Part shown: one piece after another, positions 1 through 64,000 of the stretch | Position numbering within the stretch: the stretch's first letter is position 1 | How the letters are laid out: the number at the start of each line of letters is the position of its first letter | Assembly (NCBI GenBank): GCA_964371245.1 | Contig: CAYJKP010000001.1 | Span: 187,042 to 251,041 of the forward strand | Reading direction: 5' to 3' | Length of the DNA stretch: 64,000 bases | From: an uncultured Gammaproteobacteria bacterium | Lineage (GTDB): Bacteria > Patescibacteriota > Patescibacteriia > JAHIZJ01 | Notes under the pieces: model-generated | What the model was told of the DNA's origin: nothing | The model's input: the letters and a program-made list of their open reading frames with translations, nothing else | Databases searched by the model: none | Made by a program: the position numbers and the translations under genes

Positions 1-1116
1 TTGGAAAACTTTTCCGTTGTCATGCTTGGCCTTTCGCCATACATCACCGCCACGATCATCTTTCAATTGTTGGCTATGATCATCCCGAAATTGGCGGAAT
101 TGCAGAAAGAAGGAGAGCGCGGCCAGCAAAAAATAAATCAATATTCGCGGATTTTAACTGTTCCACTGGCGATCCTGCAGGCATACGGCACGATCACGGT
201 CTTACGGCGCAGCGGCCAAGGCGCAACCGGCGGGCTATCCAGCGTGCCGGGGGGGATTATTGGAGATTTATCACCCTTTCAGCTCGCGACCGCAATTGTG
301 GCAATTGTCGCCGGCAGTATGTTCCTGATGTGGCTGGGCGAACTCATATCCGAGAAGCAAATTGGCAATGGCATTTCCTTGCTGATCTTTGCCGGTATCG
401 TGGCAGGGGTGCCGTCGGCCGTTCAAAAAACGTTCGCTGTTTTTGATCCGACCAAGCTGGCTGGTTTATTGGCTTTTGCGGCTGTTGGTGTGATCACGAT
501 CGCTGGCGTTGTATTCATAACCGAAGGGCAACGAAACATACCCGTTGCCTATGCCCGGCAAATCCGGGGGCGGCGCATGTACGGTGGCACAAGCACGCAT
601 CTGCCGATGCGCGTCAATCAAGCGGGCGTAATCCCAATTATTTTCGCAATTTCTTTATTACTGTTGCCTTCGGTGGTCGCCCAATTCTTTGCCCAGTCGC
701 GGTCGCCCGCCTTAGCAAATTTTGCTCATGGCGTGGTTAATCTCTTTAATAACCAGGTATTCTATGGCGGGTTCTATTTTCTACTGGTGGTCGTCTTTAC
801 GTATTTTTACACCGCCGTCATATTCCACCCTGATCAAATTTCCGAAAACCTCCAAAAACAAGGCGGCTTTATACCCGGCATTCGCCCTGGCATGCAGACG
901 GCAGTTTATTTAAATAAGGTGAGCAATCGTATTTTGCTGACCGGCGCACTCTTTCTGGGTGTGATCGCGATCTTGCCTTTTGTGATGCAAGCAGCCACCG
1001 GCTTGAGCACTCTCGTCGTTGGCGGTACCAGCCTCCTCATCGTCGTGAGCGTGGTCATTGAAACCGTCAAGCAGATCAACGCCCAATTGCAGATGCGCGA
1101 CTACGAAGGCTTCTAA
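1..1116 (+). CDS. secY: Preprotein translocase subunit SecY (5' truncated at window edge)
   Basis: The open frame starts at the window edge. Multi-TM protein with SecY-like segments ([22 protein letters not shown]), followed by adk-map as in the spc operon tail. Confidence 0.85.
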
Positions 1117-1129
1117 GACCGGAGCCTTT

Positions 1130-1822
1130 ATGGAAAAAATTATTCCAAAAATCGTAATTTTGCTCGGCCCGCCTGGGTCGGGCAAGGGAACGCAGGCCAA
1201 ACTCTTGCAAGAGCGGTATGATTATCATTACCTTTCGACCGGCGACCTGATTCGCGAAGCGATCAAAAAAGCGGCTACGGGCGACCCGCTCGCGATGGAA
1301 ATAAAGAGTCGCTATGATCAGGGCGAGCCCCAGCCCGACAACTTAATCTTGAAAATGGTTCGTGAAAAACTCAACGCGGTTAATCTTCGCGAAGGGATTA
1401 TCTTTGACGCTTTTCCGTTATCCGACCGCCAGGCTTGGGGTTTAGATGAGATCATCGAGGAGTCGGGGAAGCCCGAAGTGGTGGCGCTGAATATCGAGGT
1501 CGGTGAAGAGGAGACGATAACGCGCTTAAGCCTTCGAAAATATTGCCCACAAGATAACTCAGTTTACTATCCGAAATCGCCGACCTATGACCAGGATCTC
1601 TGCGCTGTTTGTGGCGGGAAACTGGTTCGGCGGGCTGATGACGCACCGGCAGTGGTGCGGGAGCGATATCAAGCGTACCAATCGCGAATTCGGTCGCTCG
1701 TCCATTTTTATGAGAAACGACGTCAATTAATACGGGTGGATGGAGAACAGACGGTTGAGGGGGTGGCCGAAGAAATGTTTAAAAAACTCGGCGCCTATCA
1801 ACCGACTGCGACGAACGCATGA
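1130..1822 (+). CDS. adk: Adenylate kinase with Cys/Asp zinc-lid variant
   Basis: ATG at 1130 gives MEKIIPKIVILLGPPGSGKGTQ (P-loop). Lid reads CPQD...CAVCGG. The ORF track's 1058 start is an upstream extension into secY. Confidence 0.9.
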   Translation: MEKIIPKIVILLGPPGSGKGTQAKLLQERYDYHYLSTGDLIREAIKKAATGDPLAMEIKSRYDQGEPQPDNLILKMVREKLNAVNLREGIIFDAFPLSDRQAWGLDEIIEESGKPEVVALNIEVGEEETITRLSLRKYCPQDNSVYYPKSPTYDQDLCAVCGGKLVRRADDAPAVVRERYQAYQSRIRSLVHFYEKRRQLIRVDGEQTVEGVAEEMFKKLGAYQPTATNA

Positions 1823-2577
1823 TTTCAATAAAAAACCAGCGTGAAATAGAGTTCTTACGACAGGGCGGGAAAATCCTCGCCCGCGTTTTGAATACCGTCA
1901 TGGCGACGGTACGGCCAGGCGTTTCAACTCAGGAATTGAACGATCTGGCCGAAAAACTTATTCTTGAGGCAGGCGCCGAGCCATCCTTTAAAAACTATCA
2001 GGGCTTTCCGGCCGTACTGTGCACCTCGGTCAATGAACAAGTCGTCCACGCCATTCCTCGGCCAGACGTCATAATCCGCGATGGTGATATTATCGGCCTT
2101 GATCTCGGCCTTTGGTACAAAGGCTTGTGTACGGACATGGCCCGGACGGTCGGCGTTGGTCATATTTCAAACGAGAACCGGCGACTGATTCGCGTGACCG
2201 AGCGGGCGCTTGGCAAGGCACTTGCCCAGGTCTCGCCCGGTAATCGGATTGGCGATATATCCGCCGCGGTACAACGCTGGGTCGAGTCGCAGGGTTTTTC
2301 AGTGGTCCGTTCACTCTTCGGGCATGGCGTTGGCTATGCCGTGCACGAGGAACCGAGAATTCCGAATTACGGACGGCCGCACACTGGACCAGTTCTCGAA
2401 ACGGGCATGGTGTTAGCGATTGAGCCGATGGTTACGGTTGGCCACTATGACGTTCATACGGCCGATGACGGCTGGTCAATATCGACCCGAGATCGCTCAT
2501 TGGCAGCCCATACGGAAGACACCGTCGTGGTGACCGATGACGGTTGTGAAATATTAACGAAAAATTCGGATGGGTAA
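1819..2577 (+). CDS. map: Methionine aminopeptidase type I
   Basis: ATGA overlap with the adk stop. MetAP motifs (FKNYQGFP, metal-binding D/H/E region GHGVGYAVHEEP). Confidence 0.9.
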   Translation: MISIKNQREIEFLRQGGKILARVLNTVMATVRPGVSTQELNDLAEKLILEAGAEPSFKNYQGFPAVLCTSVNEQVVHAIPRPDVIIRDGDIIGLDLGLWYKGLCTDMARTVGVGHISNENRRLIRVTERALGKALAQVSPGNRIGDISAAVQRWVESQGFSVVRSLFGHGVGYAVHEEPRIPNYGRPHTGPVLETGMVLAIEPMVTVGHYDVHTADDGWSISTRDRSLAAHTEDTVVVTDDGCEILTKNSDG

Positions 2578-2980
2578 GATATTGGCAATCGACTTTGGTC
2601 AGCGTCGGATCGGTCTGGCGTTATCGGACGACAAGCAAATTTTTGCCTTACCGCGGCCGACGCTAGAAGTGAACCGTTGGCAGGACGCCCTGGTCACGAT
2701 CCGGCAATTATGTGATGAAGAAAAAGTTGAACGGATAATCGTCGGCCAGCCGGTCTCGCTCGCGGGCGTACAGACCAAACGAAACGATCTCGATGTGTTT
2801 GTGGCTGCATTGCGTGACGCCTCCGGACGACCGATCGAAACCGTGGATGAACGCTTGACCAGCCGACAGGCGGAACGCGAGCTCGCCGGTCTATCGAAGC
2901 GCCGGGCCAAAGGCGATATTGACCGCTTATCAGCCGTCATTATCCTAGAAAATTATCTCGAACGCTACCGTGGCCGTTAG
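2570..2980 (+). CDS. ruvX: Putative Holliday junction resolvase / pre-16S rRNA nuclease RuvX (YqgF)
   Basis: N-terminus ILAIDFGQRRIGLALSD is typical of YqgF/RuvX. 136 aa. Confidence 0.85.
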   Translation: MGKILAIDFGQRRIGLALSDDKQIFALPRPTLEVNRWQDALVTIRQLCDEEKVERIIVGQPVSLAGVQTKRNDLDVFVAALRDASGRPIETVDERLTSRQAERELAGLSKRRAKGDIDRLSAVIILENYLERYRGR

Positions 2981-4076
2981 TAATTACATTATTGCATTTA
3001 TCGTCAGTCTCTGCCTCGCTTTTATTATTACCCAGGGCATCCGGAGGCTGGCAAGTAGACATCAAATCGTCGATCGTCCCGAAACCGATCCATCACGAAA
3101 AATTCACACCCAACCGATCCCGCTCTTGGGTGGGTTGTCGCTTTTTATCACCATCGCCGTCATGATCGGCGTTTTTTGTGTTATTCAGAATCGCTTACTT
3201 GGCGGCTATCTCTTGCCAAAGCATCTCGTCGGCGTCCTCGTGGGCGGCCTGATTATCATGTTTGGCGGGTACCTGGACGACCGGTATCGCTTGTCTCCAG
3301 GAAAGCAGATTATCTTTCCTATCCTCGCCAGCCTCGTTATTATCGCGAGCGGCATCGGCGTGCAGTATATTTCAAATCCATTCGGCCGCGCCATTCAGCT
3401 CGATTCTATCCGCCTGGTTCTATTTACCTGGCACGGCCTGCCGTATGGAATAACTCTTTTTAGCGATCTCTTCGCCTTTGTTTGGCTGATGGGCATGATG
3501 TATACGACAAAATTTCTTGACGGTCTCGATGGCTTGTCAACCGGCATCGGCACCATCGGCGCGGTGATCATTTTCTTTCTGAGTCTGGCCAAGACGGTGG
3601 CGCAACCGGAAACAGCGCTCCTCAGCATAATTTTCGCCGGCGCGGGCGTAGGCTTTCTGCTCCACAATTTTCACCCGGCAAAAATCTTCCTGGGTGAAGG
3701 CGGGAGTGTTTTTATCGGCTTTTTCTTGGGCGTTTTATCGATTATCTCAGGCGCGAAAATTGCCACCGCCTTGCTTATCATGGGCATACCGATACTCGAC
3801 GCGCTCTGGGTGATCGTGCGCCGCGTTTTCTGGGAACATCGGCCGATTGCCTCGGGCGACAAGAAACACCTCCATTTCCGTTTGCTCGACGCCGGCCTGT
3901 CGCATCGCCAAGCGGTGATTTTTCTCTACGTGATGACAGCTGGTTTTGGTATGGCAGGATTATATTTTCAAGGCCGAACGAAAATATACACTTTAATAGC
4001 GCTGGCCGTCTTTATGATCATCCTGGCGGGTGTTGTGGTATTTATGTATCGCCGAAAAGTAAGGCAACGCGTATGA
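2970..4076 (+). CDS. Glycosyltransferase family 4, polyprenyl-phosphate HexNAc-1-P transferase (WecA/TagO-like, MraY superfamily)
   Basis: 10-11 TM protein. DRPxxxPxRKIHTxPIPxLGG N-terminal motif and DGLDGL motif. The N-terminal motif favours WecA/TagO over MraY. Confidence 0.7.
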   Translation: MAVSNYIIAFIVSLCLAFIITQGIRRLASRHQIVDRPETDPSRKIHTQPIPLLGGLSLFITIAVMIGVFCVIQNRLLGGYLLPKHLVGVLVGGLIIMFGGYLDDRYRLSPGKQIIFPILASLVIIASGIGVQYISNPFGRAIQLDSIRLVLFTWHGLPYGITLFSDLFAFVWLMGMMYTTKFLDGLDGLSTGIGTIGAVIIFFLSLAKTVAQPETALLSIIFAGAGVGFLLHNFHPAKIFLGEGGSVFIGFFLGVLSIISGAKIATALLIMGIPILDALWVIVRRVFWEHRPIASGDKKHLHFRLLDAGLSHRQAVIFLYVMTAGFGMAGLYFQGRTKIYTLIALAVFMIILAGVVVFMYRRKVRQRV

Positions 4077-4951
4077 AGGTGGCCATGATCGGGCCAGCGT
4101 GTCGGGATCGCAATAGTATGGACGGTCGGGTTTACGAGAGCCTTGGCGGTACCGTTTTCCATACGGGTAACGCTCTTGCCGCGCTTGGGGTTGAGGTTAC
4201 ATTTTTTGTGGCAATTGGACCGGATGTTACCGACTGGCGAACGAATTTTCCCGCCTCAAATGTTTTCCAGCTTCCAGTCGCAGGCACTCATATACACGAA
4301 AACATCGAAACATCGGCTCAGCCGGGCGTGCGGGTGTGTCGCGCCCAGCCCGCTGATATGGGCATTACGATTGAACATTTTCGTGACCATGATCTCTCGC
4401 GATATGATTATATTATCTTAGGGCCGCTGTTTCATACCGATCTGACGAAAGAATTTGTCTCGTTCGCCTCCCGATTTCCAGGGAAACTGGTACTGGAACC
4501 GCAGGGGATGATTCGTTATCTTGAAAACGGCAGCCATGTTTTTCGCCATCCGGAAAATGTCGTGTCGGTGCTATCCGAGGTGGATATCTTCATCTCCGAT
4601 GCAGAAGAAGCCGCTTTTATTACTCAGAGAAAAGAGAAAGACGAGGCGATCTCGTTTATTCTAGATCGCGGCGTAGCCCAGGTAATTATTACGCAAGGGG
4701 AACGCGGCTCAATTATCGCCACCGCGCAAGAACGGCACCAGATTCCGGCGTTTTCTCCTTCGACGATTGTTCACCCGATTGGCGCGGGCGACACGTATCT
4801 CGCCGGTTTTATAAAAGCACAAGAACTGTTTACTGATCCGTCCCAGCAGGGTTCGTTTGCGGCCATGGCGGCGACACTGTCGCTTGAACAATCCGATTCG
4901 TTCAGTCAATCCACTGAGGTGGTACTCGCGCGCCTCAGGCGGAAACCTTGA
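4073..4951 (+). CDS. PfkB-family carbohydrate/ribo-kinase
   Basis: C-terminal GAGDTYLAGF (PfkB signature 2), about 290 aa. Confidence 0.7.
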   Translation: MKVAMIGPACRDRNSMDGRVYESLGGTVFHTGNALAALGVEVTFFVAIGPDVTDWRTNFPASNVFQLPVAGTHIHENIETSAQPGVRVCRAQPADMGITIEHFRDHDLSRYDYIILGPLFHTDLTKEFVSFASRFPGKLVLEPQGMIRYLENGSHVFRHPENVVSVLSEVDIFISDAEEAAFITQRKEKDEAISFILDRGVAQVIITQGERGSIIATAQERHQIPAFSPSTIVHPIGAGDTYLAGFIKAQELFTDPSQQGSFAAMAATLSLEQSDSFSQSTEVVLARLRRKP

Positions 4952-4976
4952 CATGAGAACAATAATCGAATATACT
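4948..4976 (+). promoter_or_regulatory. Sigma-70-like promoter of rplU (TTGACA-17-TATACT)
   Basis: TTGACA at 4948-4953, 17-nt spacer, TATACT at 4971-4976, about 28 nt upstream of the rplU ATG. Confidence 0.5.
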
Positions 4977-5004
4977 TCATACTGTTATTCATTAATTTTT
5001 CGTT

Positions 5005-5325
5005 ATGTACGCAGTCATTAAAACCGGAGGCAAGCAGTATCTCGTTAAAGAAAAAACCAGGCTGAGCGTTGAGAAGCTCATCGCCAATGAAGGGGAAATC
5101 CTCACGCTGACGCAAGTGCTCATGTTGGCTGACGAAACCGGGAAAACGGTGACCGTCGGAAAGCCAACCGTTTCGGGAGCGACAGTTACGGCCAAGGTTC
5201 TCAAACAAGGTAAACTGCCAAAAGTGACCGTGATCAAGTATAAGGCCAAGGTCCGGTATCGCCGGAAACGGGGCCACCGCCAGCCGTTCACCGAGCTGGA
5301 AATTACCAAGATTTCGGCCAAATAG
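5005..5325 (+). CDS. rplU: 50S ribosomal protein L21
   Basis: MYAVIKTGGKQYLVKEK... is the canonical L21 N-terminus. 106 aa. No rpmA follows. Confidence 0.9.
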   Translation: MYAVIKTGGKQYLVKEKTRLSVEKLIANEGEILTLTQVLMLADETGKTVTVGKPTVSGATVTAKVLKQGKLPKVTVIKYKAKVRYRRKRGHRQPFTELEITKISAK

Positions 5326-5332
5326 ACTGGAT

Positions 5333-5370
5333 AAAAAAAACGAATCGCATATGCGGCTCGTTTTTTGTTT
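5333..5370. terminator. Bidirectional intrinsic terminator between convergent rplU and recR
   Basis: A8 run, imperfect hairpin cgaatcgcat/atgcggctcg, T6 run. Lies between convergent gene ends. Confidence 0.6.
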
Positions 5371-5373
5371 TTA

Positions 5374-5973
5374 CTAGTGTCGTCCTTTAAGCGCGTCAGC
5401 CAGGGTTACTTCGTCGGCGTATTCGAGGTCCGCTCCAACGGGTAGCCCACGCGCCAGTCGGCTTACTTTGGCAACGTGGGGCTGGAGTATTTTCTTCAGA
5501 TAGAGTCCGGTTGACTCGCCCTCAACATCCGGGTTTAAGGCGAGGATGACCTCTTTAATTTTTGGCTGGTTTTTTTTCAGCCGCTCGACTAGCAGGCGGA
5601 TGTTCAGACGGTCCGGCGTGATCCCCTCGACTGGATTCAAAACGCCGCCGAGAACGAAATAGAGGCCGTTGTATTCTCGGGTTTTTTCGAGTATCTGAAC
5701 TTGGGGCGATTCCGCGACCACGCAGAGCATAGTTTTATCGCGGCTGCTCGACCGGCAAATGGCGCAGGGATTATATTCGGCGAAGGCATGGCAGGTATTG
5801 CAGACAACCACCTTATCACGCAACGCTTTGATTGCCTGAGCCAGCGAATCGACGGTCGTGCGCGGCTGGCGCAATAAATAATAGACAAAACGCTCGGACG
5901 TTTTTGGTCCGATGCCAGGAAGCTTGTTGAATTCTTCGATGAGATTTTGGATTGGTTTCGGGAACTGAGGCAT
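5374..5973 (-). CDS. recR: Recombination protein RecR
   Basis: HhH N-terminus (LPGIGPKTSER), C4 zinc finger CNTCHAFAEYNPCAIC, Toprim region. Confidence 0.9.
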   Translation of the reverse strand: MPQFPKPIQNLIEEFNKLPGIGPKTSERFVYYLLRQPRTTVDSLAQAIKALRDKVVVCNTCHAFAEYNPCAICRSSSRDKTMLCVVAESPQVQILEKTREYNGLYFVLGGVLNPVEGITPDRLNIRLLVERLKKNQPKIKEVILALNPDVEGESTGLYLKKILQPHVAKVSRLARGLPVGADLEYADEVTLADALKGRH

Positions 5974-5978
5974 AGGGA

Positions 5979-6269
5979 TCAGGACAAACCCGGTAAATTG
6001 TAGCCGCCCGATCGGAATTTCGCGGCCATAAGGTTTTGCACCTTTTTCACGGCGTCATTCATTGCTTCCTTCAAATCACGTTCAAGCGCTTGCTTCTCAT
6101 CGGGCGTCAGCCGTTCAGGCTGAATCTCAAGGCTGACCACTTCCTGATTGCCATTCATAACCAGGGCAATGCCGCGGTGGTCGACCCGAACCTGCTCGTC
6201 GCCGAGCTGCGATTGGAGTTTTTTCGCTTGGTCGCGAAGATCCTTGTATTGTTTAAGCTTTTCAAACAT
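5979..6269 (-). CDS. ybaB: Nucleoid-associated protein YbaB/EbfC
   Basis: 96 aa, MFEKLKQYKDLRDQAKKLQ..., immediately upstream of recR as in the conserved ybaB-recR pair. Confidence 0.85.
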   Translation of the reverse strand: MFEKLKQYKDLRDQAKKLQSQLGDEQVRVDHRGIALVMNGNQEVVSLEIQPERLTPDEKQALERDLKEAMNDAVKKVQNLMAAKFRSGGYNLPGLS

Positions 6270-6281
6270 AGAGGTAACGTT

Positions 6282-7697
6282 TTAAAACGGCGCCGCTTCC
6301 TCGCTGGTTGGGGAAAATCGTTCGCCGATATCGCTCTCGAAGCAGACGCTGTGCTCATTAAAGCGAAGTTTCACCAGTCCAGTCGGACCGTTGCGATGTT
6401 TGGCGATGTGGACCTCAACCAAATTTGCTTCTTCGGGCCGGATGTCTTCGCGGCGATAATTCCGGTCCATCATCTTGCGGTAAATAAACATGACCACGTC
6501 GGCGTCTTGTTCGATCGAGCCGGATTCACGCAGGTGGGCCAGTTTCGGTATGGCCGGCTTGCTCATTTCCACGGCCCGCGAAAGCTGGGACAAGCCGATG
6601 ACTGGCACTTGAAGCTCGCGGGCGACGGCTTTCAGACCGCGGGTGATTTCGGCCACTTCCTGGACGCGATTATCGGTTAGCCCGCGGCCTTCCATAAGCT
6701 GGAGATAGTCAACGATAATGAGGTCGAGATTTGCTTCAGATTTTAAACGGCGCGCCTTGGTGCGAATTTCCATAACGTTCGCCAGGGGGGAATCATCAAT
6801 GTAGATGTTCGCTTCGGAAAGTTTGCCCATGGCATGGCCGATGGCAGCAAAATCATCGTTTTCACCCTCGGCTGTCAGCCGCCCCGTTCGGAATTTCCAG
6901 AGGCTGATCCGCGCCTCAGAGCAGAGCAGACGGTCAATTAATTGCTCCTTTGACATTTCCAAGCTGAAGATCGCAACTGCAGCCTTATGCTTGATCGCCG
7001 CCAAGCGTGCAAAATCAAGAGCGAGCGAGGTTTTTCCGACTGACGGACGAGCCGCCAAGATAATTAGATCGGATTTTTGAAAGCCGGCGAGTAGGTTGTC
7101 GAGATCGGGAAAGCCGCTCGGCAAGCCCCGCAGCTTGCCGCTTTCGCGGTGGAGCTCGTCCATCCGCTCAAAGGCATCCGTCAGCAATTCTTTGATCGGG
7201 ACGAAATTCTGCTTGAGGTATTTTTGTGAGACGCTGAACAACGACTGCTCGGCTTTATCAAGGATGAAGTCGACTTCATTCTCTTCGTGAAAACCCATGG
7301 AGGCAATTTCAGAAGCCGATTCGATCAGCCGGCGCAAAGTTGCCTTTTTCTGGACCACGTTGGCGTAATGAACAACGTTGCCGGCGGTCGGCACGATATT
7401 CGTCAGGGTTGCCAGGTACGACCGTCCGCCAACTGTCTCCAGCCGTCCCGCTTCTTCAAGCTTGTTCGACAAACTTAGGAGATCGATTGGCTCGCGGCGG
7501 GTGTAGAGATCAAGCATGGCCTCAAAGATGAACCGATGGCTATCGCGGTAAAAATCGGACGGCGAGAGAATATCAGCAATTCTGGTGACAGCTTCTTTGT
7601 CAATCAAAAGCGACCCCAAAACCGCCTGTTCGGCTTCCAGGTTTTGCGGAGGCACTTTTTCTATTGTTGTCTTTTGTGTCGATTGGGATTCAGCCAT
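6282..7697 (-). CDS. dnaB: Replicative DNA helicase DnaB
   Basis: Start chosen at ATG 7697 (MAESQSTQ...NLEAEQAVLGSLL). Walker A GKTSLAL, RecA-like C-domain. The ORF track's 8432 start is a spurious antisense extension through dnaQ. An alternative start is at 7733. Confidence 0.85.
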   Translation of the reverse strand: MAESQSTQKTTIEKVPPQNLEAEQAVLGSLLIDKEAVTRIADILSPSDFYRDSHRFIFEAMLDLYTRREPIDLLSLSNKLEEAGRLETVGGRSYLATLTNIVPTAGNVVHYANVVQKKATLRRLIESASEIASMGFHEENEVDFILDKAEQSLFSVSQKYLKQNFVPIKELLTDAFERMDELHRESGKLRGLPSGFPDLDNLLAGFQKSDLIILAARPSVGKTSLALDFARLAAIKHKAAVAIFSLEMSKEQLIDRLLCSEARISLWKFRTGRLTAEGENDDFAAIGHAMGKLSEANIYIDDSPLANVMEIRTKARRLKSEANLDLIIVDYLQLMEGRGLTDNRVQEVAEITRGLKAVARELQVPVIGLSQLSRAVEMSKPAIPKLAHLRESGSIEQDADVVMFIYRKMMDRNYRREDIRPEEANLVEVHIAKHRNGPTGLVKLRFNEHSVCFESDIGERFSPTSEEAAPF

Positions 7698-7856
7698 ATA
7701 CCCGTCAGTTGGCGTGTTTGTTCGTCCTTCCATAGTAGCCAATGGCGCGAAAAATAGCAAGCCTGCCAAGCGCACAGGATGTTCACGCTTTATCCCCATT
7801 TCTATTGGTCGTTTTGGGCTTGCAGCAACGGAAAAAAACGGGTATACTTTCCCAAT

Positions 7857-8477
7857 ATGCCCAATATGAGCCAGGATGAATTCATTGTCGTCGATGTTGA
7901 AACAACCGGGTTTAAACCGACCGAGGGGCATTGTATTATTGAAATCGCGGCGGAACGGTTGCGCGAGTCGAACGTCGTTGATACCTATCATTCGTTGGTC
8001 ATATCCGAACGATCGATTGATCCGGAGACCGTGCTGATCCACGGGATTACTGAGGAATTGTTGCAATTGGAAGGCCGGCCGGTTCACGAGGTGATGCAAG
8101 AATTTGTTTCGTTTATCAAGGATGCCCCGCTCATCGGCCACAATATCGGATTTGATCTCGCCTTCATCAACGCCCATCTCGAACGATTGAGCCTGCCGCG
8201 GCTGACCAACAAAACAATTGATACGATCGAGCTGGCCAGAAAGTATTTGATTATTCCGAGCTATAGCCTGGAAAAGGTCTCGGCCTATCTGAAAGTACCG
8301 CAACCGTCGGCACATCGCGCGCAAGTCGACGTTGAAGTCACGCGGCAAGTGTTTATAAAACTTAACGAACGGGCGCAGGCGAGGGGAGGCAAAGTCGCTC
8401 CTACCCCGGCACAACCCGGGACAAACCCCCAAAGACCGGTGCCGCCGACTGTACCGCCGCCGACCAGGCTTTTCTAA
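7857..8477 (+). CDS. DnaQ-like 3'-5' exonuclease (DNA pol III epsilon family) with Pro-rich C-terminal tail
   Basis: Exo I motif FIVVDVETTGF, Exo II HNIGFDLAF, Exo III YxxxD region. ATG at 7857 (alternative 7866). The low-complexity tail reads PTPAQPGTNPQRPVPPTVPPPT. Confidence 0.7.
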   Translation: MPNMSQDEFIVVDVETTGFKPTEGHCIIEIAAERLRESNVVDTYHSLVISERSIDPETVLIHGITEELLQLEGRPVHEVMQEFVSFIKDAPLIGHNIGFDLAFINAHLERLSLPRLTNKTIDTIELARKYLIIPSYSLEKVSAYLKVPQPSAHRAQVDVEVTRQVFIKLNERAQARGGKVAPTPAQPGTNPQRPVPPTVPPPTRLF

Positions 8478-8564
8478 GCAGTTACATACACGTAATTCGG
8501 GCGTGATTAGGCTCTTGTCAGAATAGTAAATATTTGCTACTTTTCATTACGCGTGAGCCATCGT

Positions 8565-8640
8565 GCGCCCATAGCTCAGTTGGTAGAGCAGCTGCCTTTT
8601 AAGCAGACGGTCGGGGGTTCAAATCCCTCTGGGCGCACCA
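8565..8640 (+). tRNA. tRNA-Lys (anticodon TTT), CCA encoded
   Basis: Cloverleaf: acceptor gcgccca/tgggcgc, anticodon loop cttttaa, T-loop ttcaaat, terminal cca. Confidence 0.9.
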
Positions 8641-8789
8641 TAGAAACCACAACGTGAGTTGAAACGATAGTTACAGGTTTATATATCGAATGGATTTGAA
8701 GGGCAGGAGCGAGGCGACCCTGAACTTGTTTCAGGGGACAGACGAGCAATCGGCGAGCTGCCAGCGGCAGGTCGCCGCTGCCCAGGACC

Positions 8790-8810
8790 CAAATCCCTCT
8801 GGGCGCACCA
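8790..8810 (+). repeat. Second copy of the 21-nt tRNA-Lys 3' end (caaatccctctgggcgcacca), a direct repeat of 8620-8640
   Basis: Exact 21/21 match exactly 170 bp downstream of the copy inside the tRNA. The upstream T-stem is not conserved, so it is not a second tRNA. Confidence 0.8.
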
Positions 8811-8824
8811 GTCGAGAATTATTA

Positions 8825-8849
8825 AACAACTAAAAAAGTTGTTTTTTTA
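8825..8849 (+). terminator. Intrinsic terminator (aacaac-taaaaaa-gttgtt + T7)
   Basis: 6-bp stem, 7-nt loop, T-run. Lies downstream of tRNA-Lys plus the insert and upstream of the ATPase promoter. Confidence 0.6.
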
Positions 8850-8903
8850 TTAGGAACGCTTTATTGAACAATCGCAATATATATGTTAAAATAAAAACCA
8901 GTT

Positions 8904-11591
8904 ATGTCAGAACACGCATGGTACAAATTGCCGCAGGCCAAGATTTTTGAGCTTCTAAAAACCAGGAAGACCGGTTTGACTGATCAGGAAGTTGCGGCGC
9001 GCCAGCGGAAATACGGATCGAATACATTGCCCCAGGACAAACGCGCGACCTGGGTTATTTTATTATTGAAACAATTTCAAAGTTCGCTCATTTATATCCT
9101 TTTATTTGCTGCCGGCGTAAGCTTGCTGCTGAATGATTATGTCGACATGTACGTGATTTTGGCAGCCGTGCTATTAAATGTCATCGTCGGCTTCATTCAG
9201 GAAAATCGGGCGATGAAAGCGATGGATAAGCTGCGCCGAGTCGTGGAATTCAGTACGCTGGTTCTGCGTGACAGCAGGGAGCTGAAGATTAATGTGGCGG
9301 ATTTGGTGCCGGGCGATGTCGTCCTCATTCAACCAGGCGATAAAGTACCGGCTGATGTCAGGCTGATCGAGGCAGAACAGCTGCGTGTTAATGAAGCGCG
9401 GTTGACTGGCGAATCCAACCCAGTCGTGAAATCCACGGAGACGCTCCACAACGAGCTGGTGCTGGCCGATCGTCTGAACATGGCGTTCATGGGCACGGTC
9501 GTTACCGGCGGTGTCGGCCGGGGCGTCGTCTGCGCGATCGGGCTGGAGACGGAAATCGGTCAGATCGCGAAGATGATAAAAGAAACCAAAGAAGAACAAA
9601 CGCCCCTGCAGAAAAAACTCAACAGTCTCAGCAAGTTAATCGGCGGGAGCGTGCTCTTGATCTGCCTGGGCGTTTTCCTGCTTGGCCTGCTGACGGGTCG
9701 CGCCTTCATCGAAATGTTCACCACCTCGGTCGCTATCGCCGTGGCGGCCATCCCCGAAGGTTTAGCGGTGGTGGTGACGGTTATTTTAGCGATCGGCATG
9801 CAGCGGATATTGAAACAACAAGGGCTCGTTCGCAAACTGGTGGCGGCCGAAACCCTGGGTTCCACCACGGTCATCTGCACTGACAAAACCGGAACGCTGA
9901 CTGAAGGGGAAATGCGGGTGGTTCGGGTTATTACGAACAATCATGATTTAGAGGCAACCGGAGACAAATTTAAAACGCACCTAAAAGAAACCGGGGATCA
10001 GACGAGTTTTATTACCGCGCTGAAAATCGGCGTCCTATGCAATGACGCCCACATTGAAAACGAATTCAGCCCGCTGCACGAATGGAAAATATTCGGCAAC
10101 CCGACGGAAAAGGCGCTCATCCTGGCTGGCAGCGAGGTCGGGCTGAGTCGTCATGTTTTGGAAAAAATACATCCGCGCCTGGCCGAGATACCGTTCAATT
10201 CAGAGCGGAAGTATATGGTCACGCTCCAGGGCTGGTCAAAAACGCACCACCTCATCTACATAAAAGGCGCACCAGAAAAAATACTCGAGATGTCCTGGCG
10301 GATCGACGTCGATGGCCAGATCGAACAGTTGACGCCTCAACAACGCGAAAAAATTAAAAAGCGCTTTGAGCATCTAAGTAATGAAGGGCTGAGAATCATC
10401 GCCCTGGCCTTTAAATCCACTTCGGCTGAAACGGCAGAATTAAAAGAAGCGCCCGGCCTGCTTGAGGATTTTGTTTTTGCCGGATTGATGGGCATCCAGG
10501 ATCCACTCCGGCCGGAAGCGAAAGAAACGATACGGCAGTGTAAGGAAGCCGGTATTGGAATCGCGATGATTACCGGTGATCATCGCTTGACCGCCCAATC
10601 AATCGCTCGTGAGCTGGGTTTGCCGTCAAAGATGGAGAACATCCTGCAAGGCGATGAGCTGGCCAAAATGAACGCGACACAGCTGCAGAAACGCGTCAAA
10701 AAGGTGTCCGTCTACGCTCGGGTGACGCCAAAAGACAAGCTGCGCATCGTTGACGCGCTCCAGGCCAATGGTGAGGTTGTCGCAATGACGGGGGACGGTT
10801 TGAACGACGCCCCAGCGCTGCGCTCCGCCGATATCGGCGTTTCGCTTGGTTCGGGAACTGACATTGCCAAAGAAACCGCCAACCTCGTTATTCTCGATAA
10901 TAATTTCAAAACGATTGTCGCCGCCGTCCGGCAGGGGCGCGTGCTTTTTGAAAACATCAAAAAAGTAGTGCTCTACCTCATGTCGGACAGTTTTTCTGAG
11001 GTGATCATTATAACTGGAGCGTTAGTGTTGGGCATACCGCTGCCGCTCGTGGCGGCGCAGATACTTTGGATCAATTTGGTTGGCGATGGCCTGCCGAACA
11101 TGGCGCTGACGGTTGAACCGGAGGAGCGTCACATCATGCAGGAATCACCGATTCGTCGGAATGCTCCGATCCTCGACACAGAAATGAAAACATTGGTTGC
11201 TGTCATCAGCGCTGTTACCGGCCTGGTCACGCTCGGCCTCTTTTACTATTTCTGGAAATCAACCGGCGATCTGTCGTTGGCCCGGACGATTGCCTTTACT
11301 TCCGTCGGCATTGACTCGCTGATATACGTCTTCAGCTGCCGTTCACTGCGGATACCAATCATAAAGAAAAATCCGTTTTCAAATCCCTGGCTGGTTTATG
11401 CCGTGATTGGTGGCATCATACTTCAAATTGCCGCCATCTATTTTGGGCCGTTGCAGAATGTTTTACGAACAGTACCGTTGACGCTTGACCATTGGCTGGT
11501 CATTGGCACGGCCGTTATATTTGTCATCCTGCTCATCGAAGTGATAAAATATTTATTCTTACACCAAAAAAAATTCCATGCGGCGCAATAA
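8904..11591 (+). CDS. P-type cation-transporting ATPase (P2-type, Ca2+/cation pump-like)
   Basis: 895 aa. DKTGTLT phosphorylation motif, TGDHRLTA, GDGLNDAPAL, 10 predicted TMs. Confidence 0.9.
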   Translation: MSEHAWYKLPQAKIFELLKTRKTGLTDQEVAARQRKYGSNTLPQDKRATWVILLLKQFQSSLIYILLFAAGVSLLLNDYVDMYVILAAVLLNVIVGFIQENRAMKAMDKLRRVVEFSTLVLRDSRELKINVADLVPGDVVLIQPGDKVPADVRLIEAEQLRVNEARLTGESNPVVKSTETLHNELVLADRLNMAFMGTVVTGGVGRGVVCAIGLETEIGQIAKMIKETKEEQTPLQKKLNSLSKLIGGSVLLICLGVFLLGLLTGRAFIEMFTTSVAIAVAAIPEGLAVVVTVILAIGMQRILKQQGLVRKLVAAETLGSTTVICTDKTGTLTEGEMRVVRVITNNHDLEATGDKFKTHLKETGDQTSFITALKIGVLCNDAHIENEFSPLHEWKIFGNPTEKALILAGSEVGLSRHVLEKIHPRLAEIPFNSERKYMVTLQGWSKTHHLIYIKGAPEKILEMSWRIDVDGQIEQLTPQQREKIKKRFEHLSNEGLRIIALAFKSTSAETAELKEAPGLLEDFVFAGLMGIQDPLRPEAKETIRQCKEAGIGIAMITGDHRLTAQSIARELGLPSKMENILQGDELAKMNATQLQKRVKKVSVYARVTPKDKLRIVDALQANGEVVAMTGDGLNDAPALRSADIGVSLGSGTDIAKETANLVILDNNFKTIVAAVRQGRVLFENIKKVVLYLMSDSFSEVIIITGALVLGIPLPLVAAQILWINLVGDGLPNMALTVEPEERHIMQESPIRRNAPILDTEMKTLVAVISAVTGLVTLGLFYYFWKSTGDLSLARTIAFTSVGIDSLIYVFSCRSLRIPIIKKNPFSNPWLVYAVIGGIILQIAAIYFGPLQNVLRTVPLTLDHWLVIGTAVIFVILLIEVIKYLFLHQKKFHAAQ

Positions 11592-12174
11592 TGTTTTGAC
11601 AGCCATTGCCTTCGTGTCGCTCGCGGTTTTACTCGTGGTCGAGCTTGGCACGCATTATGATAGTTGGGATCGTCAAGTGGCCCTCTCGATTACAAATATC
11701 ATCGGCGGCGGCGTTTATTTATTGATCTATTATTTCCTGAAACGGCGCGGCATCACGTTGCCGTGGATAGCGGCCTGGCTGGTCGCCCTGGGTATCTGGT
11801 TCGACGCGCTTGGGAATTTTCAGCACTTTTTCGGTCGGATCCTCTGGTGGGACAAGCTCGCGCATTTTACCGGCTCATTGCCCCCGGCCACGGTCTTTTG
11901 GGCGGTCCTGTATGGGTTTGGAAAAAAGGGGACGATCCGACTGCCAAATTGGCTAACCGGTATATTTGCCGTTTGTCTGACAGTAACGCTGTCGGTGGTA
12001 TACGAAATATCTGAATATATCGGTGACCTGAACTTTCCGACCCATCGGATAACGGATTTATACGATACGGTTGATGATTTAATGTATAATTTATTAGGCG
12101 CCGTCGCCGTGGTGATCATTTGTCTGCTTATTTATCGAAAGAAACAGAAAAACGACCGCCAAACGAGCGTTTGA
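11578..12174 (+). CDS. Hypothetical polytopic membrane protein
   Basis: 198 aa with 5-6 hydrophobic segments. Overlaps the ATPase stop by 14 nt. No confident family assignment. Confidence 0.5.
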   Translation: MRRNNVLTAIAFVSLAVLLVVELGTHYDSWDRQVALSITNIIGGGVYLLIYYFLKRRGITLPWIAAWLVALGIWFDALGNFQHFFGRILWWDKLAHFTGSLPPATVFWAVLYGFGKKGTIRLPNWLTGIFAVCLTVTLSVVYEISEYIGDLNFPTHRITDLYDTVDDLMYNLLGAVAVVIICLLIYRKKQKNDRQTSV

Positions 12175-12180
12175 AATATT

Positions 12181-12234
12181 TTGACAGCAGTCGGAAAAAT
12201 CGCTATAATTTAACAACACGATAGCGATTTTTTC
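12181..12234 (+). promoter_or_regulatory. Consensus promoter TTGACA-17-TATAAT embedded in an A-run/9-bp hairpin/T-run terminator upstream of asnS
   Basis: TTGACA at 12181-12186, TATAAT at 12204-12209. Inverted repeat aatcgctat (12198-12206) / atagcgatt (12221-12229) followed by T6. Confidence 0.5.
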
Positions 12235-12236
12235 TT

Positions 12237-13529
12237 ATGGAAAACACCAGAATAAATCAGGTTAATACGAGGGTCGGGAAAACGGTTGCGATCCGGGGCT
12301 GGATTTATAATTTTCGCTCATCCGGAAGCATCGTTTTCCTCCAATGCCGCGACGGGAGCGGTCAGATTCAGGCTGTTGTTAGTAAACAGGCGGTTTCACC
12401 CGAAGCCTGGCAAATATGCCAGAAAATGACGCTGGAAAGCTCGGTTTGCCTGGTCGGAACGGTTCGTGAGGATAAACGCTCAGTCTCGGGATATGAACTC
12501 GAGGTCAGCGACCTTTCCGTTTATCAGCTGGCCGAAGAATACCCAATCGCCAAAAAGGAGCACGGACCGGAATTTCTCATGGACCACCGTCATTTATGGC
12601 TGCGCTCAAGCCGGCAAACGGCCATCTTGCGCATCCGGGACGAGGTCGTCTGGCAATTACGAAAGTTTTTCCATGAGCAGGGTTTTGTCTTAACCGATTC
12701 TCCGGTGCTGACGCCGACCGCCTGTGAAGGCACGACCACGTTGTTCGAAACCAAATATTTCGACACCAAAGCGTACTTGGCCCAATCCGGCCAACTCTAC
12801 AGCGAGGCGACCGCCGGCGCGCTTGGCCGGGTCTACGATTTCGGACCAACCTTCCGGGCTGAAAAATCGAAAACCCGGCGCCACTTGATGGAATTCTGGA
12901 TGCTCGATGCCGAAGCGGCGTTTGTCGAGTTTGAGGAAAATATAAAAATCCAAGAGGAAATGCTCAGTGCCGTGGTTCAGAGCGTACTCCAAGAACGGAA
13001 AGCCGAGCTTGCCCTTTTAGAACGCGACACCGCCATTCTCGATAAAACGAAACCGCCGTTTCCTCGCCTGACGTATGCCGAGGCCGTTGAACGATTACAT
13101 CAAGCTGGCGTGGCGATGAAGGCAGGGGACGATTTTGGCGGTGACGAGGAAACGCTGTTATCGAAGCAATTTGATCAGCCCGTTTTTATCACTCACTACC
13201 CGACGAAGATTAAGGCGTTTTATATGAAGCCTGATCCGACCAACCCGGACCAAGTATTGAACAACGATCTCTTAGCTCCAGAGGGGTATGGGGAAATCAT
13301 CGGCGGCTCGCAAAGGATCGACGACCTGAAGCTGTTAGAACAGCGTTTGAAGGAACAGAAACTGCCGCGCAAGGATTTTGAATGGTATCTCGATCTCCGT
13401 CGCTACGGTTCGTTTCCGCACTCGGGCTTCGGTCTCGGGCTGGAACGGACGGTGCGTTGGATTTGCGGGCTCGACCACATCAGGGAAACGATCCCGTTTC
13501 CGCGTCTGCTAAATCGATTACGACCCTAA
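12237..13529 (+). CDS. asnS: Class IIb aminoacyl-tRNA synthetase, asparaginyl-tRNA synthetase-like (or archaeal-type AspRS)
   Basis: 430 aa. N-terminal OB anticodon-binding domain. Motif 2 FRAEKSKTRRHLMEFWMLDAE. Motif 3 GFGLGLERTV. Confidence 0.7.
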   Translation: MENTRINQVNTRVGKTVAIRGWIYNFRSSGSIVFLQCRDGSGQIQAVVSKQAVSPEAWQICQKMTLESSVCLVGTVREDKRSVSGYELEVSDLSVYQLAEEYPIAKKEHGPEFLMDHRHLWLRSSRQTAILRIRDEVVWQLRKFFHEQGFVLTDSPVLTPTACEGTTTLFETKYFDTKAYLAQSGQLYSEATAGALGRVYDFGPTFRAEKSKTRRHLMEFWMLDAEAAFVEFEENIKIQEEMLSAVVQSVLQERKAELALLERDTAILDKTKPPFPRLTYAEAVERLHQAGVAMKAGDDFGGDEETLLSKQFDQPVFITHYPTKIKAFYMKPDPTNPDQVLNNDLLAPEGYGEIIGGSQRIDDLKLLEQRLKEQKLPRKDFEWYLDLRRYGSFPHSGFGLGLERTVRWICGLDHIRETIPFPRLLNRLRP

Positions 13530-13538
13530 GCGATTCCT

Positions 13539-14951
13539 ATGACACGCATTACCACAATTCAGTCACTCGAACGCATTGGCGAAAAGGCGACCTTGGCCGG
13601 CTGGGCTGAAACGGTTCGCAAACTCGGAAAAATTTTATTTATCGACCTGCGCGATAAGGACGGACACTTGCAAATCGTCTGCTCGCCCGAACAAAGCGCG
13701 CTCTATGAAACGGCCAAGAGCATTCGGCCGGAGTATGTCATTCGCGTCACTGGCCGGATCGCCAAACGGGCTGAAAAGAACGTAAACAAAAAACAGCCGA
13801 CTGGTACGATCGAGCTTCAGCCCGAGCAGCTTGAAATATTAAGCACCTCGCTGACGCCGCCGTTTGAAATCGACAACGAGATCCGGCAGGCGTCGGAAGA
13901 GCTGCGCTTGAAATACCGCTATCTCGATCTACGGCATGAACGCATGCGCCGCAATTTGCGGATGCGTTCCGATATGCTGTGGTTTCTCCGCAATTGGCTG
14001 CACGAGCGCGGTTTTACCGAAATTCAGACGCCGATACTCTCAAAATCCACGCCGGAAGGGGCGCGCGATTTTCTCGTCCCGTCACGGCTTCAGAAAGGGA
14101 GATTCTTCGCCTTACCACAATCGCCCCAGCAGTACAAACAGCTCTTAATGGTTGCCGGCATTGAAAAATATTTTCAGATCGCTCCCTGTTTCCGTGATGA
14201 AGACGCCCGCGCCGACCGCAGTCCGGGCGAGTTCTACCAGCTTGATATCGAGTTGTCATTCATCAACCAGGAAGAAATACTGCAACTAACCGAGGAAATG
14301 TTTACCCAGATGGTGACGAAGATATTCCCTGAAAAACACATCATGACGACGCCGTGGCCGCGCTTGCGCCACGCCGAGGTGATGAAAAAATACGGGACGG
14401 ACAAACCCGATCTTCGCCAGAACAAAGAGGATAACAACGAACTCGCCTTTGCCTGGGTGATTGATTTTCCGCTGTTTACCAGACAGACGAAAGACGATTA
14501 TTTCTACGGGGCCGGCGACAAACTCGCGCCCTCTCACCACATGTTTACGGCGCCGAGAGAAGAGGATATCCCGCTGCTCGAGACCGCGCCGGAAAAAGTC
14601 CGCGCCTACCAGCACGACCTAGTCCTCAACGGGATCGAGGTCGGCGGCGGCAGCATCAGAATACACCGGCCGGAAATTCAAGAAAAAGTGTTTGACCTGA
14701 TCGGCTTTACCAAAGACCAGAAAAAACTGTTTAAACACCTGATGACAGCGTTCCAATATGGCGTACCGCCGCACGGTGGAATCGCCCCCGGCATTGAGCG
14801 TCTGCTCATGGCCATACTAGGTGAGAAAAATGTAAAAGAGGTAGCCGCTTTTCCGCTGACGAGCGAAGGCCGCGATCCGATGATGGATTCTCCATCCCGA
14901 GTTACCCCGGCGCAGCTGCGCGACCTCGGCTTGCGGCTTGATAAAAACTAA
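13539..14951 (+). CDS. aspS: Aspartyl-tRNA synthetase, short form lacking the GAD insertion domain
   Basis: 470 aa. CFRDEDARADRSPGEFYQLDIELSF and LVLNGIEVGGGSIRIH are bacterial AspRS signatures. It is about 120 aa shorter than typical bacterial AspRS. Confidence 0.8.
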   Translation: MTRITTIQSLERIGEKATLAGWAETVRKLGKILFIDLRDKDGHLQIVCSPEQSALYETAKSIRPEYVIRVTGRIAKRAEKNVNKKQPTGTIELQPEQLEILSTSLTPPFEIDNEIRQASEELRLKYRYLDLRHERMRRNLRMRSDMLWFLRNWLHERGFTEIQTPILSKSTPEGARDFLVPSRLQKGRFFALPQSPQQYKQLLMVAGIEKYFQIAPCFRDEDARADRSPGEFYQLDIELSFINQEEILQLTEEMFTQMVTKIFPEKHIMTTPWPRLRHAEVMKKYGTDKPDLRQNKEDNNELAFAWVIDFPLFTRQTKDDYFYGAGDKLAPSHHMFTAPREEDIPLLETAPEKVRAYQHDLVLNGIEVGGGSIRIHRPEIQEKVFDLIGFTKDQKKLFKHLMTAFQYGVPPHGGIAPGIERLLMAILGEKNVKEVAAFPLTSEGRDPMMDSPSRVTPAQLRDLGLRLDKN

Positions 14952-15276
14952 TATGCGCCTGTCACCGCTCCAAAAATATATCCTGCTCGAAGTCTACACT
15001 AGCCGAGTGCAGCTTTTTCCGCGGTCGGTTATTACGAAATACTACTTTTCCCAAACGCGACCGCCGAAGCTTGGCGATATGCAAAACATCGTGACGAAGA
15101 GCCTCGAACGGCTGATTGATAAAGAGCTGCTGACCGGTTATGGGCATCGGACGCCGCATAAATGGTTTATCAGCGAGGTGAAACTCACGCCGCTGGGTCG
15201 GCGGACAGCCAAACGGCTCCAGGGCGAACAGCAAACCCTGCCCTTACGACTCGCGAAAAGAAAGGTTAACAATTAA
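14938..15276 (+). CDS. Hypothetical small basic protein (possible winged-helix DNA-binding)
   Basis: 112 aa with a likely start at internal Met 14953. No recognisable motif. Overlaps the aspS end. Confidence 0.35.
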   Translation: MIKTNMRLSPLQKYILLEVYTSRVQLFPRSVITKYYFSQTRPPKLGDMQNIVTKSLERLIDKELLTGYGHRTPHKWFISEVKLTPLGRRTAKRLQGEQQTLPLRLAKRKVNN

Positions 15277-15287
15277 ATACGAAGGCT

Positions 15288-15758
15288 ATGAAACCACCAC
15301 AAAAAGTGCTGTCGTATCTAGACAAAAATAAAATTAAATACACGCTCGTCGAACATAAAACTGTCTATACGGCGTATGATGTTGCCCAAACTTTGAAAAT
15401 GAAACTCCAGGAAATTGTCAAAACGCTGCTCGTCAAGGTTGACGGGAAGCTCTCCCTGGCCGTTCTACCGGCCTCAGCCAGGCTGGATTTGAAGAAGCTG
15501 AAAGTCTTGGCCAAGGCGAAAAAAGTCGAGCTGCCGAAGGAAAACGTTATGAAGACCAAACTCAGCATCATTCCCGGCGCGCTCACCCCGTTCGGTCCGT
15601 TGTATAAGCTCCCCGTGTATCTCGATAAAAACCTGCTCAAACAGAAAGCCGTGCTGGTCGGTTCGGGCAGCTTCGAGTTTTCACTGAAAATGAGCCCGAG
15701 CGTCTTGGTCAAGGCGGCACTGCCAGTTACCGGCGCATTTTCGGCGAAGAAAAAATAA
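15288..15758 (+). CDS. YbaK/ProX-like aminoacyl-tRNA deacylase (trans-editing domain)
   Basis: 156 aa. Resembles the YbaK/ProRS-editing domain (KTLLVKVDGKLSLAVLP...IPGALTPFG). Confidence 0.65.
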   Translation: MKPPQKVLSYLDKNKIKYTLVEHKTVYTAYDVAQTLKMKLQEIVKTLLVKVDGKLSLAVLPASARLDLKKLKVLAKAKKVELPKENVMKTKLSIIPGALTPFGPLYKLPVYLDKNLLKQKAVLVGSGSFEFSLKMSPSVLVKAALPVTGAFSAKKK

Positions 15759-15775
15759 TCCCGTCCGTCATTCGC

Positions 15776-16486
15776 ATGTATCAGATCAAGCTAGAGCAAT
15801 TTGAAGGTCCGCTCGACCTCCTCCTCAGACTGATTGAGGAGGAGAAGCTTGATATAACGACCGTTTCACTCGCCAAGGTTACCGATCAGTATTTGGCGTA
15901 TATCGAGACAATGGAAGAAGTACGGACTGAGGAGCTGGCTGATTTCTTGGTTGTGGCGGCGAAGCTCCTTCTGATCAAGTCAAAAACGCTTCTGCCGTTC
16001 CTCCAGCCCGAGGCGGAAGAGATAGATCTGGAAAAGCAGCTCCGGATATATAAGGAGTATCTTGAGGCGTCGAAGCAAATCCAGGCGTTAATTCGGCGGA
16101 AGCGCTATCTCTACCCACGGGAAATGAGCCGGTCGATGCTGGAGCCGATTTTTAATCCGCCGCCGCAACTCGATGCGCCTGAGCTTCAGCGCATCATGCT
16201 CGAGGTTCTGCGGAAGATTGAGCCGATCGTCAGTCTGCCGGAGGAAGTAATCGAACGGACTGTTTCGATCCAGCAAAAAATCGATCAGATTCGGACGCTC
16301 ATTATTCAGCAAGAGACGACGAGTTTCCAGGCGCTTCTTAATACCGCCGGTACAAAAACCGAGGTGATTGTTACGTTCCTCGCGCTCCTCGAGCTTATCA
16401 AACAGGAAAATATCATTGTCGTACAACGGAGCGTTTTTGACGATATAACCATTAAGACATACGAAACGAATGTCATTGAAGAATAA
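15776..16486 (+). CDS. scpA: Segregation and condensation protein A
   Basis: MYQIKLEQFEGPLDLLLRLIEEEKLDIT is the ScpA N-terminus. Followed by scpB with a 17-nt overlap. Confidence 0.85.
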   Translation: MYQIKLEQFEGPLDLLLRLIEEEKLDITTVSLAKVTDQYLAYIETMEEVRTEELADFLVVAAKLLLIKSKTLLPFLQPEAEEIDLEKQLRIYKEYLEASKQIQALIRRKRYLYPREMSRSMLEPIFNPPPQLDAPELQRIMLEVLRKIEPIVSLPEEVIERTVSIQQKIDQIRTLIIQQETTSFQALLNTAGTKTEVIVTFLALLELIKQENIIVVQRSVFDDITIKTYETNVIEE

Positions 16487-17024
16487 AATCGAGAGCCTTC
16501 TCTTTGTGGCGACGAAACCGCTGGCGCCGAAGAAGCTCATCGAGCTGACGGGCGGCACCGAAGAAGAGATACGGAATGCGTTGGCCGAGATCCGCGAGCA
16601 ATATAACACTCAGGCGCAAGGCATTCAGCTGGTCAGCCACAACGGCAAGGTGCAGCTGATGACGAATCCGGAAAACAGGAAAATCGTCGAAGCCTATCTG
16701 AAGGAAGAACAGTTTAGCGAATTAACCAAGCCTGGTCTCGAAACGTTGACAATTATTGCCTATCGGGGACCGGTCACCAAGCCGGAACTGGAACAGATAC
16801 GCGGCGTGAATTGCAGTTTGATCCTGAGAAACCTGATGATAAAAGGCTTGGTTGAGGCGCAGGATGATCAGGAAAAAATGCAGACGAATTACACTGTCAC
16901 GTTTGATTTTATCCGGTACCTCGGTTTGCGCGAAATCTCCGAGCTGCCCGAGTATGAAAAGCTGTCACGGCACGAAAACATTGAGAAGATATTGGCCTTA
17001 ACCAATCAACCCAGCGAAGAATAA
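16470..17024 (+). CDS. scpB: Segregation and condensation protein B
   Basis: IESLLFVATKPL... tandem winged-helix ScpB, 184 aa. Confidence 0.85.
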   Translation: MSLKNKIESLLFVATKPLAPKKLIELTGGTEEEIRNALAEIREQYNTQAQGIQLVSHNGKVQLMTNPENRKIVEAYLKEEQFSELTKPGLETLTIIAYRGPVTKPELEQIRGVNCSLILRNLMIKGLVEAQDDQEKMQTNYTVTFDFIRYLGLREISELPEYEKLSRHENIEKILALTNQPSEE

Positions 17025-17957
17025 ATGCTGCCCTCACTATTGATCAGCGCGTTTATCATCACCCAGGTCGTACCACCCGCTTTTTTAATGAAACCGCTGG
17101 CGTTGGATTTTTCGAACGCCAACCAGCCGACGATTATTATTGCCGAAGAATACCCCTCGCATATTTATCCCGGCGAAAAACCGCAGAAAATTTCTCCCAG
17201 TCTCGGCATTGATACGACCGGCGCTTCAGTGGTGGTATTCGATCCGATCGGCGGCCAGCAACTTTTCCGCAAAAACCCAAACGCGGTCCGTTCCATTGCC
17301 AGCCTGACGAAGCTAATGACCGTACTCGTGTTTCTCGACCACAACCCGGGTTTTGGCCAAGAGGTTGAAATCACCGAAGCGGATCAAATCGCTGAAGGCA
17401 GTATTGGCTTGGAGGTGGGGGATAGAGTGATCGTCCGCGACCTTTTTTATGCCAGCCTGGTGAATTCAGCCAACAACGCCACCCAAGCCTTAGCCCGGTC
17501 GACCGGGATGTCACGGGAGGTTTTCGTCGCGGCGATGAATCAACGGGCCAACGACATGGGCTTAAAGCAGACTCATTTTGTCGACGTCACCGGGCTTGAT
17601 TCGGGAAACGTTTCGACCGCCAGCGAGGTCGCCCGCTTAGCCGATTTTGCTTTTCGGAACGCTGAAATATCACAGGCGACGACGCTGCCGAATCATGAGT
17701 TCACGACGTTGAACACCAATCGCACGATCCGTTTTAATAATACGAACAAACTGCTTGAATCATTCCTCCATCTGTCCGGCGGTAAGACTGGGTATACCGA
17801 GGAAGCGGGGTATTGTCTGGCGATCCGGACTGATGATGGACAGGGGCACGATATTGTCGTGGTTGATCTCGGCACCGCCGGCCCGGATGAACGTTTCCAG
17901 GAGGTGAAGGGGTTGATCAGCTGGACGTTCGAGAATTGGCGCTGGCCAGCTGATTAA
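17025..17957 (+). CDS. D-alanyl-D-alanine carboxypeptidase (peptidase S11, PBP5-like)
   Basis: N-terminal signal/TM. SxxK (SLTK), SxN (SANN) and KTG (KTGYT) motifs in the correct order. Confidence 0.7.
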   Translation: MLPSLLISAFIITQVVPPAFLMKPLALDFSNANQPTIIIAEEYPSHIYPGEKPQKISPSLGIDTTGASVVVFDPIGGQQLFRKNPNAVRSIASLTKLMTVLVFLDHNPGFGQEVEITEADQIAEGSIGLEVGDRVIVRDLFYASLVNSANNATQALARSTGMSREVFVAAMNQRANDMGLKQTHFVDVTGLDSGNVSTASEVARLADFAFRNAEISQATTLPNHEFTTLNTNRTIRFNNTNKLLESFLHLSGGKTGYTEEAGYCLAIRTDDGQGHDIVVVDLGTAGPDERFQEVKGLISWTFENWRWPAD

Positions 17958-17999
17958 AAAGATCATCAAAATATGGTATTGTTGAAGGGAAGAAAAGCC

Positions 18000-18764
18000 A
18001 TGAAGACTAAGCCGCTTATCGTTGCAAATTGGAAGATGAACCTCTTGCCGAGCCAGGAGGCTGATTTGGCGCAAAAATACGCCCAGGCGTTCACCCGCCT
18101 GGCGAAGAAGGTTGAAATTGTCATCTGTCCAACCCATACGGGCTTAGCGGGCGTCGCTGAACAGCTGCGCGGCTCTGCGCTGGTATTGGGTGCTCAGGAC
18201 GTATCAGGGGAGATGGTCGGCGCTTTCACCGGCGAGGTCTCAGCTGCCATGCTGAAAGAACTTGGGGTAACCCACTGCATTGTCGGGCACTCGGAACGAC
18301 GCCAGCGCGTCCATGAAACCGATGAAATGGTCAACGCAAAAACGCGGGCCGTGTTGGTCGAGGGGATGATACCGATTGTCTGTGTCGGTGAATCATATGA
18401 GGAACGGCTAAACGGCCAAAAAGAGGTCATGGTTCTACAACGGCTGACTGCAGCCATGAAAAACGTATCCGGGGAGCGGCCGGTTGTCATTACGTACGAG
18501 CCGATCTGGGCGATCAGTCCGGGCGGGCCAGCCTCGCCGGCTGAAGTTGAGCCGATGGTCTCGCTCATCCGGCAAACCTTGCGCGATTTGTTTCCCGCTG
18601 AACTCGTTGAGAAAAACTTCCGGATTATCTATGGCGGGAGCGTAGAGGGCGACAACATCAAGGATTTTCTCGGTCTGGAATATGTCGAAGGCGCGCTGGT
18701 TGGCGCAGCCAGTCTCCTTACCGCCCGCTTTACAAAAATTATTCAATCAGCCTCTAAATTATAA
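18000..18764 (+). CDS. tpiA: Triosephosphate isomerase
   Basis: Start at ATG 18000 (RBS GAAGGGA). IVANWKMN, catalytic His in CIVGHSERR, Glu in YEPIWAI. Confidence 0.85.
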   Translation: MKTKPLIVANWKMNLLPSQEADLAQKYAQAFTRLAKKVEIVICPTHTGLAGVAEQLRGSALVLGAQDVSGEMVGAFTGEVSAAMLKELGVTHCIVGHSERRQRVHETDEMVNAKTRAVLVEGMIPIVCVGESYEERLNGQKEVMVLQRLTAAMKNVSGERPVVITYEPIWAISPGGPASPAEVEPMVSLIRQTLRDLFPAELVEKNFRIIYGGSVEGDNIKDFLGLEYVEGALVGAASLLTARFTKIIQSASKL

Positions 18765-18767
18765 GCC

Positions 18768-19622
18768 ATGCTCGTCAAAACAAGCTATCTTATTCAGAAA
18801 GCACAGAAAGAAGGGTATGCCGTTGGCTGCTTCGTAGTCTATAATCTCGAAACAGCGCTGGGGGTCGCTCTGGCCGCGGTTGAGTCGCGATCGCCGGTGA
18901 TCATTGCCGTATCCGAGTTTACCATTTCGTTTCTTGGTCTCGAGACAATCAGCCAGGTAATTATGAGCCTGGCGAAGCATCAGGCGGTGAGCGTGCCAAT
19001 CGCGCTGCATCTCGACCATGGCCGCAGTTATGAGTCGGCGAAGGCTTGTCTGGACGAGGGTTTTTCTTCGGTCCAGATCGATGGCTCGCATCTGCCGTTC
19101 GAGGAAAACATTGCGCTGACGCAGAAAGTTGTTGAATACGGTCACCTGAAAAAAGTCTGGGTCGAAGGCGAGCTCGGGGCGATTTATGGGGGTCACGGCC
19201 AAACGGGAGAATACAAAGGCGAGATCCCGCTCGTTAAGCCAAGCGAAGTGAGCGAGTTTGTCGAGCAAACGAATGTCGACTTGCTGGCCGCCGCGCTTGG
19301 TACAGTCCATGGTAAATTTTCGAATGAACGCGTCCATTTTGACCTGCTCGCACAATTACAGAAAATAACCAGAACGCCACTGGTATTACACGGCGCTTCC
19401 GGCCTACCCGATGAAGAAATCACGCGAGCCGTCAAGGCGGGCATCGCAAAAGTAAACATTGGCACTGAGACGAAAAGACTGTTTATCGATTCAATACGGG
19501 AGACGCTTCAGAAAAATCCCAGTTTAGAGGGCCCACGTGAACTTATGAAACCGACGATCGAAGCCATTAAAAACATGGTCATGCAAAAATTCCGGGTGCT
19601 CGGCTCAGCAAACAAGATCTAA
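18768..19622 (+). CDS. fba: Class II fructose-bisphosphate aldolase
   Basis: 284 aa. HLDHG metal site, GCFVVYNLE. Class II FBA/TBP aldolase fold. Confidence 0.85.
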   Translation: MLVKTSYLIQKAQKEGYAVGCFVVYNLETALGVALAAVESRSPVIIAVSEFTISFLGLETISQVIMSLAKHQAVSVPIALHLDHGRSYESAKACLDEGFSSVQIDGSHLPFEENIALTQKVVEYGHLKKVWVEGELGAIYGGHGQTGEYKGEIPLVKPSEVSEFVEQTNVDLLAAALGTVHGKFSNERVHFDLLAQLQKITRTPLVLHGASGLPDEEITRAVKAGIAKVNIGTETKRLFIDSIRETLQKNPSLEGPRELMKPTIEAIKNMVMQKFRVLGSANKI

Positions 19623-19628
19623 CAAACA

Positions 19629-20117
19629 ATGAAAAAAATTGGTGGATTTACACTTATCGAGTTACTGGTAGTGATTGCGATTATCGGTTTAATTTCGAGT
19701 ATGTCGTTGATAGTACTTCGGGGCAAGGTTAGTGCCGCCCGTGATGCCAAGCGACGGGCGGACATAGCGACCCTGCAGACGGCGCTGGCTTTATATGAGG
19801 CTGATCATCAGAGATTTCCGGGGACAGGCGGTTGCGTCATAATAGATGGCCACTGGGTATGCTCGGTCGACCAAGTCGCCTGGTTCGTGCCGAATTTGGC
19901 TGAGTATATGACGCCGTCCCCGCCACAAGATCCGGGGCACCATAAAATCAGTAGTTGGAATACCTATGGCTATATTCCATTACCAGTGATGAACCATGCC
20001 TATGCGCTGTTTTTTATGTTGGAAGGCGGACCGCAAGAGGATTATTGTAATATTGGACCTATTTCACTCGTTGAAGGAGACCCGCCTGTTGTCTGGTCAA
20101 CGCGTTGTCCAGATTAA
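19629..20117 (+). CDS. Type IV pilin-like protein, paralog 1 (prepilin class III signal)
   Basis: MKKIGG/FTLIELLVVIAIIGLI is a prepilin peptidase site with E+5. Four Cys. C-terminal WSTRCPD. Confidence 0.75.
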   Translation: MKKIGGFTLIELLVVIAIIGLISSMSLIVLRGKVSAARDAKRRADIATLQTALALYEADHQRFPGTGGCVIIDGHWVCSVDQVAWFVPNLAEYMTPSPPQDPGHHKISSWNTYGYIPLPVMNHAYALFFMLEGGPQEDYCNIGPISLVEGDPPVVWSTRCPD

Positions 20118-20135
20118 TCCGGGAAGCGCCCACTA

Positions 20136-20633
20136 ATGAAAAAAACAAAAGGTTTTACTCTGATTGAGCTCCTCGTCGTCATCGCTATTATCGGTTTAAT
20201 TTCGAGCATGTCGTTGATCGTTCTTCGGGGCAAGGTGATGGCTGCCCGCGATGCCAAGAGACGGGCTGACATTGCCACGTTACAATCCGCGCTCGAGGTG
20301 TATAATTTTGACAAACAGCGCTATCCTGAACAAACATGGTGCGCTTGGCTGCCGAGCGGCCACTGGGTTTGCATAATCGATGAAATAAGCAATGACCTGC
20401 CTGATTTAGATGATTATATTAAACCGAACCCGCCTTCAGACCCAGGCCACCATAAGATTGCGGATTGGAATATGTATGGGTATATACCGAATCCAAATCC
20501 AAATCATGTGTATGCCCTTTTATTTATGCTTGAGCAAGGGCCCCAAGAAGACATGTGCAACATCGGACCCATAGATATCATTGATGATGGCATGAACGAT
20601 CCAATTATCTGGTCCACGCGTTGTCCCGATTAG
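20136..20633 (+). CDS. Type IV pilin-like protein, paralog 2
   Basis: The same N-terminal 50 aa as paralog 1 and a divergent C-terminal domain with conserved PSPPxDPGHH, FMLExGPQEDxCN, WSTRCPD. Confidence 0.75.
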   Translation: MKKTKGFTLIELLVVIAIIGLISSMSLIVLRGKVMAARDAKRRADIATLQSALEVYNFDKQRYPEQTWCAWLPSGHWVCIIDEISNDLPDLDDYIKPNPPSDPGHHKIADWNMYGYIPNPNPNHVYALLFMLEQGPQEDMCNIGPIDIIDDGMNDPIIWSTRCPD

Positions 20634-20650
20634 TCATAAGTCGTACCCAT

Positions 20651-21175
20651 ATGAAAAAAACAAACGGTTTTACGCTGATTGAACTCCTCGTCGTTATTGC
20701 GATTATTGGGCTTATTTCAACAATGACTCTCGTTGTACTCCGAGGAAAAGTATTAGCTGCCCGCGATGTCAAGCGACGGGCTGACATCGCCACCCTCCAG
20801 ACCGCCATCGCCGTCTACTATTCTGATAGAGATATATATCCTCCGCCGACTGTCCAAGGTGGGCCAGACGATTGTACGCTAAACTTTATTAATAATCACA
20901 ACATGTATTTATGTGCGGTCTATGAGGAATCGTGGTTTCTTCCGACACTTTCCAGTTACATGACACCCTCGCCGCCAGAAGACCCGGGGCATCACTCCCG
21001 TCCCAGCTACGACGGTTACCGGTATATTCCCGACGCCTATGATCAAACCGGTCGGTACCGTGGCTATGTCTTGTTCTTTATGCTTGAGCAGGAGCCCCAA
21101 GAAGACATGTGCAATATGGGCCCGATGAATTTTGGAGATGGGGTGGTAACGTGGTCAACGCGCTGTCCTGATTAA
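20651..21175 (+). CDS. Type IV pilin-like protein, paralog 3
   Basis: ATG at 20651 (MKKTNG/FTLIELLVV). The ORF track's 20621 start is an extension. The same conserved C-terminus as paralogs 1 and 2. Confidence 0.75.
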   Translation: MKKTNGFTLIELLVVIAIIGLISTMTLVVLRGKVLAARDVKRRADIATLQTAIAVYYSDRDIYPPPTVQGGPDDCTLNFINNHNMYLCAVYEESWFLPTLSSYMTPSPPEDPGHHSRPSYDGYRYIPDAYDQTGRYRGYVLFFMLEQEPQEDMCNMGPMNFGDGVVTWSTRCPD

Positions 21176-21205
21176 AATTGTAGATAATAATTTAGATCAA
21201 TAGGA

Positions 21206-22234
21206 ATGAAAAACGTGAACAAAATCCGCGTGGCGATCAACGGTTTCGGCCGGATCGGACGGACAACATTTAAACACTTGCTTGATAAGGCCAGTGTCGA
21301 AGTCGTGGCGATTAACGACCTGACTGACCCGGCTACCCTGGCCCATTTATTGGCCCACGACACCAGTTATCGCCGGTATGAACGCACGGTCAAGGGGCGC
21401 AAGGACACGCTCGTGGTCGACGGAAAAGCCTATAAGGTTCTGGCGGTGAAGGAGCCGAACAAGCTTCCCTGGAAAAAACTCCGCGTCGACGTTGTGCTTG
21501 AGTGCACTGGTCGTTTTACAACCAAGGCAGAAGCCGGACTTCATCTCAAAGCCGGGGCCAAGCAGGTGATCATCTCCGCGCCGGCCAAGGGCGGAGGCGT
21601 GCCGACCCTGCTGCTGGGCGTAAATGCAAACAAGTATAAGGGCGAGCCGGTCATTAATATGGGCTCGTGCACGACCAATTGCATCGCGCCGGTGGTTCAG
21701 ATTATCCATGAGAAATTCGGCGTCAAGAAATCGATGATGACCACCATCCATTCATATACGGCCGATCAAAACCTCCAAGACGGTCCGCACAATGATTTAC
21801 GACGGGCGCGCGGGGCAGCCGAGAATATCGTGCCGACCACGACCGGGGCGGCCATCGCCGTCACCGAGGCAATTCCTGAATTGAAAAATCGGTTTGACGG
21901 TTTGTCAATCCGCGTCCCAACACCGGTGGTGTCGGTGTCCGATTTCACGATTCTGCTCAAACGCAAAGCCACGGCCGAGGAAATCAACCGAGCGCTGGTC
22001 CGGGCAGCCAACAGCCCGCGTTACAAAGGCATTCTAGGCATCTCATCTGAACCACTGGTGTCATCCGACTATATCGGCAATGAATTTTCGGGAATTGTGG
22101 ATTTGGCGCTCACAAAAGTCATTGACGGCGATTTGGCGAAGGTCATCGCGTGGTATGATAATGAATGGGCGTATTCCCTCCGCCTGGCCGAAATGGCTGT
22201 ATTTATCGGGCGAAAGATAGCACGCCGGAAATAA
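21206..22234 (+). CDS. gap: Glyceraldehyde-3-phosphate dehydrogenase
   Basis: INGFGRIGR Rossmann N-terminus and catalytic SCTTNC, 342 aa. Confidence 0.9.
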   Translation: MKNVNKIRVAINGFGRIGRTTFKHLLDKASVEVVAINDLTDPATLAHLLAHDTSYRRYERTVKGRKDTLVVDGKAYKVLAVKEPNKLPWKKLRVDVVLECTGRFTTKAEAGLHLKAGAKQVIISAPAKGGGVPTLLLGVNANKYKGEPVINMGSCTTNCIAPVVQIIHEKFGVKKSMMTTIHSYTADQNLQDGPHNDLRRARGAAENIVPTTTGAAIAVTEAIPELKNRFDGLSIRVPTPVVSVSDFTILLKRKATAEEINRALVRAANSPRYKGILGISSEPLVSSDYIGNEFSGIVDLALTKVIDGDLAKVIAWYDNEWAYSLRLAEMAVFIGRKIARRK

Positions 22235-22258
22235 GCAGTTGAATATTTAACTGGGGTG

Positions 22259-22290
22259 TTGGCAGGCGAGCCTTAAGGCTCGCCTGCCAA
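22259..22290. terminator. Perfect 14-bp palindrome ttggcaggcgagcc-TTAA-ggctcgcctgccaa (U-tract-less terminator/REP-like)
   Basis: Perfect inverted repeat immediately after the gap stop. Related in sequence to the hairpin after dnaK (31021-31046). Confidence 0.45.
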
Positions 22291-22349
22291 GTTGCTGGTT
22301 GACTCATTACTGATTTTTTCGTACACTTTTATCGTTATAATATAAATGT

Positions 22350-22424
22350 GCCGCTATCGTCTAGTGGCTAGGACGCCAGGTTCTCATCCTGGTAACCGGG
22401 GTTCGACTCCCCGTAGCGGTACCA
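22350..22424 (+). tRNA. tRNA-Glu (anticodon CTC), CCA encoded
   Basis: 75 nt. Acceptor gccgcta/tagcggt, anticodon loop ttCTCat, T-loop ttcgact. Preceded by a TATAAT-like box. Confidence 0.85.
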
Positions 22425-22433
22425 GATGTTTAT

Positions 22434-23879
22434 ATGCTCGGAAAAAGATATTTTTCGTTACTAGTTCTCGCCGGCTTTCTGTGTCTGACGTTTCTCGTCC
22501 ATTTCAGAGTATTGAGGGTGTACTTTTTATCTGACGACTTTGGCTATGTCCTGTTGGCCCGTGATACCTCAGTGTCCGAGAGTATCAGCTTAATAACAAA
22601 GGAACAAAAACTTGGCTCGGGAACCGGGCTATATCGACCGATGGTTGATATAGCTTTTGTTTTTGCTTACCAGTTCTTCAAGGAAAATCCGGCCGGCTAC
22701 CATGCCACCAGCCTCATATTTCACGCGCTGATCGCCTGGCTTTTTTACCTGCTTATCTCAAGGATGAGCCACAACAAGGGGCTGGCTTTTTTAGCCGGCG
22801 CGTTTTTTATCGTTTACCCGATGAACATTGAAAGCATTGCCTGGCTGTCTAATTGGACCACACTGATATCCAGTTTGTTTATCATGTTGGCCATCTATCT
22901 GTATTGGGAATATCGCATTACAAAACAAATATATTTATTTTTCATTTCCCTATTAGCCATACTGTTTTCCCTTCTTGCCAAAGAGACCGCAATTATCATG
23001 CCCCTGGTTTTGATTGCGCTTGATCTGATGAGGAGCAAATTAAATGGCCAGACGGCGAAGAAAGTGTTTAGAAACTGGCTCAGTTATGCGGCCAGTATTG
23101 TGTTAATTGGACTGTTTTTTGCCTGGCGGTTTATCATGCTCAAAGGCCGGGGCGGTTATCGAACCTCCGATGGTGAATCCATTTACGGCAGTTTGACACA
23201 CAATGAAGTCATTACATTTCTCACCACCATAAAATATTTTCTGTTTAATTATCTGAACGATGTGGTTTTCCGCTTTCAAAACCGGCTAGCAATAATCTAT
23301 TGGTCAGTTTTTGCCGCTGTGCTTGTTCTGGCGGTATTGTACCTGGTGAACAAAAGGAAAAATATAAAATATTTCTGGCTGTTATTCGGCCTTGGCTGGA
23401 TTTACATTTTTACTTTGCCGGTTATCAATCTTTTAAACGGCATACACCGGGACTTATCCGGCTCGCGCTTTTTATATCTGCCAGGCTTGGGATTTTGCCT
23501 GCTGCTAGCGGTGCTGGTTTTGGATTTTAATAATCGTCCGGGAAAAATGCTTACATACGCCAAAGGGGCTGCGGTTGGGTTGTTTATTGTGGGTTTCAGC
23601 TTTTTGTCTTATAAAAACCAGGTGCCGTGGCTGGAAGCTTCGGCCCAGGTCCGGGCCGTCGGCGATAAAGTGCAGGCCAGCGTTAAAGACCCGCCGAGGA
23701 AGGCCGAATTTTATTTTAAAAATTTACCGGATAATTGGGCGGGCGCGTATTCTTTGCGCAACGGCATAGAAAACTATCTGCTGCTTTTGTACGACAAATC
23801 GCCCAGATACCTGACTGCGAAAAGGGTAGAGGAGTTTCCAGTGCAGAAGAGCGGAAAAAGCATGTATTTCTTTGATTAG
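22434..23879 (+). CDS. Polytopic membrane protein, putative GT-C glycosyltransferase (PMT/ArnT-like)
   Basis: 481 aa with more than 10 TMs. DD motif in the first periplasmic loop (LSDDFGY). Starts 10 nt after the tRNA-Glu 3' end. Family call is tentative. Confidence 0.45.
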   Translation: MLGKRYFSLLVLAGFLCLTFLVHFRVLRVYFLSDDFGYVLLARDTSVSESISLITKEQKLGSGTGLYRPMVDIAFVFAYQFFKENPAGYHATSLIFHALIAWLFYLLISRMSHNKGLAFLAGAFFIVYPMNIESIAWLSNWTTLISSLFIMLAIYLYWEYRITKQIYLFFISLLAILFSLLAKETAIIMPLVLIALDLMRSKLNGQTAKKVFRNWLSYAASIVLIGLFFAWRFIMLKGRGGYRTSDGESIYGSLTHNEVITFLTTIKYFLFNYLNDVVFRFQNRLAIIYWSVFAAVLVLAVLYLVNKRKNIKYFWLLFGLGWIYIFTLPVINLLNGIHRDLSGSRFLYLPGLGFCLLLAVLVLDFNNRPGKMLTYAKGAAVGLFIVGFSFLSYKNQVPWLEASAQVRAVGDKVQASVKDPPRKAEFYFKNLPDNWAGAYSLRNGIENYLLLLYDKSPRYLTAKRVEEFPVQKSGKSMYFFD

Positions 23880-23982
23880 CGGCTAATTATGCTTTGAATA
23901 ATCGTGATAAAGACGGCAATCGAATATCGAACTAAACATAATCCAAACCAACTATGCCCGATCAAACAATAAAACCCACTGG

Positions 23983-24435
23983 TTGCTACGACCCGTTCGA
24001 TCCAGCGCCGTGGAGGAAAAAGAAATTACCTGGAACGACAAACAATTCGTCAAAGACCACATCACGAGCCTATTTCACATTCCTATGAACATGGGCAAGA
24101 AAATCGTCAAGAACATGGCCCTGATCGAAAAAGCGGGCGCGAAGGCAAGTTATCAATTAATGCTAACGGACGAGAAATCGCTCTGGGGTTCGGATATTTA
24201 TATTGATGTAACGAAACCAGTGTCCGGCGCTCAGATGAATACTGTTTCCGGAACATTTCTCACCAAAGTATTCGAGGGCCCTTATAAAAACGCCGGCAAG
24301 TGGGCCGGAGAAATGAAAACATACGTTCAGTCAAAAGGGAAGACAATAAAGAAACTTTATTTCTCATATACGACTTGTCCCAAATGCGCCAAGGCGTATG
24401 GCAAGAATTACGTCGTGCTTTTTGCGCAGGTGTAA
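23983..24435 (+). CDS. Hypothetical protein (TTG start in track; possible frameshifted gene with the ATG 23954 frame)
   Basis: 150-aa ORF without a good RBS. An upstream 43-codon ATG frame at 23954 sits in the +1 register across an A5 run. Confidence 0.35.
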   Translation: MLRPVRSSAVEEKEITWNDKQFVKDHITSLFHIPMNMGKKIVKNMALIEKAGAKASYQLMLTDEKSLWGSDIYIDVTKPVSGAQMNTVSGTFLTKVFEGPYKNAGKWAGEMKTYVQSKGKTIKKLYFSYTTCPKCAKAYGKNYVVLFAQV

Positions 24436-24508
24436 CGGGTTGGTACTATTGTCGATATAATTTTCAATAAAAGTTGTCTCTTTCAAACAAAGGGAGGCTT
24501 TTTACGTC

Positions 24509-24561
24509 TTGACAAAAATCATATATTCGTGTACCATCTTTAAGTCCTATAAATGTAGGAC
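24509..24561 (+). promoter_or_regulatory. Promoter TTGACA-17-TACCAT plus palindromic operator-like site GTCCTA-N6-TAGGAC at predicted +1
   Basis: TTGACA at 24509-24514, TACCAT at 24532-24537, perfect 6-bp inverted repeat at 24544-24561. A UUCG-loop hairpin and a GGAGGG SD follow. Confidence 0.5.
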
Positions 24562-24614
24562 GTTTTCACTCCTGCTTCGGCAGGGAGGTCGAACCACGCG
24601 GTGTAGGAGGGTTC

Positions 24615-25619
24615 ATGGGAGACAACGGGGGAAATCCACGTATCTTTGTCAGCGACCTGATCGGATCGCTCGAAGAAGCGTATGGCAGCCCGATCAAGGA
24701 GCTGGACCGCCAGCGGGAAGAGGGCCTTCGACTCGAAGGCAACGTTCCCGTCGGCAAGGTCATGCGGGCGCTCGTTCAAGCGCTCCGTCTCGTGTCAGGG
24801 CCGGCGGCCACGATTGATCGCGATCGGAGGCCCAACAGCAGCGATGAGCTGGTTCAGCTCATCATCGACCTGGCCATCGAGGCCAACTCGGACGACGCCG
24901 AACCGGCCGAAATCGACGTCACGATCGCCTATCTCGTCGGGTTGTTGGACATTTTCTACCGGGATCGCGATCCGGAGGGCCTCATACCGTACGCGGCCTA
25001 TCGGTCGAAGTTGCTCTGTAACCGACTGCTTGATGGGCGTATGGACGCCCGGCATCCACCGAAGGCCGACGAGATCGACGACATCGCCGAGCTTGGCGCC
25101 AGATACGGAGCCGAAGCGATGTCGGCCAATCCGGACGACTGGACCGCCTTCGTTCCGAGCACACCGCGCCAGGTGCGTCTCGCGGTGAAGATGGACGCCG
25201 GCGTCACGGACACGGAGTGGAGCGAGCTGCTCCAGCGGCTGGTCGCAAGGTCCGCAGGTGACCGGAAGTTCACCAGGACGGATGAAGAGGTCTTCGCCGA
25301 GCTGGACACCATGAGACATCAGGCCGAGGAGCGGCGGAAGCTCGAAGAGGAGCTGCCCGCGCTGCTGCGGCCGGCGCTGGCCAGGCTCGGTCTCCCCGAG
25401 GAGGCGGCTCTGAGCGTCAAGGTGAGTGGTCAGTTAGGAAGTCTCACGGCGCAGCGGTACACCGTCGAGCTGAGTCCGTCAGGCTGCCCGCACGGATGTT
25501 TCGGCATCACCGTCCATAGCCACGAGGCGCAGAAGAACCAACTGATGGGCGGTCTCAGGTCGATGTTGAGCCGCATCTTCGGCGGAAACATCGATGAGGT
25601 CGAAACGATCAGGCTCTAG
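24615..25619 (+). CDS. Hypothetical acidic protein encoded by a GC-anomalous (about 64-66% GC) gene
   Basis: 334 aa. SD GGAGGG 5 nt upstream of the ATG. Composition is much higher in GC than the flanking genes. Many overlapping shadow ORFs on both strands are typical of high-GC DNA. No motif recognised. Confidence 0.6.
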   Translation: MGDNGGNPRIFVSDLIGSLEEAYGSPIKELDRQREEGLRLEGNVPVGKVMRALVQALRLVSGPAATIDRDRRPNSSDELVQLIIDLAIEANSDDAEPAEIDVTIAYLVGLLDIFYRDRDPEGLIPYAAYRSKLLCNRLLDGRMDARHPPKADEIDDIAELGARYGAEAMSANPDDWTAFVPSTPRQVRLAVKMDAGVTDTEWSELLQRLVARSAGDRKFTRTDEEVFAELDTMRHQAEERRKLEEELPALLRPALARLGLPEEAALSVKVSGQLGSLTAQRYTVELSPSGCPHGCFGITVHSHEAQKNQLMGGLRSMLSRIFGGNIDEVETIRL

Positions 25620-25641
25620 TCAGGAGGGATCGTACACAAAA

Positions 25642-25681
25642 GCCCCGCATTGCCTTCAAGGCAGTGGCGGGGTATTTTCTT
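25642..25681 (+). terminator. Intrinsic terminator (gccccgcattgcc-ttcaa-ggcagtggcgggg + T-rich)
   Basis: 12-13 bp imperfect stem followed by tattttctt. Confidence 0.55.
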
Positions 25682-25877
25682 ACTCAAGCATCCTTACATA
25701 CAATTGATGTGGCCCATCTTAGGCACATTTCAAATATATAAAGAAAAGCTGAAAAATCAATTAATTTTACATGACGTTGCGGATAAACGGTCGTGGTAAA
25801 AAAACGGCCACGTTTACCCAAAGGGTAAAATCAGCTACAATAAAGGGGTTGTTTTTATTTACTTCACACGAACGATT

Positions 25878-27029
25878 ATGCGCATCGGCATAGTAACCCA
25901 GGCGTATTTCCCGATCCACGGCGGCGTCACCGAAAACGCGCACCATACCGCGCTCGAGTTGGAAAAGCTCGGCCATGACGTGACGATTATCACGGCCAAT
26001 GTTAATCGGGATGATCGGAAGTTTGACCACCGGCGGCTGCGGCGGGTGGGTTTTGACGTGACGATTCCGGCCAACGGCGCATTTGGCAATATCACTGTTG
26101 GTTTTAGGCTGCCGCGGGAGCTCCGGGCGATTGAACGCGAGAAAAAGTTTGATCTCGTCCAGATCCATTCGCCGATGGACCCGGTCCTGCCGCTTGTTGC
26201 TCTAAAAGTTTTTTCGGCGCCGAAGGTCGGTACCTTCCACACGTATATGGATTCATCGGTCGGCTTGACGTTGTTCCGGAGGCCGTTGCAATGGTATTTT
26301 AACCGCTTGTCCGGTCGGATTGCCGTCTCGACGGCGGCCGAAAAGTTTGCGAAAAAATATTTCCCCGCTGACTACCGAGTCATTCCAAACGGAGTGGATA
26401 TCGACCGCTTCAATCCCGCGGTGATGCCATTGGAAAAATACCAGGATGGATACACGAATATTCTCTTTGTCGGCCGGCTGGAACCGCGCAAGGGTCTGAA
26501 ATTTCTGATCCAAGCCATGCCGATCGTTCTGGCGGCCATTCCGAAGGCGCGCTTAATCGTGGTTGGCGGCGGCGTCCTTCGGGAATATTATCGCCGTTTT
26601 GTCATGGATGAAATTACCGACCGCGTCATTTTTACCGGCTTTGTCCCGGCTGAGGATCTGCCGCGCTATTACCGGACCGCCGATCTGTGCGTCTCACCGG
26701 CCACGCAAGGGGAGAGCTTTGGGATTGTCTTGATCGAAGCCATGTCCGCCGGCAAGCCGATCGTAGCCTCGGACATCGAAGGGTACAATACCGTGATCAA
26801 TGACGGCCATGAGGGCTTTCTCGTGCCGAAGGAACACCCGTTGAAACTGGCCGAGAAGATTATCGAACTGATCCAGAACAAACCGTTGCGGCTGGCCATG
26901 GGCCAGCGGGGGAGAGAAAAGGCGCTTGGTTATTCGTGGCCAAAGGTCACCAGCCAGATTATTCGATACTTTGAAGAAATACTCGGCCAGAAAGGCAAAC
27001 CATCGCGAAAATTGGCTAGCCGTCGGTAA
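25878..27029 (+). CDS. Glycosyltransferase family 1 (GT4-type, PimA/MshA-like)
   Basis: 383 aa. MRIGIVTQAYFPIHGGV N-terminus and C-terminal EGFGIV-like motif (GESFGIVLIEAMSAGKPIVASD). Confidence 0.8.
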   Translation: MRIGIVTQAYFPIHGGVTENAHHTALELEKLGHDVTIITANVNRDDRKFDHRRLRRVGFDVTIPANGAFGNITVGFRLPRELRAIEREKKFDLVQIHSPMDPVLPLVALKVFSAPKVGTFHTYMDSSVGLTLFRRPLQWYFNRLSGRIAVSTAAEKFAKKYFPADYRVIPNGVDIDRFNPAVMPLEKYQDGYTNILFVGRLEPRKGLKFLIQAMPIVLAAIPKARLIVVGGGVLREYYRRFVMDEITDRVIFTGFVPAEDLPRYYRTADLCVSPATQGESFGIVLIEAMSAGKPIVASDIEGYNTVINDGHEGFLVPKEHPLKLAEKIIELIQNKPLRLAMGQRGREKALGYSWPKVTSQIIRYFEEILGQKGKPSRKLASRR

Positions 27030-27064
27030 AAGAGGCGATATTTCAATAATTCTTGACCGGGGGC

Positions 27065-27093
27065 TTGACACCCCTTTTTTGTTGGGGTATTCT
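27065..27093 (+). promoter_or_regulatory. Promoter TTGACA-17-TATTCT of the hrcA operon; the preceding gggg-loop-cccc + T6 may also terminate the GT1 gene
   Basis: TTGACA at 27065-27070, TATTCT at 27088-27093. Confidence 0.5.
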
Positions 27094-27097
27094 AGAC

Positions 27098-27124
27098 TTA
27101 GCACTCGATGAAATAGAGTGCTAA
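27098..27124 (+). promoter_or_regulatory. CIRCE element (HrcA operator) TTAGCACTC-N9-GAGTGCTAA
   Basis: Perfect match to the CIRCE consensus, located between the -10 box and the hrcA ATG. Confidence 0.9.
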
Positions 27125-27134
27125 TTGCAAAACT

Positions 27135-27833
27135 ATGACAGAACGGACTCAAAGGCTCTTACGAGCAATCATTACCGAATATATTCAAAATCCCCATCCG
27201 ATCGGCTCTCATGTTATTGTTGAAAAATATCTGAAGGACGTCAGCTCGGCCACGATCCGAAATGATATGGCGAGGCTGGAGGAGCAGGGGTTCATTGAGC
27301 AGCCCCACACCTCGGCCGGTCGCGTGCCGACGATCAAGGCGTATGAATATTACGTGGCGAATTTTCTGTCTCGGCCCGGACTCGACAAGGCGGAACAGCA
27401 AAAATTACGCCGGGTTTTGGCCCAGCATCACGGGGAAGCGGCCCAGCTCATCCGCGAACTGGCCAAGGCGGTTGCAGATGTCAGCTTGGCGGCGGTCTTC
27501 GTCGGATTTTCGCCCCGGGACGCGTATTACACCGGTTTGTCGAATCTCTTTCGTCAGCCGGAGTTTTCCGAGATCGATCTGGTCCAGAATTTTTCTGAAA
27601 TCGTCGACCACCTCGACGAGGTAATGGAAGACTTATTTCCCCGGGTGACCGATCGAGTTGAGATCCTGCTCGGCAAACACAATCCCTTCGGAACCACCTG
27701 CGGCGCGCTCGTGACAAAATACACCCTTGGTAAGAATCAAAACGGCATGTTTGGCATTCTCGGACCGATCCGGATGCCCTATGACCGCCATCGCGCCTTA
27801 CTGGAATACACCTGTAGCTTACTACATAAATAG
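27135..27833 (+). CDS. hrcA: Heat-inducible transcription repressor HrcA (short form)
   Basis: N-terminal wHTH LTERQQRLLRAIIxEYI-like (MTERTQRLLRAIITEYIQ). 232 aa, shorter than the typical 340. Genomic context is CIRCE/grpE/dnaK. Confidence 0.8.
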   Translation: MTERTQRLLRAIITEYIQNPHPIGSHVIVEKYLKDVSSATIRNDMARLEEQGFIEQPHTSAGRVPTIKAYEYYVANFLSRPGLDKAEQQKLRRVLAQHHGEAAQLIRELAKAVADVSLAAVFVGFSPRDAYYTGLSNLFRQPEFSEIDLVQNFSEIVDHLDEVMEDLFPRVTDRVEILLGKHNPFGTTCGALVTKYTLGKNQNGMFGILGPIRMPYDRHRALLEYTCSLLHK

Positions 27834-27841
27834 CATCATTC

Positions 27842-28369
27842 ATGACAGATCAGAAAAGCCAACCGGCACCGTCCGATAACCAGCCCAACGAGACAGCCCA
27901 AACCGAGGTTGAGCGCTTGCGGCAGCAGGCGGAGGAATATTTGAACGGTTGGAAACGGGCCAAGGCCGACTACGCCAATTTGCAGAAAGAAACGGAACGG
28001 CGGCAAAGCGAGTTTATCCAATTTGCCAATGCCGCATTAATCCACGAACTCTTACCGTTGGTCGATCATTTCAAGCAAGCATTTAAACATCTACCGGCGG
28101 AACTCAATGATTCCGAGTGGGTGAAGGGAATCCGACATATCCAGACGCATCTGAATAAAGTATTGGCTGAACACGGCATCCAGGAAATACGCACCAGCGG
28201 TGAAAAATTTGACCCGACGCGACACGAAGCGGTCGAGGAGGTCGAGAGCGATCAACCGGCCGGCACCATTATCGAAGAGCTGAAAACCGGATTCCTGCTG
28301 CACGATCGCGTGCTTCAGGCCGCCCGGGTGAAGATAGCGAAGTCTCATAAAGAAAAACATAATAATTAA
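27842..28369 (+). CDS. grpE: Nucleotide exchange factor GrpE
   Basis: 175 aa. Coiled-coil N-terminus plus C-terminal beta-domain (RHEAVEEVESD...GFLLHDRVLQAARV). Confidence 0.85.
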   Translation: MTDQKSQPAPSDNQPNETAQTEVERLRQQAEEYLNGWKRAKADYANLQKETERRQSEFIQFANAALIHELLPLVDHFKQAFKHLPAELNDSEWVKGIRHIQTHLNKVLAEHGIQEIRTSGEKFDPTRHEAVEEVESDQPAGTIIEELKTGFLLHDRVLQAARVKIAKSHKEKHNN

Positions 28370-28387
28370 TCCAAGGAGAAAACACCT

Positions 28388-28819
28388 ATGGCAATGATTC
28401 GATGGCGTCCGCTGCTCGAGCCAGGCGATGACATGGAGCGCTGGCTGGAGGAATTTACGCCGTTCCACCGCGGTGCTTTTGTCCCGGCGATCGACGTCTA
28501 TCAGACAAAAGACGCCGTCGTGGTCGAAACCACCCTCGCGGGCGTCCGACCCGAAGACGTCAATATCTCGATTGAGAATGACATCATGACGATCGAGGGC
28601 AGCATGGAGAAAAAGAGCGAAGTTGAAGACCAGGAATATTATCGGAAGGAAATCCGCTCCGGCTCGTTCCACCGCTCCGTCGCCCTGCCGACATCGGTAA
28701 AAGGGGACAAGGCGCAGGCGGTCTATGACAACGGCGTTCTCAAGATCACTGTTCCGAAAGAAGAGCGCGTCAAGCCGAAGACGGTCAAGGTCCAGGTAAA
28801 ATCAAGCCCAAAGAAATAG
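28388..28819 (+). CDS. Small heat-shock protein (Hsp20/alpha-crystallin family)
   Basis: 143 aa. Alpha-crystallin domain (AIDVYQTKDAVVVETTLAGVRPEDVNISIENDIMTIEG...GVLKITVPK). Confidence 0.85.
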   Translation: MAMIRWRPLLEPGDDMERWLEEFTPFHRGAFVPAIDVYQTKDAVVVETTLAGVRPEDVNISIENDIMTIEGSMEKKSEVEDQEYYRKEIRSGSFHRSVALPTSVKGDKAQAVYDNGVLKITVPKEERVKPKTVKVQVKSSPKK

Positions 28820-29112
28820 TCGTTCAATAGCCCTTCCCGTTTCATGTTCTATGAAAGGGAGGGGCGACCGGATGATTATTAACAGCCAAGACAATGAAAA
28901 AATCAACAGGCAGCTGGAAAAAAGAGCGGACCACCGGCCGCAAATACAGCCATTCGGACGCCCACCGAGAGCCGCGGGCCCGCACCCGGAGCAAAATCTG
29001 GGTATCTGGCTACAGCGTCAAAGGCGGCCAGATTGACGGGTATTTCCGGGCCAATCCCAATTTTAAAAAATCTGCGAAATAGCAGCTAACTAGCATTAAG
29101 GAGAATTAAGCA

Positions 29113-31005
<1,893 letters not shown>

Positions 31006-31020
31006 TTTAATTCCCATAAT

Positions 31021-31046
31021 GTAGGCGACCTTTAAAGGTCGCCTAC
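31021..31046. terminator. Perfect 10-bp palindrome gtaggcgacc-TTTAAA-ggtcgcctac after dnaK
   Basis: Perfect inverted repeat 15 nt after the dnaK stop, with no U-tract. Core aggcga.cc/gg.tcgcct is shared with 22259-22290. Confidence 0.45.
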
Positions 31047-31067
31047 GAGAGTGATTATCATCTTGTC

Positions 31068-31088
31068 ACCCTGAACTTGTTTCAGGGT
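31068..31088 (+). repeat. Hairpin motif accctgaacttgtttcaggg(t); an identical 20-nt copy is at 8717-8736
   Basis: Exact 20-nt identity between the two loci. 7-8 bp stem with a cttgt loop. Confidence 0.7.
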
Positions 31089-31195
31089 CTCCATAACCAC
31101 AAACGTAGTAATGAGATGCCGAAACGAGTTCGGCATGACAGTATCGTGATATTGATTCACGCGGTAAATACGAATGGTTAATTAACGAAATTATT

Positions 31196-31510
31196 ATGCC
31201 CAACCAACCCCAACCCAACCAACAGCCAAACTCCCGCCAGATCCAGATCAAGGTCACGGATGACGTGATGCGCGGTGTGTACGCGAACGCGATGTCCGTG
31301 GTACACTCAAAGGAGGAATTCACGCTCGACTTCATGAACATCTACCCGCACCAGGGCGCCGGGATCGTGACCGGCCGGATGATTATTTCACCGGGACACA
31401 TGAAGCGCATCCAGGCCGCGCTCCAGGACAATATCAAGAAATACGAGAACCAATTCGGCAAGATCGAGGAAGCCCAGGCGCCCGAACCGATGGGTTTCAA
31501 GACCGCCTAA
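31196..31510 (+). CDS. Hypothetical small protein within the heat-shock cluster
   Basis: 104 aa with a Pro/Gln/Asn-rich N-terminus. No motif. Confidence 0.45.
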   Translation: MPNQPQPNQQPNSRQIQIKVTDDVMRGVYANAMSVVHSKEEFTLDFMNIYPHQGAGIVTGRMIISPGHMKRIQAALQDNIKKYENQFGKIEEAQAPEPMGFKTA

Positions 31511-31537
31511 ACGGGTAAATAACAAAAAAGTAAATCC

Positions 31538-32686
31538 ATGCGCACCCAAGAAATTGCGAAGTTGTCAGGCTTGAGCGCGGCGTCATTTATCGCGGCGCTG
31601 ATTGCCGGATTTCTGCTTGATAGCGTTTTTTCGAAACTCAACCTGACGCTGGCCGTCCCGTCAATCACGATAATTGTCAATTTTCTTCTGGCGCTTTTGT
31701 TCTACTTTTGGGCGATCGCGCTTTTCGGCATCCTGTCAGCATTGGAAAGTCAGCGATACTTTCTGCTCGGTCTATCATTCGGGTTGCCAGTGACGATTTT
31801 TATCGCCTTGGGCGTGAATCTATACACGGCCATCGGCGCGGGCCTGTTGTTTCTCGGTCTGATCCAATACGGTTTGAAGGTGCGGCAGGAACGTCAGGAG
31901 CGGCTGAAGGTCGGGATCAATAAATTTATTCGGCACGGCCTCGGGGCTTGTATTAGCACGCTGTTGCTGGCTATTTCTCTAAGCTTCTATGGCGCGATTG
32001 CCACCCAGGGATCCGAGCAGCTCGATCCGGTGGTTGTCACCTCGCGCATGGCGGCGAACGGACTGAACCAGTACTTGACGATGAAGCTGAAGGGGTATGA
32101 TCCGGACATGACCGTCGACGAGTTCGTTTTTCTCATTGTTACCCAAGATATCCAGCCGGCCAAGGAAGTAAGCGCCCAAACGGTCCCGGGTTTGCCGGCC
32201 GCTGACAAGGGCGATACGTTTTTCGGGATCGACATCAACGAGCTGACCAAGGACCTGCAAAATATCCCGATCGATGAAATAAAGCAAAAACTGCCGGCCG
32301 ATTATCTTGAGCGGATCCAGCAGGACCCAGCCTATGTCCAACAAATCTTTCAGACGTTCCAGAGCGATGTGATCGGCCAGCAAATCGCCATCTCAAGGGA
32401 TAATTTATTGAAGACGCTCCACGTCCAGGCCGAGGGAACGGATCCGATCGGCACGGTTTTGGAAAAGGTAATCGCGGTCCAGTTAAATGATTTGTTCCGG
32501 CCGTTCAAGTACTTGCTCCCGCCGATTTTGGCTCTGACCCTGTATTTCGCCTTGCAGATATTCGGCTTCATCTACAGCTGGATTGTCCATCTCTTCGCCA
32601 TGGTGGCGTATTATATTCTAAAATGGCTGAACTTCTTCCAGATCAAACGGGAAAAGAAAGACGCGGAAGTGATCAGTTTAAGCTAG
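31538..32686 (+). CDS. Hypothetical membrane protein within the heat-shock cluster
   Basis: 382 aa. About 5 N-terminal TMs, a central soluble region and 2 C-terminal TMs. Confidence 0.5.
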   Translation: MRTQEIAKLSGLSAASFIAALIAGFLLDSVFSKLNLTLAVPSITIIVNFLLALLFYFWAIALFGILSALESQRYFLLGLSFGLPVTIFIALGVNLYTAIGAGLLFLGLIQYGLKVRQERQERLKVGINKFIRHGLGACISTLLLAISLSFYGAIATQGSEQLDPVVVTSRMAANGLNQYLTMKLKGYDPDMTVDEFVFLIVTQDIQPAKEVSAQTVPGLPAADKGDTFFGIDINELTKDLQNIPIDEIKQKLPADYLERIQQDPAYVQQIFQTFQSDVIGQQIAISRDNLLKTLHVQAEGTDPIGTVLEKVIAVQLNDLFRPFKYLLPPILALTLYFALQIFGFIYSWIVHLFAMVAYYILKWLNFFQIKREKKDAEVISLS

Positions 32687-32689
32687 CCT

Positions 32690-33784
32690 ATGTCAAAAGA
32701 TTATTATGAAATATTAGGCGTTTCGCGCGACGCTTCAGCGGCTGAAATAAAAGCCGCCTACCACAAACTAGCCCACCAGCACCATCCGGACAAAGCCGGT
32801 GGGGATGAAGCGAAATTCAAGGAAATCAACGAGGCGTACCAAGTACTCTCAAATTCCGAGAAGCGCCAGCGCTACGATCAATTCGGCCAGTCATTCGACG
32901 GGTCGCAAGGTTTTAATTGGCAGGATTTCGCCCAGGGCCAGAACGGTTCCGGCGGGTACCGGACAAACGTAAATTTTGAAGACCTGGGCTTCGGCGATTT
33001 GGGAGATATTTTCGGCAGCTTTTTCGGCGGCGGCGGCTCGCGCCGGACGCGGACGAAACGCGGCAATGATCTCGAAGTCAGCGTGACGCTGGATTTTAAG
33101 GAAGCTGTTTTCGGCACGACGCAGACATTGCGGCTCTATAAAACCGTGATCTGCGATCACTGTTCCGGTAACGGCGCTGAACCGGGCACAAAGATCGAAA
33201 CCTGCCCGACCTGCCATGGCGCCGGACAGGTCCAGCAGATACAGTCGACCGTGTTCGGACAATTCCGCACAGCGACGGTCTGCCCGGATTGCCGGGGCGA
33301 GGGCAAGCGCGCCAGCCAGAAGTGCAAGAAATGCCACGGCAGCGGAACCATGAAAGACCATGAATCGCTCGAGGTAAAGATACCGGCTGGAATCGCCGAT
33401 GGTCAGTCAATCCGCTTGTCCGGCCGTGGCGAAGCCGGCGCCCACGGCGGTGGGCTCGGCGATCTCTACATCCGGGTACGAGTCAGGGAGGACAAAGATT
33501 TTGCCCGCCAGGGCGATGACATACTCTCGACGCTCGAGATACCCTACACGATCGCTGCGCTGGGCGGCAAGGTCGACTTGCCGACAGTAGACGGCGAGGT
33601 CAGATTAACCATACCGTCCGGCACGCCGTCGGGTAAAGTGTTCCGCGTGCGCGATCACGGGGTTCATCGGCTCCACGGCCGCGGCCGGGGCGATCACCTC
33701 GTCACGGTCCACGTCCGGGTGCCAAAACACCTCTCGTCGCGGGCGAAGCAAATTCTCGAAGACCTGTCAGCGGAAGGGGAATAA
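32690..33784 (+). CDS. dnaJ: Chaperone DnaJ
   Basis: J-domain (YYEILGVSRDAS...HPDK), G/F region, four CxxCxGxG zinc-finger repeats. Confidence 0.9.
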   Translation: MSKDYYEILGVSRDASAAEIKAAYHKLAHQHHPDKAGGDEAKFKEINEAYQVLSNSEKRQRYDQFGQSFDGSQGFNWQDFAQGQNGSGGYRTNVNFEDLGFGDLGDIFGSFFGGGGSRRTRTKRGNDLEVSVTLDFKEAVFGTTQTLRLYKTVICDHCSGNGAEPGTKIETCPTCHGAGQVQQIQSTVFGQFRTATVCPDCRGEGKRASQKCKKCHGSGTMKDHESLEVKIPAGIADGQSIRLSGRGEAGAHGGGLGDLYIRVRVREDKDFARQGDDILSTLEIPYTIAALGGKVDLPTVDGEVRLTIPSGTPSGKVFRVRDHGVHRLHGRGRGDHLVTVHVRVPKHLSSRAKQILEDLSAEGE

Positions 33785-33846
33785 GGATTGTTGGCTTGGG
33801 TCGGCGGTGGTATACTGACAGCAAGCAGACAATTCAATAACAAACA

Positions 33847-34899
33847 ATGAAGACAATTTTTAGGACGTTGGCTTTTGCGCTCGTCATCATCATCGGCGCT
33901 TTTTTTGTTTTCGCGTATGCCCGCCGGGCTGATATTGCCGAGGTACAGGACAGCGATTTACGAAAAGATCAGCCAGTCGTGGCCGAGGCTGATAATGCCT
34001 ATCCACTCGTCGTAAAAATTCAGCCAGATATCACGATTTCACAGGATGATTTTAACTGGATCGAGTCAGTGTTAGCAGGCAAGGACTGGGACGAGAAACG
34101 GGTAAACGACATAATAATGTCTCAAGCTGTTGCGTTAAATGCCTTTGATAGCATCTCACAAAAAAGGGCATACCAATACAGCCAAGCCGATCTGGAAAAT
34201 GGCGGAGGCCTGCTCGGTCCCAGCCGCCGGATAGCCGATCTGGCGTTATTACGCGGCCTGCAACTCGAGAAAGAAGGCAAATTTAACGAAGCGTTCCAGC
34301 TCTCGGAGAAAGCATTGGCTTTCAGCCAGGCCGTCGTCGGTTCGAGCAATTCCCTGATTCAGTACATGGTTGGAGCGGTCATGAAAAAAACTGCCTTATC
34401 CAGGCTGCAAGTGCTGATAAACACAAACCAGTTATCCTACGAATTTTTAAATCAAGAAGCGGCGACGATCAGCAATTATCGTGACGACCTTCCCGGCCTA
34501 CAGGTGGGTTTGAGAGGCGAATATAGCCTTAGTGCCAGCTGGGCTGAGAGCGATCCAAACTTTGCCCGAGACGCGGGAATATTTCCAAAAATGTTTTATA
34601 CCCGAAGCTACTATTGGAAGCCAAAAATGACCTTGCAGCAAAAGGCGGAGCAAATGCGGATCATTATAAAAAACGTCGGTACTGCTTGCGGTAACAACCA
34701 TCGTGAATTTATCGTGCAGCCAGGCTTGTTTCCGGTTTCAAAGCTGTCGTACCCGTTTACTGAAAATCTCATTGGCCGGAAGCACGTCGATCTGATGGTC
34801 GACTCAATCAATCAAACCAGCCTGTATGACCGGCGCTGCGAAAACGAAGCGGCTTTTGACAATCTCCAGGCCATAATGATTCGACGGGCCGGTTCCTAG
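33847..34899 (+). CDS. Hypothetical protein with N-terminal membrane anchor
   Basis: 350 aa. One N-terminal TM, then a soluble domain. No motif. Confidence 0.45.
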   Translation: MKTIFRTLAFALVIIIGAFFVFAYARRADIAEVQDSDLRKDQPVVAEADNAYPLVVKIQPDITISQDDFNWIESVLAGKDWDEKRVNDIIMSQAVALNAFDSISQKRAYQYSQADLENGGGLLGPSRRIADLALLRGLQLEKEGKFNEAFQLSEKALAFSQAVVGSSNSLIQYMVGAVMKKTALSRLQVLINTNQLSYEFLNQEAATISNYRDDLPGLQVGLRGEYSLSASWAESDPNFARDAGIFPKMFYTRSYYWKPKMTLQQKAEQMRIIIKNVGTACGNNHREFIVQPGLFPVSKLSYPFTENLIGRKHVDLMVDSINQTSLYDRRCENEAAFDNLQAIMIRRAGS

Positions 34900-34941
34900 G
34901 AAGTATTGACAAAAACCCAATAATAGGCATACAATAGGCGC

Positions 34942-35304
34942 ATGAACGGCCAGACAACCAACACTATAAATCCCGGCTGGCACAGCCGCTGGCACGCATT
35001 CCCGCATCACAACCAAGTGCATTGGCTGGCGTTGGCAGTGATTGTTTGGGCGATGGGTCTGGTGTTCATGGGGCAGATGGTGAGTTTAAAAAACTCCGAC
35101 AAACAATTGGCTCAGGCGGTTGTACTCGGCGAGCGGACATCGCGAACCGCACCAACTCCAAAAACGAATGCCATTCCGGAAGTAAAAGGCGAAACAACCG
35201 GGCCGACTGTAGACGACAGTTCAGCCAATCACGTGTTGCCGTCTGAAGTTAATAAGCAAGATTTTCAGCCGGCCAGGAACATGAATCAACATCTAAAGAA
35301 ATAA
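34942..35304 (+). CDS. Hypothetical small membrane protein
   Basis: 120 aa. His/Trp-rich N-terminus, one TM. Confidence 0.4.
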   Translation: MNGQTTNTINPGWHSRWHAFPHHNQVHWLALAVIVWAMGLVFMGQMVSLKNSDKQLAQAVVLGERTSRTAPTPKTNAIPEVKGETTGPTVDDSSANHVLPSEVNKQDFQPARNMNQHLKK

Positions 35305-35326
35305 ACGATTTCTTTCACTGCGACGT

Positions 35327-35349
35327 AAACCGCCCGGAGCGGTTTTTTT
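35327..35349 (+). terminator. Intrinsic terminator accgc-ccgga-gcggt + T7
   Basis: 5-bp GC stem followed by ttttttt, 22 nt after the stop. Confidence 0.65.
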
Positions 35350-35544
35350 AGTTAAGGCTCAGTCACAAAGCATTGACATTTATAAGATTTCGTGATACAT
35401 TGGCTAGCTTGTTTGGATCAGGAAAGGCCTGGTTGCGAACGAGCGCGTTCTCTAGCGAACGCTTCGGTAGTACGTCTGCCCTTCGGGAGACTCGTGCACG
35501 GCCCGCCAAGCTGCTGCATGGAGCGTACCGGGGTCGGAGGATTT

Positions 35545-36267
35545 ATGCGTGAATCTGATGTAACCACGGGACAGCTGGGGCAGTTCTTTGAGATCAGGGC
35601 GACGTTGGCTCGTTATGACATGCGTGGCCTGCATGATGCGTTTCAAACGTTGCTCGACGCCCACAAGGGTCGTTCCAACAGTCATCGAGTCAAACCGGCA
35701 TTTGCACTGTGGCAGCTCATGCGGCTGCCGGAGTATTCAGGCCCAAACAACTATTTCGACGATTATCTGGAATCGATCCCGGCGGACAAGCTAGTCGTCT
35801 CCAGCGCGCGGGAGCGGACCTTTCGTTACCGCGTACTCGTCGATCCCCGGTACCAGCTTCAGCACTTTCAGCAGCACGGATCCGTCAGCATAGAGACCGG
35901 CATGCTTCTTGATGCTGAGCACGTTACCGTCAGTCCAAAGCCGTATTGGATCGCTTGCGGGTTTGTGGATGCTACCGAGGCATTGCGGTATATCTCTGAA
36001 GCCGCTAAGGATGGTACGAGTCAATTGGTGCGGTCCATGACGGCACTGGAAGGGCTGGCCTGGTTCCGTCAATGCTGGTCGCGACCAACTCTGCCGACGA
36101 AGGAACGGAGATTTAGACTGGCTGGTTCGGTCGGCACGATGGCTGATCTCGAACGGCGTCCTACTGATCTGGTCATCTGCTATCCCAGGGTCAGCTTGGC
36201 TCTGGCCTCAAGGGAACTGAAGCGCCATCTCTGCGGCATTTGTCTGGTGGAACGTACGACCGCATAG
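35545..36267 (+). CDS. Hypothetical protein (about 55% GC) with a long structured leader
   Basis: Start at ATG 35545 (SD GGAGGA 4 nt upstream). The ORF track's 35392 start is a leader extension. 240 aa, no motif. Confidence 0.45.
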   Translation: MRESDVTTGQLGQFFEIRATLARYDMRGLHDAFQTLLDAHKGRSNSHRVKPAFALWQLMRLPEYSGPNNYFDDYLESIPADKLVVSSARERTFRYRVLVDPRYQLQHFQQHGSVSIETGMLLDAEHVTVSPKPYWIACGFVDATEALRYISEAAKDGTSQLVRSMTALEGLAWFRQCWSRPTLPTKERRFRLAGSVGTMADLERRPTDLVICYPRVSLALASRELKRHLCGICLVERTTA

Positions 36268-36294
36268 TAGGGCGGTTTCTGGAACAATCTACTC

Positions 36295-36331
36295 TGGGTG
36301 GACTTACGTAAAGTAAGCCCACCGTTTTTTT
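36295..36331 (+). terminator. Intrinsic terminator (ggtggacttac-gtaa-agtaagcccacc + T7)
   Basis: About 11-bp stem with one mismatch, followed by ttttttt. Confidence 0.65.
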
Positions 36332-36360
36332 ATTATGCAAAACTATAAAAACATGAGTGT

Positions 36361-36389
36361 TTGCGCATAAGTAAAATTTGTGCTATAAT
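36361..36389 (+). promoter_or_regulatory. Promoter TTGCGC-17-(TG)CTATAAT
   Basis: Extended -10 box TGcTATAAT at 36381-36389, -35 at 36361-36366. Confidence 0.45.
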
Positions 36390-36433
36390 AATAAAGTCCG
36401 AAATATCCACCGTTATTATTTCAAACAAAAACA

Positions 36434-36997
36434 ATGATTTTTGCAGCCGCGGCCCAAGTTAACTCCTCATTTATCGCGAATATCGACTGGTCGAAACCAA
36501 GTTGGGATTTGTTCATCATACTGTTTTTTGTGGTCGCGGTGTTTCTGTACGGTTTATCGCTCGGCCGCGATCGCATCGTGGTCATCCTGGTCAGCATTTA
36601 CATGGCCTTGGCCGTGGTTACGACCGCGCCGTACATCGGTAATTTCTCAACTGAGGTAGGGGTCAATCAATTCTTCGTGGTCCGCATTTCGATGTTTCTA
36701 GGCGTCTTTATCCTGCTGTTCCTGCTTTTATCCCGTTCGGCGCTGCTTCAAACCATCGCGGCAGCCGATAAAAAGGGCGGCTTTTTCCAGATTATGGTTT
36801 TCAGTATTCTCCATGTCGGTTTGCTGATCAGCATCACTCTGTCGTTTCTTCCGCCCGATTCAATCAACGGCTTATCGCCGCTGACGCGGACGATTTTTGC
36901 CAGCGAGGTCGGCCGGTTCATTTGGATCGTGGCACCGATCGTGCTGATGATCCTGCTGAAGAGCGAGAAGGACAAGAAGTTCAAATACGACATCTAA
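36434..36997 (+). CDS. Hypothetical polytopic membrane protein
   Basis: 187 aa with 5 predicted TMs. Confidence 0.5.
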   Translation: MIFAAAAQVNSSFIANIDWSKPSWDLFIILFFVVAVFLYGLSLGRDRIVVILVSIYMALAVVTTAPYIGNFSTEVGVNQFFVVRISMFLGVFILLFLLLSRSALLQTIAAADKKGGFFQIMVFSILHVGLLISITLSFLPPDSINGLSPLTRTIFASEVGRFIWIVAPIVLMILLKSEKDKKFKYDI

Positions 36998-37063
36998 GAA
37001 GAAGTTTAGAATATAGAATTCAGAAGGAAAAATTACTGTCGGTGACTGACGTCACCAATATAT

Positions 37064-37097
37064 AAAAAAATGGCCAAGAGGATGGCCGTTTTTTTAT
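37064..37097. terminator. Bidirectional terminator A7-atggcca-agagg-atggccg-T7 between convergent genes
   Basis: A-run/hairpin/T-run symmetric structure. Lies between a + gene ending at 36997 and cysS (-) ending at 37106. Confidence 0.6.
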
Positions 37098-37105
37098 CTG
37101 ACCGT

Positions 37106-38479
37106 TTATTTGCGCTTCAGGCTCGGCCCGGTTGGCGTGTCCTTGATTGCAAAACCGGCCCGCTCTATTTTTTTCCGCAGCACGTCGGCTGTTTTCCAGT
37201 CCTGTTTTAACCGCGCTGTCTCTCGCTGTTTCGCTAAGTCGGATATTTCTGGTGGAATTACCTCGACCGTTTTTTTCAGCTGGTCTAGGCCGAGGCCAAG
37301 GATCGCGTCAAAGCGCAAAAGACTAGCGCGTTTCGCGGCCTCGGGGCAATTTGATTTCAGCATATCCCAGGTTATTGCCAAGCCTTGGGGCGTGTTTAAA
37401 TCGTCGTTGATCGCTGCCGCGAACGCCTCTTCGAAATCGGAGCAGCGCCCTTTGGCTGCGGGCATTTCCCTGACGCGATCGCGCAGCCGGTTCAAGGCGG
37501 TCTGGGCCGCGTCTAACCCATTCCAGGTGAAGTCGAGCTTGGCCCGGTAGTGAGCCAAGAGGCAATAGTATCGGAAAGCAATCGGATCATAGCCACCTTC
37601 TTTTAGCGAGTCGAGAGTAATGAAATTGCCGGTTGACTTAGCCATTTTGCCTTCATACAGCTGAAGGAAATCGCTATGCAGCCAGTATTTTACGAATGGT
37701 TTTCCGGTCGCGGCTTCGGACTGGGCGATCTCGTTCGTATGATGGACGGGAATATGGTCGACGCCACCGGCATGTATATCAAACGTTTCACCGAGATATT
37801 TCATGCTCATGGCCGAGCACTCGATATGCCAGCCAGGAAAACCGACGCCCCATGGGGACGGCCATTCCATCTGGCGCCGCGAGTTTTTCGGCGAAAACTT
37901 CCAGAGTGCGAAGTCCGTCGGATTTTTTTTGGCGCTATTCTTCTTTACCCGGGCGCCTTCTTTCAGTCCCTTGACATCGAGCCTGGCTAAATCGCCGTAG
38001 TGCGGAAATTTCGACGTGTCAAAGTAGACGCCGTCAGCGGTGGTATACGTAAAGCCCTTCTTTTCCAGCCGCTGGATCAGGGCGATTTGTTCCGGGATGT
38101 GTTCAGTGGCTTTCGCCCAAATTGTCGGCTCGAGGATATTTAGCTCGATGAGATTTTGTTTGAAGACCTTCGTGTAATATTCGGCGATTTCGGCAGCCGT
38201 TTTGCCTTCGCGTTTGGCGCCAAGTTCCATCTTGTCTTCGCCCTCGTCAGCGTCCGAGGTGAGGTGGCCGACATCGGTAATGTTCATGACGTGCCGAACC
38301 GAATATCCGTCAAAGAGCAGAACACGCTTCAAGACGTCTTCGAAGAGGTAGGTACGGAGATTTCCGATATGGGCGTAATTGTAGACGGTTAAGCCGCAGG
38401 TGTATAAACCAACCCGCTTTTTCGTAAGCGGTGTAAAGGCTTCTTTTTTTCGGGTCAGGGTATTGAAGAGTGTTAGCAT
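37106..38479 (-). CDS. cysS: Cysteinyl-tRNA synthetase
   Basis: HIGN (HIGH-class) motif, KMAKSTGN (KMSKS) and the zinc-binding Cys pattern. 457 aa. Confidence 0.9.
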
Positions 38480-38507
38480 CGCGCCTATAGTGTAGCAATT
38501 TTACGCT

Positions 38508-38535
38508 AATAAAAAAAGCCCCCTCGGCGAGGCGG
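38508..38535 (-). terminator. Intrinsic terminator of the AAA+/CorA operon (minus strand)
   Basis: Minus strand reads gccgcctcgccgagggggc followed by T7 (plus strand aaaaaaagccccctcggcgaggcggc). Confidence 0.5.
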
Positions 38536-38567
38536 CAAGATGCAAAGTCAACCGCAGGTGCCAGCGG

Positions 38568-39557
38568 TTACTCCTTTTCGGCGTGTTGTTCAGCTTCTTC
38601 TTTCAGATCCTCTTCGACTGCCTCAGCGTTTTGCTTCCACTCGTCAACCACCTGTTTAACGTCGTTTTTAGTCAGCTGCGGATAAATGCCCTGCTGGTAT
38701 TTTGCCGGATTGCTTAAGGCGTCGAGCCGGACTTTCGCGGCCGCTTCGTCGATGATATCGATTGCCTTATCCGGAAAGGCCCGTTTGACCAGGACGTTTT
38801 GACCGAGCGCGACGGCTTCAGTAATCGATTCATCGGTGATGCCAACCTGGTGATGTTGCTCATAGCGCTGCCGTATCCCTTTCAGGATCTCAATCGTCTG
38901 TTCTGGCGTTGATTCCTCGACGTGGACAGGCTGGAACCGCCGTTCGAGCGTTTGGTCGTGTTCCAGGTATTTACTGTAGTCCTGACTGGTCGTGGCACCG
39001 ACCACCTGAAGATCACCCCGGGCCAGGGCCGGTTTTAGGATATCGGCGGCGTTGATCGCGCCCGTGGCCTCGCCGGCTTCTGCCAGCGTATGAAGCTCGT
39101 CGATGAACAGAATAATATTGCGCCGGCTGGCGATAATCTCATCAAGAATGCCCTTCAACCGTTTTTCAAACTCGCCCCGGTATTTCGTACCGGCGACCAG
39201 GCCTGACAAATCGAGCTGTAATACACGCTTATTCTTCAGTGGTTCAGGCACGTTACCAGAGGCGATTTCGTTTGCCAGTTCTTCGACGATCGCGGTTTTA
39301 CCAACGCCGGAATCGCCGATTAGGACCGGATTATTTTTCGTCCGACGGGACAATATTTGGATCACCCGTTCGATCTGATGTTTTCGGCCGATCACGGGAT
39401 CGAGCTTGTCTTGAAGGGCGAGCTGGGTCAGGTCGCGGGCATAAAGATTGAGTAGGGGCGTTTTCCCACCGCTAATGTTGCGGCCCTTGCCCTGAGCAAA
39501 CCACAAAGCCAAACCAGTAATGATGCCGAAGCCAACGATGTAGGGGATGAAGTCCAT
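38568..39557 (-). CDS. Membrane-anchored stand-alone AAA+ module homologous to ClpB/ClpC nucleotide-binding domain 1
   Basis: 329 aa. N-terminal TM ([14 protein letters not shown]). D1 signature [39 protein letters not shown], Walker B FIDELH, sensor region. No N-domain, M-domain or D2. Confidence 0.7.
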
Positions 39558-39560
39558 AGT

Positions 39561-40526
39561 TTATTCGAGCATTCTTTTCTTTTTCATGTACCAATACATG
39601 CCGAGCGCCGAGCTGAAACACAGCACCAGCGGCAGCCAGAAATTGAAGGTGGCGCCCAGGATCGGAAAGTAACCTTTCATCAAACCGAAAATGGAGGCGG
39701 AAACGTAGATCGGAAGCACGAGGGCGGAAATCACGGTCAGCGTCTTCATAATATCATTTATCCGGAATGAGATTAAGGACTCATTCGTCTGCTGGAGGGC
39801 CTCGATCGCTTCTTTGAAGCCTTGAAGGGTGTCCCAGATGTCTTTCGTGTCGTCGATGAGTTGTTCAAAATACGTTCGGAGGCCATTGATGCGAAAGACG
39901 CTTGGCTCGCGGCTATCGATCATTTTCTTCAGTACGTTCTTATGCGACTGCATGATCTTCCGGAAGTTGGTAATGTTTCGGCGAATGACCAAAATCTCGC
40001 GAACCATGCTTTTTTCATTGCCGGCGAAGATACGCGATTCAATATTTCCAATGTCGATATTCAAATGATCCAACATCGGATAACAGTAAAGGAGGAGAGA
40101 ATTGATTATCGTATAGGCCAGCTTCTCCATGCCGTCGTGCATATATTTATCGCGCGCATCATCATTGACCGAGCATAGGTCAAACATGTCGACGAGCGGG
40201 GGAAGGTTATTGTCGTGTACCGTAATGAAATAGTCGGGTCCGATAAAAAAATCCACCTCAGACGGCCTGATCTCCCGGGTTTTCCGGTCGAACACAGGGA
40301 AGAGGAGGATAAGGAAAATATAGTCGGTGTATTTGTCGACGTTTGGACGCTGGGCGGGCGATAAGCAATCTTCGAGATCGAGCGGGTGGAACTTGAAATT
40401 CTGGCGGAGATACTCGATCTCTTCATTCGTTGGTTTTACAATATTTATCCAACGAAGCCCATTACAGGTGAGGGTTTTGACGTTCATGTTGTGTTTTTGC
40501 TTTTGTTTTTGAATTTCACCGAACAT
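39561..40526 (-). CDS. CorA-family divalent cation channel homolog with GLM in place of the GMN motif
   Basis: 321 aa. CorA cytoplasmic-domain motifs (HPLDLEDCLSPAQRP, DFFIGPDYFITVH). Two C-terminal TMs with IFGLMKGYFPIL between them and a KKKRMLE tail. Confidence 0.7.
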   Translation of the reverse strand: MFGEIQKQKQKHNMNVKTLTCNGLRWINIVKPTNEEIEYLRQNFKFHPLDLEDCLSPAQRPNVDKYTDYIFLILLFPVFDRKTREIRPSEVDFFIGPDYFITVHDNNLPPLVDMFDLCSVNDDARDKYMHDGMEKLAYTIINSLLLYCYPMLDHLNIDIGNIESRIFAGNEKSMVREILVIRRNITNFRKIMQSHKNVLKKMIDSREPSVFRINGLRTYFEQLIDDTKDIWDTLQGFKEAIEALQQTNESLISFRINDIMKTLTVISALVLPIYVSASIFGLMKGYFPILGATFNFWLPLVLCFSSALGMYWYMKKKRMLE

Positions 40527-40639
40527 CTATATTGTAGCACATTTTGAGAAATATTGCAAGCTTTAAAAGGCAAAGTGAGGCGCCGGCGAAATGGGGTTCG
40601 TCGGCGCTCGTGTAGGGTGGGAAAAGGGCGGGGTTGGTG

Positions 40640-41188
40640 TCATGGCTCTGTCAGACCACAGTTCGTGGCCTGGAGCTTCACCGGGATCAGGAACCGTTGG
40701 ACGATCCGTTCCTCCGGCGGAGTCGGTCCGCTGGACGGCTGGTACGTGGCGACCAGCTCAATCTGCCGATAGCCATCATAGTGATTCGGCACGTCGAACC
40801 CGAAGCCTTGGCCGAACTTCCGATTGTTGATGCGCTTGACTTTCATCCAACGCTTCGGCTCGTCCGAGAAGCGCCACTCGATGGATTCCACCCGGTTGCC
40901 ATAGGTGTAGGCGGGGAGGAAGCCAAACGTCAAGTAGGCGGCGTTCGTGTTGACCTGTTCGGCCAACCAAGTAGTCTCGACGGCGGTTGAGTCGACCTCG
41001 AGTTTTATGCGGTAGAACCGCTTCAACTGGAGGTCGTTCATGACATAGAGCGCCGGATTCTCGCGGCACTCGGCGCCGATGTAGTTGACCGTCACGCTAC
41101 GCGGCGTCTTCACCACGTAACACGTGCAGCCATTCCCGACGGCGAGGACCGTCGCCAGCAGACAGAGAACGAGCAACGTCCGGTACAT
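40640..41188 (-). CDS. Hypothetical secreted Cys-containing protein (about 58% GC)
   Basis: 182 aa. N-terminal signal peptide (MYRTLLVLCLLATVLAVGNGC). GC3-rich codon usage. Confidence 0.45.
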   Translation of the reverse strand: MYRTLLVLCLLATVLAVGNGCTCYVVKTPRSVTVNYIGAECRENPALYVMNDLQLKRFYRIKLEVDSTAVETTWLAEQVNTNAAYLTFGFLPAYTYGNRVESIEWRFSDEPKRWMKVKRINNRKFGQGFGFDVPNHYDGYRQIELVATYQPSSGPTPPEERIVQRFLIPVKLQATNCGLTEP

Positions 41189-41345
41189 GGTCTATCCCTC
41201 CAATTCATGGTGGTGCTTGCATTCCCTCCTAGGCCTGAAAAACAAGGTATAATAGCACAGGCAAGTAGAATTGTCAATGGCTTAAGAAGACTGGAGAATT
41301 ATCACGCCTTCTTTGCCAAAAGGCAAAAAATATGATATATTATAA

Positions 41346-41876
41346 GTGATGCAATACGGAAATGCCCCAAAAAACGTCGATGTTGAACCGGTTCTCCCGG
41401 AAAAACAAGTTGATCAACCAGAACGCACTGGCGAACCGGGAAGTATTGAAATAAAACGCCCGGTTGAAAAAAAAGAGCAACCGGTTGAGGTGCGCATCGA
41501 ACGACCGAAGGAACTGCCAAAAACCGAAACCAGCGAACAGCCGCTCGCGTCAATGCCGCCGCCTGCCGGATCAGCGATTGCCACGCCCGCAAAATCAGAA
41601 ACCTATCGACAAATCGAGCAGATATTGGAAGATGACTTGTTCCAGGTGTATCAGGCCATGGACGAGCCAACTAAGCGCCGGTTTCAGGCCGAGGGTGAAA
41701 AAACCACCTCAAAAATTGAAGTCCTGCTCCAAGCCACCAAGATTCAAGTGAAAAAGATCCTCGATTTGATCAAGAACTGGTTGAAGATCATCCCGCGGAT
41801 CAACAAGCATTTTCTTACGCAAGAGGCAAAGATAAAAACCGACCGTATCATTGCCCTAAAAGATAATCAAAAATAA
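41346..41876 (+). CDS. Hypothetical charged/Pro-Glu-Lys-rich protein
   Basis: 176 aa with a low-complexity PEK-rich N-terminal half. No motif. Confidence 0.4.
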   Translation: MMQYGNAPKNVDVEPVLPEKQVDQPERTGEPGSIEIKRPVEKKEQPVEVRIERPKELPKTETSEQPLASMPPPAGSAIATPAKSETYRQIEQILEDDLFQVYQAMDEPTKRRFQAEGEKTTSKIEVLLQATKIQVKKILDLIKNWLKIIPRINKHFLTQEAKIKTDRIIALKDNQK

Positions 41877-41883
41877 ACCACCT

Positions 41884-44433
41884 ATGGTTTGGCTTTTGGC
41901 TGCGACAGTCAGTCTGCCCGAGGCAACAGCGGTGATCGAGAGTGAGACCGGCGGTAACTTACTGGTGACCGTGTTTGTGTTGCTAGGGATCGTGGCGCTT
42001 GTGATAGCGCTTTTTTCCATATTCCGCTGGGCCATGAATAATACCATGCTTATCCCGATGGCTTTCCGGCGAAAAGTCCTGATGATCTCAGTGCCGAAGG
42101 AGCACATGGAGCTCCAGGAGCAACAGGACAAGCACAAAGGGAACGTCAAAGAATTGATTGCCGTTGCTGAGGCGCTCTATGCGAATCTCGGCGGTATTGT
42201 CCGGATGCAAAAATGGTATTCGCGGCTGCTCTACGGCCGGCACGATCATCTCGCCCTGGAAATCGTGGCCGATAAGGGCTTTGTCTCATTTATTGTGGCG
42301 ATACCGTTTCAATATCATGAATTCATCGAGCAGCAGATTCACGCCCAATATCCGGAAGCCCACGTCGAAGCAATGGAGGATTATAATATATTTTCTTCGC
42401 ACGGCGTCATCAAGATGAACAATCTGAAATTGTCGCGCTCAAACATGTATCCGATTCGAACCTATCAGAAACTGGAAGTTGACCCAATGAACGCTATTAC
42501 GAACGTCTTGAGCAAGATCACGGAGCCGGAAGGGGCCGCCATCCAAATACTCTTTCGACGGGCCGGCCGGGGTTGGCAGCACGCCGCCCACTCATACGCG
42601 CGCAAGGTGATTCAGGGGAAGGGCGGTCAGGCCGGTTCAGGCGCCATGATGGGGGATCTGTGGCACTCGGCGTTTCCGAGTAAGATGCAGGATCAGAACG
42701 AACAGCAAAAAAAGAATTTTTACAAACTGTCGCCGATCGAAGAGGGTAAAATGAAGGCGGTCAGCGAAAAGGCAGAGAAAATCGGCTTTGAGGTTAATCT
42801 GCGGGTCATTGTTTCGGCGGGTGATGCCGATCGGGCCAAGATTTATATGGATAATATTTTAAATTCGTTTACGCAGTACACCGCCCATGAAACGGGTAAC
42901 AGTTTCCGAAAAGCCAAGGTCTATCTGAAACATCGGTTCATCCACGATTTCATCTTCCGGAATTTCCGCCGCCGGAACAGCTTCATCCTGAATACCGAGG
43001 AGCTAACCAGCCTATGGCACTTGCCGTTGTCTGACACGGAAACGCCGAATATCCGCTGGGCCGCGGCCAAACGCTCAGCCCCGCCCGTTGATTTGCCGAA
43101 CGAAGGGCTGATCCTCGGCCAGAGCAGCTACCGCGGCCGCGATCTACTCGTTCGGATAAAGAAAGACGATCGGCGACGCCATGTCTACATCATTGGTAAA
43201 TCCGGCGTCGGTAAATCAGTTTTGATGACGAACATGGCGGTTCAGGACATAAAAAACGGCGAGGGCGTTTGCGTTGTTGATCCGCACGGCGATTTGATTG
43301 AAGACATCCTCGGACAGATTCCAAAAGAACGCAGCGACGACGTCATTATTTTTGATCCGTCCGATACTGAACGGCCGGTTGGCTTGAACATGCTCGAAGC
43401 GCAGACGCCGATGGATCGGGATTTCGCCGTACAAGAAATGATCAGCATTTTCTACAAGCTTTTCCCGCCGGAAATGATCGGGCCGATGTTCGAGCATAAC
43501 ATGCGCAACGTCATGCTGACGCTGATGGCGGACACGGTCCAGCCCGGCACGATCGTTGAAATTCCGCGCATGTTCACCGATCCGGAATACCAGAAATTCA
43601 AACTTCGCAAGGTGACCGACCCGGTGGTGCGGAATTTCTGGGAAAAAGAGATGGCCAAGACGACCGATTTTCATAAGTCAGAGATGCTCGGCTATCTCAT
43701 TTCAAAAGTCGGCCGTTTCGTCGAGAACGAAATGATGCGGAATATTATCGGCCAATCGCGCTCCGGCTTCGATTTTGAAGAAATCATGAACAAGCGGAAA
43801 ATTTTGCTCGTCAATCTGTCGAAAGGCAAGACCGGCGAGGTCAACAGCTCGCTGCTCGGCTTGATCATCGTTTCAAAGCTCCAGATGGCGGCGTTGCATC
43901 GGGCGAATCTGCCGTCGGAGGAAAGACATGACTTCTATCTCTACATCGACGAATTTCAGAATTTTGTGACCGACAGTGTGGCCACCATCTTGTCTGAAGC
44001 CAGAAAGTATCGTTTGAATCTCATTATTGCACATCAATATATCAACCAGTTGGTTCAAAACAACGACACCAAGATACGCGACGCGGTCCTCGGCAACGCC
44101 GGGACGATTATCTCGTTCAAAGTCGGCGTCGAGGACTCTCAAATGGTGTCAAAAATATACGCGCCGGTCTTTAATGAGTTTGACGTGATGAATATCGAAA
44201 AATATAACGCCTACGTCAAGCTCTTGATCGACAATCAAACCGGTCGAGCCTTCAATATGCAGACGGTTGCGCCGCTGCCGGGCGACCGGGCGCTGGCGCA
44301 ACGGATCAAGGAGTTGTCGCGGCTGAAACACGGGCGCGAAAAGAAGGTTGTGGAGACGGAAATAATGGAACGGAGCCAGCTGGGCGCGCCGGCTGCCCGT
44401 CTTGGTGACACTGTTGGGGAACGGCACATGTAG
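41884..44433 (+). CDS. VirD4/TraG/TraD-like type IV coupling protein-family P-loop ATPase with N-terminal TMs
   Basis: 849 aa with 2 N-terminal TMs. Walker A IIGKSGVGKS, VVDPHGDL, Walker B-like LYIDEFQNF, and a C-terminal segment resembling the TraD/TraG relaxosome-binding region. Confidence 0.55.
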   Translation: MVWLLAATVSLPEATAVIESETGGNLLVTVFVLLGIVALVIALFSIFRWAMNNTMLIPMAFRRKVLMISVPKEHMELQEQQDKHKGNVKELIAVAEALYANLGGIVRMQKWYSRLLYGRHDHLALEIVADKGFVSFIVAIPFQYHEFIEQQIHAQYPEAHVEAMEDYNIFSSHGVIKMNNLKLSRSNMYPIRTYQKLEVDPMNAITNVLSKITEPEGAAIQILFRRAGRGWQHAAHSYARKVIQGKGGQAGSGAMMGDLWHSAFPSKMQDQNEQQKKNFYKLSPIEEGKMKAVSEKAEKIGFEVNLRVIVSAGDADRAKIYMDNILNSFTQYTAHETGNSFRKAKVYLKHRFIHDFIFRNFRRRNSFILNTEELTSLWHLPLSDTETPNIRWAAAKRSAPPVDLPNEGLILGQSSYRGRDLLVRIKKDDRRRHVYIIGKSGVGKSVLMTNMAVQDIKNGEGVCVVDPHGDLIEDILGQIPKERSDDVIIFDPSDTERPVGLNMLEAQTPMDRDFAVQEMISIFYKLFPPEMIGPMFEHNMRNVMLTLMADTVQPGTIVEIPRMFTDPEYQKFKLRKVTDPVVRNFWEKEMAKTTDFHKSEMLGYLISKVGRFVENEMMRNIIGQSRSGFDFEEIMNKRKILLVNLSKGKTGEVNSSLLGLIIVSKLQMAALHRANLPSEERHDFYLYIDEFQNFVTDSVATILSEARKYRLNLIIAHQYINQLVQNNDTKIRDAVLGNAGTIISFKVGVEDSQMVSKIYAPVFNEFDVMNIEKYNAYVKLLIDNQTGRAFNMQTVAPLPGDRALAQRIKELSRLKHGREKKVVETEIMERSQLGAPAARLGDTVGERHM

Positions 44434-44460
44434 TCGAGCGGCGGTTTTTTCGCTATACTA

Positions 44461-44991
44461 ATGGGTGTTATGACGCCTTTTATTTTTTTATTGCTGATCG
44501 TCATTGTCGCCGGCACGGCCATGTGGGCGAGTTTTTCAGCGGCGCCGTGGCTGCCGACGCGGGCGAAGGATATCGATCGGTTGCTTGAGCTGGCTAAACT
44601 GTCACAGAAGAGCCTGGTGTATGATTTGGGCTGCGGCGACGGACGGCTGCTCATGCAAGCCGCACGAAAATATGGAGCGCACGGCGTCGGCTTTGAGGTA
44701 TCCGTCCTGCCATTTCTCTGGTCATGGGTCAGGGTAGCGTTGTCAAAAGAACGCGGGCGCATCACAATCAAGTATCGCAATTTCTACCAGGTTGACCTCG
44801 CGGCCGCTGACGCCGTCGTCTGTTTTTTGACGCCGCCGGCGATGGTGAAATTGGAACCAAAACTGCGGCAGGAATTACGGCCGGGCAGTCGCTTCGTCAC
44901 CTATTGTTTCAAATTACCAACCTGGCAACCAACCACGGTCAGCCGGCTGAACAAAAAAGACATGCCGATCTATGTCTATACGAAGAATTGA
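44461..44991 (+). CDS. Small class I SAM-dependent methyltransferase with N-terminal TM
   Basis: Motif I VYDLGCGDGRLL, 176 aa. Confidence 0.65.
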   Translation: MGVMTPFIFLLLIVIVAGTAMWASFSAAPWLPTRAKDIDRLLELAKLSQKSLVYDLGCGDGRLLMQAARKYGAHGVGFEVSVLPFLWSWVRVALSKERGRITIKYRNFYQVDLAAADAVVCFLTPPAMVKLEPKLRQELRPGSRFVTYCFKLPTWQPTTVSRLNKKDMPIYVYTKN

Positions 44992-45075
44992 CGCAATACC
45001 GGCCATATTGTATACTGTGATGTGACAATAAACAAAGCAAACATAAACGAAATAATACACTAAAAAAGAAGACAA

Positions 45076-45687
45076 ATGCCCGACGAAATAACACGACTTG
45101 CAAAAATAAAAGAAGCAATTGAAAACGCTCAAGCCAACCTCCAGATCGCCCGGCAACTGATTGCTGAGATCGGCGGGAAGGAACTGGATGAGCAACTCGC
45201 CCTGAATATCAAGGTTGAAGGCAAGGTGGCCGAAGGGCCGGAAGGAAAAATAATCGAGGGCCAGTTTGACGGGCAGAACATGCTTGGACCTGACGGGAAA
45301 CAGTATTCGGTGCCGGCCAATTATGCTTCAAAGTCAAAGCTAGTCGAAGGTGATACGTTAAAACTTACGATCACGCCAGACGGATCGTTTGTCTATAAGC
45401 AGATCGGACCGATCGAGCGCCAGCGCTTAATCGGCGTATTAACGCGCGATGAAGAAACGAACGAATTCCGTGTCTTGGCGAACAATAAAAGCTACCGCGT
45501 CTTGCTGGCCAGCATCACGTATTTCAAAGGCGAGCCGGGTGACGAAGTGGTGATCCTGGTGCCGAAAGAAAAAGACAGCCGTTGGGCGGCGGTTGAGAAC
45601 ATTATTAAAAAAACAGCCTCGGCCGGCCTTCAGACCGAAACACCGTCGAATCCCGTCGGTCAGGATGAAATGAAGGATTTGACCTAG
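45076..45687 (+). CDS. Hypothetical protein
   Basis: 203 aa with a helical N-terminus and a beta-rich C-terminal half. No motif. Confidence 0.4.
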   Translation: MPDEITRLAKIKEAIENAQANLQIARQLIAEIGGKELDEQLALNIKVEGKVAEGPEGKIIEGQFDGQNMLGPDGKQYSVPANYASKSKLVEGDTLKLTITPDGSFVYKQIGPIERQRLIGVLTRDEETNEFRVLANNKSYRVLLASITYFKGEPGDEVVILVPKEKDSRWAAVENIIKKTASAGLQTETPSNPVGQDEMKDLT

Positions 45688-45709
45688 AAATCTCATCGTG
45701 ACGTATATC

Positions 45710-45747
45710 GGACAGCCAAGACGTCAGGTCGGCTGTCTTTCGTTTCG
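45710..45747 (+). terminator. Intrinsic terminator (ggacagcc-loop-ggctgtc + T-rich)
   Basis: 7-8 bp stem and tttcgtttcg tail, 23 nt after the stop. Confidence 0.55.
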
Positions 45748-45814
45748 CTCGTCTTTTGCCAAAACAAGTCTTTATTGCTAAGATAGGGTAGGACAATTTT
45801 ATAAAGAGCATCCC

Positions 45815-47350
45815 ATGTCAGAGACAATCTATCGGAAATACCGCCCCCAAAAGTTTGACGAAATCCTCGGTCAAAACCACGTAAAAATAACGCTTGAAAA
45901 CGAAATCACCAGCGGTCGTTTGGCACACGCGTATCTGTTTGCCGGACCGCGCGGTGTCGGGAAGACAACAATCGCGCGGCTTTTAGCCAAGTCGATCAAT
46001 TGTCAGAAGCGCAAACCGGATCAAAGCGAACCATGCAATACCTGCGAAGCCTGCCAGGAGATTATGACCGGCCGGTCGCTTGACCTGATCGAAATGGATG
46101 CGGCCTCGCACACCGGCGTTGATAATGTCCGGGAAAACATCATAGAAAATTCGCGCTTTACGCCGACGCGCTGGCCATACAAGATCTTTATTATCGATGA
46201 AGCGCACATGTTGTCGCTGGCCGCGTTTAACGCCTTACTGAAGACCCTCGAGGAGCCACCGAAACACATCATTTTCATTCTCTGCACGACGGAAATACAC
46301 CGTTTGCCCGAAACCATCATTTCGCGCTGCCAGCGCTTTGATTTTCGAAAAATCGGCCAGGTCGACTTAGTCAAACGGCTGAAAACCATCGTTGATAAAG
46401 AAAAGGTACGCGTTGATGACGATGTGCTTGCCCGCATCGCCCGCCAAGGGGACGGCTCATCGCGCGACGCTGAGAGCCTGCTCGGACAAATTCTGACCCT
46501 CGGCGAAAAACACATCACCGCCGATTTGGTTGAACACGTGCTGCCGCGCTCAAATCTCGAATCGGTTATCACGCTCTTTGAGCATATTGTAAATCGAAAC
46601 GCCGCCGCCGGCCTGGAGCTTTTGAATACGTTAGCGGAAGAAGGAGTAAACTTTACTCAATTCTTAAAAGAGCTGGTTGATTTCTTACGAAAAATATTAT
46701 TGATAAAAGTGCACGGCAGCCTGGATATTTTTGCCTCGCTCGAGTTAACCCAAGAAATGGAGAAGTCAACGCTGAACTTGTCGAACACGATTGAGCTAAA
46801 CCGGCTCGTGAAAGCGATCAATATGTTCATCAACGCCGAGCGCGACCTGAAATACGCCGATATTCCGCAGCTGCCGTTGGAATTAGTCGTGGTTGAATTA
46901 TGCGAGAGCGAGGAGAGCAATCCGCCGCCGACGCACACGCAGACCCCGCCGTCATACACGCCACCGCCAGCCGCACCACCGAGCCAGCCCACGCAACGAC
47001 CGACCAAGAAAACAGCCCTGAAAATGACCCTGATGGAAATTATTCAGCGCTGGCCCGAGGTGTTGACGCGAGCTCAAGAATCGTATCATACTCTGGTCAT
47101 GGCGCTGAAAGTGAGCCAACCGAAAGAGGTGCTCGATGATACCCTGGTACTGGCGAGCCGGTATCCCTTTTATGCCAAACACCTGAAATCACAGCCGATT
47201 CGGCCGAAGATTGAGCAGCTCTTGGCGGACGTATTCGGTGAACCAATCCGGATCGACACCGTGGTGGTTGAAGCAAATGAAGAGCCTGAGCAAAAACCCG
47301 ATCTGATTAATCCGTTATTGGAGACGTTTGGCGGGGAGGTTGTCGGATAA
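45815..47350 (+). CDS. dnaX: DNA polymerase III subunit gamma/tau
   Basis: YRPQKFDEILGQNHV, Walker A GPRGVGKTT, zinc module CQKRKPDQSEPCNTCEAC, SRC motif. 511 aa. Confidence 0.9.
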   Translation: MSETIYRKYRPQKFDEILGQNHVKITLENEITSGRLAHAYLFAGPRGVGKTTIARLLAKSINCQKRKPDQSEPCNTCEACQEIMTGRSLDLIEMDAASHTGVDNVRENIIENSRFTPTRWPYKIFIIDEAHMLSLAAFNALLKTLEEPPKHIIFILCTTEIHRLPETIISRCQRFDFRKIGQVDLVKRLKTIVDKEKVRVDDDVLARIARQGDGSSRDAESLLGQILTLGEKHITADLVEHVLPRSNLESVITLFEHIVNRNAAAGLELLNTLAEEGVNFTQFLKELVDFLRKILLIKVHGSLDIFASLELTQEMEKSTLNLSNTIELNRLVKAINMFINAERDLKYADIPQLPLELVVVELCESEESNPPPTHTQTPPSYTPPPAAPPSQPTQRPTKKTALKMTLMEIIQRWPEVLTRAQESYHTLVMALKVSQPKEVLDDTLVLASRYPFYAKHLKSQPIRPKIEQLLADVFGEPIRIDTVVVEANEEPEQKPDLINPLLETFGGEVVG

Positions 47351-47407
47351 CCATTTGTTTGCGCCAGGAGTGCTGCGTTTTTTTATTTAACACGTTCTGG
47401 ATAGAGC

Positions 47408-47478
47408 TCCGGGGTCGTCTAATGGTAGGACGCCAGGTTCTGGCCCTGGTAATCGGGGTTCGAGTCCCTGCCCCGGAG
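47408..47478 (+). tRNA. tRNA-Gln (anticodon CTG), CCA not encoded
   Basis: Acceptor tccgggg/ccccgga, anticodon loop ttCTGgc, T-loop ttcgagt, discriminator G. The following bases are ctc, not cca. Confidence 0.8.
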
Positions 47479-47518
47479 CTCTGTTCAGAAATGTCTGAGT
47501 CTTAATCTGAGAAAATAT

Positions 47519-48445
47519 ATGTACGACCTTCTTATTCTCGGCGGTTCAGCGGCGGGCGCCAGCGCGGCGATCTATGCCGCTCGCGCCAAGCTGAACTTCA
47601 AAGTCATCACTAAGGATCTCGGCGGGGAGGTTGCTAACTCAGGGGAGATTGGCAATTACCCCGGTTTTAACGTGACCAACGGCGTGGAACTTTCCGAAAA
47701 GTTTGCCGAACAGATGCGCTTTAATCAGATTGATATTGAAACGGGTGTATACATCGAACGGATTGTCCGCAACGGAAAAACATTCGTCGTAACCACGAAA
47801 GACGATAGCGAACAATCAAAAACCTATGAAGCCAAGGCAATCATCCTGGCTACCGGCGCCAGACCGCGCCACTTAGGCGTCCCGGGTGAGCAAGAATACT
47901 ATCAGAAAGGATTGTCCTATTGTACGACCTGCGACGGCCCGCTCTATCGTCAGAAGATCGTGACGACGATCGGCGGCGGCAACTCCGCGCTTGAGTCAAT
48001 CCTGATGATGTCGAACTTGGCGAGCCGGGTTTATTCGATAAACATCAATCCGGAGTTTACCGGCGAAAAAGTATATATCGAGAAAGTGAAAAACCTGCCG
48101 AATGTCGTTTTAATTCCAAATGCCCAAACAACCACCATTGTTGGAAACGCCGCAGTCAGCGGAGTTGAGTATTTTGAGAAGGCCAGCGGAGATAAAAAAG
48201 TTATCGAGACGCAAGGCGTTTTCATCCATATTGGGATTATTCCAAACTCCGACATGGCAAAAGATCTCGGGGTGACGAATAAATTTGGATTCATTGAAGT
48301 GGATACGCACATGCAGACAGCGGTGCCTGGTTTCTTCGCGGCGGGCGACGTTGTCAATGTTCCATATCAGCAAATTGCGATCGCGACGGGGCAGGGGACA
48401 ACGGCGCTTCTTTCGGCTCAAGCCTATCTGAATAAATGGCAATAA
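47519..48445 (+). CDS. trxB: Thioredoxin-disulfide reductase
   Basis: FAD motif GGSAAGASAA, redox-active CTTCDG, NADPH GGGNSA. 308 aa. Confidence 0.85.
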   Translation: MYDLLILGGSAAGASAAIYAARAKLNFKVITKDLGGEVANSGEIGNYPGFNVTNGVELSEKFAEQMRFNQIDIETGVYIERIVRNGKTFVVTTKDDSEQSKTYEAKAIILATGARPRHLGVPGEQEYYQKGLSYCTTCDGPLYRQKIVTTIGGGNSALESILMMSNLASRVYSININPEFTGEKVYIEKVKNLPNVVLIPNAQTTTIVGNAAVSGVEYFEKASGDKKVIETQGVFIHIGIIPNSDMAKDLGVTNKFGFIEVDTHMQTAVPGFFAAGDVVNVPYQQIAIATGQGTTALLSAQAYLNKWQ

Positions 48446-49419
48446 ACAAGTCATCCCAGACTCATCAAATAGCAGGCGAGGCATATAAACCTCGCCTGCG
48501 TCCGTATCTGGTGACGCTTTTCCAGAAGCGCATTTTTCAGTGGTATGCGGCTGAACGGCGCGATTTGCCTTGGCGTCGAACAAAGGATCCATATCGGATC
48601 CTTGTTTCGGAAATAATGCTCCAGCAAACTCAGGTGGCGAGGGTGATCAATAAATACAAGCAATTCACTCGAAAATTTCCGAGTCTTCGCGCGCTTGCCC
48701 GAGCGTCACGACGCCAGGTCCTAATCACCTGGTCAGGTTTGGGGTATAATCGGCGAGCGCTCCAGCTCCACGCCGCTGCGACGATGGTGGTGAAAAAACA
48801 TCACGGTATGTTTCCAAAAACACGTGCCGAGTTGCTGGCCCTGCCAGGTATTGGTGAGGCGACGGCCGGTTCGATTTTGGCGTTTGCCTATCGCCAAGAC
48901 GCTCTGGCGCTGGACGTGAATCTGAAACGGATCATCCAGCGTTTTTTCTACGGCTCGGAATATCGGCAGCCGCAAGGCGCCCAAGTCATCCGCGAAACCG
49001 GCGAGCAAACGATACCGGCCGGTCATGGGTATGATTGGAACCAGGCCTTGATGGATTTTGGCGCGCTCGTCTGTCGGGCTCGCCAGCCCCGTTGTTTAAT
49101 TTGTCCGTTGAAGAGACGCTGCCATGCCAGACCGCAGATTGAACGTGACTTGTTCCAATATGTGAGAAGAAGACACCCTGAACCAGCTCCGGCCTCGGCG
49201 CCAAATGTGCCGAATCGTATTTTCCGCGGCCGGGTAATCGAGCAATTGCGCCAGGAAAAAAATTATCGATTACCGCTTGGCGCGCTGGCTCGGGCAGTGA
49301 AAAAAGATTATGCCCAAACGGATCAACGATGGTTTACCCGTCTTTTATCGGGTTTGGAGCGGGATGGGCTTATTAGACTGAGGCAAAAAAATCACCGTCG
49401 GTATGTGTGTTTGGCGTAA
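48436..49419 (+). CDS. HhH-GPD base-excision DNA glycosylase (MutY/A-G-specific adenine glycosylase-like) with 4Fe-4S cluster
   Basis: LQQTQV, HhH LPGIGEATAGSI, Cx6CxxCx5C cluster ligands (CRARQPRCLICPLKRRC). Confidence 0.7.
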   Translation: MAINKSSQTHQIAGEAYKPRLRPYLVTLFQKRIFQWYAAERRDLPWRRTKDPYRILVSEIMLQQTQVARVINKYKQFTRKFPSLRALARASRRQVLITWSGLGYNRRALQLHAAATMVVKKHHGMFPKTRAELLALPGIGEATAGSILAFAYRQDALALDVNLKRIIQRFFYGSEYRQPQGAQVIRETGEQTIPAGHGYDWNQALMDFGALVCRARQPRCLICPLKRRCHARPQIERDLFQYVRRRHPEPAPASAPNVPNRIFRGRVIEQLRQEKNYRLPLGALARAVKKDYAQTDQRWFTRLLSGLERDGLIRLRQKNHRRYVCLA

Positions 49420-49474
49420 TTCCATGAGCGTTTTGCCGAATCTATAAAAAAGTGGTAAAATAATCTCGATTTGT

Positions 49475-51409
49475 ATGTCAAAAAAAATACTGAAATCTTT
49501 AATATTCGGCCTTTTCCTGGGTATAATTTTTTTGCCCAGGCTTGTGTCGGCAAAAGAGTGGCGCTTCACTGATTGGGCGTCCGTTTTTCTTGTCCAGACG
49601 GACGGTTCGGTTATCGTCCGGGAAACGCGAACGATTGAATTCAAAGACTCATTTACCTGGGTGGAGTCGTATATATTGAAAAATCGGGTTCGGGACATCA
49701 CGGATGTCAAGGTTTTCGATGAGCATAATGCGGAGCTTACGGAGCCGGACGCCATCATCACGGACGAGCCGGACCGCGTGAATATCCGATTGAATTTTAG
49801 TGCCGCCTACGAAACGAAATCCTGGGTATTTCAATATACGATCATCGGCGGCGTTGGTTTTTTTGAAGATCACGACGAGCTGTACTGGAATGTATTGCCG
49901 CTTGACCGCGAAGTGCCGGTTGACGCGGTCACGGCCCAGGTCATCCTGCCGGAAGCCGCGCCCGAACTTGCCAATTATAAGCAGACCATTTATCTCGGAA
50001 CACTCGGTTCAACGATCGAGTCCTCGGACTATTCGTTTCCAGACAACAAAACCATCACCTTTCAGGGCGCCAGTGTCCCGGCCTATGACGGTTTCACCAT
50101 CGTTTCAAGTTGGCCGAAAAATATCGTCCAGGATCCAGGTACACTTCGACTTGAAGCGCGTTTTGGCGATCAGGCGGTCACCGGCAATGTCTATATAAAT
50201 GGTCAATCAGTTAATGGTCAGACCCCGTACGCCTATCAATTGCTGCCAGCGGATGGTCCGGAGAAGACCGTCTCGGTTACCATTAAACGCTTTGGCTACG
50301 CCGCTGAGACGAAAGATTTAACCGTCCATCGCGGGACAACGCAGGCCTACACCTTCGTATTACAAGAGGCGTGGTGGTATCGGGCCGGAAAATATCTCTT
50401 CGCAATCGTGGCCGTCGGTTTATGGATATTCATCTTTATCGCGTTCTGGTTGTATTACCGCCGCTGGAAACGCTTTGGTCAAGATCCCCAAGAGAAAAAA
50501 ACCATTATTGCCCAGTATGAACCGCCGAAGGATATGCGGCCGAGCGAAATGGGCACGGTAATCGATGAGAAAGTGCAGACCCGCGACCTCACGACAATGA
50601 TTGTCGATTTTGCGGTCCGCGGCTATTTGACGATCACCGAAACAGAATCGGGCGTCTTAAGAAAGAAAAAAGACTATCTCCTGACGAAGACCAACAAAGC
50701 GCCGGTCGATCTGCTTGGATATGAACAGCATATGCTGGACAGTCTTTTTACCGGCGTTACGGAGGAGAAAATAAGCGATCTTCAAGCCGATTTCTATCTC
50801 CAGATACCGAAGTTGCGCAGCCTGCTCTATCAGGACGTTGCCGAAAAAGGCTATTTTGAAAAACCACCGGATGCGGTCCGACGCCATTACGCCTGGAAAC
50901 CAGCCGTGCTCATGAGCTTTGGTTTTTTGGCCGTTATTTTTGCCAGCGCGATCATGCCTCTGCTCATTGCGTTGCTGTTACCGCTTGTCTTTGTTGGTCT
51001 CATCGGTTTGATTTTTGCCTTTGTTATGCCAAAGAAGACGGTCCTGGGCGCCGAAGCCCACTGGTGGACCGAGGGTTTTAAGCTGTATCTGTCCACGGCC
51101 GAACGATTTCGGCTGGGCGCGATGACGCCGGAAACCTTTGAAAAATATTTGCCCTATGCCATGGTGCTCGGGGTGGAGAAAAAATGGGCGAACCGTTTTA
51201 AAGATATTGTCATCCAACCGCCAAGCTGGTATCACTCCTCTACGGGTTTGGCCGGCGCCTTTGTTCTTACCAATTTTACCGACCAGCTGTCATCTTTTTC
51301 TACGGCTGCCTCGAGTTCCTTAAGCCATTCTCCGAGCTCGTCGTCATCGGGTTTTTCGGGCGGCTTTTCCGGTGGCGGTGGCGGTGGTGGCGGCGCCAGT
51401 GCCGGTTAA
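49475..51409 (+). CDS. DUF2207-like membrane protein with Gly-rich C-terminal tail
   Basis: 644 aa. Signal peptide, extracellular domain, internal TMs, C-terminal SSSSGFSGGFSGGGGGGGG tail characteristic of the DUF2207 family (from memory). Confidence 0.55.
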   Translation: MSKKILKSLIFGLFLGIIFLPRLVSAKEWRFTDWASVFLVQTDGSVIVRETRTIEFKDSFTWVESYILKNRVRDITDVKVFDEHNAELTEPDAIITDEPDRVNIRLNFSAAYETKSWVFQYTIIGGVGFFEDHDELYWNVLPLDREVPVDAVTAQVILPEAAPELANYKQTIYLGTLGSTIESSDYSFPDNKTITFQGASVPAYDGFTIVSSWPKNIVQDPGTLRLEARFGDQAVTGNVYINGQSVNGQTPYAYQLLPADGPEKTVSVTIKRFGYAAETKDLTVHRGTTQAYTFVLQEAWWYRAGKYLFAIVAVGLWIFIFIAFWLYYRRWKRFGQDPQEKKTIIAQYEPPKDMRPSEMGTVIDEKVQTRDLTTMIVDFAVRGYLTITETESGVLRKKKDYLLTKTNKAPVDLLGYEQHMLDSLFTGVTEEKISDLQADFYLQIPKLRSLLYQDVAEKGYFEKPPDAVRRHYAWKPAVLMSFGFLAVIFASAIMPLLIALLLPLVFVGLIGLIFAFVMPKKTVLGAEAHWWTEGFKLYLSTAERFRLGAMTPETFEKYLPYAMVLGVEKKWANRFKDIVIQPPSWYHSSTGLAGAFVLTNFTDQLSSFSTAASSSLSHSPSSSSSGFSGGFSGGGGGGGGASAG

Positions 51410-51450
51410 TGTGTTATTAATTAAAAAGCTCACAATATAAACATAACATC

Positions 51451-53103
51451 ATGAAACGTTCACTCAAACTTTTCCTTCTTCTCGGCGGCATCGCCCTTTT
51501 TACTGTCGGTTGTCAGCTGCCGTTCACAAAGAAGATCGTTACGCTTCCATTATTAGAGAAGTCGCCAGCCAAAGTCTCTCAACTGAATAAAGAGAAAACC
51601 GTCGCTATCACCACCAGCCACATGGAATTGACCGCCGACGTGACGGGTACGAGCGATGATGCGACCGGGGACATGAGCGGAACCTTTACACTAAAAGCCG
51701 ACGCCGACGTTCCGGCTAAGAAAATGCAGGGTTCGCTGACTGGGACGATTACTGCGGCGAACGCATCGTATAATTTTGGCCTCGATCTGCGTTCATTGAA
51801 CGACGTCGCCTATTTGAGACTGACCACCTTGCCGACACTGCCCGGCGCAGCGAGCAACGTTTTTTCAGATATTACAAATGTCTGGTATCGCCTTGATCCG
51901 GCTGAGCTCCAAAACGATCTGTCGAATACGCTGGGCGATATTACCAGCCTCGTGCCCGGAACAGCGGGAACAAATACCAACACAAACGGTAATGTTAACT
52001 CAACAATCAACAGCAATGCGAATTTGAATCTCAATGCCGCCCTGAATACCAATACGCAGGAAGAAATCTTTAATCGCATAACTGATTTTGCGAAGAATGC
52101 AAATCTGTATTCACTGGGCGAGCGTTTGGCGGACGAAAAAGTCGGTGATGTGAATTGTTACCATTATAAGATCGTTATCAATTCGACTGAAGTAAAAAAA
52201 CTTCTGAAGGAAATTGTGAGTGCTGAGGGCGATTTGCTGCAAGGGGTAACGGGTCTGGGTGGAGCGACGGTTGACCAAAACGCATCTGTCGATGAAGCGA
52301 TGGAAATCCTGAACGACATGAACGGTGAAATCTGGATCGGAAAAAAGGATTACTTAACCCATAAGGTTACGATGAATCTCACCACCACTCAGGAAACACA
52401 AACGCTTACGGTGAGAGTGTCATTGGTTAGTAGCAATTTCAACCAACCCGTGACGGTCGAGGCGCCTGTTGATTCGAAAAGCTTTTCCGAATTGATCCAG
52501 AGCGTGATGACAATATTCTTTGGGATGATGCCGACTGATATAAGTAATGTAACGGATACAAGTGCCGAAGTGACGAGTCTCACAGGGGACGAAAAACAGA
52601 TGGCCCAGCTTGGCTCAATTAAATCAACCCTCGCGTTGTACCACGCAAAAAACAAAGCGTATCCGGCAAAGTTGTCTGACGCAAAAACGTTTATTGAATC
52701 TAGCTGCAATATGGTTGGTGACGATGGTTATGCCTGTCAATTGCTCGATCACTTCATCGCCGTTGATGTGAATACGGGGCAAGCCTATGAGTATACAGTG
52801 GCTAATAATTCCTACGCGTTGAGTTATGCCATGCTGGTGTCGTCCAGCCAATATGACGCCGGCCAAAATACCATGACTCCAGATTCGCATTCCCTTGAGG
52901 CGTCCCCGAATGGGGAAAAAGATAGCGATAATGACGGCTTGATTGATGAAGAAGAATTAAGTTTCGAGACTGATGATCAGGTGGCTGATACTGATGGCGA
53001 CGGATTTCTTGATGGTCTGGAAGTGCTGAGTGGGTATAATCCACTGGGCGATGGGGAACTAGCCAGTCTGCCCGTGAACGTTAATACGCGTCTTCTTCAA
53101 TAG
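51451..53103 (+). CDS. Putative secreted lipoprotein with Asn/Thr-rich region and C-terminal DxDxDG calcium-binding repeats
   Basis: Signal peptide with Cys (LFTVGC). Low-complexity TNTNTNGNVNST region. C-terminal DSDNDGLIDEEE...DTDGDGFLDGLE (thrombospondin-3/dockerin-like). Confidence 0.5.
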   Translation: MKRSLKLFLLLGGIALFTVGCQLPFTKKIVTLPLLEKSPAKVSQLNKEKTVAITTSHMELTADVTGTSDDATGDMSGTFTLKADADVPAKKMQGSLTGTITAANASYNFGLDLRSLNDVAYLRLTTLPTLPGAASNVFSDITNVWYRLDPAELQNDLSNTLGDITSLVPGTAGTNTNTNGNVNSTINSNANLNLNAALNTNTQEEIFNRITDFAKNANLYSLGERLADEKVGDVNCYHYKIVINSTEVKKLLKEIVSAEGDLLQGVTGLGGATVDQNASVDEAMEILNDMNGEIWIGKKDYLTHKVTMNLTTTQETQTLTVRVSLVSSNFNQPVTVEAPVDSKSFSELIQSVMTIFFGMMPTDISNVTDTSAEVTSLTGDEKQMAQLGSIKSTLALYHAKNKAYPAKLSDAKTFIESSCNMVGDDGYACQLLDHFIAVDVNTGQAYEYTVANNSYALSYAMLVSSSQYDAGQNTMTPDSHSLEASPNGEKDSDNDGLIDEEELSFETDDQVADTDGDGFLDGLEVLSGYNPLGDGELASLPVNVNTRLLQ

Positions 53104-53168
53104 GAACCAGAAAAAACAGATTAACATTTGTTGATTATTTTTCCATAGCCTAGCAAGCAACCAGCACC

Positions 53169-54257
53169 ATGGTAAAAAGAATTATTATTTTATTCGTTGC
53201 ACTCGCCAGTCTGATGGGCCTGGTTTATTATTGGCCCACTGACGGTTCTTCGACCGGGCAAGTGAAGGGGCGGATTGTTAATCGTACCGGGGTTGGGTCA
53301 TTGGCGTCAGACTGGGAGCGTCCCTATATCTCCGATCGCACGGGGCAATGGAAAATATTTTTTATCAGTGACGATCGAAGCGGGGGGAGCGCGATGATAC
53401 CAGGCAATCAGCCGCAGTTATTACCGACTGAAATTTCTAACAACCATTGGCTCTATTTCACCCAAGAAGAAGGGTTTTACAAGCTGTGGCGGTTTACGGC
53501 CGACAATAGCGCCAGTCAATTTATTTTAGCCCTCCGTCACCAGCCGACCAGCCTAACAGTAACTCGTGACGGCCGTTTGGCGGTTTATGCGCTTGCCGAC
53601 GATACCGGTATCGGACAGCGTACTTTTCTAGTGACGCTAGAAACGGGCGCGGTAAAAGAAATTGTTTCGGGAGCGCGCAGTTTAATATTCTCACCCGATA
53701 ATCGCCGGATTGTGTATAATACCACCGAAGGGTTATTCGCCTCGGAAATTTCCCGCGAGCTGGCCGTAGGCGACCCGCTCACAATCGCCTCGGGTGACAG
53801 CTACGCTCCAATCTATGCGGCCGACGGCGACAATATTTACTATATTGAAAATGTTGAAGGCGAGTATTTGCTGAACCGCCTTGACCTGAGAACGGGAACG
53901 ATCCAAACGCTCATATCACTTGGGGTCAATCCTGGAATAACCGATTGGTCGCTCGAGCTTTCGCCTGACGGCAAAAAGCTTGTTTATTGCGGTTCGGTGG
54001 ATAAAAGCTATATTCATACCGTCATCGGCCGCGTTATGGTCGATGGCAGTGGATCGAAAATATTATCGCAGGATGGCGGCGAGGCCCATTGGTCGAAATC
54101 AGGACAGCTGATTTTCTTTAATTCGCTTGAATTCACGACGCTTGGCCCTCGCTTGCAGATTTGGCGCATGGACGAAGAGGGGAATAATCGGGAAGCGGTT
54201 GCCTGGGAAGGGAATAATTGGCTAAGCCAAATACCGCAGCCGATTCAGCCGGATTAA
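53169..54257 (+). CDS. PD40/TolB-like beta-propeller repeat protein with N-terminal anchor
   Basis: Repeated FSPDNRRIVY / LSPDGKKLVYCGS PD40-type motifs. 362 aa. Confidence 0.55.
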   Translation: MVKRIIILFVALASLMGLVYYWPTDGSSTGQVKGRIVNRTGVGSLASDWERPYISDRTGQWKIFFISDDRSGGSAMIPGNQPQLLPTEISNNHWLYFTQEEGFYKLWRFTADNSASQFILALRHQPTSLTVTRDGRLAVYALADDTGIGQRTFLVTLETGAVKEIVSGARSLIFSPDNRRIVYNTTEGLFASEISRELAVGDPLTIASGDSYAPIYAADGDNIYYIENVEGEYLLNRLDLRTGTIQTLISLGVNPGITDWSLELSPDGKKLVYCGSVDKSYIHTVIGRVMVDGSGSKILSQDGGEAHWSKSGQLIFFNSLEFTTLGPRLQIWRMDEEGNNREAVAWEGNNWLSQIPQPIQPD

Positions 54258-54272
54258 GTACTGAACCACGTT

Positions 54273-54983
54273 ATGGCACGAGTGTATCCTAAATCACAAA
54301 CCAACCAGGTAAACAAAAAGTCCGACCGACGCGGCCGGCGTCGACGTTTTTGGCTAGGCCCGAGGAGTTGCCTCGGACAGTTCATGTTTGTTTTGATATT
54401 AATTGCTCTTGGCTTGGGGATTGCGGTCGCGCGGACCGGTTTAGTTACCATACCGATTCTCACGCCACTGTTTTATCATCCGGTCGAGCCAACCCGGAAG
54501 ATTCAATTGAACCGAGCGGAACTTCATAATATCGGTCCGACACTCTCTGAAATTTTAGAACAATACCGTTCCGAGGGACGCCTTGACCTGCCGTTGTCCG
54601 AGGAAAACCTTACCAAACTGTTGCAGGTGGCGCTGGTGGAGCGCGAGCAACCGACCCTCCAAGACATACAGGCGGTCATCGAGCCAGACGGGATCGAAGT
54701 CTCCGGTCAATTACACTCGCGTCGCTATCCGTATCATTTTGACATGACTGTTTGGCCGACTGTTAAAAAGGGAAAAATTACTTTTTCTGTTCGCCGCGCC
54801 CATCTTGAGCGCGTACCGTTGCCCGCCTCATTGGGCAATGCGATCGTCCATAATTATCTCGCCGCCTCGGAAAATACCGTCAATCGTGCGATGAGCCAGT
54901 ATCTCGAGGTTTCGAACATACAGCTGTCGTCTCGAACGGCTATTATCACCGGGCGCGTCCTCCAGTCGCGGCTACCATTTTAA
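54273..54983 (+). CDS. Hypothetical membrane-anchored protein (likely start at internal Met about 54384)
   Basis: Arg-rich leader then one TM (MFVLILIALGLGIAV). No motif. Confidence 0.4.
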   Translation: MARVYPKSQTNQVNKKSDRRGRRRRFWLGPRSCLGQFMFVLILIALGLGIAVARTGLVTIPILTPLFYHPVEPTRKIQLNRAELHNIGPTLSEILEQYRSEGRLDLPLSEENLTKLLQVALVEREQPTLQDIQAVIEPDGIEVSGQLHSRRYPYHFDMTVWPTVKKGKITFSVRRAHLERVPLPASLGNAIVHNYLAASENTVNRAMSQYLEVSNIQLSSRTAIITGRVLQSRLPF

Positions 54984-54987
54984 ATTC

Positions 54988-55749
54988 ATGCTTTTATTTC
55001 GACGGTCCATACCATTTATCTCAACCCTCCTCATTGGTTTTATCTATGAGTCGCTTTGTTTGAGGCCGGAAAATGTTTATTGGTATTGGGTCGGCCTTCT
55101 CCTCGTTGTCGCCGGCACGCAACTCGCGTTGTCAAAAAAGGCGCGTTTAATTGAGACGGTTATCTTAGGCATCAGCCAAATACTTTTTCTCTCCGGCACC
55201 TATTATTTTATTTTCTTTGTCGAAGGATCGACCATCCGCCAACTTTTAATTGGTCTCGCCTTAATCATCAATCTCTTCTACCTAACCAACATTTTCTATT
55301 ACCATTTCCGAACTGAAAAGTATCAGGTAAACGCCCTCCAAAACATTTCAAGCTTTTTGAATCTGATTTCTATCTTTACAATCAGCAGTGTTGGCTTTAG
55401 CCTGATACTCTATCTCGGGTGGCCATCGTGGCTGATCAGCCTTGGGGTCGCGCTGGCATCAGCCGTGCTCTGTTATCAAACATATTGGGTAAACAAAATC
55501 GTTGGCCCCGCCACTTTTCTGTTCGCCGGCATTACCGGTTTGATCGGGGGTGAGGTCTTTTGGGCGGCTACGTTCTTGCCCTCAAGTTTTTTAGTAAATG
55601 GCGCAATAGTTACGGTGGTCAACTATTCAATCGTAAATTTAGCCCGGCATTATTTTGCCGGAAACCTACAAAAGAGCGTCATCTGGCGATATTTAATAAT
55701 TAGCGCAACTGTGCTATTATTAACTCTAGTCACGGCGCGTTGGAAGTAA
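54988..55749 (+). CDS. Hypothetical polytopic membrane protein
   Basis: 253 aa with about 8 TMs. Confidence 0.45.
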   Translation: MLLFRRSIPFISTLLIGFIYESLCLRPENVYWYWVGLLLVVAGTQLALSKKARLIETVILGISQILFLSGTYYFIFFVEGSTIRQLLIGLALIINLFYLTNIFYYHFRTEKYQVNALQNISSFLNLISIFTISSVGFSLILYLGWPSWLISLGVALASAVLCYQTYWVNKIVGPATFLFAGITGLIGGEVFWAATFLPSSFLVNGAIVTVVNYSIVNLARHYFAGNLQKSVIWRYLIISATVLLLTLVTARWK

Positions 55750-55767
55750 ATCTTTGAATCATTCCCT

Positions 55768-56997
55768 ATGGAACTTAAACCGACTCCGACTTCACCAAAA
55801 GCAAAACAAAACGCCGATATCGAAACACTTTTTCGCGATAAGAATTTTACCGAGCTCCATCGTCCTGGTCCACGGAACAGCCGCACCTTTATTATCCTGC
55901 TATCAATCGTCATTGCCATATTTTCAGGTTTTTTTGGGGGAATGTTTTTCTACTATTTCTTCCCAAACCAGTCAAACCAGACCGGTCAGGTTACCTTTCG
56001 CTCGGCCCGAGGCTCTGAATTAACACCTGAAAAAATTAACGAACTCCGGGATAATACCCAGCGTGGCTTAATCAGTTTTTTTGTGAAAAAGGAGGCTACG
56101 GTATCAACTGATCCGCGCAGCGACCTCTATCATCCCTGGGAGCAGTTGGCGACCGGCTTAGCGGTAACGAGCGATGGTTGGATTGTGGCACCTCGTTTTG
56201 CCTTTACCAATCTCAGTGCCAGCTATGTCGGCGTGAATTCCGAGGGTACGGTGTTTACCGTCCAGAAGATTATGGCTGATCCGACGAGCGCACTGTATTT
56301 TTTAAAAATAGACACAAACAATTTGCCCGTTGTTGATTTTGCCACCTCAGATGATATCTTTGCCGGCGATGAAATATTTATCGTCACCAATAACGGTCAA
56401 ACCTTGCCGAATTTATTTTCGACGGACATCACCCAGTTAAAACATTTTTCCTACACGTCACTCGCGGATTATATCGAGTCGAGCGACCAGTACCGGAGCC
56501 GGGCAATATTGAAAGACCCCCTGACCGCAAATTATCAAGGCGCCGTAGCTGTGAATGGGTCTGGTAAAATACTGGGAATAGTGACCGCGAAAGAATGGCC
56601 GTCAAATGAACTTGTCTTAGGCTATCAAATCCAACCAGGTTTAGCCAGCTTGTTAAAAAGAGGCGAAGTTGTTCGTCCGACGCTCGGCGTGCATTATCTC
56701 GATCTCAGTCGCAAGACCAATTATCCGCCAACGAATACCGAGGGGAGGAAAGCCGGCGCGCTCATCTTCGGTGACCGCGATACAAATCTGCCGGCCGTCG
56801 AACCGGGGAGCGCGGCTGAAAAGTCTGGTTTACAGAAAGGCGACATTATTATTAAGGTGAATGATCTCACGCTTGATGAACAGCAAGATCTTACCGATGC
56901 CGTCCAGGATTTTTCACCGGGGGATACTGTGAAGCTGAAAGTCATTCGTTCGTCGAAGGAAATTACCGTCGAGGTTACCCTAAATTCTCAGAAATAA
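55768..56997 (+). CDS. HtrA/DegP-like protein with C-terminal PDZ domain, catalytic triad apparently not conserved
   Basis: N-terminal TM, trypsin-like fold segments, PDZ (GDIIIKVNDLTLDEQQDLTDAVQDFSPGDTVKLKV). The position aligning to GNSGGP reads ANYQGA. Confidence 0.5.
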   Translation: MELKPTPTSPKAKQNADIETLFRDKNFTELHRPGPRNSRTFIILLSIVIAIFSGFFGGMFFYYFFPNQSNQTGQVTFRSARGSELTPEKINELRDNTQRGLISFFVKKEATVSTDPRSDLYHPWEQLATGLAVTSDGWIVAPRFAFTNLSASYVGVNSEGTVFTVQKIMADPTSALYFLKIDTNNLPVVDFATSDDIFAGDEIFIVTNNGQTLPNLFSTDITQLKHFSYTSLADYIESSDQYRSRAILKDPLTANYQGAVAVNGSGKILGIVTAKEWPSNELVLGYQIQPGLASLLKRGEVVRPTLGVHYLDLSRKTNYPPTNTEGRKAGALIFGDRDTNLPAVEPGSAAEKSGLQKGDIIIKVNDLTLDEQQDLTDAVQDFSPGDTVKLKVIRSSKEITVEVTLNSQK

Positions 56998-57005
56998 CGA
57001 TCACT

Positions 57006-57728
57006 ATGTTACTTTCCCTTATTATTCCAGCCTACAACGAAGAAAAGCGAATCCGCAAGACGCTTGAGCTGTTTGTGCGAGAACTTTGCCCCGGCGACAA
57101 AGAGATTATTGTCGTTTTGAATGGCTGCACCGACAACACGCGGTCGGTCGTTGAACAGGCGGCTCGAGACTTCGGTAGCGAAATAAAAATTGAAGAGCTC
57201 GCAATCGGTGGCAAAGGGTTGGCCGTGGTGCATGGTTTTAAAAAGGCGACCGGCGATCTAATTGGATTCGTCGATGCGGACGGGGCGACAAGCCCGCATG
57301 AATATCAAAAACTGGTTGAAGCCATCACGCAGGGCAAGGCTGATGGGGCAATCGCCTCGCGCTGGCTAGCCGGATCGCACGTCGTCGCCCGGACCTCGTT
57401 TTTCCGCGAAATAATCAGCCAGGCGTTTTTCATTATTACAAAGCTCCTGTTTTGGCTGCCGTTCCGCGACACCCAGTGCGGCGCCAAATTGTTCCGTCGC
57501 GAAGTCGCCCAAGCCGTCCTGCCGAAATTAAAGGTGATGAATATGGCTTTTGACGTCGAGCTGTTGTTATTGACCAAACAGGCGAAGTACCGGGTTACTG
57601 AGGTACCGACGGAGTGGATTGATCAATCAATATCAGCTACCTTCGGCTCGCCGCTGAAGGTTATAAAAACCAGCTTTAATATGTTTTTTTCTCTTTTTAA
57701 AATACGTTTTCAACATTTACGATCCTAA
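57006..57728 (+). CDS. Glycosyltransferase family 2 (polyprenyl-phosphate sugar synthase, DPM1/GtrB-like)
   Basis: LSLIIPAYNEE, DxD region (FVDADG), QCG(AKLFRR) catalytic region. 240 aa. Confidence 0.75.
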   Translation: MLLSLIIPAYNEEKRIRKTLELFVRELCPGDKEIIVVLNGCTDNTRSVVEQAARDFGSEIKIEELAIGGKGLAVVHGFKKATGDLIGFVDADGATSPHEYQKLVEAITQGKADGAIASRWLAGSHVVARTSFFREIISQAFFIITKLLFWLPFRDTQCGAKLFRREVAQAVLPKLKVMNMAFDVELLLLTKQAKYRVTEVPTEWIDQSISATFGSPLKVIKTSFNMFFSLFKIRFQHLRS

Positions 57729-57731
57729 CGT

Positions 57732-58760
57732 ATGTCGGTGGTACAACTGGTCCAGCAAAAAAATATACTGGTGACGGGCGGCGCCGGGTTCATCGGCAGT
57801 CACCTCTGTGACATCTTGGTCAAACAGGGAAACGTCATCTGCCTTGATAATTTCATCACCGGACACATCAGCAATATTGAGCACCTGCTCCACTTGTCGA
57901 ATTTTGAATTTGTCAAACACGATATTGTCGAGTCGATTGACCTTGAGGCTCTGCCCGAGCTGAAAAAATTCAAAATCCCGTTCCACGGCATTCAAGAAAT
58001 ATACCATCTGGCCTGCCCGACCTCGCACTATGAAAATCACGCCCATCAGCTGGCAACGGCCTTGACGAACGGCATCGGCACAAAACACATTCTCGATCTC
58101 ACGGTTAAATATCGGGCGGTATTGTTGTTTACCTCCAGCGAGGCGATCTATGGTTGGCCAACGGATAAGGATAGTATGGCGCCCTATCACGAGGAATATT
58201 GGGGGTATGTAAATCCCCTGAGCAGCCGTGGGTGTTATGACGAAGGGAAGCGCTATGCCGAAAGCTTGATTACGGTTTATCGCGATGAACATAAACTGGA
58301 CACGCGCATTCTCCGCATCTTCCCGACCTATGGACCGCGCATGAGCCTGCGGGACAACCGCATGATCCCACGCTTGATTTCAGAGGCCTTGAATAATCAG
58401 AAAATGCTCATCTATGGACAGCCGACTGATCGTACGACGCTGTGTTATATTACCGACGTGATCGAATCAATCACAAAAATGATGAAGTCGGAACTCGCCG
58501 GCCCGATCAATATTGGCAGTGAAAATACCGTAAGCCTAAAGGAAATCGGAGAAAAGATAAAAACCATCACCGGCGCGACCTCTGAAATTGCCTTCGAAAA
58601 AGGGTCTCCGTTTACGCACTATCGGGCCACACCGGATATTACGTTGGCGCGAAATAAACTCGGCTGGTTTCCAGTCGTGCCGCTCGATGAGGGCCTGCGC
58701 TTAACGATCGAGGACATGCGCGGTAGTCAGGTCGTCGGCATCCAAGACATCAAAGTATAA
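57732..58760 (+). CDS. NAD-dependent epimerase/dehydratase, UDP-glucuronate decarboxylase (UDP-xylose synthase)-like
   Basis: ILVTGGAGFIGSHLCD...VICLDNFITG matches the UXS N-terminus. Extended-SDR fold with YxxxK. Confidence 0.7.
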   Translation: MSVVQLVQQKNILVTGGAGFIGSHLCDILVKQGNVICLDNFITGHISNIEHLLHLSNFEFVKHDIVESIDLEALPELKKFKIPFHGIQEIYHLACPTSHYENHAHQLATALTNGIGTKHILDLTVKYRAVLLFTSSEAIYGWPTDKDSMAPYHEEYWGYVNPLSSRGCYDEGKRYAESLITVYRDEHKLDTRILRIFPTYGPRMSLRDNRMIPRLISEALNNQKMLIYGQPTDRTTLCYITDVIESITKMMKSELAGPINIGSENTVSLKEIGEKIKTITGATSEIAFEKGSPFTHYRATPDITLARNKLGWFPVVPLDEGLRLTIEDMRGSQVVGIQDIKV

Positions 58761-58782
58761 CAACTAATAATAAGAAGAACGT

Positions 58783-59955
58783 ATGGCTAGACAAAAAAAA
58801 GAACGTTTTATTTTTACCTCAGAGTCAGTTACCGAAGGTCATCCCGATAAAGTGTGTGACCAGATTTCTGACGCGGTGTTGGACGAACTTCTCCGTCAGG
58901 ACCCGAGCAGCCGTTGTGCCTGTGAAGTATTAGTGACCACGGGTTTGGTTGTTGTTGTCGGTGAAATTCACACACGCGGGTATGTCGATGTTCAAAAAAT
59001 TGTCCGTCAAACGATAAAAGACATCGGGTATGCCAATCATGACTATGGCTTCCACTGGGAAGATTGCGGAGTGATTGTGGCCATTGATGAACAAAGCGCC
59101 GACATCGCTCAGGGCGTGACCGGCCGAGGGAAATATAAACAGCAGGGGGCGGGGGATCAAGGATTAATGTTTGGATACGCGACCGATGAGACGCCAGAAT
59201 ACATGCCCTTACCAATCATTATGGCTCATAAGCTGGCACGAAAATTAACTGATGTTCGTAAAAAGGGCGTTTTACCGTACCTCCGACCCGATGGTAAGAC
59301 AGAAGTCGCCATCGAATACGTTAATGGTCGACCGGTCCGTTTGGAGACGGTTGTGATCGCCGCTCAGCACGACGAACACGTGTCTGAACAGAAGTTGGAA
59401 CGGGATATTATTGCGAAAGTCATTAAACCGGTCGCCGGTAAATACTTCGATCGTCGCACGCGCGTGTTTGTAAACGCGACCGGTCGTTTTGTCAAAGGCG
59501 GTCCGCCGGCCGATTCCGGTTTAACCGGTCGCAAAATCATCGTCGACACCTATGGTGGGTACGCCCGTCATGGCGGCGGCTGCTTCTCAGGTAAAGATCC
59601 GTCAAAGGTCGACCGTTCGGCCGCGTATATGGCTCGCTATGTGGCGAAAAACATTGTGGCAGCCGGTTTAGCGAAGAAATGCGAAGTGCAGGTGGCATAT
59701 GTTATTGGTTTTGCCGAGCCGATTAGCATCCTCGTGGACACATTTGGAACCGGCGAATTGTCGAATGAAAGGATCGTATCTATTATCCGGAAACACTTTG
59801 ATTTGACCCCGGGTGGCATCATCAAACACTTGAAACTCCGCCGGCCGATCTACAAGAAAACGGCCGCCTACGGACATTTCGGCCGACGCGAAGCCGAATT
59901 CACGTGGGAAAAAACGGATCTCGTGCCGACGCTGCGACGTTACCTCAGGGCTTAA
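58783..59955 (+). CDS. metK: S-adenosylmethionine synthetase
   Basis: [41 protein letters not shown]. 390 aa. Confidence 0.95.
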
Positions 59956-59984
59956 TCGTTAACTAAGAAGAAATCTGTAACGCT

Positions 59985-61268
59985 ATGAAAATAACAGTCA
60001 TCGGCACGGGCTATGTGGGCTTAGTGACCGGAACGTGTCTTGCTGAGATAGGGCATCAGGTTACCTGTCTTGATATTGATCAGCGGAAGATCGCGGGCTT
60101 ACGACGCGGAATCCTGCCGATCTATGAGCCAAAGCTCGATAGCTTGGTACAAAAAAATATTCGCGCCAAACGATTGTTTTTTACCACAAGTTATCCTGAA
60201 GCGATTCAAGACAGCCTGGTTATTTTTATTGCCGTCGGGACGCCAGCCCGCCCGGACGGAAAAGCCAACTTGCGCTACGTCTACGAGGCGGCTAAGTCAG
60301 TGGCCAGGCATATGTCCGACTACAAAGTGATCGTCGATAAAAGCACTGTCCCGGTCGGCACGGCTCAAGCGGTCAAGAAAATAATCAAACGTCATTATGC
60401 CGGTCGCTTCGATATCGTTTCGTGTCCCGAATTTCTTCGCGAAGGCTCGGCGATCAAAGACTTCATGCGGCCGGACCGCGTCGTTATCGGCGGCGATAAC
60501 CGAAAAGCCACAAACATTCTACTCGACGTCTTCAAGCCAATTCACGGAATGAAACTGGTGACAAATCTTGAAAGTGCCGAGCTGATCAAATATGCCTCAA
60601 ATGCTTTTCTGGCGACGAAAATATCGTTCATCAATGAGATCTCAAATATCTGTGACATCGTTGGCGCTGATGTCGGGGAGGTTGCCTATGGTATGGGCCT
60701 AGATCGGCGCATCGGTCCGCATTTTCTCCATGCCGGTGTCGGGTATGGCGGCAGCTGCTTTCCGAAAGACGTCAGCGCGCTAAAACAAATGGCCGGATCG
60801 AATGGCTACGATTTTCAGTTACTAAAGGCTGTGATTGAGGTAAATCATCGTCAGCGGTCCGTCGTCCTGGCGAAGGCAAAAAAAATGCTCAGCTCCCTTC
60901 GCAATAAGAAAATCGGCGTCCTCGGGTTGGCCTTTAAAAACAACACCGACGACGTTCGAGAATCAGCTGCTATCGACATCATTCGGTTACTAGAAAGAAA
61001 ACGGGCCAAGGTGACCGCCTTTGATCCGGTGGCGAGACGAAACGCGATCAAACTATTGCCGGGCACCACGATCGTCGGAAGCGCCTATAGCGCCTGCCGT
61101 AAAAAGGACTTGATTATCATCGCTACCGAATGGCCTGAGTTTAGAGCTTTGGATTGGACTCGGATCAAACGGCTCATGAACAGACCGAACATAGTTGACG
61201 GACGGAACCTTTTAGACCAAAATAAAATGCGTAAACTCGGCTTTCATTACGTGAGTATTGGGCGTTAA
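59985..61268 (+). CDS. ugd: UDP-glucose 6-dehydrogenase
   Basis: ITVIGTGYVGLVTG Rossmann, catalytic GGSCFPKD. 427 aa. Confidence 0.9.
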   Translation: MKITVIGTGYVGLVTGTCLAEIGHQVTCLDIDQRKIAGLRRGILPIYEPKLDSLVQKNIRAKRLFFTTSYPEAIQDSLVIFIAVGTPARPDGKANLRYVYEAAKSVARHMSDYKVIVDKSTVPVGTAQAVKKIIKRHYAGRFDIVSCPEFLREGSAIKDFMRPDRVVIGGDNRKATNILLDVFKPIHGMKLVTNLESAELIKYASNAFLATKISFINEISNICDIVGADVGEVAYGMGLDRRIGPHFLHAGVGYGGSCFPKDVSALKQMAGSNGYDFQLLKAVIEVNHRQRSVVLAKAKKMLSSLRNKKIGVLGLAFKNNTDDVRESAAIDIIRLLERKRAKVTAFDPVARRNAIKLLPGTTIVGSAYSACRKKDLIIIATEWPEFRALDWTRIKRLMNRPNIVDGRNLLDQNKMRKLGFHYVSIGR

Positions 61269-61290
61269 ACGCCGTCGTTAGCCAAAAAAC

Positions 61291-62241
61291 ATGAAAATTA
61301 TCGTCACGATACCCGCTTTTAATGAAGCGGCTAATATTACTGAGGTTATTACTGAAATACCTCGCCGGATCAATGGCGTGGATAAAGTTGAAGTCCTTGT
61401 CATTGATGACGGATCAACCGACCGAACAGTCGAGCTGGCCAAACAGGCAGGCGCCGATTATGTCCTGTTGAATGGGGTAAATAAAGGCCTGGCCTACACG
61501 TTTCAACGATTGATCGAAGAGGCGTTACAGAGAGGTGCAGATATTGTCGTGAACACGGATGGCGATAACCACTATAACCAGTCACGCATTTCCGAACTCG
61601 TCGCTCCGATCTTGGAGAAACGGGCTGATATCGTCATCGGTGACCGCGAGGTGAAAAAACTAGAACACATGCCGGCCGCGAATAAATATTTTAATTTGAT
61701 CGGAAGCTACTGCGTTTCGCGGATGATCGGATTAAAAAAAACGCTTGACGTCTCAACCGGCTTTCGGGCGTACAATCGGGAGGCCGCCATGCGGATCTCG
61801 ATCTTTTCAAAACACACGTATACGCACGAAACGTTGATCCAGGCGCTTGATCACAACTTGGCGATCGCCCAAGTGCCAATTCGTGCCCGCAAAGTAACGC
61901 GGAAATCGCGTCTCATTTCGAATATTCCAAAACACCTGGTAAAATCTCTCATCGTCATATTTCGGGTGTTTACGATCTATAAACCACTTCGCGTCTTATC
62001 GACACTCGGACTGTGCGTATTTCTACCCGGTTTTATTCTGGTGCTCCGTTTTCTCTATTTTTACTTTTTTACCGCCCGGGGCGGCGAAGGCCACATCCAA
62101 TCCCTGATCATCGCGGCAATATTCATCCTCCTTGGTTTTCAAATATTCATTCTTGGCTTAATCGCTTCGGCCATCGGCTGGAACCGGAAAATGTCGGAAG
62201 AAATATTGTACCGGATTAAAAAAGAGTCGCTCAAAGAATGA
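61291..62241 (+). CDS. Glycosyltransferase family 2 with C-terminal TM helices (GtrB/DPM-like)
   Basis: IVTIPAFNEA, DDGSTD, DGD. Two C-terminal TMs. Confidence 0.75.
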   Translation: MKIIVTIPAFNEAANITEVITEIPRRINGVDKVEVLVIDDGSTDRTVELAKQAGADYVLLNGVNKGLAYTFQRLIEEALQRGADIVVNTDGDNHYNQSRISELVAPILEKRADIVIGDREVKKLEHMPAANKYFNLIGSYCVSRMIGLKKTLDVSTGFRAYNREAAMRISIFSKHTYTHETLIQALDHNLAIAQVPIRARKVTRKSRLISNIPKHLVKSLIVIFRVFTIYKPLRVLSTLGLCVFLPGFILVLRFLYFYFFTARGGEGHIQSLIIAAIFILLGFQIFILGLIASAIGWNRKMSEEILYRIKKESLKE

Positions 62242-63305
62242 CTGTACTTTTTATCACGCGCAAATATCCGCCCCAGGTCGGAGGCATGGAGAATTACAGC
62301 TATGGCTTGGTTTCCCACCTGGCCATCCGGACGCGGCTGATCGCGCTCAAACATTCGCAATTACATCTTATTTGGTTTCTGCCCTATGCCTTCATCGCCG
62401 GGCTTTTTTTGTCATGGCGGGCCGAAGTAATATATCTTTGCGACGGTTTATTGGCGCCGCTGGGCTATCTCTTGAAAATGCTGACGCGGAAACCGGTCTG
62501 TATCACAATCCACGGCTTAGACGTTACCTATCAGAATCGGCTCTATCAAAAAGTGAATGTTGGCAGCCTGCGAAAGCTGGATCGAGTCTTTTGCGTCAGC
62601 CGTTCCACCATCGAAGAATGCGTCAAACGCGGGATTGATCGAGACAAGTGCGTGTATATCCCGAATGGCGTTCAGATTCCCAATATCCCTGAGACGTACA
62701 CACGCGAGCAACTTGAAAAGCTAGTCCGGCGACCGCTCGCCGGGAAGAAAATAATCCTTTCGGTTGGCCGGCTGGTCGCACGCAAGGGGACAGCGTGGTT
62801 TATCCGCGAAGTCTTGCCGCTTTTGCCCGATGACATGATCTATCTGGTCGCCGGCGACGGACCCGAGCGCCAACGCGTTGAAGCGGCGGTTTCAGAAAAG
62901 AACCTGTCAGAACGCGTTTGCCTCCTTGGCCAGGTGAGTGAGTCGGAGCGCGAATTATTGTTTCGAACCGCTGATGTTTTTGTGATGCCAAACCGGCGGG
63001 TACCTGGCGATATGGAGGGTTTTGGCATTGTGGCGATCGAGGCGGCTGGCCGGGGCTTGCCAGTGGTAGTTGCCCGGCTCGAAGGTTTAGCTGATGCCAT
63101 CAGCGATGGTGAGAACGGGTACCTTGTCGATAGCGAAAACGCCGGAGCGTTTGCCAGAAAAATACGGGAACTGTTGAATGACCCGGGTCTCGCCGGCCTA
63201 TCCGAACGTTTTGCCGCCTACACGAAAAAATATTATAATTGGAAATACGTCAGCCATCTCTATCTTGATGAATTAAAGAAGCATTTTGGCAATGCGACGG
63301 ATTAA
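62238..63305 (+). CDS. Glycosyltransferase family 1
   Basis: 355 aa. GT-B fold. EGFGIV-like motif (MEGFGIVAIEAAGRGLPVV). Confidence 0.75.
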   Translation: MTVLFITRKYPPQVGGMENYSYGLVSHLAIRTRLIALKHSQLHLIWFLPYAFIAGLFLSWRAEVIYLCDGLLAPLGYLLKMLTRKPVCITIHGLDVTYQNRLYQKVNVGSLRKLDRVFCVSRSTIEECVKRGIDRDKCVYIPNGVQIPNIPETYTREQLEKLVRRPLAGKKIILSVGRLVARKGTAWFIREVLPLLPDDMIYLVAGDGPERQRVEAAVSEKNLSERVCLLGQVSESERELLFRTADVFVMPNRRVPGDMEGFGIVAIEAAGRGLPVVVARLEGLADAISDGENGYLVDSENAGAFARKIRELLNDPGLAGLSERFAAYTKKYYNWKYVSHLYLDELKKHFGNATD

Positions 63306-64000
63306 TCTCGAGTCCATTCTTTTTACCGTTGTTCTTCTGGCATGTTTACTTATTGCTGGACTGACTGGGCTCAGCGTCTTTTCGGTTTTTACGAAGGAGA
63401 TCGTCGGCTACCTAGGGCTGGCGCTTTTTGGCTTGCCGCTGCTCTGGCTGATCGTCTCGCGTCGGCAGACCATACTTACCATCCAGCGGAAGGAAATTCT
63501 TTTTTTATTAGTACTTATTTTAGCCGTCACGCTGAGCGGTTTCTTCCATCATGACATTCCTGAAGGACGGGACGATATGGGTTATATCGCCGCCGCCGCA
63601 AAAATAACCGAAAGCCATTCACTCTCCTTTACCGATGTAATTTCACGGCCGTATCACCCTTTTCGCGACCTTGGCAATGACACCTTTACCTCCCAATTTT
63701 TACCCGGCTACACGTCGTATTTGGCCGGTTTCTACGACTTTGGGGGGCTTCATTCACTCCAGGTCGGCAACATCGTGATTCTGCTTCTGACATTGGTCGC
63801 GATGTATTATATTGTCAAAAATCTTGCTGACGAAAAAACGGCCTGGCTGACAATCATGCTCTATTTTACCGCCTACACCACGCTCTGGTTTTCGCGACGC
63901 ACCAACTCGGAAAACCTGCTCATTCTTTTGCTGCTTTTTGGCAGTTGGGCATTGTTGCGAGGTTTGCGTGAACGCCGGGCGCAGTATTTCGCAATCAGCG
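63292..64000 (+). CDS. GT-C family glycosyltransferase (PMT/ArnT-like), 3' truncated at window end
   Basis: ATG at 63292 opens a frame to the window end (absent from the ORF track because no stop is reached). Multi-TM. DE-type motif in the first loop (HHDIPEGRDDMGYIAAAAKI). Confidence 0.5.
   Translation, partial: MRRINLESILFTVVLLACLLIAGLTGLSVFSVFTKEIVGYLGLALFGLPLLWLIVSRRQTILTIQRKEILFLLVLILAVTLSGFFHHDIPEGRDDMGYIAAAAKITESHSLSFTDVISRPYHPFRDLGNDTFTSQFLPGYTSYLAGFYDFGGLHSLQVGNIVILLLTLVAMYYIVKNLADEKTAWLTIMLYFTAYTTLWFSRRTNSENLLILLLLFGSWALLRGLRERRAQYFAIS

Follow-up and report, generated by a model that had tools for sequence, protein, structure and literature searches.

Within the window (the whole stretch of DNA analysed, 64,000 nucleotides), an intact tRNA-Lys(UUU) gene with an encoded CCA occupies positions 8565–8640 of the + strand, on which all parts of the locus lie, and is called by both ARAGORN and Rfam (RF00005, 73.3 bits). 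It is preceded by a promoter-like TTGTCA-17 nt-TACTTT (8515–8543), which we read from the sequence as a putative promoter; the site aligns with TTGCAA..TAATCT and TTGCCA..TACTAT at two related loci, L093 and L030, and was not called by a consensus promoter scan. The last 21 nt of the tRNA, beginning at C56 within the T-loop (copy Q1, 8620–8640), recur at 8790–8810 as copy Q2. This sequence, CAAATCCCTCTGGGCGCACCA, has exactly these two exact copies in the window, and 100 dinucleotide-preserving shuffles gave no match to it with up to three mismatches allowed. ARAGORN, Rfam and the repeat search therefore bear out the initial annotation of a tRNA-Lys with an exact 21-nt repeat of its 3' end. Q2 corresponds to a displaced C56–A76 fragment outside any tRNA. 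It was originally described as not being a tRNA, and this is correct: the sequence on its 5' side is CAGGACC, which makes a T-stem impossible, and neither ARAGORN nor Rfam calls a tRNA or tmRNA there. Positions 8641–8810 as a whole gave only chance-level matches with these programs, with no cloverleaf or tRNA-like domain. A decayed piece of a tRNA or tmRNA was ruled out for Q2, which has neither the 5' strand of a T-stem nor an acceptor partner.

The sequence of the locus is not an assembly artefact, as five independent assemblies agree. Positions 8401–8910 are matched with 100% identity by ENA contig L001 and Logan contig L004; Logan contigs L002 and L003 begin inside the region and are 100% identical across the parts they cover; and a second ENA assembly, L096, is identical to the window over 8470–8910. 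The source metagenomes are ERR4863013, ERR4863017, ERR4863029, ERZ13693045 and ERZ13693180.

The two repeat copies bracket 149 nt (8641–8789) that are free of integrase, as first reported. The insert opens with TAGAAACCAC (8641–8650), a conserved stretch that heads the trailer and forms the left portion of what we will call the cassette. This sequence lies directly 3' of tRNA-Lys and is identical in the window, L030 and L093; following the second copy at L030 it takes the form TAGAAACCAT, and it is missing 3' of tRNA-Lys at three further loci, L049, L054 and L094. In all four 3'-sided cassette copies, the tRNA 3' end comes first and TAGAAACCA next. A poorly conserved A/T-rich spacer (8651–8688) leads to GGATTTGAA (8692–8700), which over all 9 nt is reverse-complementary to T-loop bases 54–62 (TTCAAATCC), and the first 7 nt of which pair with CAAATCC of Q2 as helix P1 in MFE and RNAalifold predictions. 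The conserved three-way-junction core follows (8701–8783). In this core, P2 pairs GGGCAG (8701–8706) with CTGCCC (8778–8783), P3 is a variable hairpin with the tip CCCTGAACTTGTTTCAGGG at 8718–8736, and P4 (8751–8777), of the form CGGCGAGCTGCC-AGC-GGCAGGTCGCCG, contains a G.G mismatch that is conserved. Abutting Q2 is AGGACC (8784–8789), the cassette's conserved right-hand end (CAGGACN), and CAGGAC is unchanged in the window, L030 and L093. The 149 nt contain no conserved ORF, and a coding function was rejected on the grounds that indels among the homologues are not multiples of three (one gap is 11 nt).

Beyond Q2 lies an A+T-rich stem, AACAACT/AGTTGTT, followed by T7 (8824–8850, inverted repeat I2), which judged by its sequence likely ends the tRNA-cassette transcript. 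A terminator had been placed at 8825–8849. The stem and T7 are indeed present, with a homologous stem and T-run at the equivalent place in L030, but the stem is weak, folding at only −6.6 kcal/mol, and was not called by a consensus terminator scan. A consensus scan of the interval between tRNA-Lys and the terminator-like site detected no promoter-like site, and the earlier description of a structured insert lying between the two holds in both respects.

Homologues of the insert occur at related loci, with other spacings, in tandem and on either side of the tRNA. L030 shares 92% nucleotide identity and collinear flanks with the window and carries two tandem cassettes. Unit 1 is a short-form cassette, unit 2 is the orthologue of the window cassette minus approximately 130 nt internally, and the identity block of this locus reaches about 30 nt past the tRNA into the trailer. 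The whole module is inverted between the window and L030; a search for inverted repeats bordering this module found none, and the model proposed below leaves the inversion unexplained. L093, where the neighbouring ATPase is 73% identical, presents tRNA-Lys, TAGAAACCAC, a spacer, GGATTCGAA, the core, CAGGACA and a copy resembling the tRNA 3' end. This second copy keeps CGAATCCTCC, but its acceptor strand is TGCGCCC versus ACGGCGC in its own tRNA, and the two 3'-end copies differ at 5/21 positions, all in the acceptor strand. The corresponding copies are identical to each other in the window and in L030. An acceptor strand of the TGCGCCC type is found in the tRNA-Lys of L094, where the 3' strand can be read directly, and is implied at L097 by the 5' strand GGGCGCA, the tRNA 3' end lying off the contig. 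The contig of L092, like that of L097, ends within the tRNA. At L097, the core is located 5' of tRNA-Lys, between the tRNA and a duplicated 5' part (leader plus nt 1–19, including 6 nt of leader), and with respect to transcription it is oriented like the 3'-sided copies of the window, L030 and L093. Spacings of 116, 159 and 170 nt occur, with inserts of 95–149 nt. A simple local duplication had been considered the better explanation if the spacing proved the same everywhere and the insert occurred nowhere else; spacing, copy number and side all vary. L049, L054 and L094 have tRNA-Lys without a cassette and with unalignable trailers, and no empty site was found among relatives near enough for trailer alignment. 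The distribution of the cassette within the tRNA-Lys loci of relatives is patchy. Cis-regulation of the downstream ATPase was also considered and ruled out, because the orientation of cassette to ATPase varies among genomes.

We folded the window, L093 and L097 sequences separately and obtained the identical three-way junction from each by MFE. RNAalifold identified compensatory pairs in both P4 and P2a, as well as a single G-U, and P1 in L093 is built from GGATTCG with CGAATCC, a double change from U-A to C-G compared with the window. Thus, helices P1, P2a and P4 all show compensatory or wobble changes among homologues. Folding is better for the tRNA-sense strand than for the antisense strand, in L097 for instance with −46.5 versus −31.0 kcal/mol. 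The covariation is thin, because the core is known from three sequences and the element from four lineages, with one or two double changes per helix. Two hairpins had been drawn in the insert previously. CCCTGAA-CTTGT-TTCAGGG is retained in the fold at 8718–8736; the cagcggc/gccgctg pairing (8762–8780) can be drawn but is broken in the L097 homologue, unlike the alternative helix at 8751–8777, which is kept in all homologues. Between the window and L093, the core is identical at 49/52 positions (94%, 8738–8789) and the tRNA at 67/76 (88%), together with TAGAAACCAC at 10/10, the spacer at 13/37 and the downstream sequence at 23/57, so that spacer and flanks stand at about 35–40%. Core conservation thus exceeds tRNA conservation across relatives whose neighbouring proteins are 63–73% identical, which could stem from host function rather than selfish spread. 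Rfam 15, searched at relaxed thresholds with the window, L093 and L097 sequences, gave best non-tRNA scores far below gathering. A covariance model, R1, gives 90–95 bits to the three copies used to build it, a measure of self-consistency only, and detected no further convincing copies across 420 kb of sequence.

No integrase or transposase domain was found in the genes within approximately 10 kb of the insert, nor in 31 of 37 listed ORFs lying past 21.5 kb in the window, including 22434–23879. Inspection of the tRNA-Lys site in relatives for an intact integrase-bearing element, as suggested at the outset, revealed no integrase at eight related loci, among them L030, L049, L054, L093, L094 and L097. 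At L049, duplicated 5' parts of tRNA-Lys enclose a small GIY-YIG ORF (Pfam E = 1.8e-11), and at L054 another small GIY-YIG ORF adjoins the 3' side of tRNA-Lys; the two encode proteins of 85–88 aa. A tblastn search of the 64-kb window found no GIY-YIG homologue, and no cassette copy containing an ORF was found. Searches for the cassette at other loci and in viral contigs, plasmids and phages returned no copy. With the 21-mer and the cassette motifs, no attP candidate came to light among 2.9 million viral contigs; the single 21-mer match, at the end of the stretch L005, follows GGGGTT as in an intact T-arm, and ARAGORN calls no tRNA there. Gapped cassette patterns and a P4 pattern gave no match in viral contigs, and the 17-mer AATGGATTTGAAGGGCA had two chance matches there, both within coding sequence. 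Among 185,579 species genomes, the 21-mer mostly identified unrelated tRNAs with the same 3' end, with L030 the only relevant match. A metagenome scan with GGGCGCACCATAGAAACCA recovered the L030 contig again, the rest being chance matches (an acyl-CoA-dehydrogenase-like gene and one unrelated tRNA-Arg). An N-terminal fragment of the ATPase used as protein query gave distant matches only. In the unrelated Dormibacterota, a tRNA-Arg with the same 21-mer is accompanied by classical long displaced tRNA halves.

We propose that the 149 nt and the repeat belong to a family of ORF-less structured cassettes in the tRNA-Lys genes of a Patescibacteria clade, a reading to which we give about an even chance. 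The family would be co-transcribed with tRNA-Lys, and its patchy distribution and tandem copies suggest that the cassette probably is, or was, mobile. The cassette would enter the T-loop of tRNA-Lys between positions 55 and 56, bringing at its left end its own C56–A76 followed by TAGAAACCAC and thereby completing the working tRNA at 8565–8640, and the resident 3' end would be shifted downstream to survive as the 21-nt copy at 8790–8810. The left-hand copy, Q1, is accordingly the one we read as supplied by the cassette, although the identical copies in the window do not by themselves tell which one is foreign. The cassette body would consist of the spacer, GGATTTGAA, the three-way-junction core and CAGGACC, and would be transcribed along with tRNA-Lys as its 3' trailer, with CAAAUCC of the displaced fragment predicted to be clamped by GGAUUUG. 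The candidate mover is a trans-acting GIY-YIG endonuclease of the homing type, favoured over an integrase because such genes sit at the tRNA-Lys ends of relatives. In a bolder and rather doubtful version of the proposal, the folded element of about 100–150 nt would itself be the mobile unit, protein-less and structured as RNA or ssDNA, and would target the D-loop (19/20) and T-loop (55/56) of tRNA-Lys, with GGATTYGAA as the guide or clamp for a trans-acting enzyme. GGATTYGAA is the exact complement of T-loop bases 54–62 and co-varies with the local T-loop.

The initial annotation had offered a scar, a miniature mobile element or a tRNA-linked small RNA as explanations. A scar left by excision or decay of an element finds no support, because the core is better conserved than the tRNA and carries compensatory changes, and no larger integrase-bearing element is seen at this site in relatives; the other two both stay in contention. 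In the small-RNA alternative, the tRNA-Lys precursor would release the three-way junction, with a 3' end like that of a tRNA, as a host-serving sRNA or processing element, passed down vertically and missing where a lineage has lost it. The repeat would then belong to the RNA itself, as helix P1 and an ACCA tail, and would not be a footprint. Much of the data is compatible with such an RNA: the core is conserved beyond the tRNA, its common fold has compensatory changes, with G-U pairs pointing to the sense strand, its orientation to transcription is constant whether it lies 3' (window, L030, L093) or 5' (L097), and a terminator-like site is found downstream with no internal promoter-like site. 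We nevertheless consider a host RNA unlikely. The core is dispensable, as the orthologous core is deleted in L030 (which keeps the short form) and absent from L049, L054 and L094; it can sit 5' instead of 3' of the tRNA; the tandem copies and the duplications into non-tRNA flanks (the L030 trailer and the L097 leader) are events at the DNA level; and there is no Rfam family. A classical att footprint, left by an integrase island or prophage that inserted at the T-loop–3' end and was then almost wholly deleted, with attL, attR and 149 nt of arm remnants staying behind, is decidedly improbable in our estimation. A regenerated tRNA with a directly oriented displaced fragment fits the Islander definition, the identity extending about 30 nt beyond the tRNA in L030 is frequent in att blocks, tandem units look like accretion at att sites, and Dormibacterota with the same 21-mer do show classical displaced tRNA halves. 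However, integrases are absent from the window ORFs scanned and from the eight related loci, and the viral contigs yielded no candidate attP. Moreover, the supposed remnant is 94% conserved with compensatory changes next to DNA that is substitution-saturated, and the 5'-sided core is oriented by transcription and not by the junction.

An element-free local duplication of the tRNA 3' end through slippage or unequal exchange would account for the identical window copies and their short 170-nt spacing, but we judge it very unlikely: homologous inserts occur in other genomes with other spacings, the second copy in L093 departs from the acceptor strand of its own tRNA, and the DNA in between forms a structured, conserved unit that can lie on either side of the tRNA. 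It would likewise be very surprising if 8620–8789 were an intron-like insertion in the T-loop, with nt 1–55 joined to Q2, or if Q2 were a separate 3' half. Deletion of 8620–8789 does recreate the window tRNA exactly (inverted repeat I3), and non-canonical introns at 19/20 and 55/56 reportedly occur in archaea (Fujishima 2010, cited in PMC10714607). Yet the tRNA is intact and contiguous at every locus, which makes splicing unnecessary, and joining nt 1–55 of L093 to its second copy sets GCGCCGU against UGCGCCC, which leaves no acceptor stem. Furthermore, a group I/II core and any other Rfam match are absent, and no partner 5' half was seen for a split tRNA.

The proposed cassette resembles several known systems in part. 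Streptococcal cis-mobilisable elements are decayed, ORF-poor derivatives of islands between att sites, and 3'ETS-leuZ of E. coli is an sRNA from the 3' external transcribed spacer of a tRNA. As in 3'ETS sRNAs, a structured segment lies here between a tRNA and the operon terminator, with release by processing predicted; unlike them, the cassette has a duplicated gene end beside it, can be present as tandem copies and is also found in a 5' leader. Islands inserted in tRNA genes are defined by an intact tRNA plus a displaced 3' fragment (PMC4383910). In tRNA islands and prophages, as in the proposed cassette, the target tRNA is regenerated by incoming sequence, a 3' fragment marks the far end and same-site tandem accretion can occur (L030). 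In contrast, the cassette measures only 95–149 nt and has no integrase nearby or in relatives, its interior shows conservation and structure, not decay, and a sister version is 5'-sided with a duplicated 5' end. The proposed gene order also has a parallel in mobile endonuclease ORF cassettes, which bring in a foreign gene terminus and displace the native one, as in atp6 of Allomyces macrogynus and atp6, atp9, cox2 and nad3 of Glomus (PMC3630166). These show the same succession of gene core, inserted terminus, cassette and native terminus. The putative inserted and native termini of L093 are unlike each other, as horizontal transfer would predict; those of the window and L030 are identical. Putative endonuclease ORFs of the GIY-YIG type occupy equivalent tRNA-Lys places in L049 and L054. 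The differences are that the host gene here is a tRNA gene rather than a protein-coding one, that the window cassette has no ORF, and that it is bacterial (Patescibacteria), whereas the known cassettes are from fungal mitochondria.

Displaced tRNA fragments are a standard signpost of islands, and here they bracket an ORF-less insert of approximately 150 nt that out-conserves the adjacent tRNA. Gene-end-replacing insertion is already known from integrase islands and the endonuclease cassettes of fungal mitochondria. If the cassette is mobile, such insertion would also act on tRNA genes of ultra-small Patescibacteria and could persist without a gene of its own. If the structured element itself moves, it would represent a new kind of parasite of Patescibacteria tRNA genes and possibly a new class of tRNA-linked RNA; if it is a host RNA, it would found a new tRNA-linked RNA family. 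On either reading, short tRNA-end duplications should not be scored automatically as dead scars. R1, combined with the TAGAAACCAC head and the CAGGACN tail, provides a defined sequence model for a clade-wide survey.

The tip of P3, CCCTGAACTTGTTTCAGGG, reproduces one arm of a REP-like double-hairpin repeat that is widespread. Among cassettes, this tip is found within that of this genome only; the P3 sequences of L093 and L097 differ from that of the window. A literature search with the hairpin sequence gave no paper. Like REP/BIME-like or MITE-like repeats, it is a short palindrome with several intergenic copies, and as in REP/BIME-like pairs the P3 unit also occurs inverted (GTCA-CCCTGAACTTGTTTCAGGG ... 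ATGCYGAAACRAGTTCRGCAT-GAC). It differs from REP/BIME-like repeats in that no linked transposase was identified, and from species-specific REPs in that the identical 19-mer spans very distant taxa and viral contigs. The window has a second exact copy at 31069–31087, and the 19-mer is present in 29 IMG/VR contigs and in L054.

The tRNA-Lys(UUU) gene lies at 8565–8640 with its CCA encoded (ARAGORN and Rfam). Its last 21 nt, CAAATCCCTCTGGGCGCACCA, which start at C56 in the T-loop, occur at two sites in the whole window: inside the gene (8620–8640) and at 8790–8810, directly 3' of CAGGACC. Shuffled sequences contained no match, even with up to three mismatches permitted. The second copy has no T-stem partner and received no tRNA or tmRNA call. 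The initial annotation was thus correct in reporting an exact recurrence and in stating that the second copy is not a tRNA. The two copies enclose 149 nt (8641–8789). Positions 8401–8910 are identical in an ENA contig (L001) and a Logan contig (L004), two Logan contigs that begin within this interval (L002 and L003) are identical across the stretches they cover, and over 8470–8910 another ENA assembly (L096) shows no difference. Because these contigs carry the same sequence, the repeat and its insert are not an assembly artefact. Several Logan contigs have an end precisely at, or within, tRNA-Lys or the 21-nt repeat (L002 starts at window position 8565 and L003 at 8623), and those of relatives do likewise at the end of L092 and the start of L097, which suggests branching of the assembly graph there, from repeats or strain variants.

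Within about 10 kb around tRNA-Lys, we found bacterial housekeeping genes typical of a small genome (ribosomal proteins, SecY, DnaB, an RNase_T-type exonuclease, a P-type ATPase and aminoacyl-tRNA synthetases), and the relatives are labeled Patescibacteria. A promoter-like TTGTCA-17-TACTTT is located 5' of tRNA-Lys and aligns with its counterparts in relatives L030 and L093. No promoter-like site is present in 8641–8789, the next one (8864–8892) serves the ATPase, and the second 21-nt copy is followed by a weak A+T-rich stem and T7, the stem having a homologue in L030. This arrangement of signals makes it likely that tRNA-Lys and the insert are co-transcribed. Farther along the window, tRNA-Glu(CUC) and a 481-aa ORF that directly follows it (22350–23879) lie in the stretch of lowest G+C (0.45 versus about 0.51). 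This ORF has a single weak match, to the PTPS_related membrane-protein domain, and duplication of the tRNA end was looked for there and was absent.

Homologous cores are present in the more distant relatives L093 and L097. The L093 ATPase is 73% identical to that of the window, and its upstream genes are different. There, tRNA-Lys is followed by TAGAAACCAC, an unalignable spacer, GGATTCGAAGGGCAG, the core, CAGGACA and CGAATCCTCC-TGCGCCC-ACCA. The core is nearly identical to the window's (49/52 over 8738–8789), compared with 67/76 for the tRNA, 10/10 for TAGAAACCAC, 13/37 for the spacer, 16/21 for the second copy of the tRNA end and 23/57 downstream. Since the insert is better conserved than the adjoining tRNA and nearby non-coding DNA is saturated with substitutions, it is not the decaying scar that had been suggested. 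In L097 (ATPase 63% identical), the core, GGGCAGGAGTGAG...CGGCGAGCCGCCGAGGGCGGGTCGTCGCTGCCCTGGA, lies 5' of tRNA-Lys, between a duplicated leader plus tRNA nt 1–19 and the tRNA itself, and, with respect to transcription of the tRNA, points the same way as in the window. The cassette is absent at tRNA-Lys of L049, L054 and L094, and within the range searched the family is restricted to one Patescibacteria clade. In L093, the DNA 3' of the displaced fragment (5745–5930) contains two direct repeats, GGCGGGAC(G/A)(C/T)CTC(G/A)CTTAAT(G/C)AATAT, and an inverted GTCCCGCC within a terminator-like hairpin; GTCCCGC/GCGGGAC from this region also forms a hairpin 5' of the L097 core.

The window, L093 and L097 copies were folded separately by minimum energy and gave one common predicted architecture: a three-way junction that is closed by helix P2 (GGGCAG/CUGCCC) and also holds the variable hairpin P3 and the 6+5-bp helix P4 (window 8751–8777), whose G.G mismatch is conserved. 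With RNAalifold, P4 shows one double change (U-A to C-G) and one change from G-C to G-U, and a 2-bp helix beside P2 shows a change from C-G to U-A. In the window, L030 and L093, GGAUUYG also pairs with CRAAUCC in the displaced fragment to form an outer helix, P1, in which L093 has a double change from U-A to C-G; bases 54–62 of the T-loop and T-stem are exactly complementary to the 9-nt GGATTYGAA. In all three cores, the predicted fold of the sense strand is more stable than that of the antisense strand (−46.5 versus −31.0 kcal/mol for L097). With three or four sequences, the shared fold and its compensatory changes are suggestive and are not statistical proof. The hairpin cagcggc/gccgctg singled out in the initial annotation is not kept in L097, where P4 is kept instead. 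No Rfam family matches the insert, and homologues differ by an 11-nt indel, which rules out that it codes for protein. Judged from sequence comparison, the bracketed DNA is conserved and structured, has no ORF and belongs to a small family of putative cassettes.

A scan for the 21-mer with one genome per species returned mostly unrelated tRNAs whose 3' ends are the same. Dormibacterota tRNA-Arg(ACG) ends in the same 21-mer, and the contigs concerned, from Dormibacterota and unnamed MAGs (L007, L010, L033, L035, L038 and L040), hold many scattered displaced 3' halves of this tRNA (about 45 nt, from the anticodon stem), a distribution classically seen with islands integrated at the anticodon-loop sublocation. 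The relative L030 is about 92% identical to the window in DNA with collinear flanks (ATPase 97.7% and exonuclease 91.8% identical), and has an identical tRNA-Lys, a 95-nt insert and the 21-mer again. It carries two units in tandem. Unit 1 is a different, short-form cassette with a single 9-bp hairpin instead of the three-way junction; relative to the window, four base pairs of the hairpin at this site are changed, each with compensation. Unit 2 consists of the 21-mer, TAGAAACCAT..ACGATAG, GGGCGCATCA and the terminator. Over about 51 positions, its 21-mer and trailer head differ from the window cassette by a single substitution and a 1-nt indel; the alignment resumes across the terminator, with about 130 nt deleted between. 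The module of promoter, tRNA, insert and terminator is inverted in situ (window ~8480–8856 versus L030 ~1887–2204), with breakpoints just 3' of the exonuclease stop codon and just 5' of the ATPase promoter, where we found no inverted repeats. The module is in plus orientation in the window, L092 and L093, and in minus orientation in L030, L049, L054, L094 and L097. The insertion reading does not account for this inversion between 92%-identical genomes.

In all four 3'-side cassette copies, the tRNA 3' end comes first and TAGAAACCA[C/T] next. In L093, the acceptor strand of the tRNA's own 3' end (ACGGCGC-ACCA) differs from that of the displaced copy (TGCGCCC-ACCA), as expected if the cassette introduced the working gene end and displaced the native one. 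The TGCGCCC type is read directly in L094 tRNA-Lys and is implied for L097, whose tRNA 3' end is off the contig, by its GGGCGCA 5' strand. The repeat is genuine and probably marks an insertion in which a gene end was replaced: the cassette would bring a working tRNA 3' end and push the native one aside. In fungal mitochondria, endonuclease cassettes carrying foreign gene termini give the same pattern of inserted foreign end and displaced native end as proposed for L093 (PMC3630166), and islands integrated in tRNA genes share gene-end replacement in general form (PMC4383910). The tRNA-Lys(UUU) acceptor stem varies among fairly close relatives (window, L049, L054, L093, L094 and L097), with 5' strands GCGCCCA, GCGCCGT, GGGCGCA and GGGAGTA, each matched by the 3' strand where this is on the contig (that of L097 is off it). 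Such variation would fit repeated gene-end replacement or escape from a sequence-specific nuclease. An unrelated metagenome contig (L085, ~70–330) has tRNA-Arg(CCG) and, about 50 nt later, a partial 3'-half copy from the anticodon loop onward with a 14-nt insertion in the T-loop and no visible element.

Other origins of the insert account less well for these observations. A vertically inherited host sRNA would agree with the conservation but is at odds with the units in tandem, with the switch from one side of the tRNA to the other and with the patchy distribution, and we consider it unlikely. A decayed integrase island is doubtful, somewhat more so, being contradicted by conservation of the insert and by the absence of any integrase among the ORFs scanned. 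Plain local duplication, the fallback in the initial annotation, is highly improbable because homologous inserts exist elsewhere with different spacing, and an intron-like sequence is just as improbable because it would leave L093 without a paired acceptor stem.

As for what moved the cassette, no integrase, transposase or endonuclease domain was detected within about 10 kb of the insert or in 31 further window ORFs (of the 37 listed beyond 21.5 kb), which bears out the earlier remark that the bracketed DNA has no integrase; tblastn with GIY-YIG queries found no endonuclease in the window. In L049 (7050–7445, minus strand), a GIY-YIG ORF (7116–7373, minus, 85 aa, Pfam E = 1.8e-11) is flanked precisely by a duplicated tRNA-Lys 5' part (nt 1–27) and by the intact tRNA, whose first bases contain the stop codon of the ORF. 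A 32-nt G+C-rich hairpin interrupts the upstream pseudo-copy after G19. L054 encodes an 88-aa GIY-YIG ORF (within 6299–6771, minus, E = 3.3e-17) about 130 nt 3' of tRNA-Lys. Therefore, tRNA-Lys is a recurrent target of end-duplicating insertions in this clade, and the most plausible driver of the cassette would be a homing-type endonuclease acting in trans. The spacer 5' of the L054 ORF has a motif in common with the L097 P3 region (14/15 nt; z = 4.5, marginal), and AAAGTGAGTGGT of L054 is also present in the P3 loop of L097. The L054 trailer hairpin takes in the tRNA CACCA end (CACCATGAACT/AGTTCATGGTG), and AAAG[T/C]GAGTGGTTCA occurs twice in this trailer.

Within the cassette family, the P3 tip, CCCTGAACTTGTTTCAGGG (8718–8736), is confined to the window genome. 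An exact second copy at 31069–31087 is the left arm of a double-hairpin element (31066–31141; right hairpin 31116–31136), an inverted repeat with the layout GTCA-CCCTGAACTTGTTTCAGGG-TC...(40–70 nt)...GATGCYGAAACRAGTTCRGCATGAC, located in intergenic DNA 3' of a dnaK-like ORF. The element matches no Rfam family, and we found no published paper printing its sequence. The identical 19-mer is also present in L054 (4894–4912) and in 29 IMG/VR contigs (L055–L083) of very different composition, from G+C-rich to A+T-rich. Related copies occur in intergenic DNA of Sphingomonadaceae (Novosphingobium, Sphingobium and Sphingomonas) and Treponema plasmids; REP-like repeats are not usually identical in taxa this far apart. 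The P3 tip thus probably arose when a promiscuous REP-like repeat inserted into the cassette or exchanged sequence with it, and the hairpins with which the insert had been described as packed are present, with part of them explained by this repeat.

Follow-up and report, generated by a model that had tools for sequence, protein, structure and literature searches.

Predicted type IV pilin paralogs of a rare Patescibacteria subfamily occupy a conserved but unusual slot between fba and gap

Divergent groups of pilA alleles lie between conserved pilB and tRNA-Thr in Pseudomonas aeruginosa, and the pilA1-pilA2 pairs of Synechocystis and Kingella kingae are tandem major-pilin paralogs of which one copy is the known major pilin. 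Patescibacteria need pili for locating their hosts and keeping hold of them, and the pilins that they display likely shape host range. Type IV pili are widespread in Patescibacteria and essential in Saccharibacteria, and in Nanosynbacter lyticus TM7x pilin-only and orphan pilin loci stand apart from the machinery (PMC11665869, PMC11623550). The TM7x pilins have been shown to act in host binding and twitching motility (PMC11623550). The locus described here resembles the PilA1/PilA2 and orphan loci of TM7x in that it comes from the same phylum-level group, encodes small “lollipop” pilins with class III leaders, and has no assembly genes nearby, much as several of the TM7x pilin loci stand apart from theirs (PMC11623550). 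It differs in its position, since the TM7x paper mentions no glycolysis-gene neighbours of pilins, unlike the fba-gap slot here, and in its products, which, with TM7x compared by published description, have a low content of Gly, Ala, Ser and Thr (GAST) and a distinct four-Cys head ending in WSTRCPD (PMC11623550).

Within the window (the 64-kb stretch of DNA from an ultrasmall Patescibacteria genome that we analysed), three prepilin genes lie in tandem at 19629-21175 between fba and gap. The original prediction had placed them there, and coordinates, open reading frames (ORFs) and family matches all agree. The features of the locus are as follows.

17973..18764, + strand: tpiA, triosephosphate isomerase (PF00121, E 1e-75), upstream flank
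18768..19622, + strand: fba, class II fructose-bisphosphate aldolase (PF01116, E 4e-89; TIGR00167 above cut-off)
19629..20117, + strand: pil1, prepilin of 162 aa (PF07963 and TIGR02532 above cut-off)
20136..20633, + strand: pil2, prepilin of 165 aa (PF07963, E 6e-9)
20651..21175, + strand: pil3, prepilin of 174 aa counted from ATG (PF07963, E 2e-8)
21176..21205, + strand: AT-rich pilin-gap spacer with a -10-like GATAAT, candidate extra promoter for gap
21206..22234, + strand: gap, type I glyceraldehyde-3-phosphate dehydrogenase (PF00044, PF02800 and TIGR01534 above cut-off), downstream flank
22350..22424, + strand: tRNA-Glu(CTC) (ARAGORN and Rfam), which closes the same-strand gene string

The start of pil3 was taken at the ATG; the ORF list extends the gene to an upstream TTG at 20621. 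At the DNA level, pil1-pil3 are a direct repeat in three copies (period 507-554 nt), and two antisense ORFs (20114-20314 and 20605-20808) that mirror the repeated 5' segment were treated as artefacts. The tiny intergenic gaps that had been described are real: pil1 starts 6 nt after the stop codon of fba, and the fba/pil1, pil1/pil2, pil2/pil3 and pil3/gap junctions measure 6, 18, 17 and 30 nt, respectively. The description of the surroundings as a tpiA-fba-gap operon has to be replaced, because these genes belong to a dense + strand string of 16 genes over 13 kb (8904-22234, all gaps ≤62 nt) that is not a canonical gap operon. A Shine-Dalgarno motif is absent from every gene of the string.

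A class III signal has a short basic leader that closes with Gly, Phe or Met at position +1, Glu at +5 and a stretch of ~20 hydrophobic residues, and each of the three proteins (3/3) begins with one, with Phe at +1. The leaders read MKKIGG in pil1, MKKTKG in pil2 and MKKTNG in pil3, with the general form MKKxxG followed by FTLIE; in all three copies MKKxxG precedes FTLIELLVVIAIIGLIS (in pil1, MKKIGG and then FTLIELLVVIAIIGLIS), and the predicted mature N-terminus of pil1 is FTLIE. A motif scan of the window found no prepilin motif beyond the three genes. All three copies exceed the cut-offs of both general prepilin models, with 31-35 bits against 21.2 for PF07963 (N_methyl) and 27.6-32 bits against 16.3 for TIGR02532. 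The AF2 models (pLDDT 88.6 for the full protein and 87.5 for the head alone) place a long N-terminal helix (residues 9-60) before five strands, with Cys69/Cys78 bracketing a beta-hairpin and three further strands ending near Cys160. A long N-terminal helix packed against an antiparallel beta-sheet, the arrangement of the pilin fold, is thus found in the AF2 models, and a GspG profile match over the head agrees with it. The only meaningful Foldseek matches in the PDB are pilins: PilW and PilA1 of Clostridioides difficile, the ETEC type IVb pilin, CofA, and Vibrio GspG. Since these matches are weak (E 0.16-3, TM 0.3-0.48), the proteins have no close solved relative. The two C. difficile proteins (6t8s, 7t31), pilins of a monoderm organism, rank first among the structural neighbours of either AF2 model, but here too the similarity is weak (TM 0.3-0.45, E>0.1, 18-22% identity). 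Family matches, models and structural neighbours all bear out the earlier identification of the genes as type IV pilin paralogs.

The best whole-protein relative, head included, is GspG/EpsG (5wda, 3gn9, 4lw9; TIGR01710, PF08334), at E-values from 1e-6 to 1e-15. A profile of 46 homologs searched against solved structures matched GspG 5wda at E 1.6e-15 and EpsG 3gn9 and 4lw9 at E ~1e-6, the latter over profile positions 33-148 and therefore including the globular head, and the N-terminal helix shares an ARDAKR-type motif with GspG/EpsG. Among full-length family models, TIGR01710 (GspG) scores best (E 1e-9 to 1e-12, 36.0-46.9 bits) without reaching its cut-off of 88.85, and PF08334 (T2SSG) is borderline in pil2 only (20.4 versus a cut-off of 21); membership in the GspG family by curated score was therefore rejected. 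The proteins further differ from GspG/EpsG in having two conserved Cys pairs and no type II secretion system (T2SS) context. We conclude that the products of the three genes are predicted type IV pilin-like subunits whose head is related to that of GspG.

Pairwise identities are 68% for pil1-pil2, 63% for pil1-pil3 and 58% for pil2-pil3, with 82 invariant columns in the three-copy alignment, and the head of pil3 carries two short insertions in the globular domain. The relationship among the paralogs is far above chance, since they retrieve each other at E 6e-67 and 4e-49 from a database of 5.8 billion proteins. As in the pilA1-pilA2 pairs of Synechocystis and Kingella, which come from other phyla and other pilin subfamilies, neighbouring genes on one strand encode paralogs of about the same length whose N-terminal helices are nearly identical and whose heads have diverged. 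An extra Cys pair had been thought to differ among the copies; instead, four Cys stand at the same aligned positions in all three (69, 78, 140 and 160 in pil1, which ends in WSTRCPD), and exactly four Cys at aligned positions are present in all family members examined (20/20). Cys140/Cys160 (pil1 numbering) are invariant in 20/20, as are Cys69/Cys78, making them candidates for a C-terminal D-region loop, as is typical of type IVa pilins, and a second pair. The four invariant Cys most likely form two disulfides, one of which would close the C-terminal loop. The sequence motifs first quoted for the three copies hold approximately: copy 2 reads PNPPSDPGHH, and copy 3 reads MTL, ARDVKRR and FMLEQEPQED.

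Proteins of this type are rare. We defined the subfamily by the motifs DPG[GH]H, PQEDxC and W[ST]TRC, by four Cys and by placement between fba and gap, a combination found in the three copies in the window and in the pilins of the genomes L007/L012, L009, L010/L013, L014 and L020. When 1.84 billion representatives were searched exhaustively with a profile, 228,200 pilin-like proteins were returned at E<=0.001, of which only 12 scored E<=1e-30 and only ~10 match through the C-terminal WSTRCPD. A word-indexed search gave ~16 full-length relatives, and every labelled one is from Patescibacteria. Judged by these motifs and searches, pil1-pil3 are a new and very rare Patescibacteria subfamily of a very well-known kind of protein.

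The gene order ScpA-ScpB-S11-TpiA-Fba-pilin(s)-Gap is found in six species, with one, two or three pilins, as listed here.

Window genome: three pilins in the slot
L007/L012: two pilins, Fba 98% identical to that of the window
L009: two pilins
L010/L013: two pilins
L014: two pilins, Fba 65% identical to that of the window
L020: one pilin

The L020 sequence begins at fba, such that the order visible there is Fba-pilin-Gap only. In L009, L010/L013 and L014, extra DNA separates the S11 peptidase gene from tpiA; in L009 and L010 this DNA is an Sm_multidrug_ex gene. Paralog number thus ranges from one to three per slot among the six species, and the slot persists down to 65% Fba and ~40% pilin identity. 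No variation was seen at the strain level: this population has been assembled many times, and six of its assemblies match one another at 99.7-100% identity over the locus. The pilin genes had been described as inserted into the glycolytic genes, but the arrangement is ancient and common to six species; the slot between fba and gap is old and fixed, and not a recent insertion. We considered a general linkage of pilins with fba across Patescibacteria, using 17 remote Fba loci as negative controls, and rejected it, as four distant Fba loci (L026-L029) have no nearby pilin. In a distant Patescibacteria locus (L016), PilC and PilB are followed by a pilin, pfkB and fba, and in a relative of this clade an orphan pilin follows miaA among housekeeping genes. 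The fba-pilin-gap linkage is specific to this clade. A literature search found no paper describing an operon of pilins with GAPDH among members of the candidate phyla radiation.

To what extent the paralogs are “rapidly diverging”, as they had been called, depends on the comparison. Among themselves they are saturated, with pS of 0.70-0.79 and fourfold-site differences of 0.61-0.66 between paralog pairs, and dN/dS is 0.06-0.17 where estimable (0.07 for pil3 versus its ortholog L007_2). Over codons 1-55, at a nucleotide identity of 70-76% between paralogs, fourfold-site differences range from 13/25 to 20/26. Gene conversion or recent duplication as the source of the near-identical N-termini was rejected, because the N-terminal fourfold sites are as diverged as those elsewhere; their saturation indicates that the shared N-terminus is kept by purifying selection rather than by recency or gene conversion. 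Pairwise dN/dS gave no signal of positive selection, a comparison that has little power because synonymous sites are saturated for most pairs. On this evidence the three paralogs are old. The part of the description that stands is that the cassette diverges fast relative to its flanks when sister genomes are compared.

In the sister genome L007, pil3 has a clear ortholog, the gap-proximal pilin L007_2 (86% aa identity, 100% bootstrap). The nearest relative of pil1 is L007_1 (73% aa identity, 65% bootstrap), and pil2 branches outside this pair in the tree. No counterpart of pil2 is present in L007/L012, and in the global alignment ~520 nt are missing from L007. The position of pil2 outside the pil1 and L007_1 pair suggests that the extra copy is either older than the split, with a loss in L007, or an import.

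The boundaries of the divergent segment coincide with the pilin genes. Amino acid identity to L007 is 98% for TpiA, 98% for Fba and 95% for Gap, versus 67-86% for the pilins, and fourfold-site differences are 0.13-0.33 in the flanks (pooled 271/1148, ~0.24) versus 0.51-0.67 in the pilins, an excess with Fisher p values of 2e-6 to 1e-9. Sliding nucleotide identity is ~0.9 across fba, falls to 0.56 across pil1, is 0.78-0.89 in pil3 and returns to 0.86-1.0 in gap, and the ~520-nt indel corresponds to pil2, between pil1 and pil3. The cassette is therefore a sharply bounded hotspot of divergence and of gene gain and loss within conserved flanks, a result that we regard as solid. The likeness to P. 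aeruginosa pilA is that the content of the slot (sequence and extra genes) varies sharply among close relatives while its flanks are conserved; the differences are that the flanks here are glycolytic and not pilus genes, that the slot contains no accessory modification gene, and that allele exchange here is proposed solely from excess divergence. The hotspot, seen in one close genome pair, could have arisen because old alleles were exchanged, because paralogy is hidden, or because synonymous sites are under weaker constraint. GC3 is 0.49-0.51 in the pilins, below the 0.58-0.65 of the flanks, and part of the excess synonymous divergence might come from this weaker GC3 bias and not from allele exchange; low GC3 and high synonymous divergence also coincide in a neighbouring fast-evolving membrane protein.

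We think it likely that pil1, pil2 and pil3 specify type IV pilin-like paralogs belonging to a narrow Patescibacteria subfamily, probably alternative major or major-like pilins, housed in an old fba-gap slot and served by a machine encoded elsewhere. In this reading, a prepilin peptidase would cleave after Gly6 of the six-residue class III leader, and the subunits would then leave the membrane and be polymerised by a type IV pilus machine specified elsewhere in the genome. The conserved hydrophobic alpha-1 helix would lie in the core of the fibre, leaving the variable, small, two-disulfide head exposed, and the fibre would serve host attachment, motility or DNA uptake. Pfam scans of ~48 window ORFs, a scan for GspE-type Walker-box motifs and an extension of 10 kb past the right end of the window found no PilB, PilC, PilD, PilM or PilT; the extension contained only glycosyltransferase genes. 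This absence counts against the preferred reading, as do the weak Foldseek matches and the GAST content given below. The Pfam and Walker-box scans agree with the earlier observation that the window has no assembly ATPase or platform gene. Alternative major-type subunits are favoured over a set of minor pilins, with modest confidence, because the three are of comparable size and have an N-terminus in common.

Could they instead be pseudopilins in a DNA-uptake pilus of the competence (Com) type, or minor pilins acting at the tip or in priming, serving DNA or nucleotide acquisition and not forming the fibre as majors? Consistent with such a role are weak N-terminal matches to ComGC, ComGD, ComGE, ComGF, GspH and GspJ, and the enrichment of competence machinery in Patescibacteria (PMC11665869). 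So is the GAST content of the three pilins, which at 0.19-0.27 is not raised and is low, as in PilJ, PilK (orphans) and PilW2 of TM7x, which score as intracellular proteins; the TM7x pilins most exposed to loss by shearing, including the major pilin PilA2, have 36-39% GAST (PMC11623550). Against this, Com and minor-pilin models score far below their cut-offs (17-33 bits versus 49-80) and match the shared N-terminus only. Assignment to ComGC itself was rejected, as NF040999 scores 17.7-22.6 bits versus 75 and covers just the N-terminal 20-62 residues. ComGC is ~100 aa long, whereas the mature pilins here would be 156-168 aa with a structured, predicted two-disulfide head, and minor pilin sets are normally dissimilar to one another, unlike these three with their one N-terminus and one architecture. 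We consider this alternative unlikely. Very improbable, in our judgement, is that the proteins are T2SS pseudopilins of the GspG type, even though TIGR01710 is the best full-length model, PF08334 is borderline in pil2, and NCBI calls the homologs “type II secretion system protein”: the TIGR01710 scores of 36-47 bits stay well under 88.85, the PF08334 score of 20.4 is under 21, and the Pfam scan of window ORFs found no secretin, GspC/L/M or other T2SS gene nearby. Moreover, the T2SS crosses an outer membrane, which Patescibacteria are generally thought to lack, and in GspG one normally finds a calcium site instead of a disulfide loop at the C-terminus.

The preferred reading, of pilin-like subunits in an old slot, is compatible with two views of what the slot itself means. 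One is that the position between fba and gap has no function, being a frozen accident of a compact genome, and that the hotspot reflects weak constraint on surface proteins; this denies only a regulatory or recombinational role of the location, not the identity of the pilins, and we give it an even chance. The genes of the whole region are packed densely on one strand, with gaps ≤62 nt and no Shine-Dalgarno motifs, the four distant Fba loci have no nearby pilin, a relative has its orphan pilin after miaA amid housekeeping genes, and the neighbouring fast-evolving membrane protein shares the low GC3 and high synonymous divergence. What this view has to accommodate is that the slot was kept in six species while copies vary from one to three and identity falls to ~40%. 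The other view, which we consider unlikely, is that the slot is a dedicated exchange site for pilin cassettes, in which the flanks would act as homology arms, competent cells would swap, gain or lose alleles older than the species, and transcription from fba would tie pilin supply to glycolysis. If the slot were such a site, pilin allele swaps would change host or surface specificity. The locus is a local curiosity, in which genes of a familiar kind sit at an address that is conserved yet unusual, and not a new type of system. It is also a small and bounded case, a rare subfamily at one address with a copy number of one to three and heads that evolve faster than the neighbours, and the fba-gap slot offers a convenient marker of pilin turnover in this uncultured clade.

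Downstream, a PTPS_related membrane protein was considered as a pilin glycosyltransferase and set aside, since its family matches are weak (PF10131 below cut-off, NF047440 at E 0.002); no solved relative was found for it, and we treat this assignment as a lead only.

The arrangement of the genes also bears on their expression. In five species fba and the pilin gene that follows it are 1-6 nt apart, which leaves no space for a promoter outside fba and makes co-transcription of fba and the pilins plausible. On the + strand, no terminator-like site occurs from 14.5 kb to the 3' end of gap other than one at 22185, inside gap itself. Pilin transcription thus most likely enters from upstream through fba, making the locus a candidate case for coupling of pilin expression to central carbon metabolism. 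A consensus promoter scan called no promoter in the pilin-gap spacer (21176-21205), because a -35 element is lacking there. The spacer is AT-rich and 30-40 nt long across species, with a recurring -10-like motif ~19 nt before the ATG of gap, and on this basis gap may have an additional promoter of its own in 21176-21205. In L007, L009, L010 and L020, a TAAAT(A/T)AT-like element lies at a similar spacing before gap.

The two pilin genes that lie between fba and gap in L009, a relative of the window organism (L009 positions 6001-7070), differ at synonymous sites with a pS of 0.27 in their first 55 codons versus a saturated 0.79 in the remainder. These values suggest gene conversion of the 5' segment between the two L009 paralogs, a pattern that was not seen among the three pilins of the window. 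A distant Patescibacteria locus, L016, is a second, independent instance of a pilin adjoining sugar-catabolism genes, with the following arrangement:

L016 91-6924: one strand encodes minor pilins, PilC and PilB; the opposite strand carries fba together with genes for a pilin and a pfkB-family kinase

In two hits of the family, P0139 (245 aa) and P0140 (334 aa), the pilin profile aligns twice, to distinct parts of the protein; each could be a fusion of tandem pilins or the product of gene calls that were merged. The public titles of L016 and of L013, the latter a relative with pilins between fba and gap, read "uncultured Gammaproteobacteria bacterium" despite clear Patescibacteria synteny or gene content, and these titles look like a labelling error.

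Between window positions 8904 and 22434, the 16 same-strand genes that were inspected all lack a recognisable upstream Shine-Dalgarno motif; translation initiation in this organism seems to be independent of Shine-Dalgarno sequences. Several genes downstream of that interval, and a larger cluster at the right end of the window, also stand out:

22434-23879: multi-pass membrane protein directly after tRNA-Glu, with weak matches to PTPS_related and a putative glycosyltransferase family
23983-25619: Bact_hydrolase gene (assigned by PF20603) and an ORF of unassigned family
24615-25619: that ORF, 334 aa
57006-63999, continuing at 11055-21068 of L023 (the sequence covering the 10-kb extension): large gene cluster (glycosyltransferases, sugar-nucleotide genes, polysaccharide export)

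Compared with its counterpart in the sister genome L007, the membrane protein is fast-evolving, with 82% amino acid identity (fourfold-site differences of 0.41) versus 95-98% for its neighbours; a role in glycosylation of the surface or of the pilins is only a guess. The adjacent hydrolase gene and 334-aa ORF are probably a foreign insertion, as both are missing from the syntenic region of L007. The ORF has a GC content of 63% (GC3 78%), in a window of about 51% GC, and no match to it was found in Pfam or NCBIfam. The polysaccharide cluster reaches at least 10 kb beyond the right end of the window.

Three further loci in the window were noted:

6282-8432, minus strand: DnaB helicase ORF, 716 aa from the TTG start of the ORF lister
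12237-14951: neighbouring genes for two paralogous class II aminoacyl-tRNA synthetases of 430 and 470 aa, each of which contains tRNA_anti-codon and tRNA-synt_2 domains
41884-44433: 849-aa protein with VirD4/TraG/TrwB-type coupling-protein domains

The first recognised domain of the DnaB ORF begins at residue 261, and the ~260 aa preceding it, a putative N-terminal extension without a family match, may be an ORF-calling artefact, since the TTG start was taken as called. The synthetases are presumably AsnRS and AspRS. The coupling-type protein possibly belongs to the type IV secretion system that has been described in Patescibacteria (PMC12102498).

Follow-up and report, generated by a model that had tools for sequence, protein, structure and literature searches.

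The window, the whole 64,000-nucleotide stretch of DNA analysed here, is chromosomal and its host belongs to the Patescibacteria. It contains a variable segment (22425-25877) flanked by conserved genes, GAPDH-tRNA-Glu on one side and GT4-hrcA-grpE on the other. In the sister genome (L009) and in a relative (L010) the same tRNA-Glu and flanking frame enclose other genes; the GAPDH-tRNA-Glu / GT4-hrcA frame is thus kept while the content between varies. In the window, the segment includes a PF20603 hydrolase gene (23983-24435) and, 2.2 kb downstream of the tRNA gene, a GC-rich gene surrounded by its own expression signals. The features of the locus are as follows.

22350-22424, forward strand: tRNA-Glu(CTC), identified with ARAGORN and Rfam; proximal edge of the variable segment 22425-25877
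23879-25805, no strand: indel segment, 1,927 bp in the window versus 68 bp in L009, defined by blastn and junction alignment
24476-24503, forward strand: terminator-like hairpin and T-run of the hydrolase gene, from a pattern scan (fold of -7.7 kcal/mol)
24509-24537, forward strand: sigma-70-type promoter TTGACA-17-TACCAT, matching 10 of 12 consensus positions
24544-24561, forward strand: exact inverted repeat GTCCTA-N6-TAGGAC, placed where the transcript is predicted to begin
24570-24588, forward strand: predicted cUUCGg-loop hairpin (z-score of -1.3, not exceptional)
24605-24611, forward strand: Shine-Dalgarno (SD) sequence AGGAGGG, read directly, 3 nt (TTC) before the ATG at 24615
24615-25619, forward strand: coding sequence of a 334-aa acidic soluble protein, from an orphan family found in Patescibacteria-like contigs
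25642-25681, forward strand: intrinsic terminator with an upstream A-tract and a downstream U-tract

Comparison of the window with the sister genome, which shares 88-92% nucleotide identity in the flanks and 98% amino-acid identity in GT4, revealed blastn blocks ending at 23878 and 25806, in agreement with the junction alignment. The indel comprises both the hydrolase gene and the GC-rich gene cassette. The first-pass annotation had treated a 1-kb island as the unit; the indel measures 1.93 kb and includes the low-GC hydrolase gene, so that a unit of 1 kb is not what the comparison demonstrates. The hydrolase gene, which is widespread in Patescibacteria, ends in the hairpin at 24476-24503, which sets it apart from the cassette. 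Neither the hydrolase nor the GC-rich gene product was found by tblastn in L009, L010 or L024, and in all three the orthologous locus lacks the GC-rich gene; this presence/absence comparison covers these three relatives, of which L010 and L024 are the more distant. The remaining contigs that carry the gene represent the same strain (at least 99.7% identity) and thus hold no population-level information on its presence or absence. No integrase, transposase or other mobility genes flank the indel segment, and no att repeat, tRNA-derived repeat, flanking direct repeat or target duplication at the indel segment was convincing or above chance. A weak similarity between GATAAAGACGG and GATAAACGG at the two indel edges, considered as a direct repeat, is within chance. 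A reading as an integron cassette was dropped, as the downstream hairpin, inspected by eye, lacks attC-like R/L boxes and the cassette has its own promoter.

The ORF at 24615-25619 displays 63.2% GC, with values of 0.675, 0.436 and 0.785 at the first, second and third codon positions, against a mean of 51% GC and a mean GC3 of 0.598±0.065 for the genes of the window. Its GC content is the highest among the 61 long ORFs of the window and its GC3 lies 2.9 SD above the mean, although a GC3 of 0.81 is reached by two further window genes, 31196-31510 and 40640-41188 (reverse strand). Within the ORF, 200-nt windows reach up to 0.66-0.685 GC, and the flanks fall to 0.38-0.42. The first-pass annotation had given 64-66% GC for the gene against 50-55% for its neighbours; the anomaly holds, while the figures were slightly off, the adjoining hydrolase and GT4 genes having 45% and 55% GC, respectively. 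The stack of shadow ORFs it had noted is also present: seven ORFs, each 60 aa or longer, overlap on both strands over the GC-rich gene. The dinucleotide distance (delta*) of the ORF is 0.216, compared with 0.073±0.028, and ranks first among 252 1-kb windows (z-score of ~5). As ribosomal protein genes are missing from the window, the codon adaptation index (CAI) was calculated against a small reference set of chaperone (stress) and glycolysis genes. It is 0.688 for the ORF (rank 25 of 60), and the lipoprotein gene at 40640-41188, which has an equally high GC3, ranks third. In particular, AGR codons (AGG and AGA) represent 26% of the Arg codons of the ORF and 0% of those in the chaperone and glycolysis genes, and AGR, AGC and GGA codons all run counter to the reference preference. 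This mediocre codon adaptation favours a foreign origin over a high-expression bias.

The expression signals around the ORF are complete. Promoters of the type TTGACA-N17-TANNNT occur at six sites in the window against 0.47 expected. The inverted repeat starts 6 nt past the -10 box, is found once in the 64 kb and, as RNA, is predicted to form a 7-bp hairpin (-8.8 kcal/mol; z-score of -6.3); the GUUUUC that follows this stem-loop possibly confers weak attenuation. The CUCCUGC arm of the predicted UUCG hairpin has two complementary partners, the local GCAGGGAG and the true SD. In the minimum free energy fold of the predicted 71-nt leader CUCCUGC pairs with the SD region, and in the 95-nt fold the local UUCG hairpin forms. 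As the z-score of the UUCG hairpin is not significant, and as the whole leader does not fold significantly better than its shuffles (z-scores of -1.6 and -0.9), any leader switch, including an anti-SD one, would be speculative. A sensitive Rfam scan of 24380-25800 revealed one sub-threshold chance match inside the coding sequence and no leader RNA model. The terminator hairpin (25642-25673), together with its U-run, has a predicted stability of -24 kcal/mol (z-score of -4.4). All RNA structures described here, like the site at which transcription starts, are predictions. The promoter, the UUCG-loop hairpin and the terminator had been recognised in the first-pass annotation and were recovered at these positions; its GGAGGG-N5-ATG was correct for the SD (24606-24611) and wrong for the spacer, which is 3 nt rather than 5, and its palindrome is an exact repeat, although an operator-like role, as discussed below, is the less likely one.

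The encoded protein (334 aa, pI of 4.9) has no sequence match in Pfam, NCBIfam or PDB and no match to a solved fold, in agreement with the earlier description of an acidic protein without a recognised motif. AlphaFold2 (AF2) models improved from a pLDDT of 42 with the single sequence to 74 with an 8-sequence alignment, and the protein is predicted to be soluble, acidic and mostly α-helical, with a small C-terminal β-rich part and without a recognisable fold. No significant match to PADLOC anti-phage defence models was observed among 10 members of the family. Searches for viral or plasmid relatives gave no match in PHROG, no fold match in BFVD, no relative on viral records in IMG/VR scans, and no phage or plasmid match by tblastn against INPHARED and PLSDB.

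An exhaustive HMMER search of 1.84 billion representatives revealed seven full-length homologues (317-345 aa; 23-35% identity; E values of 4e-8 to 1e-3), whose best alignments span 230-325 of the 334 query residues, the best foreign homologue being 29% identical. They share the motifs AYLL..LH, FPST..Q.R and LRPAL..LGLP, and the family comprises eight clusters among these representatives. Thus, the 334-aa protein is not a singleton or a unique ORFan, and it belongs to a previously unnamed family. The homologue contigs carry housekeeping neighbours and the locus is different in each; one homologue is labelled Patescibacteria, the locus of another (L020) is syntenic with the window, and one genome or contig (L021) holds three paralogues. 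In a pair of genomes with synteny, identity is 27% for the family protein, compared with 79% in enolase and 56% in PGK. The family is very sparse, fast-diverging, sometimes multi-copy and so far found only in Patescibacteria-like contigs. Such low identity across distinct lineages, together with a confident helical model, indicates an old, sparse family rather than a de novo ORF.

Composition and architecture are also shared by the family. Each compared member exceeds the remainder of its own contig by 3.5-15 GC points, and six of nine members are the top dinucleotide outlier of their own locus; members in contigs of ~59% GC are not dinucleotide outliers and appear compositionally at home only there. 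Every member is far richer in Arg than in Lys (24 Arg versus 6 Lys, for instance, in a host of 41% GC), and member GC3 loosely follows that of the host. All ten members examined present a cTTGACA-17/18-TAnnnT promoter, a leader of 45-78 nt and a GGAGG SD. Downstream of every member a GC-rich inverted repeat with a T-run, terminator-like in appearance, was seen by eye only. The 5'-most 30 nt of the ten leaders fold with a mean z-score of -2.2 versus shuffles (seven of ten at p ≤ 0.04), and in most members a predicted hairpin stands at the start of the leader, at a position equivalent to the palindrome and with unrelated sequence; the three L021 paralogues alone display three different hairpin sequences.

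These data suggest that the GC-rich gene is probably a self-contained monocistronic cassette gained by horizontal transfer, after the split from the closest relative, from a GC-richer Patescibacterium. The cassette would have entered the chromosome within the variable segment downstream of tRNA-Glu, at a time postdating the divergence from the closest sequenced relative. The earlier proposal that a cargo gene with expression signals of its own was acquired recently from a source of higher GC is supported by the absence in relatives, the dinucleotide outlier, the codon usage, the excess of Arg over Lys across the family and the ~59% GC of the contigs in which members appear at home. The donor was most likely a Patescibacterium of about 58-60% GC, and gene transfers detected in Patescibacteria come mostly from other Patescibacteria (PMC12455944). 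The 334-aa protein gave self-matches only among 5.8 billion proteins, with no near-identical copy, so donor and timing are read from composition only. The indel could also stem from one deletion in L009 or from two independent events.

A native origin combined with very high expression, in which translational selection for GC-ending codons would have raised GC3 and the sister genome would have lost the gene, is unlikely. The co-absence of a hydrolase common in Patescibacteria would fit such a deletion in L009, and chaperone genes are indeed GC3-enriched here (0.715 for DnaK and 0.81 for DUF3467). DnaK, GAPDH and DUF3467 prefer C- or G-ending codons relative to the window average, and ORF 24615-25619 shifts likewise for most two-fold amino acids. 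As family GC3 roughly tracks that of the host and near-consensus promoters and strong SDs occur in all members, selection for expression could add to the GC3 excess. However, the gene ranks only 25 of 60 in CAI where a lipoprotein gene of the same GC3 ranks third, uses AGR, AGC and GGA against the reference preference and carries the top outlying dinucleotide signature. In addition, the dominance of Arg over Lys, together with the high GC1, suggests that the amino-acid composition itself derives from a GC-rich background, and the locus is different in every genome.

In the cassette, transcription would start at the near-consensus sigma-70 promoter and the transcript would open with the stable stem-loop formed by the palindrome, which would most likely protect or structure the mRNA 5' end. 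A leader of ~70 nt would follow, with CU-rich anti-SD stretches able to pair with the strong SD, and the strong intrinsic terminator would stop transcription. The palindrome is more likely to be a 5'-terminal mRNA hairpin than a repressor operator. That it is the DNA operator of a repressor keeping the acquired gene off, in the manner of CIRCE/HrcA, seems improbable, although it is a perfect 6+6 inverted repeat close to the -10 box and the hrcA promoter, 2.5 kb downstream, carries a perfect CIRCE (27098-27124) that starts 4 nt past its own -10 box. With up to 3 mismatches, that CIRCE upstream of hrcA was the only one in the window and none was found at the cassette promoter; the palindrome itself is not CIRCE and occurs once in the window, and neither the cassette nor the indel contains a regulator gene. 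The homologues have position-equivalent hairpins whose sequences are unrelated, three of them in L021 alone, and a role at the RNA level fits this better than an operator common to the family.

If no real gene existed, the long ORF would be a by-product of non-coding or degraded DNA of high GC. GC-rich DNA does yield long ORFs in several frames (seven overlapping here), and homologues are very few. This idea is already contradicted by seven homologues of similar length with shared motifs, by the strong codon-position GC pattern, by the AF2 gain with the alignment and by a conserved promoter and SD that frame the ORF of every member, after which terminator-like hairpins can be seen.

Patescibacteria have strongly streamlined genomes of ~1 Mb, and an accessory gene kept with full, strong expression signals is therefore probably useful to them. 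The evolutionary pattern alone would tentatively suggest an accessory protein in genetic conflict or in host/phage interaction. Orphan genes are ordinarily gained by horizontal transfer at variable loci, and this one is probably a real case of that kind; the cross-lineage signature of the family (GC above that of the host, Arg far above Lys, fast divergence, monocistronic organisation and a consensus promoter) makes it a reasonable candidate for structural and functional follow-up. It is a long shot that the family represents a new kind of promoter-to-terminator cassette that circulates in Patescibacteria without recognisable mobility genes and encodes a strongly expressed, rapidly diversifying cytoplasmic protein of novel fold. 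If so, the cassettes would stay GC-rich and strongly expressed in each host and could act, for example, as a defence or anti-defence factor or as a symbiosis effector specific to ultra-small episymbionts.

Acquired DNA is usually AT-richer than its host, whereas the cassette gene is GC-richer. Transferred genes and small islands described in Patescibacteria (Gios et al. 2025, PMC12455944) similarly have atypical composition, are absent from close relatives, lie in tRNA-adjacent variable segments and probably have Patescibacteria donors. The cassette differs from those islands in lacking mobility genes and att repeats and in consisting of one gene with complete expression signals. Like orphan gene families, it has no Pfam, NCBIfam or PDB relatives and diverges fast, yet its protein is not species-specific, being common to several lineages at 23-35% identity. 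As in CIRCE/HrcA, an inverted repeat lies directly downstream of a sigma-70 -10 box; in contrast to CIRCE, the palindrome is unrelated in sequence, has shorter arms (6 bp versus 9 bp) and a shorter spacer (6 nt versus 9 nt), occurs once and has no HrcA link. Stabiliser stem-loops at mRNA 5' ends are known in the ompA leader of E. coli and the aprE leader of B. subtilis. The cassette likewise presents a stable predicted hairpin at or near the predicted +1 of a monocistronic mRNA, and the leaders of its family resemble such stabilisers in that the predicted hairpin structure is kept while the sequence is not.

The evidence largely supports the view, proposed in the first-pass annotation, that the orphan gene at 24615-25619 (+), which encodes a 334-aa acidic protein, is an accessory gene that was acquired, is autonomously expressed and has a GC-rich heritage, although the 1-kb island described there is not the demonstrated unit and the "operator" is the less likely reading of the palindrome. 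In gene content the window matches the chromosome of an ultra-small member of the Patescibacteria (CPR). Across a 21-kb locus it is 100% identical to a 918-kb metagenomic contig, and the orphan protein was additionally found on a 1.18-Mb contig; the gene is invariant across all contigs compared with the window. The local order is GAPDH, tRNA-Glu(CTC), a 481-aa membrane protein, a PF20603 "Bact_hydrolase", the orphan gene, a GT4 glycosyltransferase, hrcA, grpE, hsp20 and dnaK. The nearest species representative found, "Patescibacteria group bacterium SO_2017_LW4_167" (L009), matches either flank at 88-92% nucleotide identity (GT4 and HrcA, 98% and 99% amino-acid identity, respectively) and carries 68 bp where the window has 1,927 bp (23879-25805). 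The missing segment comprises the hydrolase and orphan genes, neither of which was found by tblastn of the 21-kb L009 locus, and the demonstrated indel is 1.93 kb, a second gene included. The more distant L010 (GT4 64% identical) retains the GAPDH-tRNA-Glu and GT4-hrcA-grpE frame, with DUF134 and YibE/F genes in between, while in L024 (GT4 69% identical) the region upstream of GT4 holds unrelated ORFs together with a gene resembling a DUF559 endonuclease. The orphan gene is absent from the orthologous loci of all three, in line with the acquisition proposed earlier; of the four genomes compared, only the window's lineage has it. Since the intervening genes differ in L009, L010 and L024, the stretch 3' of tRNA-Glu is a turnover hot spot; the locus has no integrase, transposase or att-like repeat.

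Between tRNA-Glu(CTC) and GT4-hrcA (window 22425-25877; L009 8067-10000; L010 7462-10000), the window holds the membrane protein, hydrolase and orphan genes, L009 a 110-aa ORF and the 481-aa protein, and L010 DUF134 and YibE/F. The membrane-protein gene (22434-23879; GC 44%, weak PTPS_related match) has the second most deviant dinucleotide signature and only ~80% nucleotide identity to L009, where the flanks reach 88-92%. The PF20603 hydrolase is very common and well conserved among Patescibacteria (6,351 clusters, top matches 74-83% identical) and occurs in unrelated contexts elsewhere, and the window copy has a GC content of 45%. Joint arrival with the orphan gene, separate arrival and joint deletion in L009 are all possible. 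In one sample's assembly of the same strain (L005, 841-885; window 24414-24428), a 15-bp in-frame deletion removes five C-terminal residues of the hydrolase.

The GC anomaly noted in the first-pass annotation was borne out by sliding-window and codon-position profiles. The orphan gene has 63.2% GC (0.675/0.436/0.785 by codon position), the highest value in the window's 61 non-overlapping long ORFs (the rest average 0.513, maximum 0.594), and its GC3 lies 2.9 SD over their mean of 0.598±0.065. In 200-nt windows, GC is 0.40-0.41 across the spacer upstream, climbs to 0.61-0.685 within the ORF and returns to 0.375-0.42 just downstream. The reported stack of shadow ORFs was likewise recovered, with seven of at least 60 aa on both strands. 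High expression instead of foreign origin is a serious rival explanation of the GC3 excess, since GC3 climbs with probable expression level in this genome: it reaches 0.81 in both a DUF3467 gene adjoining dnaK and a lipoprotein gene, and 0.715 in the DnaK gene. Against this stands the codon adaptation of the orphan gene, whose CAI of 0.688 ranks only 25 of 60, while the lipoprotein and DUF3467 genes rank 3 and 4, respectively; the test is suggestive, the reference set (DnaK, GAPDH, GrpE, Hsp20, TIM, FBA, DnaJ) being small and without ribosomal proteins. Furthermore, eight of the 31 Arg codons are AGG or AGA, compared with none in DnaK, GAPDH and DUF3467, and AGC and GGA usage runs contrary to the preference of the same three genes. 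Expression-driven GC3 is also disfavoured by the GC-normalised dinucleotide signature, the most deviant of 252 1-kb windows (delta* 0.216; mean 0.073, SD 0.028), and by the Arg-rich, Lys-poor protein (31 R, 9 K), the remainder of the window encoding both residues about equally.

The lipoprotein gene, 40640-41188 (-), is a second stand-alone GC3-rich gene (GC 59%) and, unlike the orphan gene, is well codon-adapted. It has a TTGACA-17-TATTAT promoter (41277-41249), a leader of ~50 nt and a GGAGGG Shine-Dalgarno, and its 182-aa predicted product bears a signal peptide and a GNGC lipobox, with no Pfam match. High CAI (rank 5) also characterises a chromosomal gene at 41884-44433 (+), whose 849-aa product contains type IV secretion coupling-protein (VirD4, TraG, TrwB) ATPase domains. 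Elsewhere in the window, a 716-aa DnaB helicase, 6282-8432 (-), carries an unexplained N-terminal extension of ~260 aa, the DnaB N-terminal domain beginning only at residue 261, and three tandem N-methyl (type IV pilin-like) genes at 19629-21175 are mutual paralogues (~68-72% nucleotide identity), L009 having two longer versions at this position.

The expression signals of the orphan gene are as follows.

24476-24503 (+): separate terminator-like hairpin ending the upstream gene (pattern match)
24509-24537 (+): promoter TTGACA-17-TACCAT (pattern match)
24544-24561 (+): exact inverted repeat GTCCTA-N6-TAGGAC (-8.8 kcal/mol, z -6.3), single copy in the window
24570-24588 (+): cUUCGg hairpin, unremarkable (z -1.3)
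24606-24611 (+): Shine-Dalgarno GGAGGG, 3-nt spacer, then ATG
25642-25681 (+): strong terminator, predicted fold (-24 kcal/mol, z -4.4)

Promoter, perfect repeat, UUCG-loop hairpin and terminator are therefore present as first annotated, and so is GGAGGG, with a spacer of 3 nt, not 5. The pattern TTGACA-N17-TANNNT occurs at six sites in the window against 0.47 expected and thus marks real promoters in this organism. CU-rich leader segments are complementary to the Shine-Dalgarno; a translational switch formed by their pairing is a mere possibility, as fold stability of the whole leader was not significant. No Rfam family matched the leader.

The orphan protein is one of a small family that is encoded on Patescibacteria-like contigs and has a common cassette design. 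Among 5.8 billion proteins, word-indexed searching recovered nothing beyond a fragment of this same protein, while HMMER run exhaustively over 1.84 billion cluster representatives revealed seven further proteins of 317-345 aa (23-35% identity; E values 4e-8 to 1e-3; best matched stretches spanning 230-325 of the query's 334 residues). The family aligns over its full length, with common motifs AYLL..LH, F(F/L)PST..Q.R, R(T)D.E(V/F) and LRPAL..LGLP and invariant residues P181, Q186 and G259. The homologues' contigs bear small-genome housekeeping genes (PGK, enolase, DnaJ, aminoacyl-tRNA synthetase (tRNA-synt_1b)), one is labelled Patescibacteria, and another (L020) has membrane-protein and DnaJ synteny in common with the window; the locus nevertheless differs in nearly every genome. 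In GCA_040960375.1 (L021), three paralogues within 5 kb are mutually only 23-29% identical. They extend over 10001-10984, 11162-12145 and 13957-14955, two in tandem, each with its own promoter, leader hairpin and, by eye, downstream terminator-like hairpin. Family proteins from two syntenic genomes share 27% identity, compared with 79% for enolase and 56% for PGK, reflecting fast evolution or copy replacement. Every member is acidic (pI 4.5-6.0), has no transmembrane segment and contains more Arg than Lys, even in a 41%-GC host (24 R, 6 K). The GC of each member examined exceeds the remainder of its contig by 3.5-15 points, and six of nine have the most deviant dinucleotide signature at their locus; those in ~59%-GC contigs are not outliers. 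These observations suggest GC-richer Patescibacteria as the home of the family, with export to GC-poorer ones.

Each of the ten family genes examined is preceded by a (c)TTGACA box, its sixth base altered in three copies, that is separated by 17 nt (18 nt in one) from a TAnnnT box; next come a predicted 45-78-nt leader and a GGAGG Shine-Dalgarno. Downstream of family members, a GC-rich inverted repeat precedes a T-run (by eye). The initial 30 nt of the ten predicted transcripts fold better than shuffled controls (mean z -2.2; p<=0.04 in seven), while the hairpins are unrelated in sequence, even between the L021 paralogues. Conservation in position, not sequence, accords with a role at the RNA level, for example in protecting the 5' end or shaping the leader, better than with a common repressor operator. 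The palindrome at 24544-24561, originally read as an operator, is thus more likely a predicted mRNA 5' hairpin. A repressor operator is not an absurd proposal, having a precedent in the same window, where a perfect CIRCE begins 4 nt past the -10 box of the hrcA promoter; the palindrome, however, is single-copy, differs from CIRCE and belongs to a gene that travels without any regulator gene. The CIRCE, TTAGCACTC-N9-GAGTGCTAA at 27098-27124, is the only one in the window and, with its consensus promoter (27065-27093), lies upstream of hrcA-grpE-hsp20-dnaK.

An AF2 model computed from the eight-sequence alignment (pLDDT 73.7, pTM 0.61) comprises a helical body (residues 10-270; block-mean pLDDT ~60-93) with a long helix at 223-257, and a beta-rich C-terminal part (residues 271-334; only 38-54). 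Consistent with the earlier statement that the protein has no recognisable motif, Pfam, NCBIfam, PADLOC and PHROGs gave no match for any family member, Foldseek of the model against PDB and BFVD gave none at E<=1e-3, and no relative was found among IMG/VR contigs, INPHARED phages or PLSDB plasmids. The protein family is unnamed and without detectable fold relatives in PDB or BFVD. Patchy, fast-diverging, sometimes multi-copy, cytoplasmic and predicted to be autonomously and strongly expressed, the family presents a pattern that would suit conflict or interaction genes, and horizontal transfer among Patescibacteria has been documented (PMC12455944).

Follow-up and report, generated by a model that had tools for sequence, protein, structure and literature searches.

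A CorA-family protein with a GLM tripeptide encoded next to a membrane-anchored, D1-only Clp-type AAA+ protein in Patescibacteria

Two neighbouring genes on the minus strand of an ultra-small CPR (Patescibacteria) bacterium make up the locus described here, which lies in a window of 64 kb (the whole stretch of DNA that was analysed). The ORF list of the window gives a CorA ORF at 39561..40526 and, directly downstream, an AAA+ ORF at 38568..39557. Their junction reads TAA-act-ATG, i.e. a gap of 3 nt, and the CorA-D1 gap is 0-4 nt across the window's own clade. The neighbourhood of the pair is a housekeeping block comprising dnaK, dnaJ, cysS and dnaX. A consensus scan placed a promoter-like and a terminator-like site, called solely from consensus matches, such that they enclose only the CorA and D1 genes.

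39561..40487, minus strand: CorA-family gene, 308 aa plus stop, or 321 aa from the alternative ATG at 40526 (Pfam, AF2, homolog lengths)
38568..39557, minus strand: gene for a membrane-anchored D1-only Clp/Hsp100 AAA+ protein, 329 aa plus stop (Pfam, NCBIfam, AF2, Foldseek)
40531..40559, minus strand: promoter-like site TTGCAA-17 nt-TACAAT with a TG upstream (consensus scan, pattern match only)
38518..38533, minus strand: terminator-like hairpin and T-run in the gap from the D1 stop codon to the start of cysS (consensus scan, pattern match only)

Same-strand orientation, the minimal gap and the surrounding signals agree with the tight operon proposed by the first-pass annotation, which had been made from the sequence alone. 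The CorA protein most likely starts at ATG 40487, giving 308 aa, because homologs are nearly all ~305-312 aa long and the promoter-like -10 element crowds the ATG at 40526. Specifically, this element stops at 40531, 4 nt short of that first ATG, which is too near, and the transcription start predicted by the consensus scan lies ~35-40 nt upstream of ATG 40487. No M-box or other riboswitch was found upstream of the CorA gene; Rfam returned only three tRNAs in the 64-kb window.

The upstream protein matched Pfam PF01544 with an E-value of 7.3e-51 over model positions 3-292 of 292, and Thermotoga maritima CorA with 4.9e-26 (HMMER). In its AF2 model (pLDDT 85.9) an alpha/beta domain at the N-terminus is followed by a long stalk/TM1 helix, which a short external loop connects to TM2; the two C-terminal helices span residues 204-270 and 280-303.

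40368..40388, minus strand: HPLDLED in the cytoplasmic domain, with E-D at the position of E88-D89 in T. maritima CorA (alignment)
39678..39752, minus strand: TM1, the pore-lining helix with GLM at its end (alignment, AF2)
39678..39686, minus strand: GLM tripeptide replacing the GMN selectivity filter (HMMER alignment; coordinates confirmed by translation)
39579..39650, minus strand: TM2, then a basic C-terminal tail with KKKRMLE at 39564-39587 (AF2, translation)

With T. maritima CorA the window protein shares the fold, the HPLDLED motif, the gate positions (those matching N288, M291, L294 and P303), two C-terminal TMs and the basic tail, so that its initial description as a CorA homolog with these funnel and membrane features holds on the evidence of PF01544, the alignment and the AF2 model. 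In T. maritima CorA, E88-D89 belong to the divalent-cation sensor site, and the sensor Asp is kept in 76/80 GMN and in 40/40 non-GMN members of the CorA subfamily. In contrast to T. maritima CorA, the window protein lacks GxN, E316 and E320. The HMMER alignment sets T. maritima 'IYGMNFEYMPEL' against 'IFGLMKGYFPIL' in the window: G312-M313-N314 becomes G-L-M, just as the first reading had it, G and I take the place of the acidic loop residues E316 and E320, and Gln that of D253. Fold and two-TM organization are thus those of the family, whereas the GxN signature at the end of TM1 is absent, and the score against the NCBIfam equivalog TIGR00383 (corA) is 162.4 bits, below the cut-off of 200.75.

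GxN is both the signature of the CorA family and its selectivity filter (PMC6972854). Loss of the Asn from this filter therefore argues against canonical Mg2+ selectivity, which lends weight to the earlier doubt about ordinary Mg2+ transport. Judging from the aligned homologs, GLM is a recent change particular to the window's lineage, since GMN is still present in sister species whose proteins are 66-69% identical to the window CorA; FGLMKGYF is conserved among the three nearest CorA homolog clusters. The GLM protein has a dN/dS of 0.021 at an unsaturated dS of 0.4-0.5, and this strong purifying selection indicates that it is functional.

The downstream gene encodes the first nucleotide-binding domain of a Clp protein and little else. 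Pfam found AAA and AAA_lid_9 and nothing more, without any match to PF02861; NCBIfam aligned the protein to positions 155-449 of the 853 of its ClpB model, and residues 153-415 of Bacillus subtilis ClpC aligned to it at 1.6e-93. The equivalog cut-offs for ClpB, ClpA, ClpV, ClpG and ClpK were not reached, the best score being 381 bits as compared with a ClpB cut-off of 1232. In the AF2 model (pLDDT 91.7) a hydrophobic helix at residues 4-21 is followed by a flexible linker and then by the D1 fold, residues 1-33 being TM helix plus linker. The top Foldseek matches were the D1 domains of ClpC, ClpC1 and ClpB at ~2 A rmsd over ~273 columns.

39495..39548, minus strand: N-terminal signal-anchor TM helix, residues 4-21 (AF2, hydropathy, alignment)
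39459-39494, minus strand: basic flexible linker after the TM helix (AF2, linker pLDDT ~56)
39294..39317, minus strand: Walker A, GDSGVGKT (alignment; family signature GxSGVGKT)
39165..39194, minus strand: substrate-threading Tyr pore loop (alignment)
39096..39113, minus strand: Walker B, ILFIDE (alignment; D and E invariant)
38928..38999, minus strand: sensor-1 GATT (38988-38999) and Arg-finger segment LERRFQP (38928-38948), with R206 and R207 invariant
38571..38906, minus strand: D1 small (lid) domain, terminal helix and acidic tail (AAA_lid_9, AF2, family alignment)

The basic linker behind the TM helix implies a predicted N-out/C-in topology. Across 64 D1-only proteins the G, S and GVGKT of Walker A are invariant or nearly so, Walker B, sensor-1 and the Arg fingers do not vary, and the pore loop is invariant in 64/64, with one T/S difference from 21 full-length proteins. 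The M-domain is cleanly missing, as is apparent from the alignment with full-length ClpC (VRL...P.VT..D...EW.). A tblastn search of the 64-kb window was negative for Clp_N, the M-domain and D2, and none of the three occurred within 6 kb on either side of 68 D1-only loci. The coordinates, Pfam, NCBIfam and Foldseek, together with tblastn and AF2, hence bear out that the gene 3 nt downstream encodes Clp NBD1 alone, preceded by a TM helix and free of N-domain, M-domain and D2. The ClpP-docking loop is normally located in D2. The first-pass annotation had seen no such IGF/LGF loop; likewise, we found no (I/L)GF in the protein, the sole [ILVM]G[FL] match being VGF at residue 8, within the TM helix. 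The D1 gene has a dN/dS of 0.049 at an unsaturated dS of 0.4-0.5, and the identical protein is encoded on at least 20 contigs, one of them 1.18 Mb long.

The D1-only protein is no rarity of this locus; it belongs to a populous family of Patescibacteria. Among the best 120 homolog clusters, 119 are 299-367 aa long, and the window protein shares 58-81% identity with 119 D1-only clusters. A TM anchor is found family-wide: the maximal Kyte-Doolittle value in the first 45 aa exceeds 1.5 at nearly every D1-only locus (the remaining few are over-extended or end-truncated ORF calls), whereas most full-length Clp proteins reach ~0.3-0.7 and have no TM anchor. Members of the TM-anchored D1-only Clp family of Patescibacteria, a class set up in the present analysis, are by our definition ~300-370 aa long, carry a single TM helix at the N-terminus and an 'EW..DL' motif at the C-terminus, and contain a 'KT..L..Y..DLT' linker, GxSGVGKT and a complete D1 but no D2; the window protein has all of these features. 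D1-only proteins are monophyletic with respect to ClpC of Atribacterota, Halanaerobiales and CPR3, with the window protein inside the clade, and by sequence the family is descended from ClpC-type Hsp100 proteins. All name-bearing homologs come from Patescibacteria, which bears out a CPR origin of the window, and the family appears to be restricted to CPR. Its gene is also carried by complete CPR genomes, for example CP060223.1 and CP181398.1. NCBI and JGI have already given it generic annotation. A full-text literature search revealed no paper on a D1-only or membrane-anchored Clp protein in CPR or on a CorA-Clp pairing, which accords with the original impression that the architecture is undescribed.

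To place the pair in its genomic context, we turned to the 54 species-level genomes that carry a D1-only gene. A same-strand CorA-like gene lies upstream of D1 in 36 of the 54, so the pair is syntenic in relatives, a point on which its initial description had asked for a check. The upstream CorAs comprise 5 GMN, 2 GLM and 22 other non-GMN two-TM forms as well as 10 mini-CorAs. The latter have one TM, are intact and stand immediately upstream of D1 in ten species; HHalign shows homology of their first 129 residues to the N-domain of CorA at a probability of 99.7%. In census columns anchored on FGLMKG, GMN was kept in 7/34 CorAs with D1 downstream versus 41/48 without D1. Fisher's exact test for GMN state against D1 adjacency gave p = 3.5e-9 with kinship ignored, and we do not rely on this value because the CorA tree puts the D1-linked CorAs in one clade. 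The association of GMN loss with D1 is phylogenetically confounded, and the independent losses may number as few as ~3. The filter tripeptide itself varies (AVR, AAR, GIG, SIK, GLD and others) while the remainder of the protein is conserved.

Neither gene depends on the other for its occurrence. D1-only genes without CorA are found in about one-third of the species, including whole clades (Buchananbacteria-like, Nomurabacteria), and in most CPR CorAs of the window's subfamily the next gene downstream is cysS, D1 being absent. Synteny with D1 is no weaker for unrelated neighbours than for CorA: cysS in 32/40, a TrwB-like ATPase in 31/40, p176 in 30/40 and DUF8128 in 31/40. Since cysS and the divergently oriented p176/TrwB-like ATPase match CorA in this respect, the CorA-D1 adjacency may be nothing but frozen gene order in streamlined genomes. 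The suggestion of a functional coupling, as an ion-gated quality-control module, is therefore conjectural, given that D1 occurs without CorA, CorA without D1, and that neighbours of unrelated function are equally syntenic. No CorA-D1 fusion turned up in an exhaustive search of 50%-representatives, among which just a few (P0264, P0271, P0290) stand for the whole family; ten matches of unusual length, when scanned with Pfam, were all fragments or chimeras.

Among characterized proteins, ClpC and ClpB are closest to the D1-only family. Over its residues ~31-289 the D1-only protein is 53-64% identical to ClpC D1, and it superimposes on ClpC, ClpC1 and ClpB at ~2 A rmsd; the two have in common the pore loop KYRGEFE, both Walker motifs, sensor-1 and the Arg fingers. 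Unlike ClpC and ClpB, however, the D1-only protein lacks Clp_N, the coiled-coil M-domain, the D2 ring and the ClpP-docking loop and has a TM anchor instead, and its Walker A carries Ser (GxSGVGKT) where full-length ClpC has Pro (GEPGVGKT). In overall layout it resembles Msp1/ATAD1 and the AAA module of FtsH, which also combine an N-terminal TM anchor, a short linker, a single AAA ring and an aromatic pore loop; anchor, single AAA module and pore-loop Tyr were recognized in the AF2 model and the alignment. This likeness is an analogy of working principle only: by sequence the ATPase is ClpC D1, not an ortholog of Msp1 or FtsH, and unlike FtsH it has no protease domain. Msp1 pulls membrane proteins out of bilayers (PMC12793716). 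ClpI of Actinomycetota, a Clp unfoldase class identified bioinformatically, is likewise a lineage-restricted atypical Clp/Hsp100 class known from sequence surveys, but it belongs to another lineage, and the title and abstract of its description imply neither a membrane anchor nor a D1-only architecture (PMC10149685).

Our best explanation, offered tentatively and with somewhat less than even confidence, is that the pair encodes a membrane-facing, ClpP-independent unfoldase together with a repurposed, CorA-derived accessory protein. It builds on the architecture, conservation, selection and synteny of the pair, all of which were observed; hexamer formation, extractase activity and any CorA-D1 interaction are what we infer from them. 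The D1-only protein would have arisen when the N-domain of a ClpC-type protein was swapped for a signal-anchor TM helix and the M-domain and the entire second ring (D2, the bearer of the ClpP-docking loop) were deleted. Because all ATPase residues and the Tyr pore loop are invariant, the product is probably an active, ClpP-independent, single-ring threading motor anchored to the membrane on its cytoplasmic side. D1 of ClpB and ClpC has its N-terminus at the substrate-entry face of the ring. Given this geometry, a linker of ~12 residues would aim the entry pore at the membrane, like the AAA rings of FtsH and Msp1/ATAD1, so that the motor would extract or unfold membrane or membrane-proximal proteins. 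It speaks against this reading that some Hsp100 proteins, when deprived of D2, assemble poorly into hexamers through D1.

The CorA-fold partner in this scheme would be a two-TM, presumably pentameric protein that retains the cytoplasmic funnel, the sensor Asp and the hydrophobic gate. It would be functional, yet no canonical Mg2+-selective channel, with the Asn ring and the acidic loop residues gone. The two genes would be co-transcribed and co-inherited, and the CorA-derived protein may be an accessory that the D1 motor can do without, acting either as a cation-sensing regulator or adaptor or as a client. A repurposed accessory is suggested by the D1-linked CorAs, which repeatedly lose the filter or, as mini-CorAs, the whole pore and yet persist. 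Counting against the scheme, a coaxial complex of the two proteins is unlikely in view of the pentamer/hexamer mismatch and the ~10-nm CorA funnel. A bolder version, which we consider unlikely, is that the single-ring, membrane-anchored, ClpP-independent ClpC-D1 protein represents an unrecognised Hsp100 class, an 'extractase', with a dedicated non-conducting CorA-derived partner, the two forming a Mg2+-responsive membrane proteostasis module. The partner would then span GMN-less two-TM forms, including GLM, to one-TM mini-CorAs and act as a cation-sensing regulator or adaptor.

These readings compete with one in which CorA and D1 are neighbours without a functional link, sharing a slot in an ancient CPR gene order (TrwB-like ATPase/p176 <> CorA - D1 - cysS); we regard it as only a little less probable than our best explanation. 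Co-transcription would then be just economy, the D1-only protein a general membrane-proximal chaperone or unfoldase, and the GLM CorA a cation channel or efflux protein of altered selectivity, another Mg2+ importer in the clade having let the filter drift. The occurrence of each gene without the other fits such independence, as does the synteny of cysS, p176 and DUF8128, which rivals that of CorA. The correlation with GMN loss may merely reflect lineage, the D1-linked CorAs being in essence a single clade; moreover, non-GMN CorAs retain the gate and pore-lining residues, and a working transporter fits the strong purifying selection on the GLM form. Mere neighbourhood accounts less readily for the clade-wide spacing of 0-4 nt and for a putative promoter and terminator that enclose just these two genes. 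Nor does it readily account for the one-TM mini-CorAs, which are incapable of forming a CorA pore and yet are kept intact immediately upstream of D1 in ten species, and the ongoing diversification of the filter tripeptide in an otherwise conserved protein would be odd for a channel that merely changed its ion. Alternatively, the D1-only protein could be half of a split two-ring Clp, with a D2-type or ClpP-docking partner (or FtsH) encoded elsewhere and CorA irrelevant. Stable hexamers and ClpP docking of class I Clp proteins normally depend on D2, and the inspected 64 kb are part of a genome of roughly 1.18 Mb, both of which leave room for such a partner. Nevertheless we judge it improbable: D2-like ORFs are missing from the window and from the 6 kb around the 68 D1-only loci, the M-domain and D2 are cut at a conserved boundary that is followed by the family-specific C-terminal 'EW..DL', and the N-terminal TM anchor is a gain, no remnant.

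Pseudogenes are classically recognized by missing domains and by the absence of a 'universally conserved' motif, and the AAA+ gene might be a truncated pseudogene or an assembly fragment of clpB or clpC, or the GLM CorA a dying gene. The chance of this is almost negligible. The same protein recurs on at least 20 contigs and a length of 300-370 aa is held in more than 100 clusters, while the catalytic motifs are invariant, both dN/dS values (D1 and CorA) are low and both AF2 models are confident. Cluster lengths, tblastn, dN/dS and invariant motifs rule out a pseudogene or fragment for the AAA+ gene, and the objection that it might derive from a full-length clpB at the same locus falls with them, the gene being complete and under selection and the window containing no other Clp part. 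An anti-phage module, in which an AAA+ sensor or motor would act with a CorA-type membrane effector, is suggested by analogy with the CorA-family proteins that serve as membrane-disrupting effectors in type III CRISPR systems (PMC10600005), and we consider it very improbable. These SAM-AMP-binding effectors set a precedent for a CorA job besides Mg2+ uptake (PMC10600005), but they combine the TM region of CorA with a new N-terminal domain of different fold, whereas the D1-linked CorAs keep the canonical N-domain as their best conserved part while pore loop and TM region degenerate. Unlike the effectors, the window pair has neither a CRISPR context nor a PADLOC match: PADLOC was blank for CorA and mini-CorA and returned only weak generic P-loop matches for D1, and no cas or mobile-element genes lie nearby. 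The pair is inherited vertically within the housekeeping block. With no PADLOC match and a distribution that is neither patchy nor island-like, we rejected a defence system.

Hsp100/Clp proteins are textbook soluble machines, either two-ring or, as in ClpX-type proteins, one-ring. A conserved D1-only ring tied to the membrane, if our favoured reading is correct, would add a new architectural class to the AAA+ unfoldases. CPR bacteria are genome-reduced and have minimal proteostasis networks, and such a protein would hint at membrane-protein quality control in these organisms. The CorA side amounts to a natural experiment, in which a GxN family repeatedly sheds its filter, and one clade the whole pore, under continued purifying selection; this implies that the cytoplasmic domain of CorA has a second, non-conducting function. 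Both proteins are small, well predicted and amenable to heterologous expression, although the organisms are uncultured.

We located the CorA-like gene and the AAA+ gene on the minus strand, with only 3 nt between them (TAA-act-ATG), as the first-pass annotation had described. The arrangement is operon-like, because promoter-like and terminator-like consensus matches together enclose exactly these two genes.

Features of the CorA-D1 locus
39561-40526, minus strand, CorA homolog ORF, upstream member of the pair in interval 38568-40526
38568-39557, minus strand, AAA+ ORF of 329 aa, downstream member, beginning 3 nt past the CorA stop
site ending at 40531, 4 nt before the first ATG, minus strand, promoter-like TTGCAA-17-TACAAT (consensus match only)
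38533-38518, minus strand, terminator-like hairpin and T-run between the AAA+ gene and cysS (consensus match only)

Given that CorA homologs have ∼308 aa and that the promoter-like site lies 4 nt from the first ATG, the true CorA start is probably ATG 40487 rather than 40526. Directly upstream of the promoter region lies a 182-aa ORF (40640-41188, minus strand) whose signal sequence, LLATVLAVGNGC, resembles that of a lipoprotein; neither Pfam nor PADLOC matched it, and its conservation is limited to close relatives of the window (L007, L010, L012 and L014).

The AAA+ gene encodes a first Clp ring (D1) behind an N-terminal membrane helix, and we refer to its product as the D1-only protein. Its Pfam domains are AAA and AAA_lid_9 only, it spans positions 155-449 of the 853-position NCBIfam ClpB model (381 bits versus a cut-off of 1232), and its best sequence match among solved structures is B. 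subtilis ClpC residues 153-415 (1.6e-93). In the AF2 model (pLDDT 91.7), residues 4-21 form a hydrophobic helix and 22-33 a flexible basic linker; the large and small domains of D1 follow, and residues 297-328 make up a terminal helix. In Foldseek the model superposed on the D1 of ClpC, ClpC1 and ClpB with ∼2 Å rmsd over ∼273 columns. A tblastn search of the 64-kb window with full-length ClpC matched the D1 region alone and revealed no Clp_N, M-domain or D2. Likewise, no ClpP-docking loop was found in the protein, the sole [ILVM]G[FL] tripeptide being located within the TM helix. These results bear out the initial description of a membrane-anchored NBD1 lacking a ClpP loop. Thus, the ATPase is ClpC D1 by sequence and fold, but lacks the D2, N-domain, M-domain and ClpP loop of class I Clp proteins and fails every equivalog cut-off. 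In architecture it resembles the AAA module of FtsH and Msp1/ATAD1, Msp1 being a membrane-anchored AAA protein (PMC12793716).

This architecture is family-wide. Among the 120 best database clusters, 119 contained proteins of 299-367 aa with 58-81% identity to the window protein; the names they carry are all Patescibacteria (CPR; Kerfeldbacteria, Nomurabacteria), and the identical protein occurs on at least 20 contigs, one of them 1.18 Mb long. Scanning a single genome for each species yielded 59 D1-only and 21 full-length ClpC-type loci, the latter from Atribacterota, Halanaerobiales and one CPR3 genome and sharing ∼62-65% identity across the D1 core. In a neighbour-joining (NJ) tree of the D1 core, the method used for all trees here, every D1-only protein fell into a single clade separate from the full-length proteins. 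The hydrophobic helix was present in nearly all D1-only proteins and in none of the full-length ones; the few D1-only exceptions resemble over-extended or end-truncated ORFs, calls in related loci having come from a simple script that may over-extend starts. A comparison of 64 D1-only proteins showed little or no variation in Walker A (GxSGVGKT), the pore loop, Walker B (FIDE), sensor-1 (GATT) and the Arg-finger segment (RRFQP). In the family the M-domain is cleanly excised, and a conserved 'P.VT..D...EW..DL' segment stands at the end. Comparison of the window species with a 96%-identical sister gave a dN/dS of 0.049 at dS 0.40. Family-wide architecture, invariant motifs and dN/dS therefore point to a ClpC derivative with one ring and a membrane anchor that is under selection and appears catalytically competent. 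The same observations of length, catalytic motifs and dN/dS refute a pseudogene or artefact, and a pseudogene fragment of clpB, considered in the first-pass annotation, is countered by purifying selection and by the lack of any other Clp part in the window. Public labels are generic ('AAA family ATPase', 'Clp protease ATP-binding subunit') and our literature searches returned no description of the D1-only family or of its pairing with CorA, in line with the first-pass annotation, which was aware of no such described architecture.

The CorA homolog matched Pfam PF01544 over model positions 3-292 of 292 (7.3e-51), and its AF2 model (pLDDT 85.9) has the canonical alpha/beta domain, stalk/TM1, loop and TM2. 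HMMER aligned T. maritima CorA 'IYGMNFEYMPEL' with 'IFGLMKGYFPIL', confirming that GLM replaces GMN; the loop residues E316 and E320 are replaced by G and I. The funnel motif HPLDLED is retained with E88-D89, while D253 is replaced by Gln (T. maritima numbering). Since GxN is both the CorA family signature and the selectivity filter (PMC6972854), the canonical hydrated-Mg2+ filter is absent, in agreement with the first-pass argument against ordinary Mg2+ selectivity. The protein has the CorA fold and two TMs but lacks the GxN signature and scores below the TIGR00383 cut-off. It is under strong purifying selection (dN/dS 0.021 at dS 0.51). FGLMKGYF is kept in its three closest clusters, and GLM is a recent change, judging from the FGMN that persists in sister species at 66-69% identity. 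GMN is present in 80 of the nearest 120 clusters of the CPR CorA subfamily; the other 40 lack it, and 22 of these have lost the Asn. Equivalents of the gate and pore-lining residues N288, M291, L294, P303 and Y311, and the HPLDLED Asp, are conserved in both groups, and the pentameric scaffold is probably intact overall.

A same-strand CorA-like gene precedes D1 in 36 of 54 species with enough flanking sequence. These genes comprise 5 with GMN, 2 with GLM, 22 other two-TM non-GMN forms (AVR, AAR/TAR, xIG, xIK, GLD, STN and others) and 10 one-TM derivatives (mini-CorAs). CorA state tracks the D1 clades, and the pair is thus vertically inherited. On CorA-anchored metagenome contigs, most CPR subfamily CorAs keep GMN and have cysS directly downstream, with no D1. 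GMN was kept in 7 of 34 CorAs with D1 downstream, inserted between CorA and cysS, versus 41 of 48 without D1 (counts from a comparison of metagenome CorA loci, L090-L169, with loci L010-L064, two sets sampled differently; Fisher p 3.5e-9, nominal and inflated by shared ancestry). As D1-linked CorAs cluster in the CorA tree, independent filter-loss events may number only a few.

In ten Kerfeldbacteria-like species, the gene immediately preceding D1 encodes a mini-CorA (221-243 aa; proteins P0241-P0249).

Mini-CorA loci
L023, 5254-5919
L028, 5019-5720
L032, 1885-2553
L035, 5114-5800
L038, 5044-5862
L041, 5076-5765
L044, 5140-5811
L048, 4998-5726
L056, 4997-5722
L063, 4997-5728

Their N-terminal ∼130 residues, HPLDLE included, are the CorA N-domain (HHalign probability 99.7%), followed by a shortened helical part and a single C-terminal TM helix without a pore loop. 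They evolve faster than D1 (pN 0.29-0.45 versus pS ∼0.72), yet are intact. A mini-CorA is a CorA derivative unable to be a CorA-type channel.

In ClpB and ClpC, the D1 N-terminus lies on the substrate-entry face of the ring. The TM helix and ∼12-residue linker would consequently make the entry of the D1 pore face the membrane, the arrangement of FtsH and Msp1. With this orientation, and with no ClpP-docking loop in the absence of D2, we favour a ClpP-independent, membrane-proximal unfoldase or extractase. For the CorA-derived protein we favour a repurposed, non-essential accessory role, as a cation-sensing regulator or adaptor or as a client, because CorAs linked to D1 persist despite loss of the filter and, in one clade, of the pore, and because only 0-4 nt separate the two genes in the window's clade. 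Repurposing has a precedent in CRISPR-associated CorA effectors (PMC10600005), although in those it is the other half of the protein that has diverged.

We hold this joint reading tentatively, at somewhat under even odds. The main competitor, to which we give slightly over a one-in-three chance, is that CorA and D1 are mere neighbours and that the GLM protein is a channel whose selectivity has changed. D1 stands without CorA throughout some clades, a complete Nomurabacteria genome being one instance, and synteny with D1 is no weaker for cysS (32/40), p176 (a 176-aa protein; 30/40) or the DUF8128/TrwB-like ATPase (31/40) than for CorA. The two genes therefore share a single position in an old CPR gene block, where either or both may occur; CorA without D1 is common. 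These observations weigh against a specific D1-CorA link of the kind proposed as a quality-control or ion-gated module. We consider it improbable that the Clp machine is split and that its D2 partner is encoded outside the 64-kb window searched. A defence module was rejected, the pair having no PADLOC matches and a housekeeping context.

In many clades the CorA-like gene and D1 are separated by a single-pass membrane ORF (48-147 aa), which also immediately precedes D1 in loci without CorA; the window's clade, with its 0-4 nt gap, lacks it. Its pattern is 'T..T..KI.vG' followed by a TM helix, longer versions adding a C-terminal domain, and it may be a third module component.

Small membrane ORF
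L020, 5808-5954
L040, 5846-5992
L017, 5766-5957
L016, 2182-2487
L045, 5443-5886
L005, 5689-5952
L024, 2160-2600
L039, 5459-5977

Divergent from the CorA operon, a conserved gene trio (41346-44991, plus strand) borders the position of CorA and D1 in the majority of related CPR genomes (L005 7432-10292, L007 1141-4212 and most D1 loci). It encodes p176 (no Pfam match), a small methyltransferase-like protein and an 849-aa membrane protein that combines DUF8128 with an ATPase domain of the TrwB/VirD4 coupling-protein type (PADLOC mad8, 8.9e-16); in a Nomurabacteria genome, the p176 and DUF8128 genes are downstream of D1 on the same strand. A chaperone neighbourhood (29113-34899, plus strand) contains dnaK (29113-31005), dnaJ (32690-33784) and conserved unknown genes, among them a 382-aa ORF between the two (31538-32686; syntenic with dnaJ in many related genomes, its homolog lying beside a DUF3467 gene in L007 and L008) and a 350-aa ORF downstream of dnaJ (33847-34899), both without a Pfam match. 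A 187-aa multi-pass membrane protein (36434-36997, plus strand; no Pfam match) is conserved downstream of cysS, near dnaJ, in 33 of 40 D1 loci. Finally, many public MAG records (TPA_asm) containing this block, whose synteny is clearly that of CPR, bear the title 'uncultured Gammaproteobacteria bacterium' (L011, L022, L026, L028, L031 and others), and one (L033) 'Pirellulales bacterium'; these titles are probably placeholder or mis-binned taxonomy labels.
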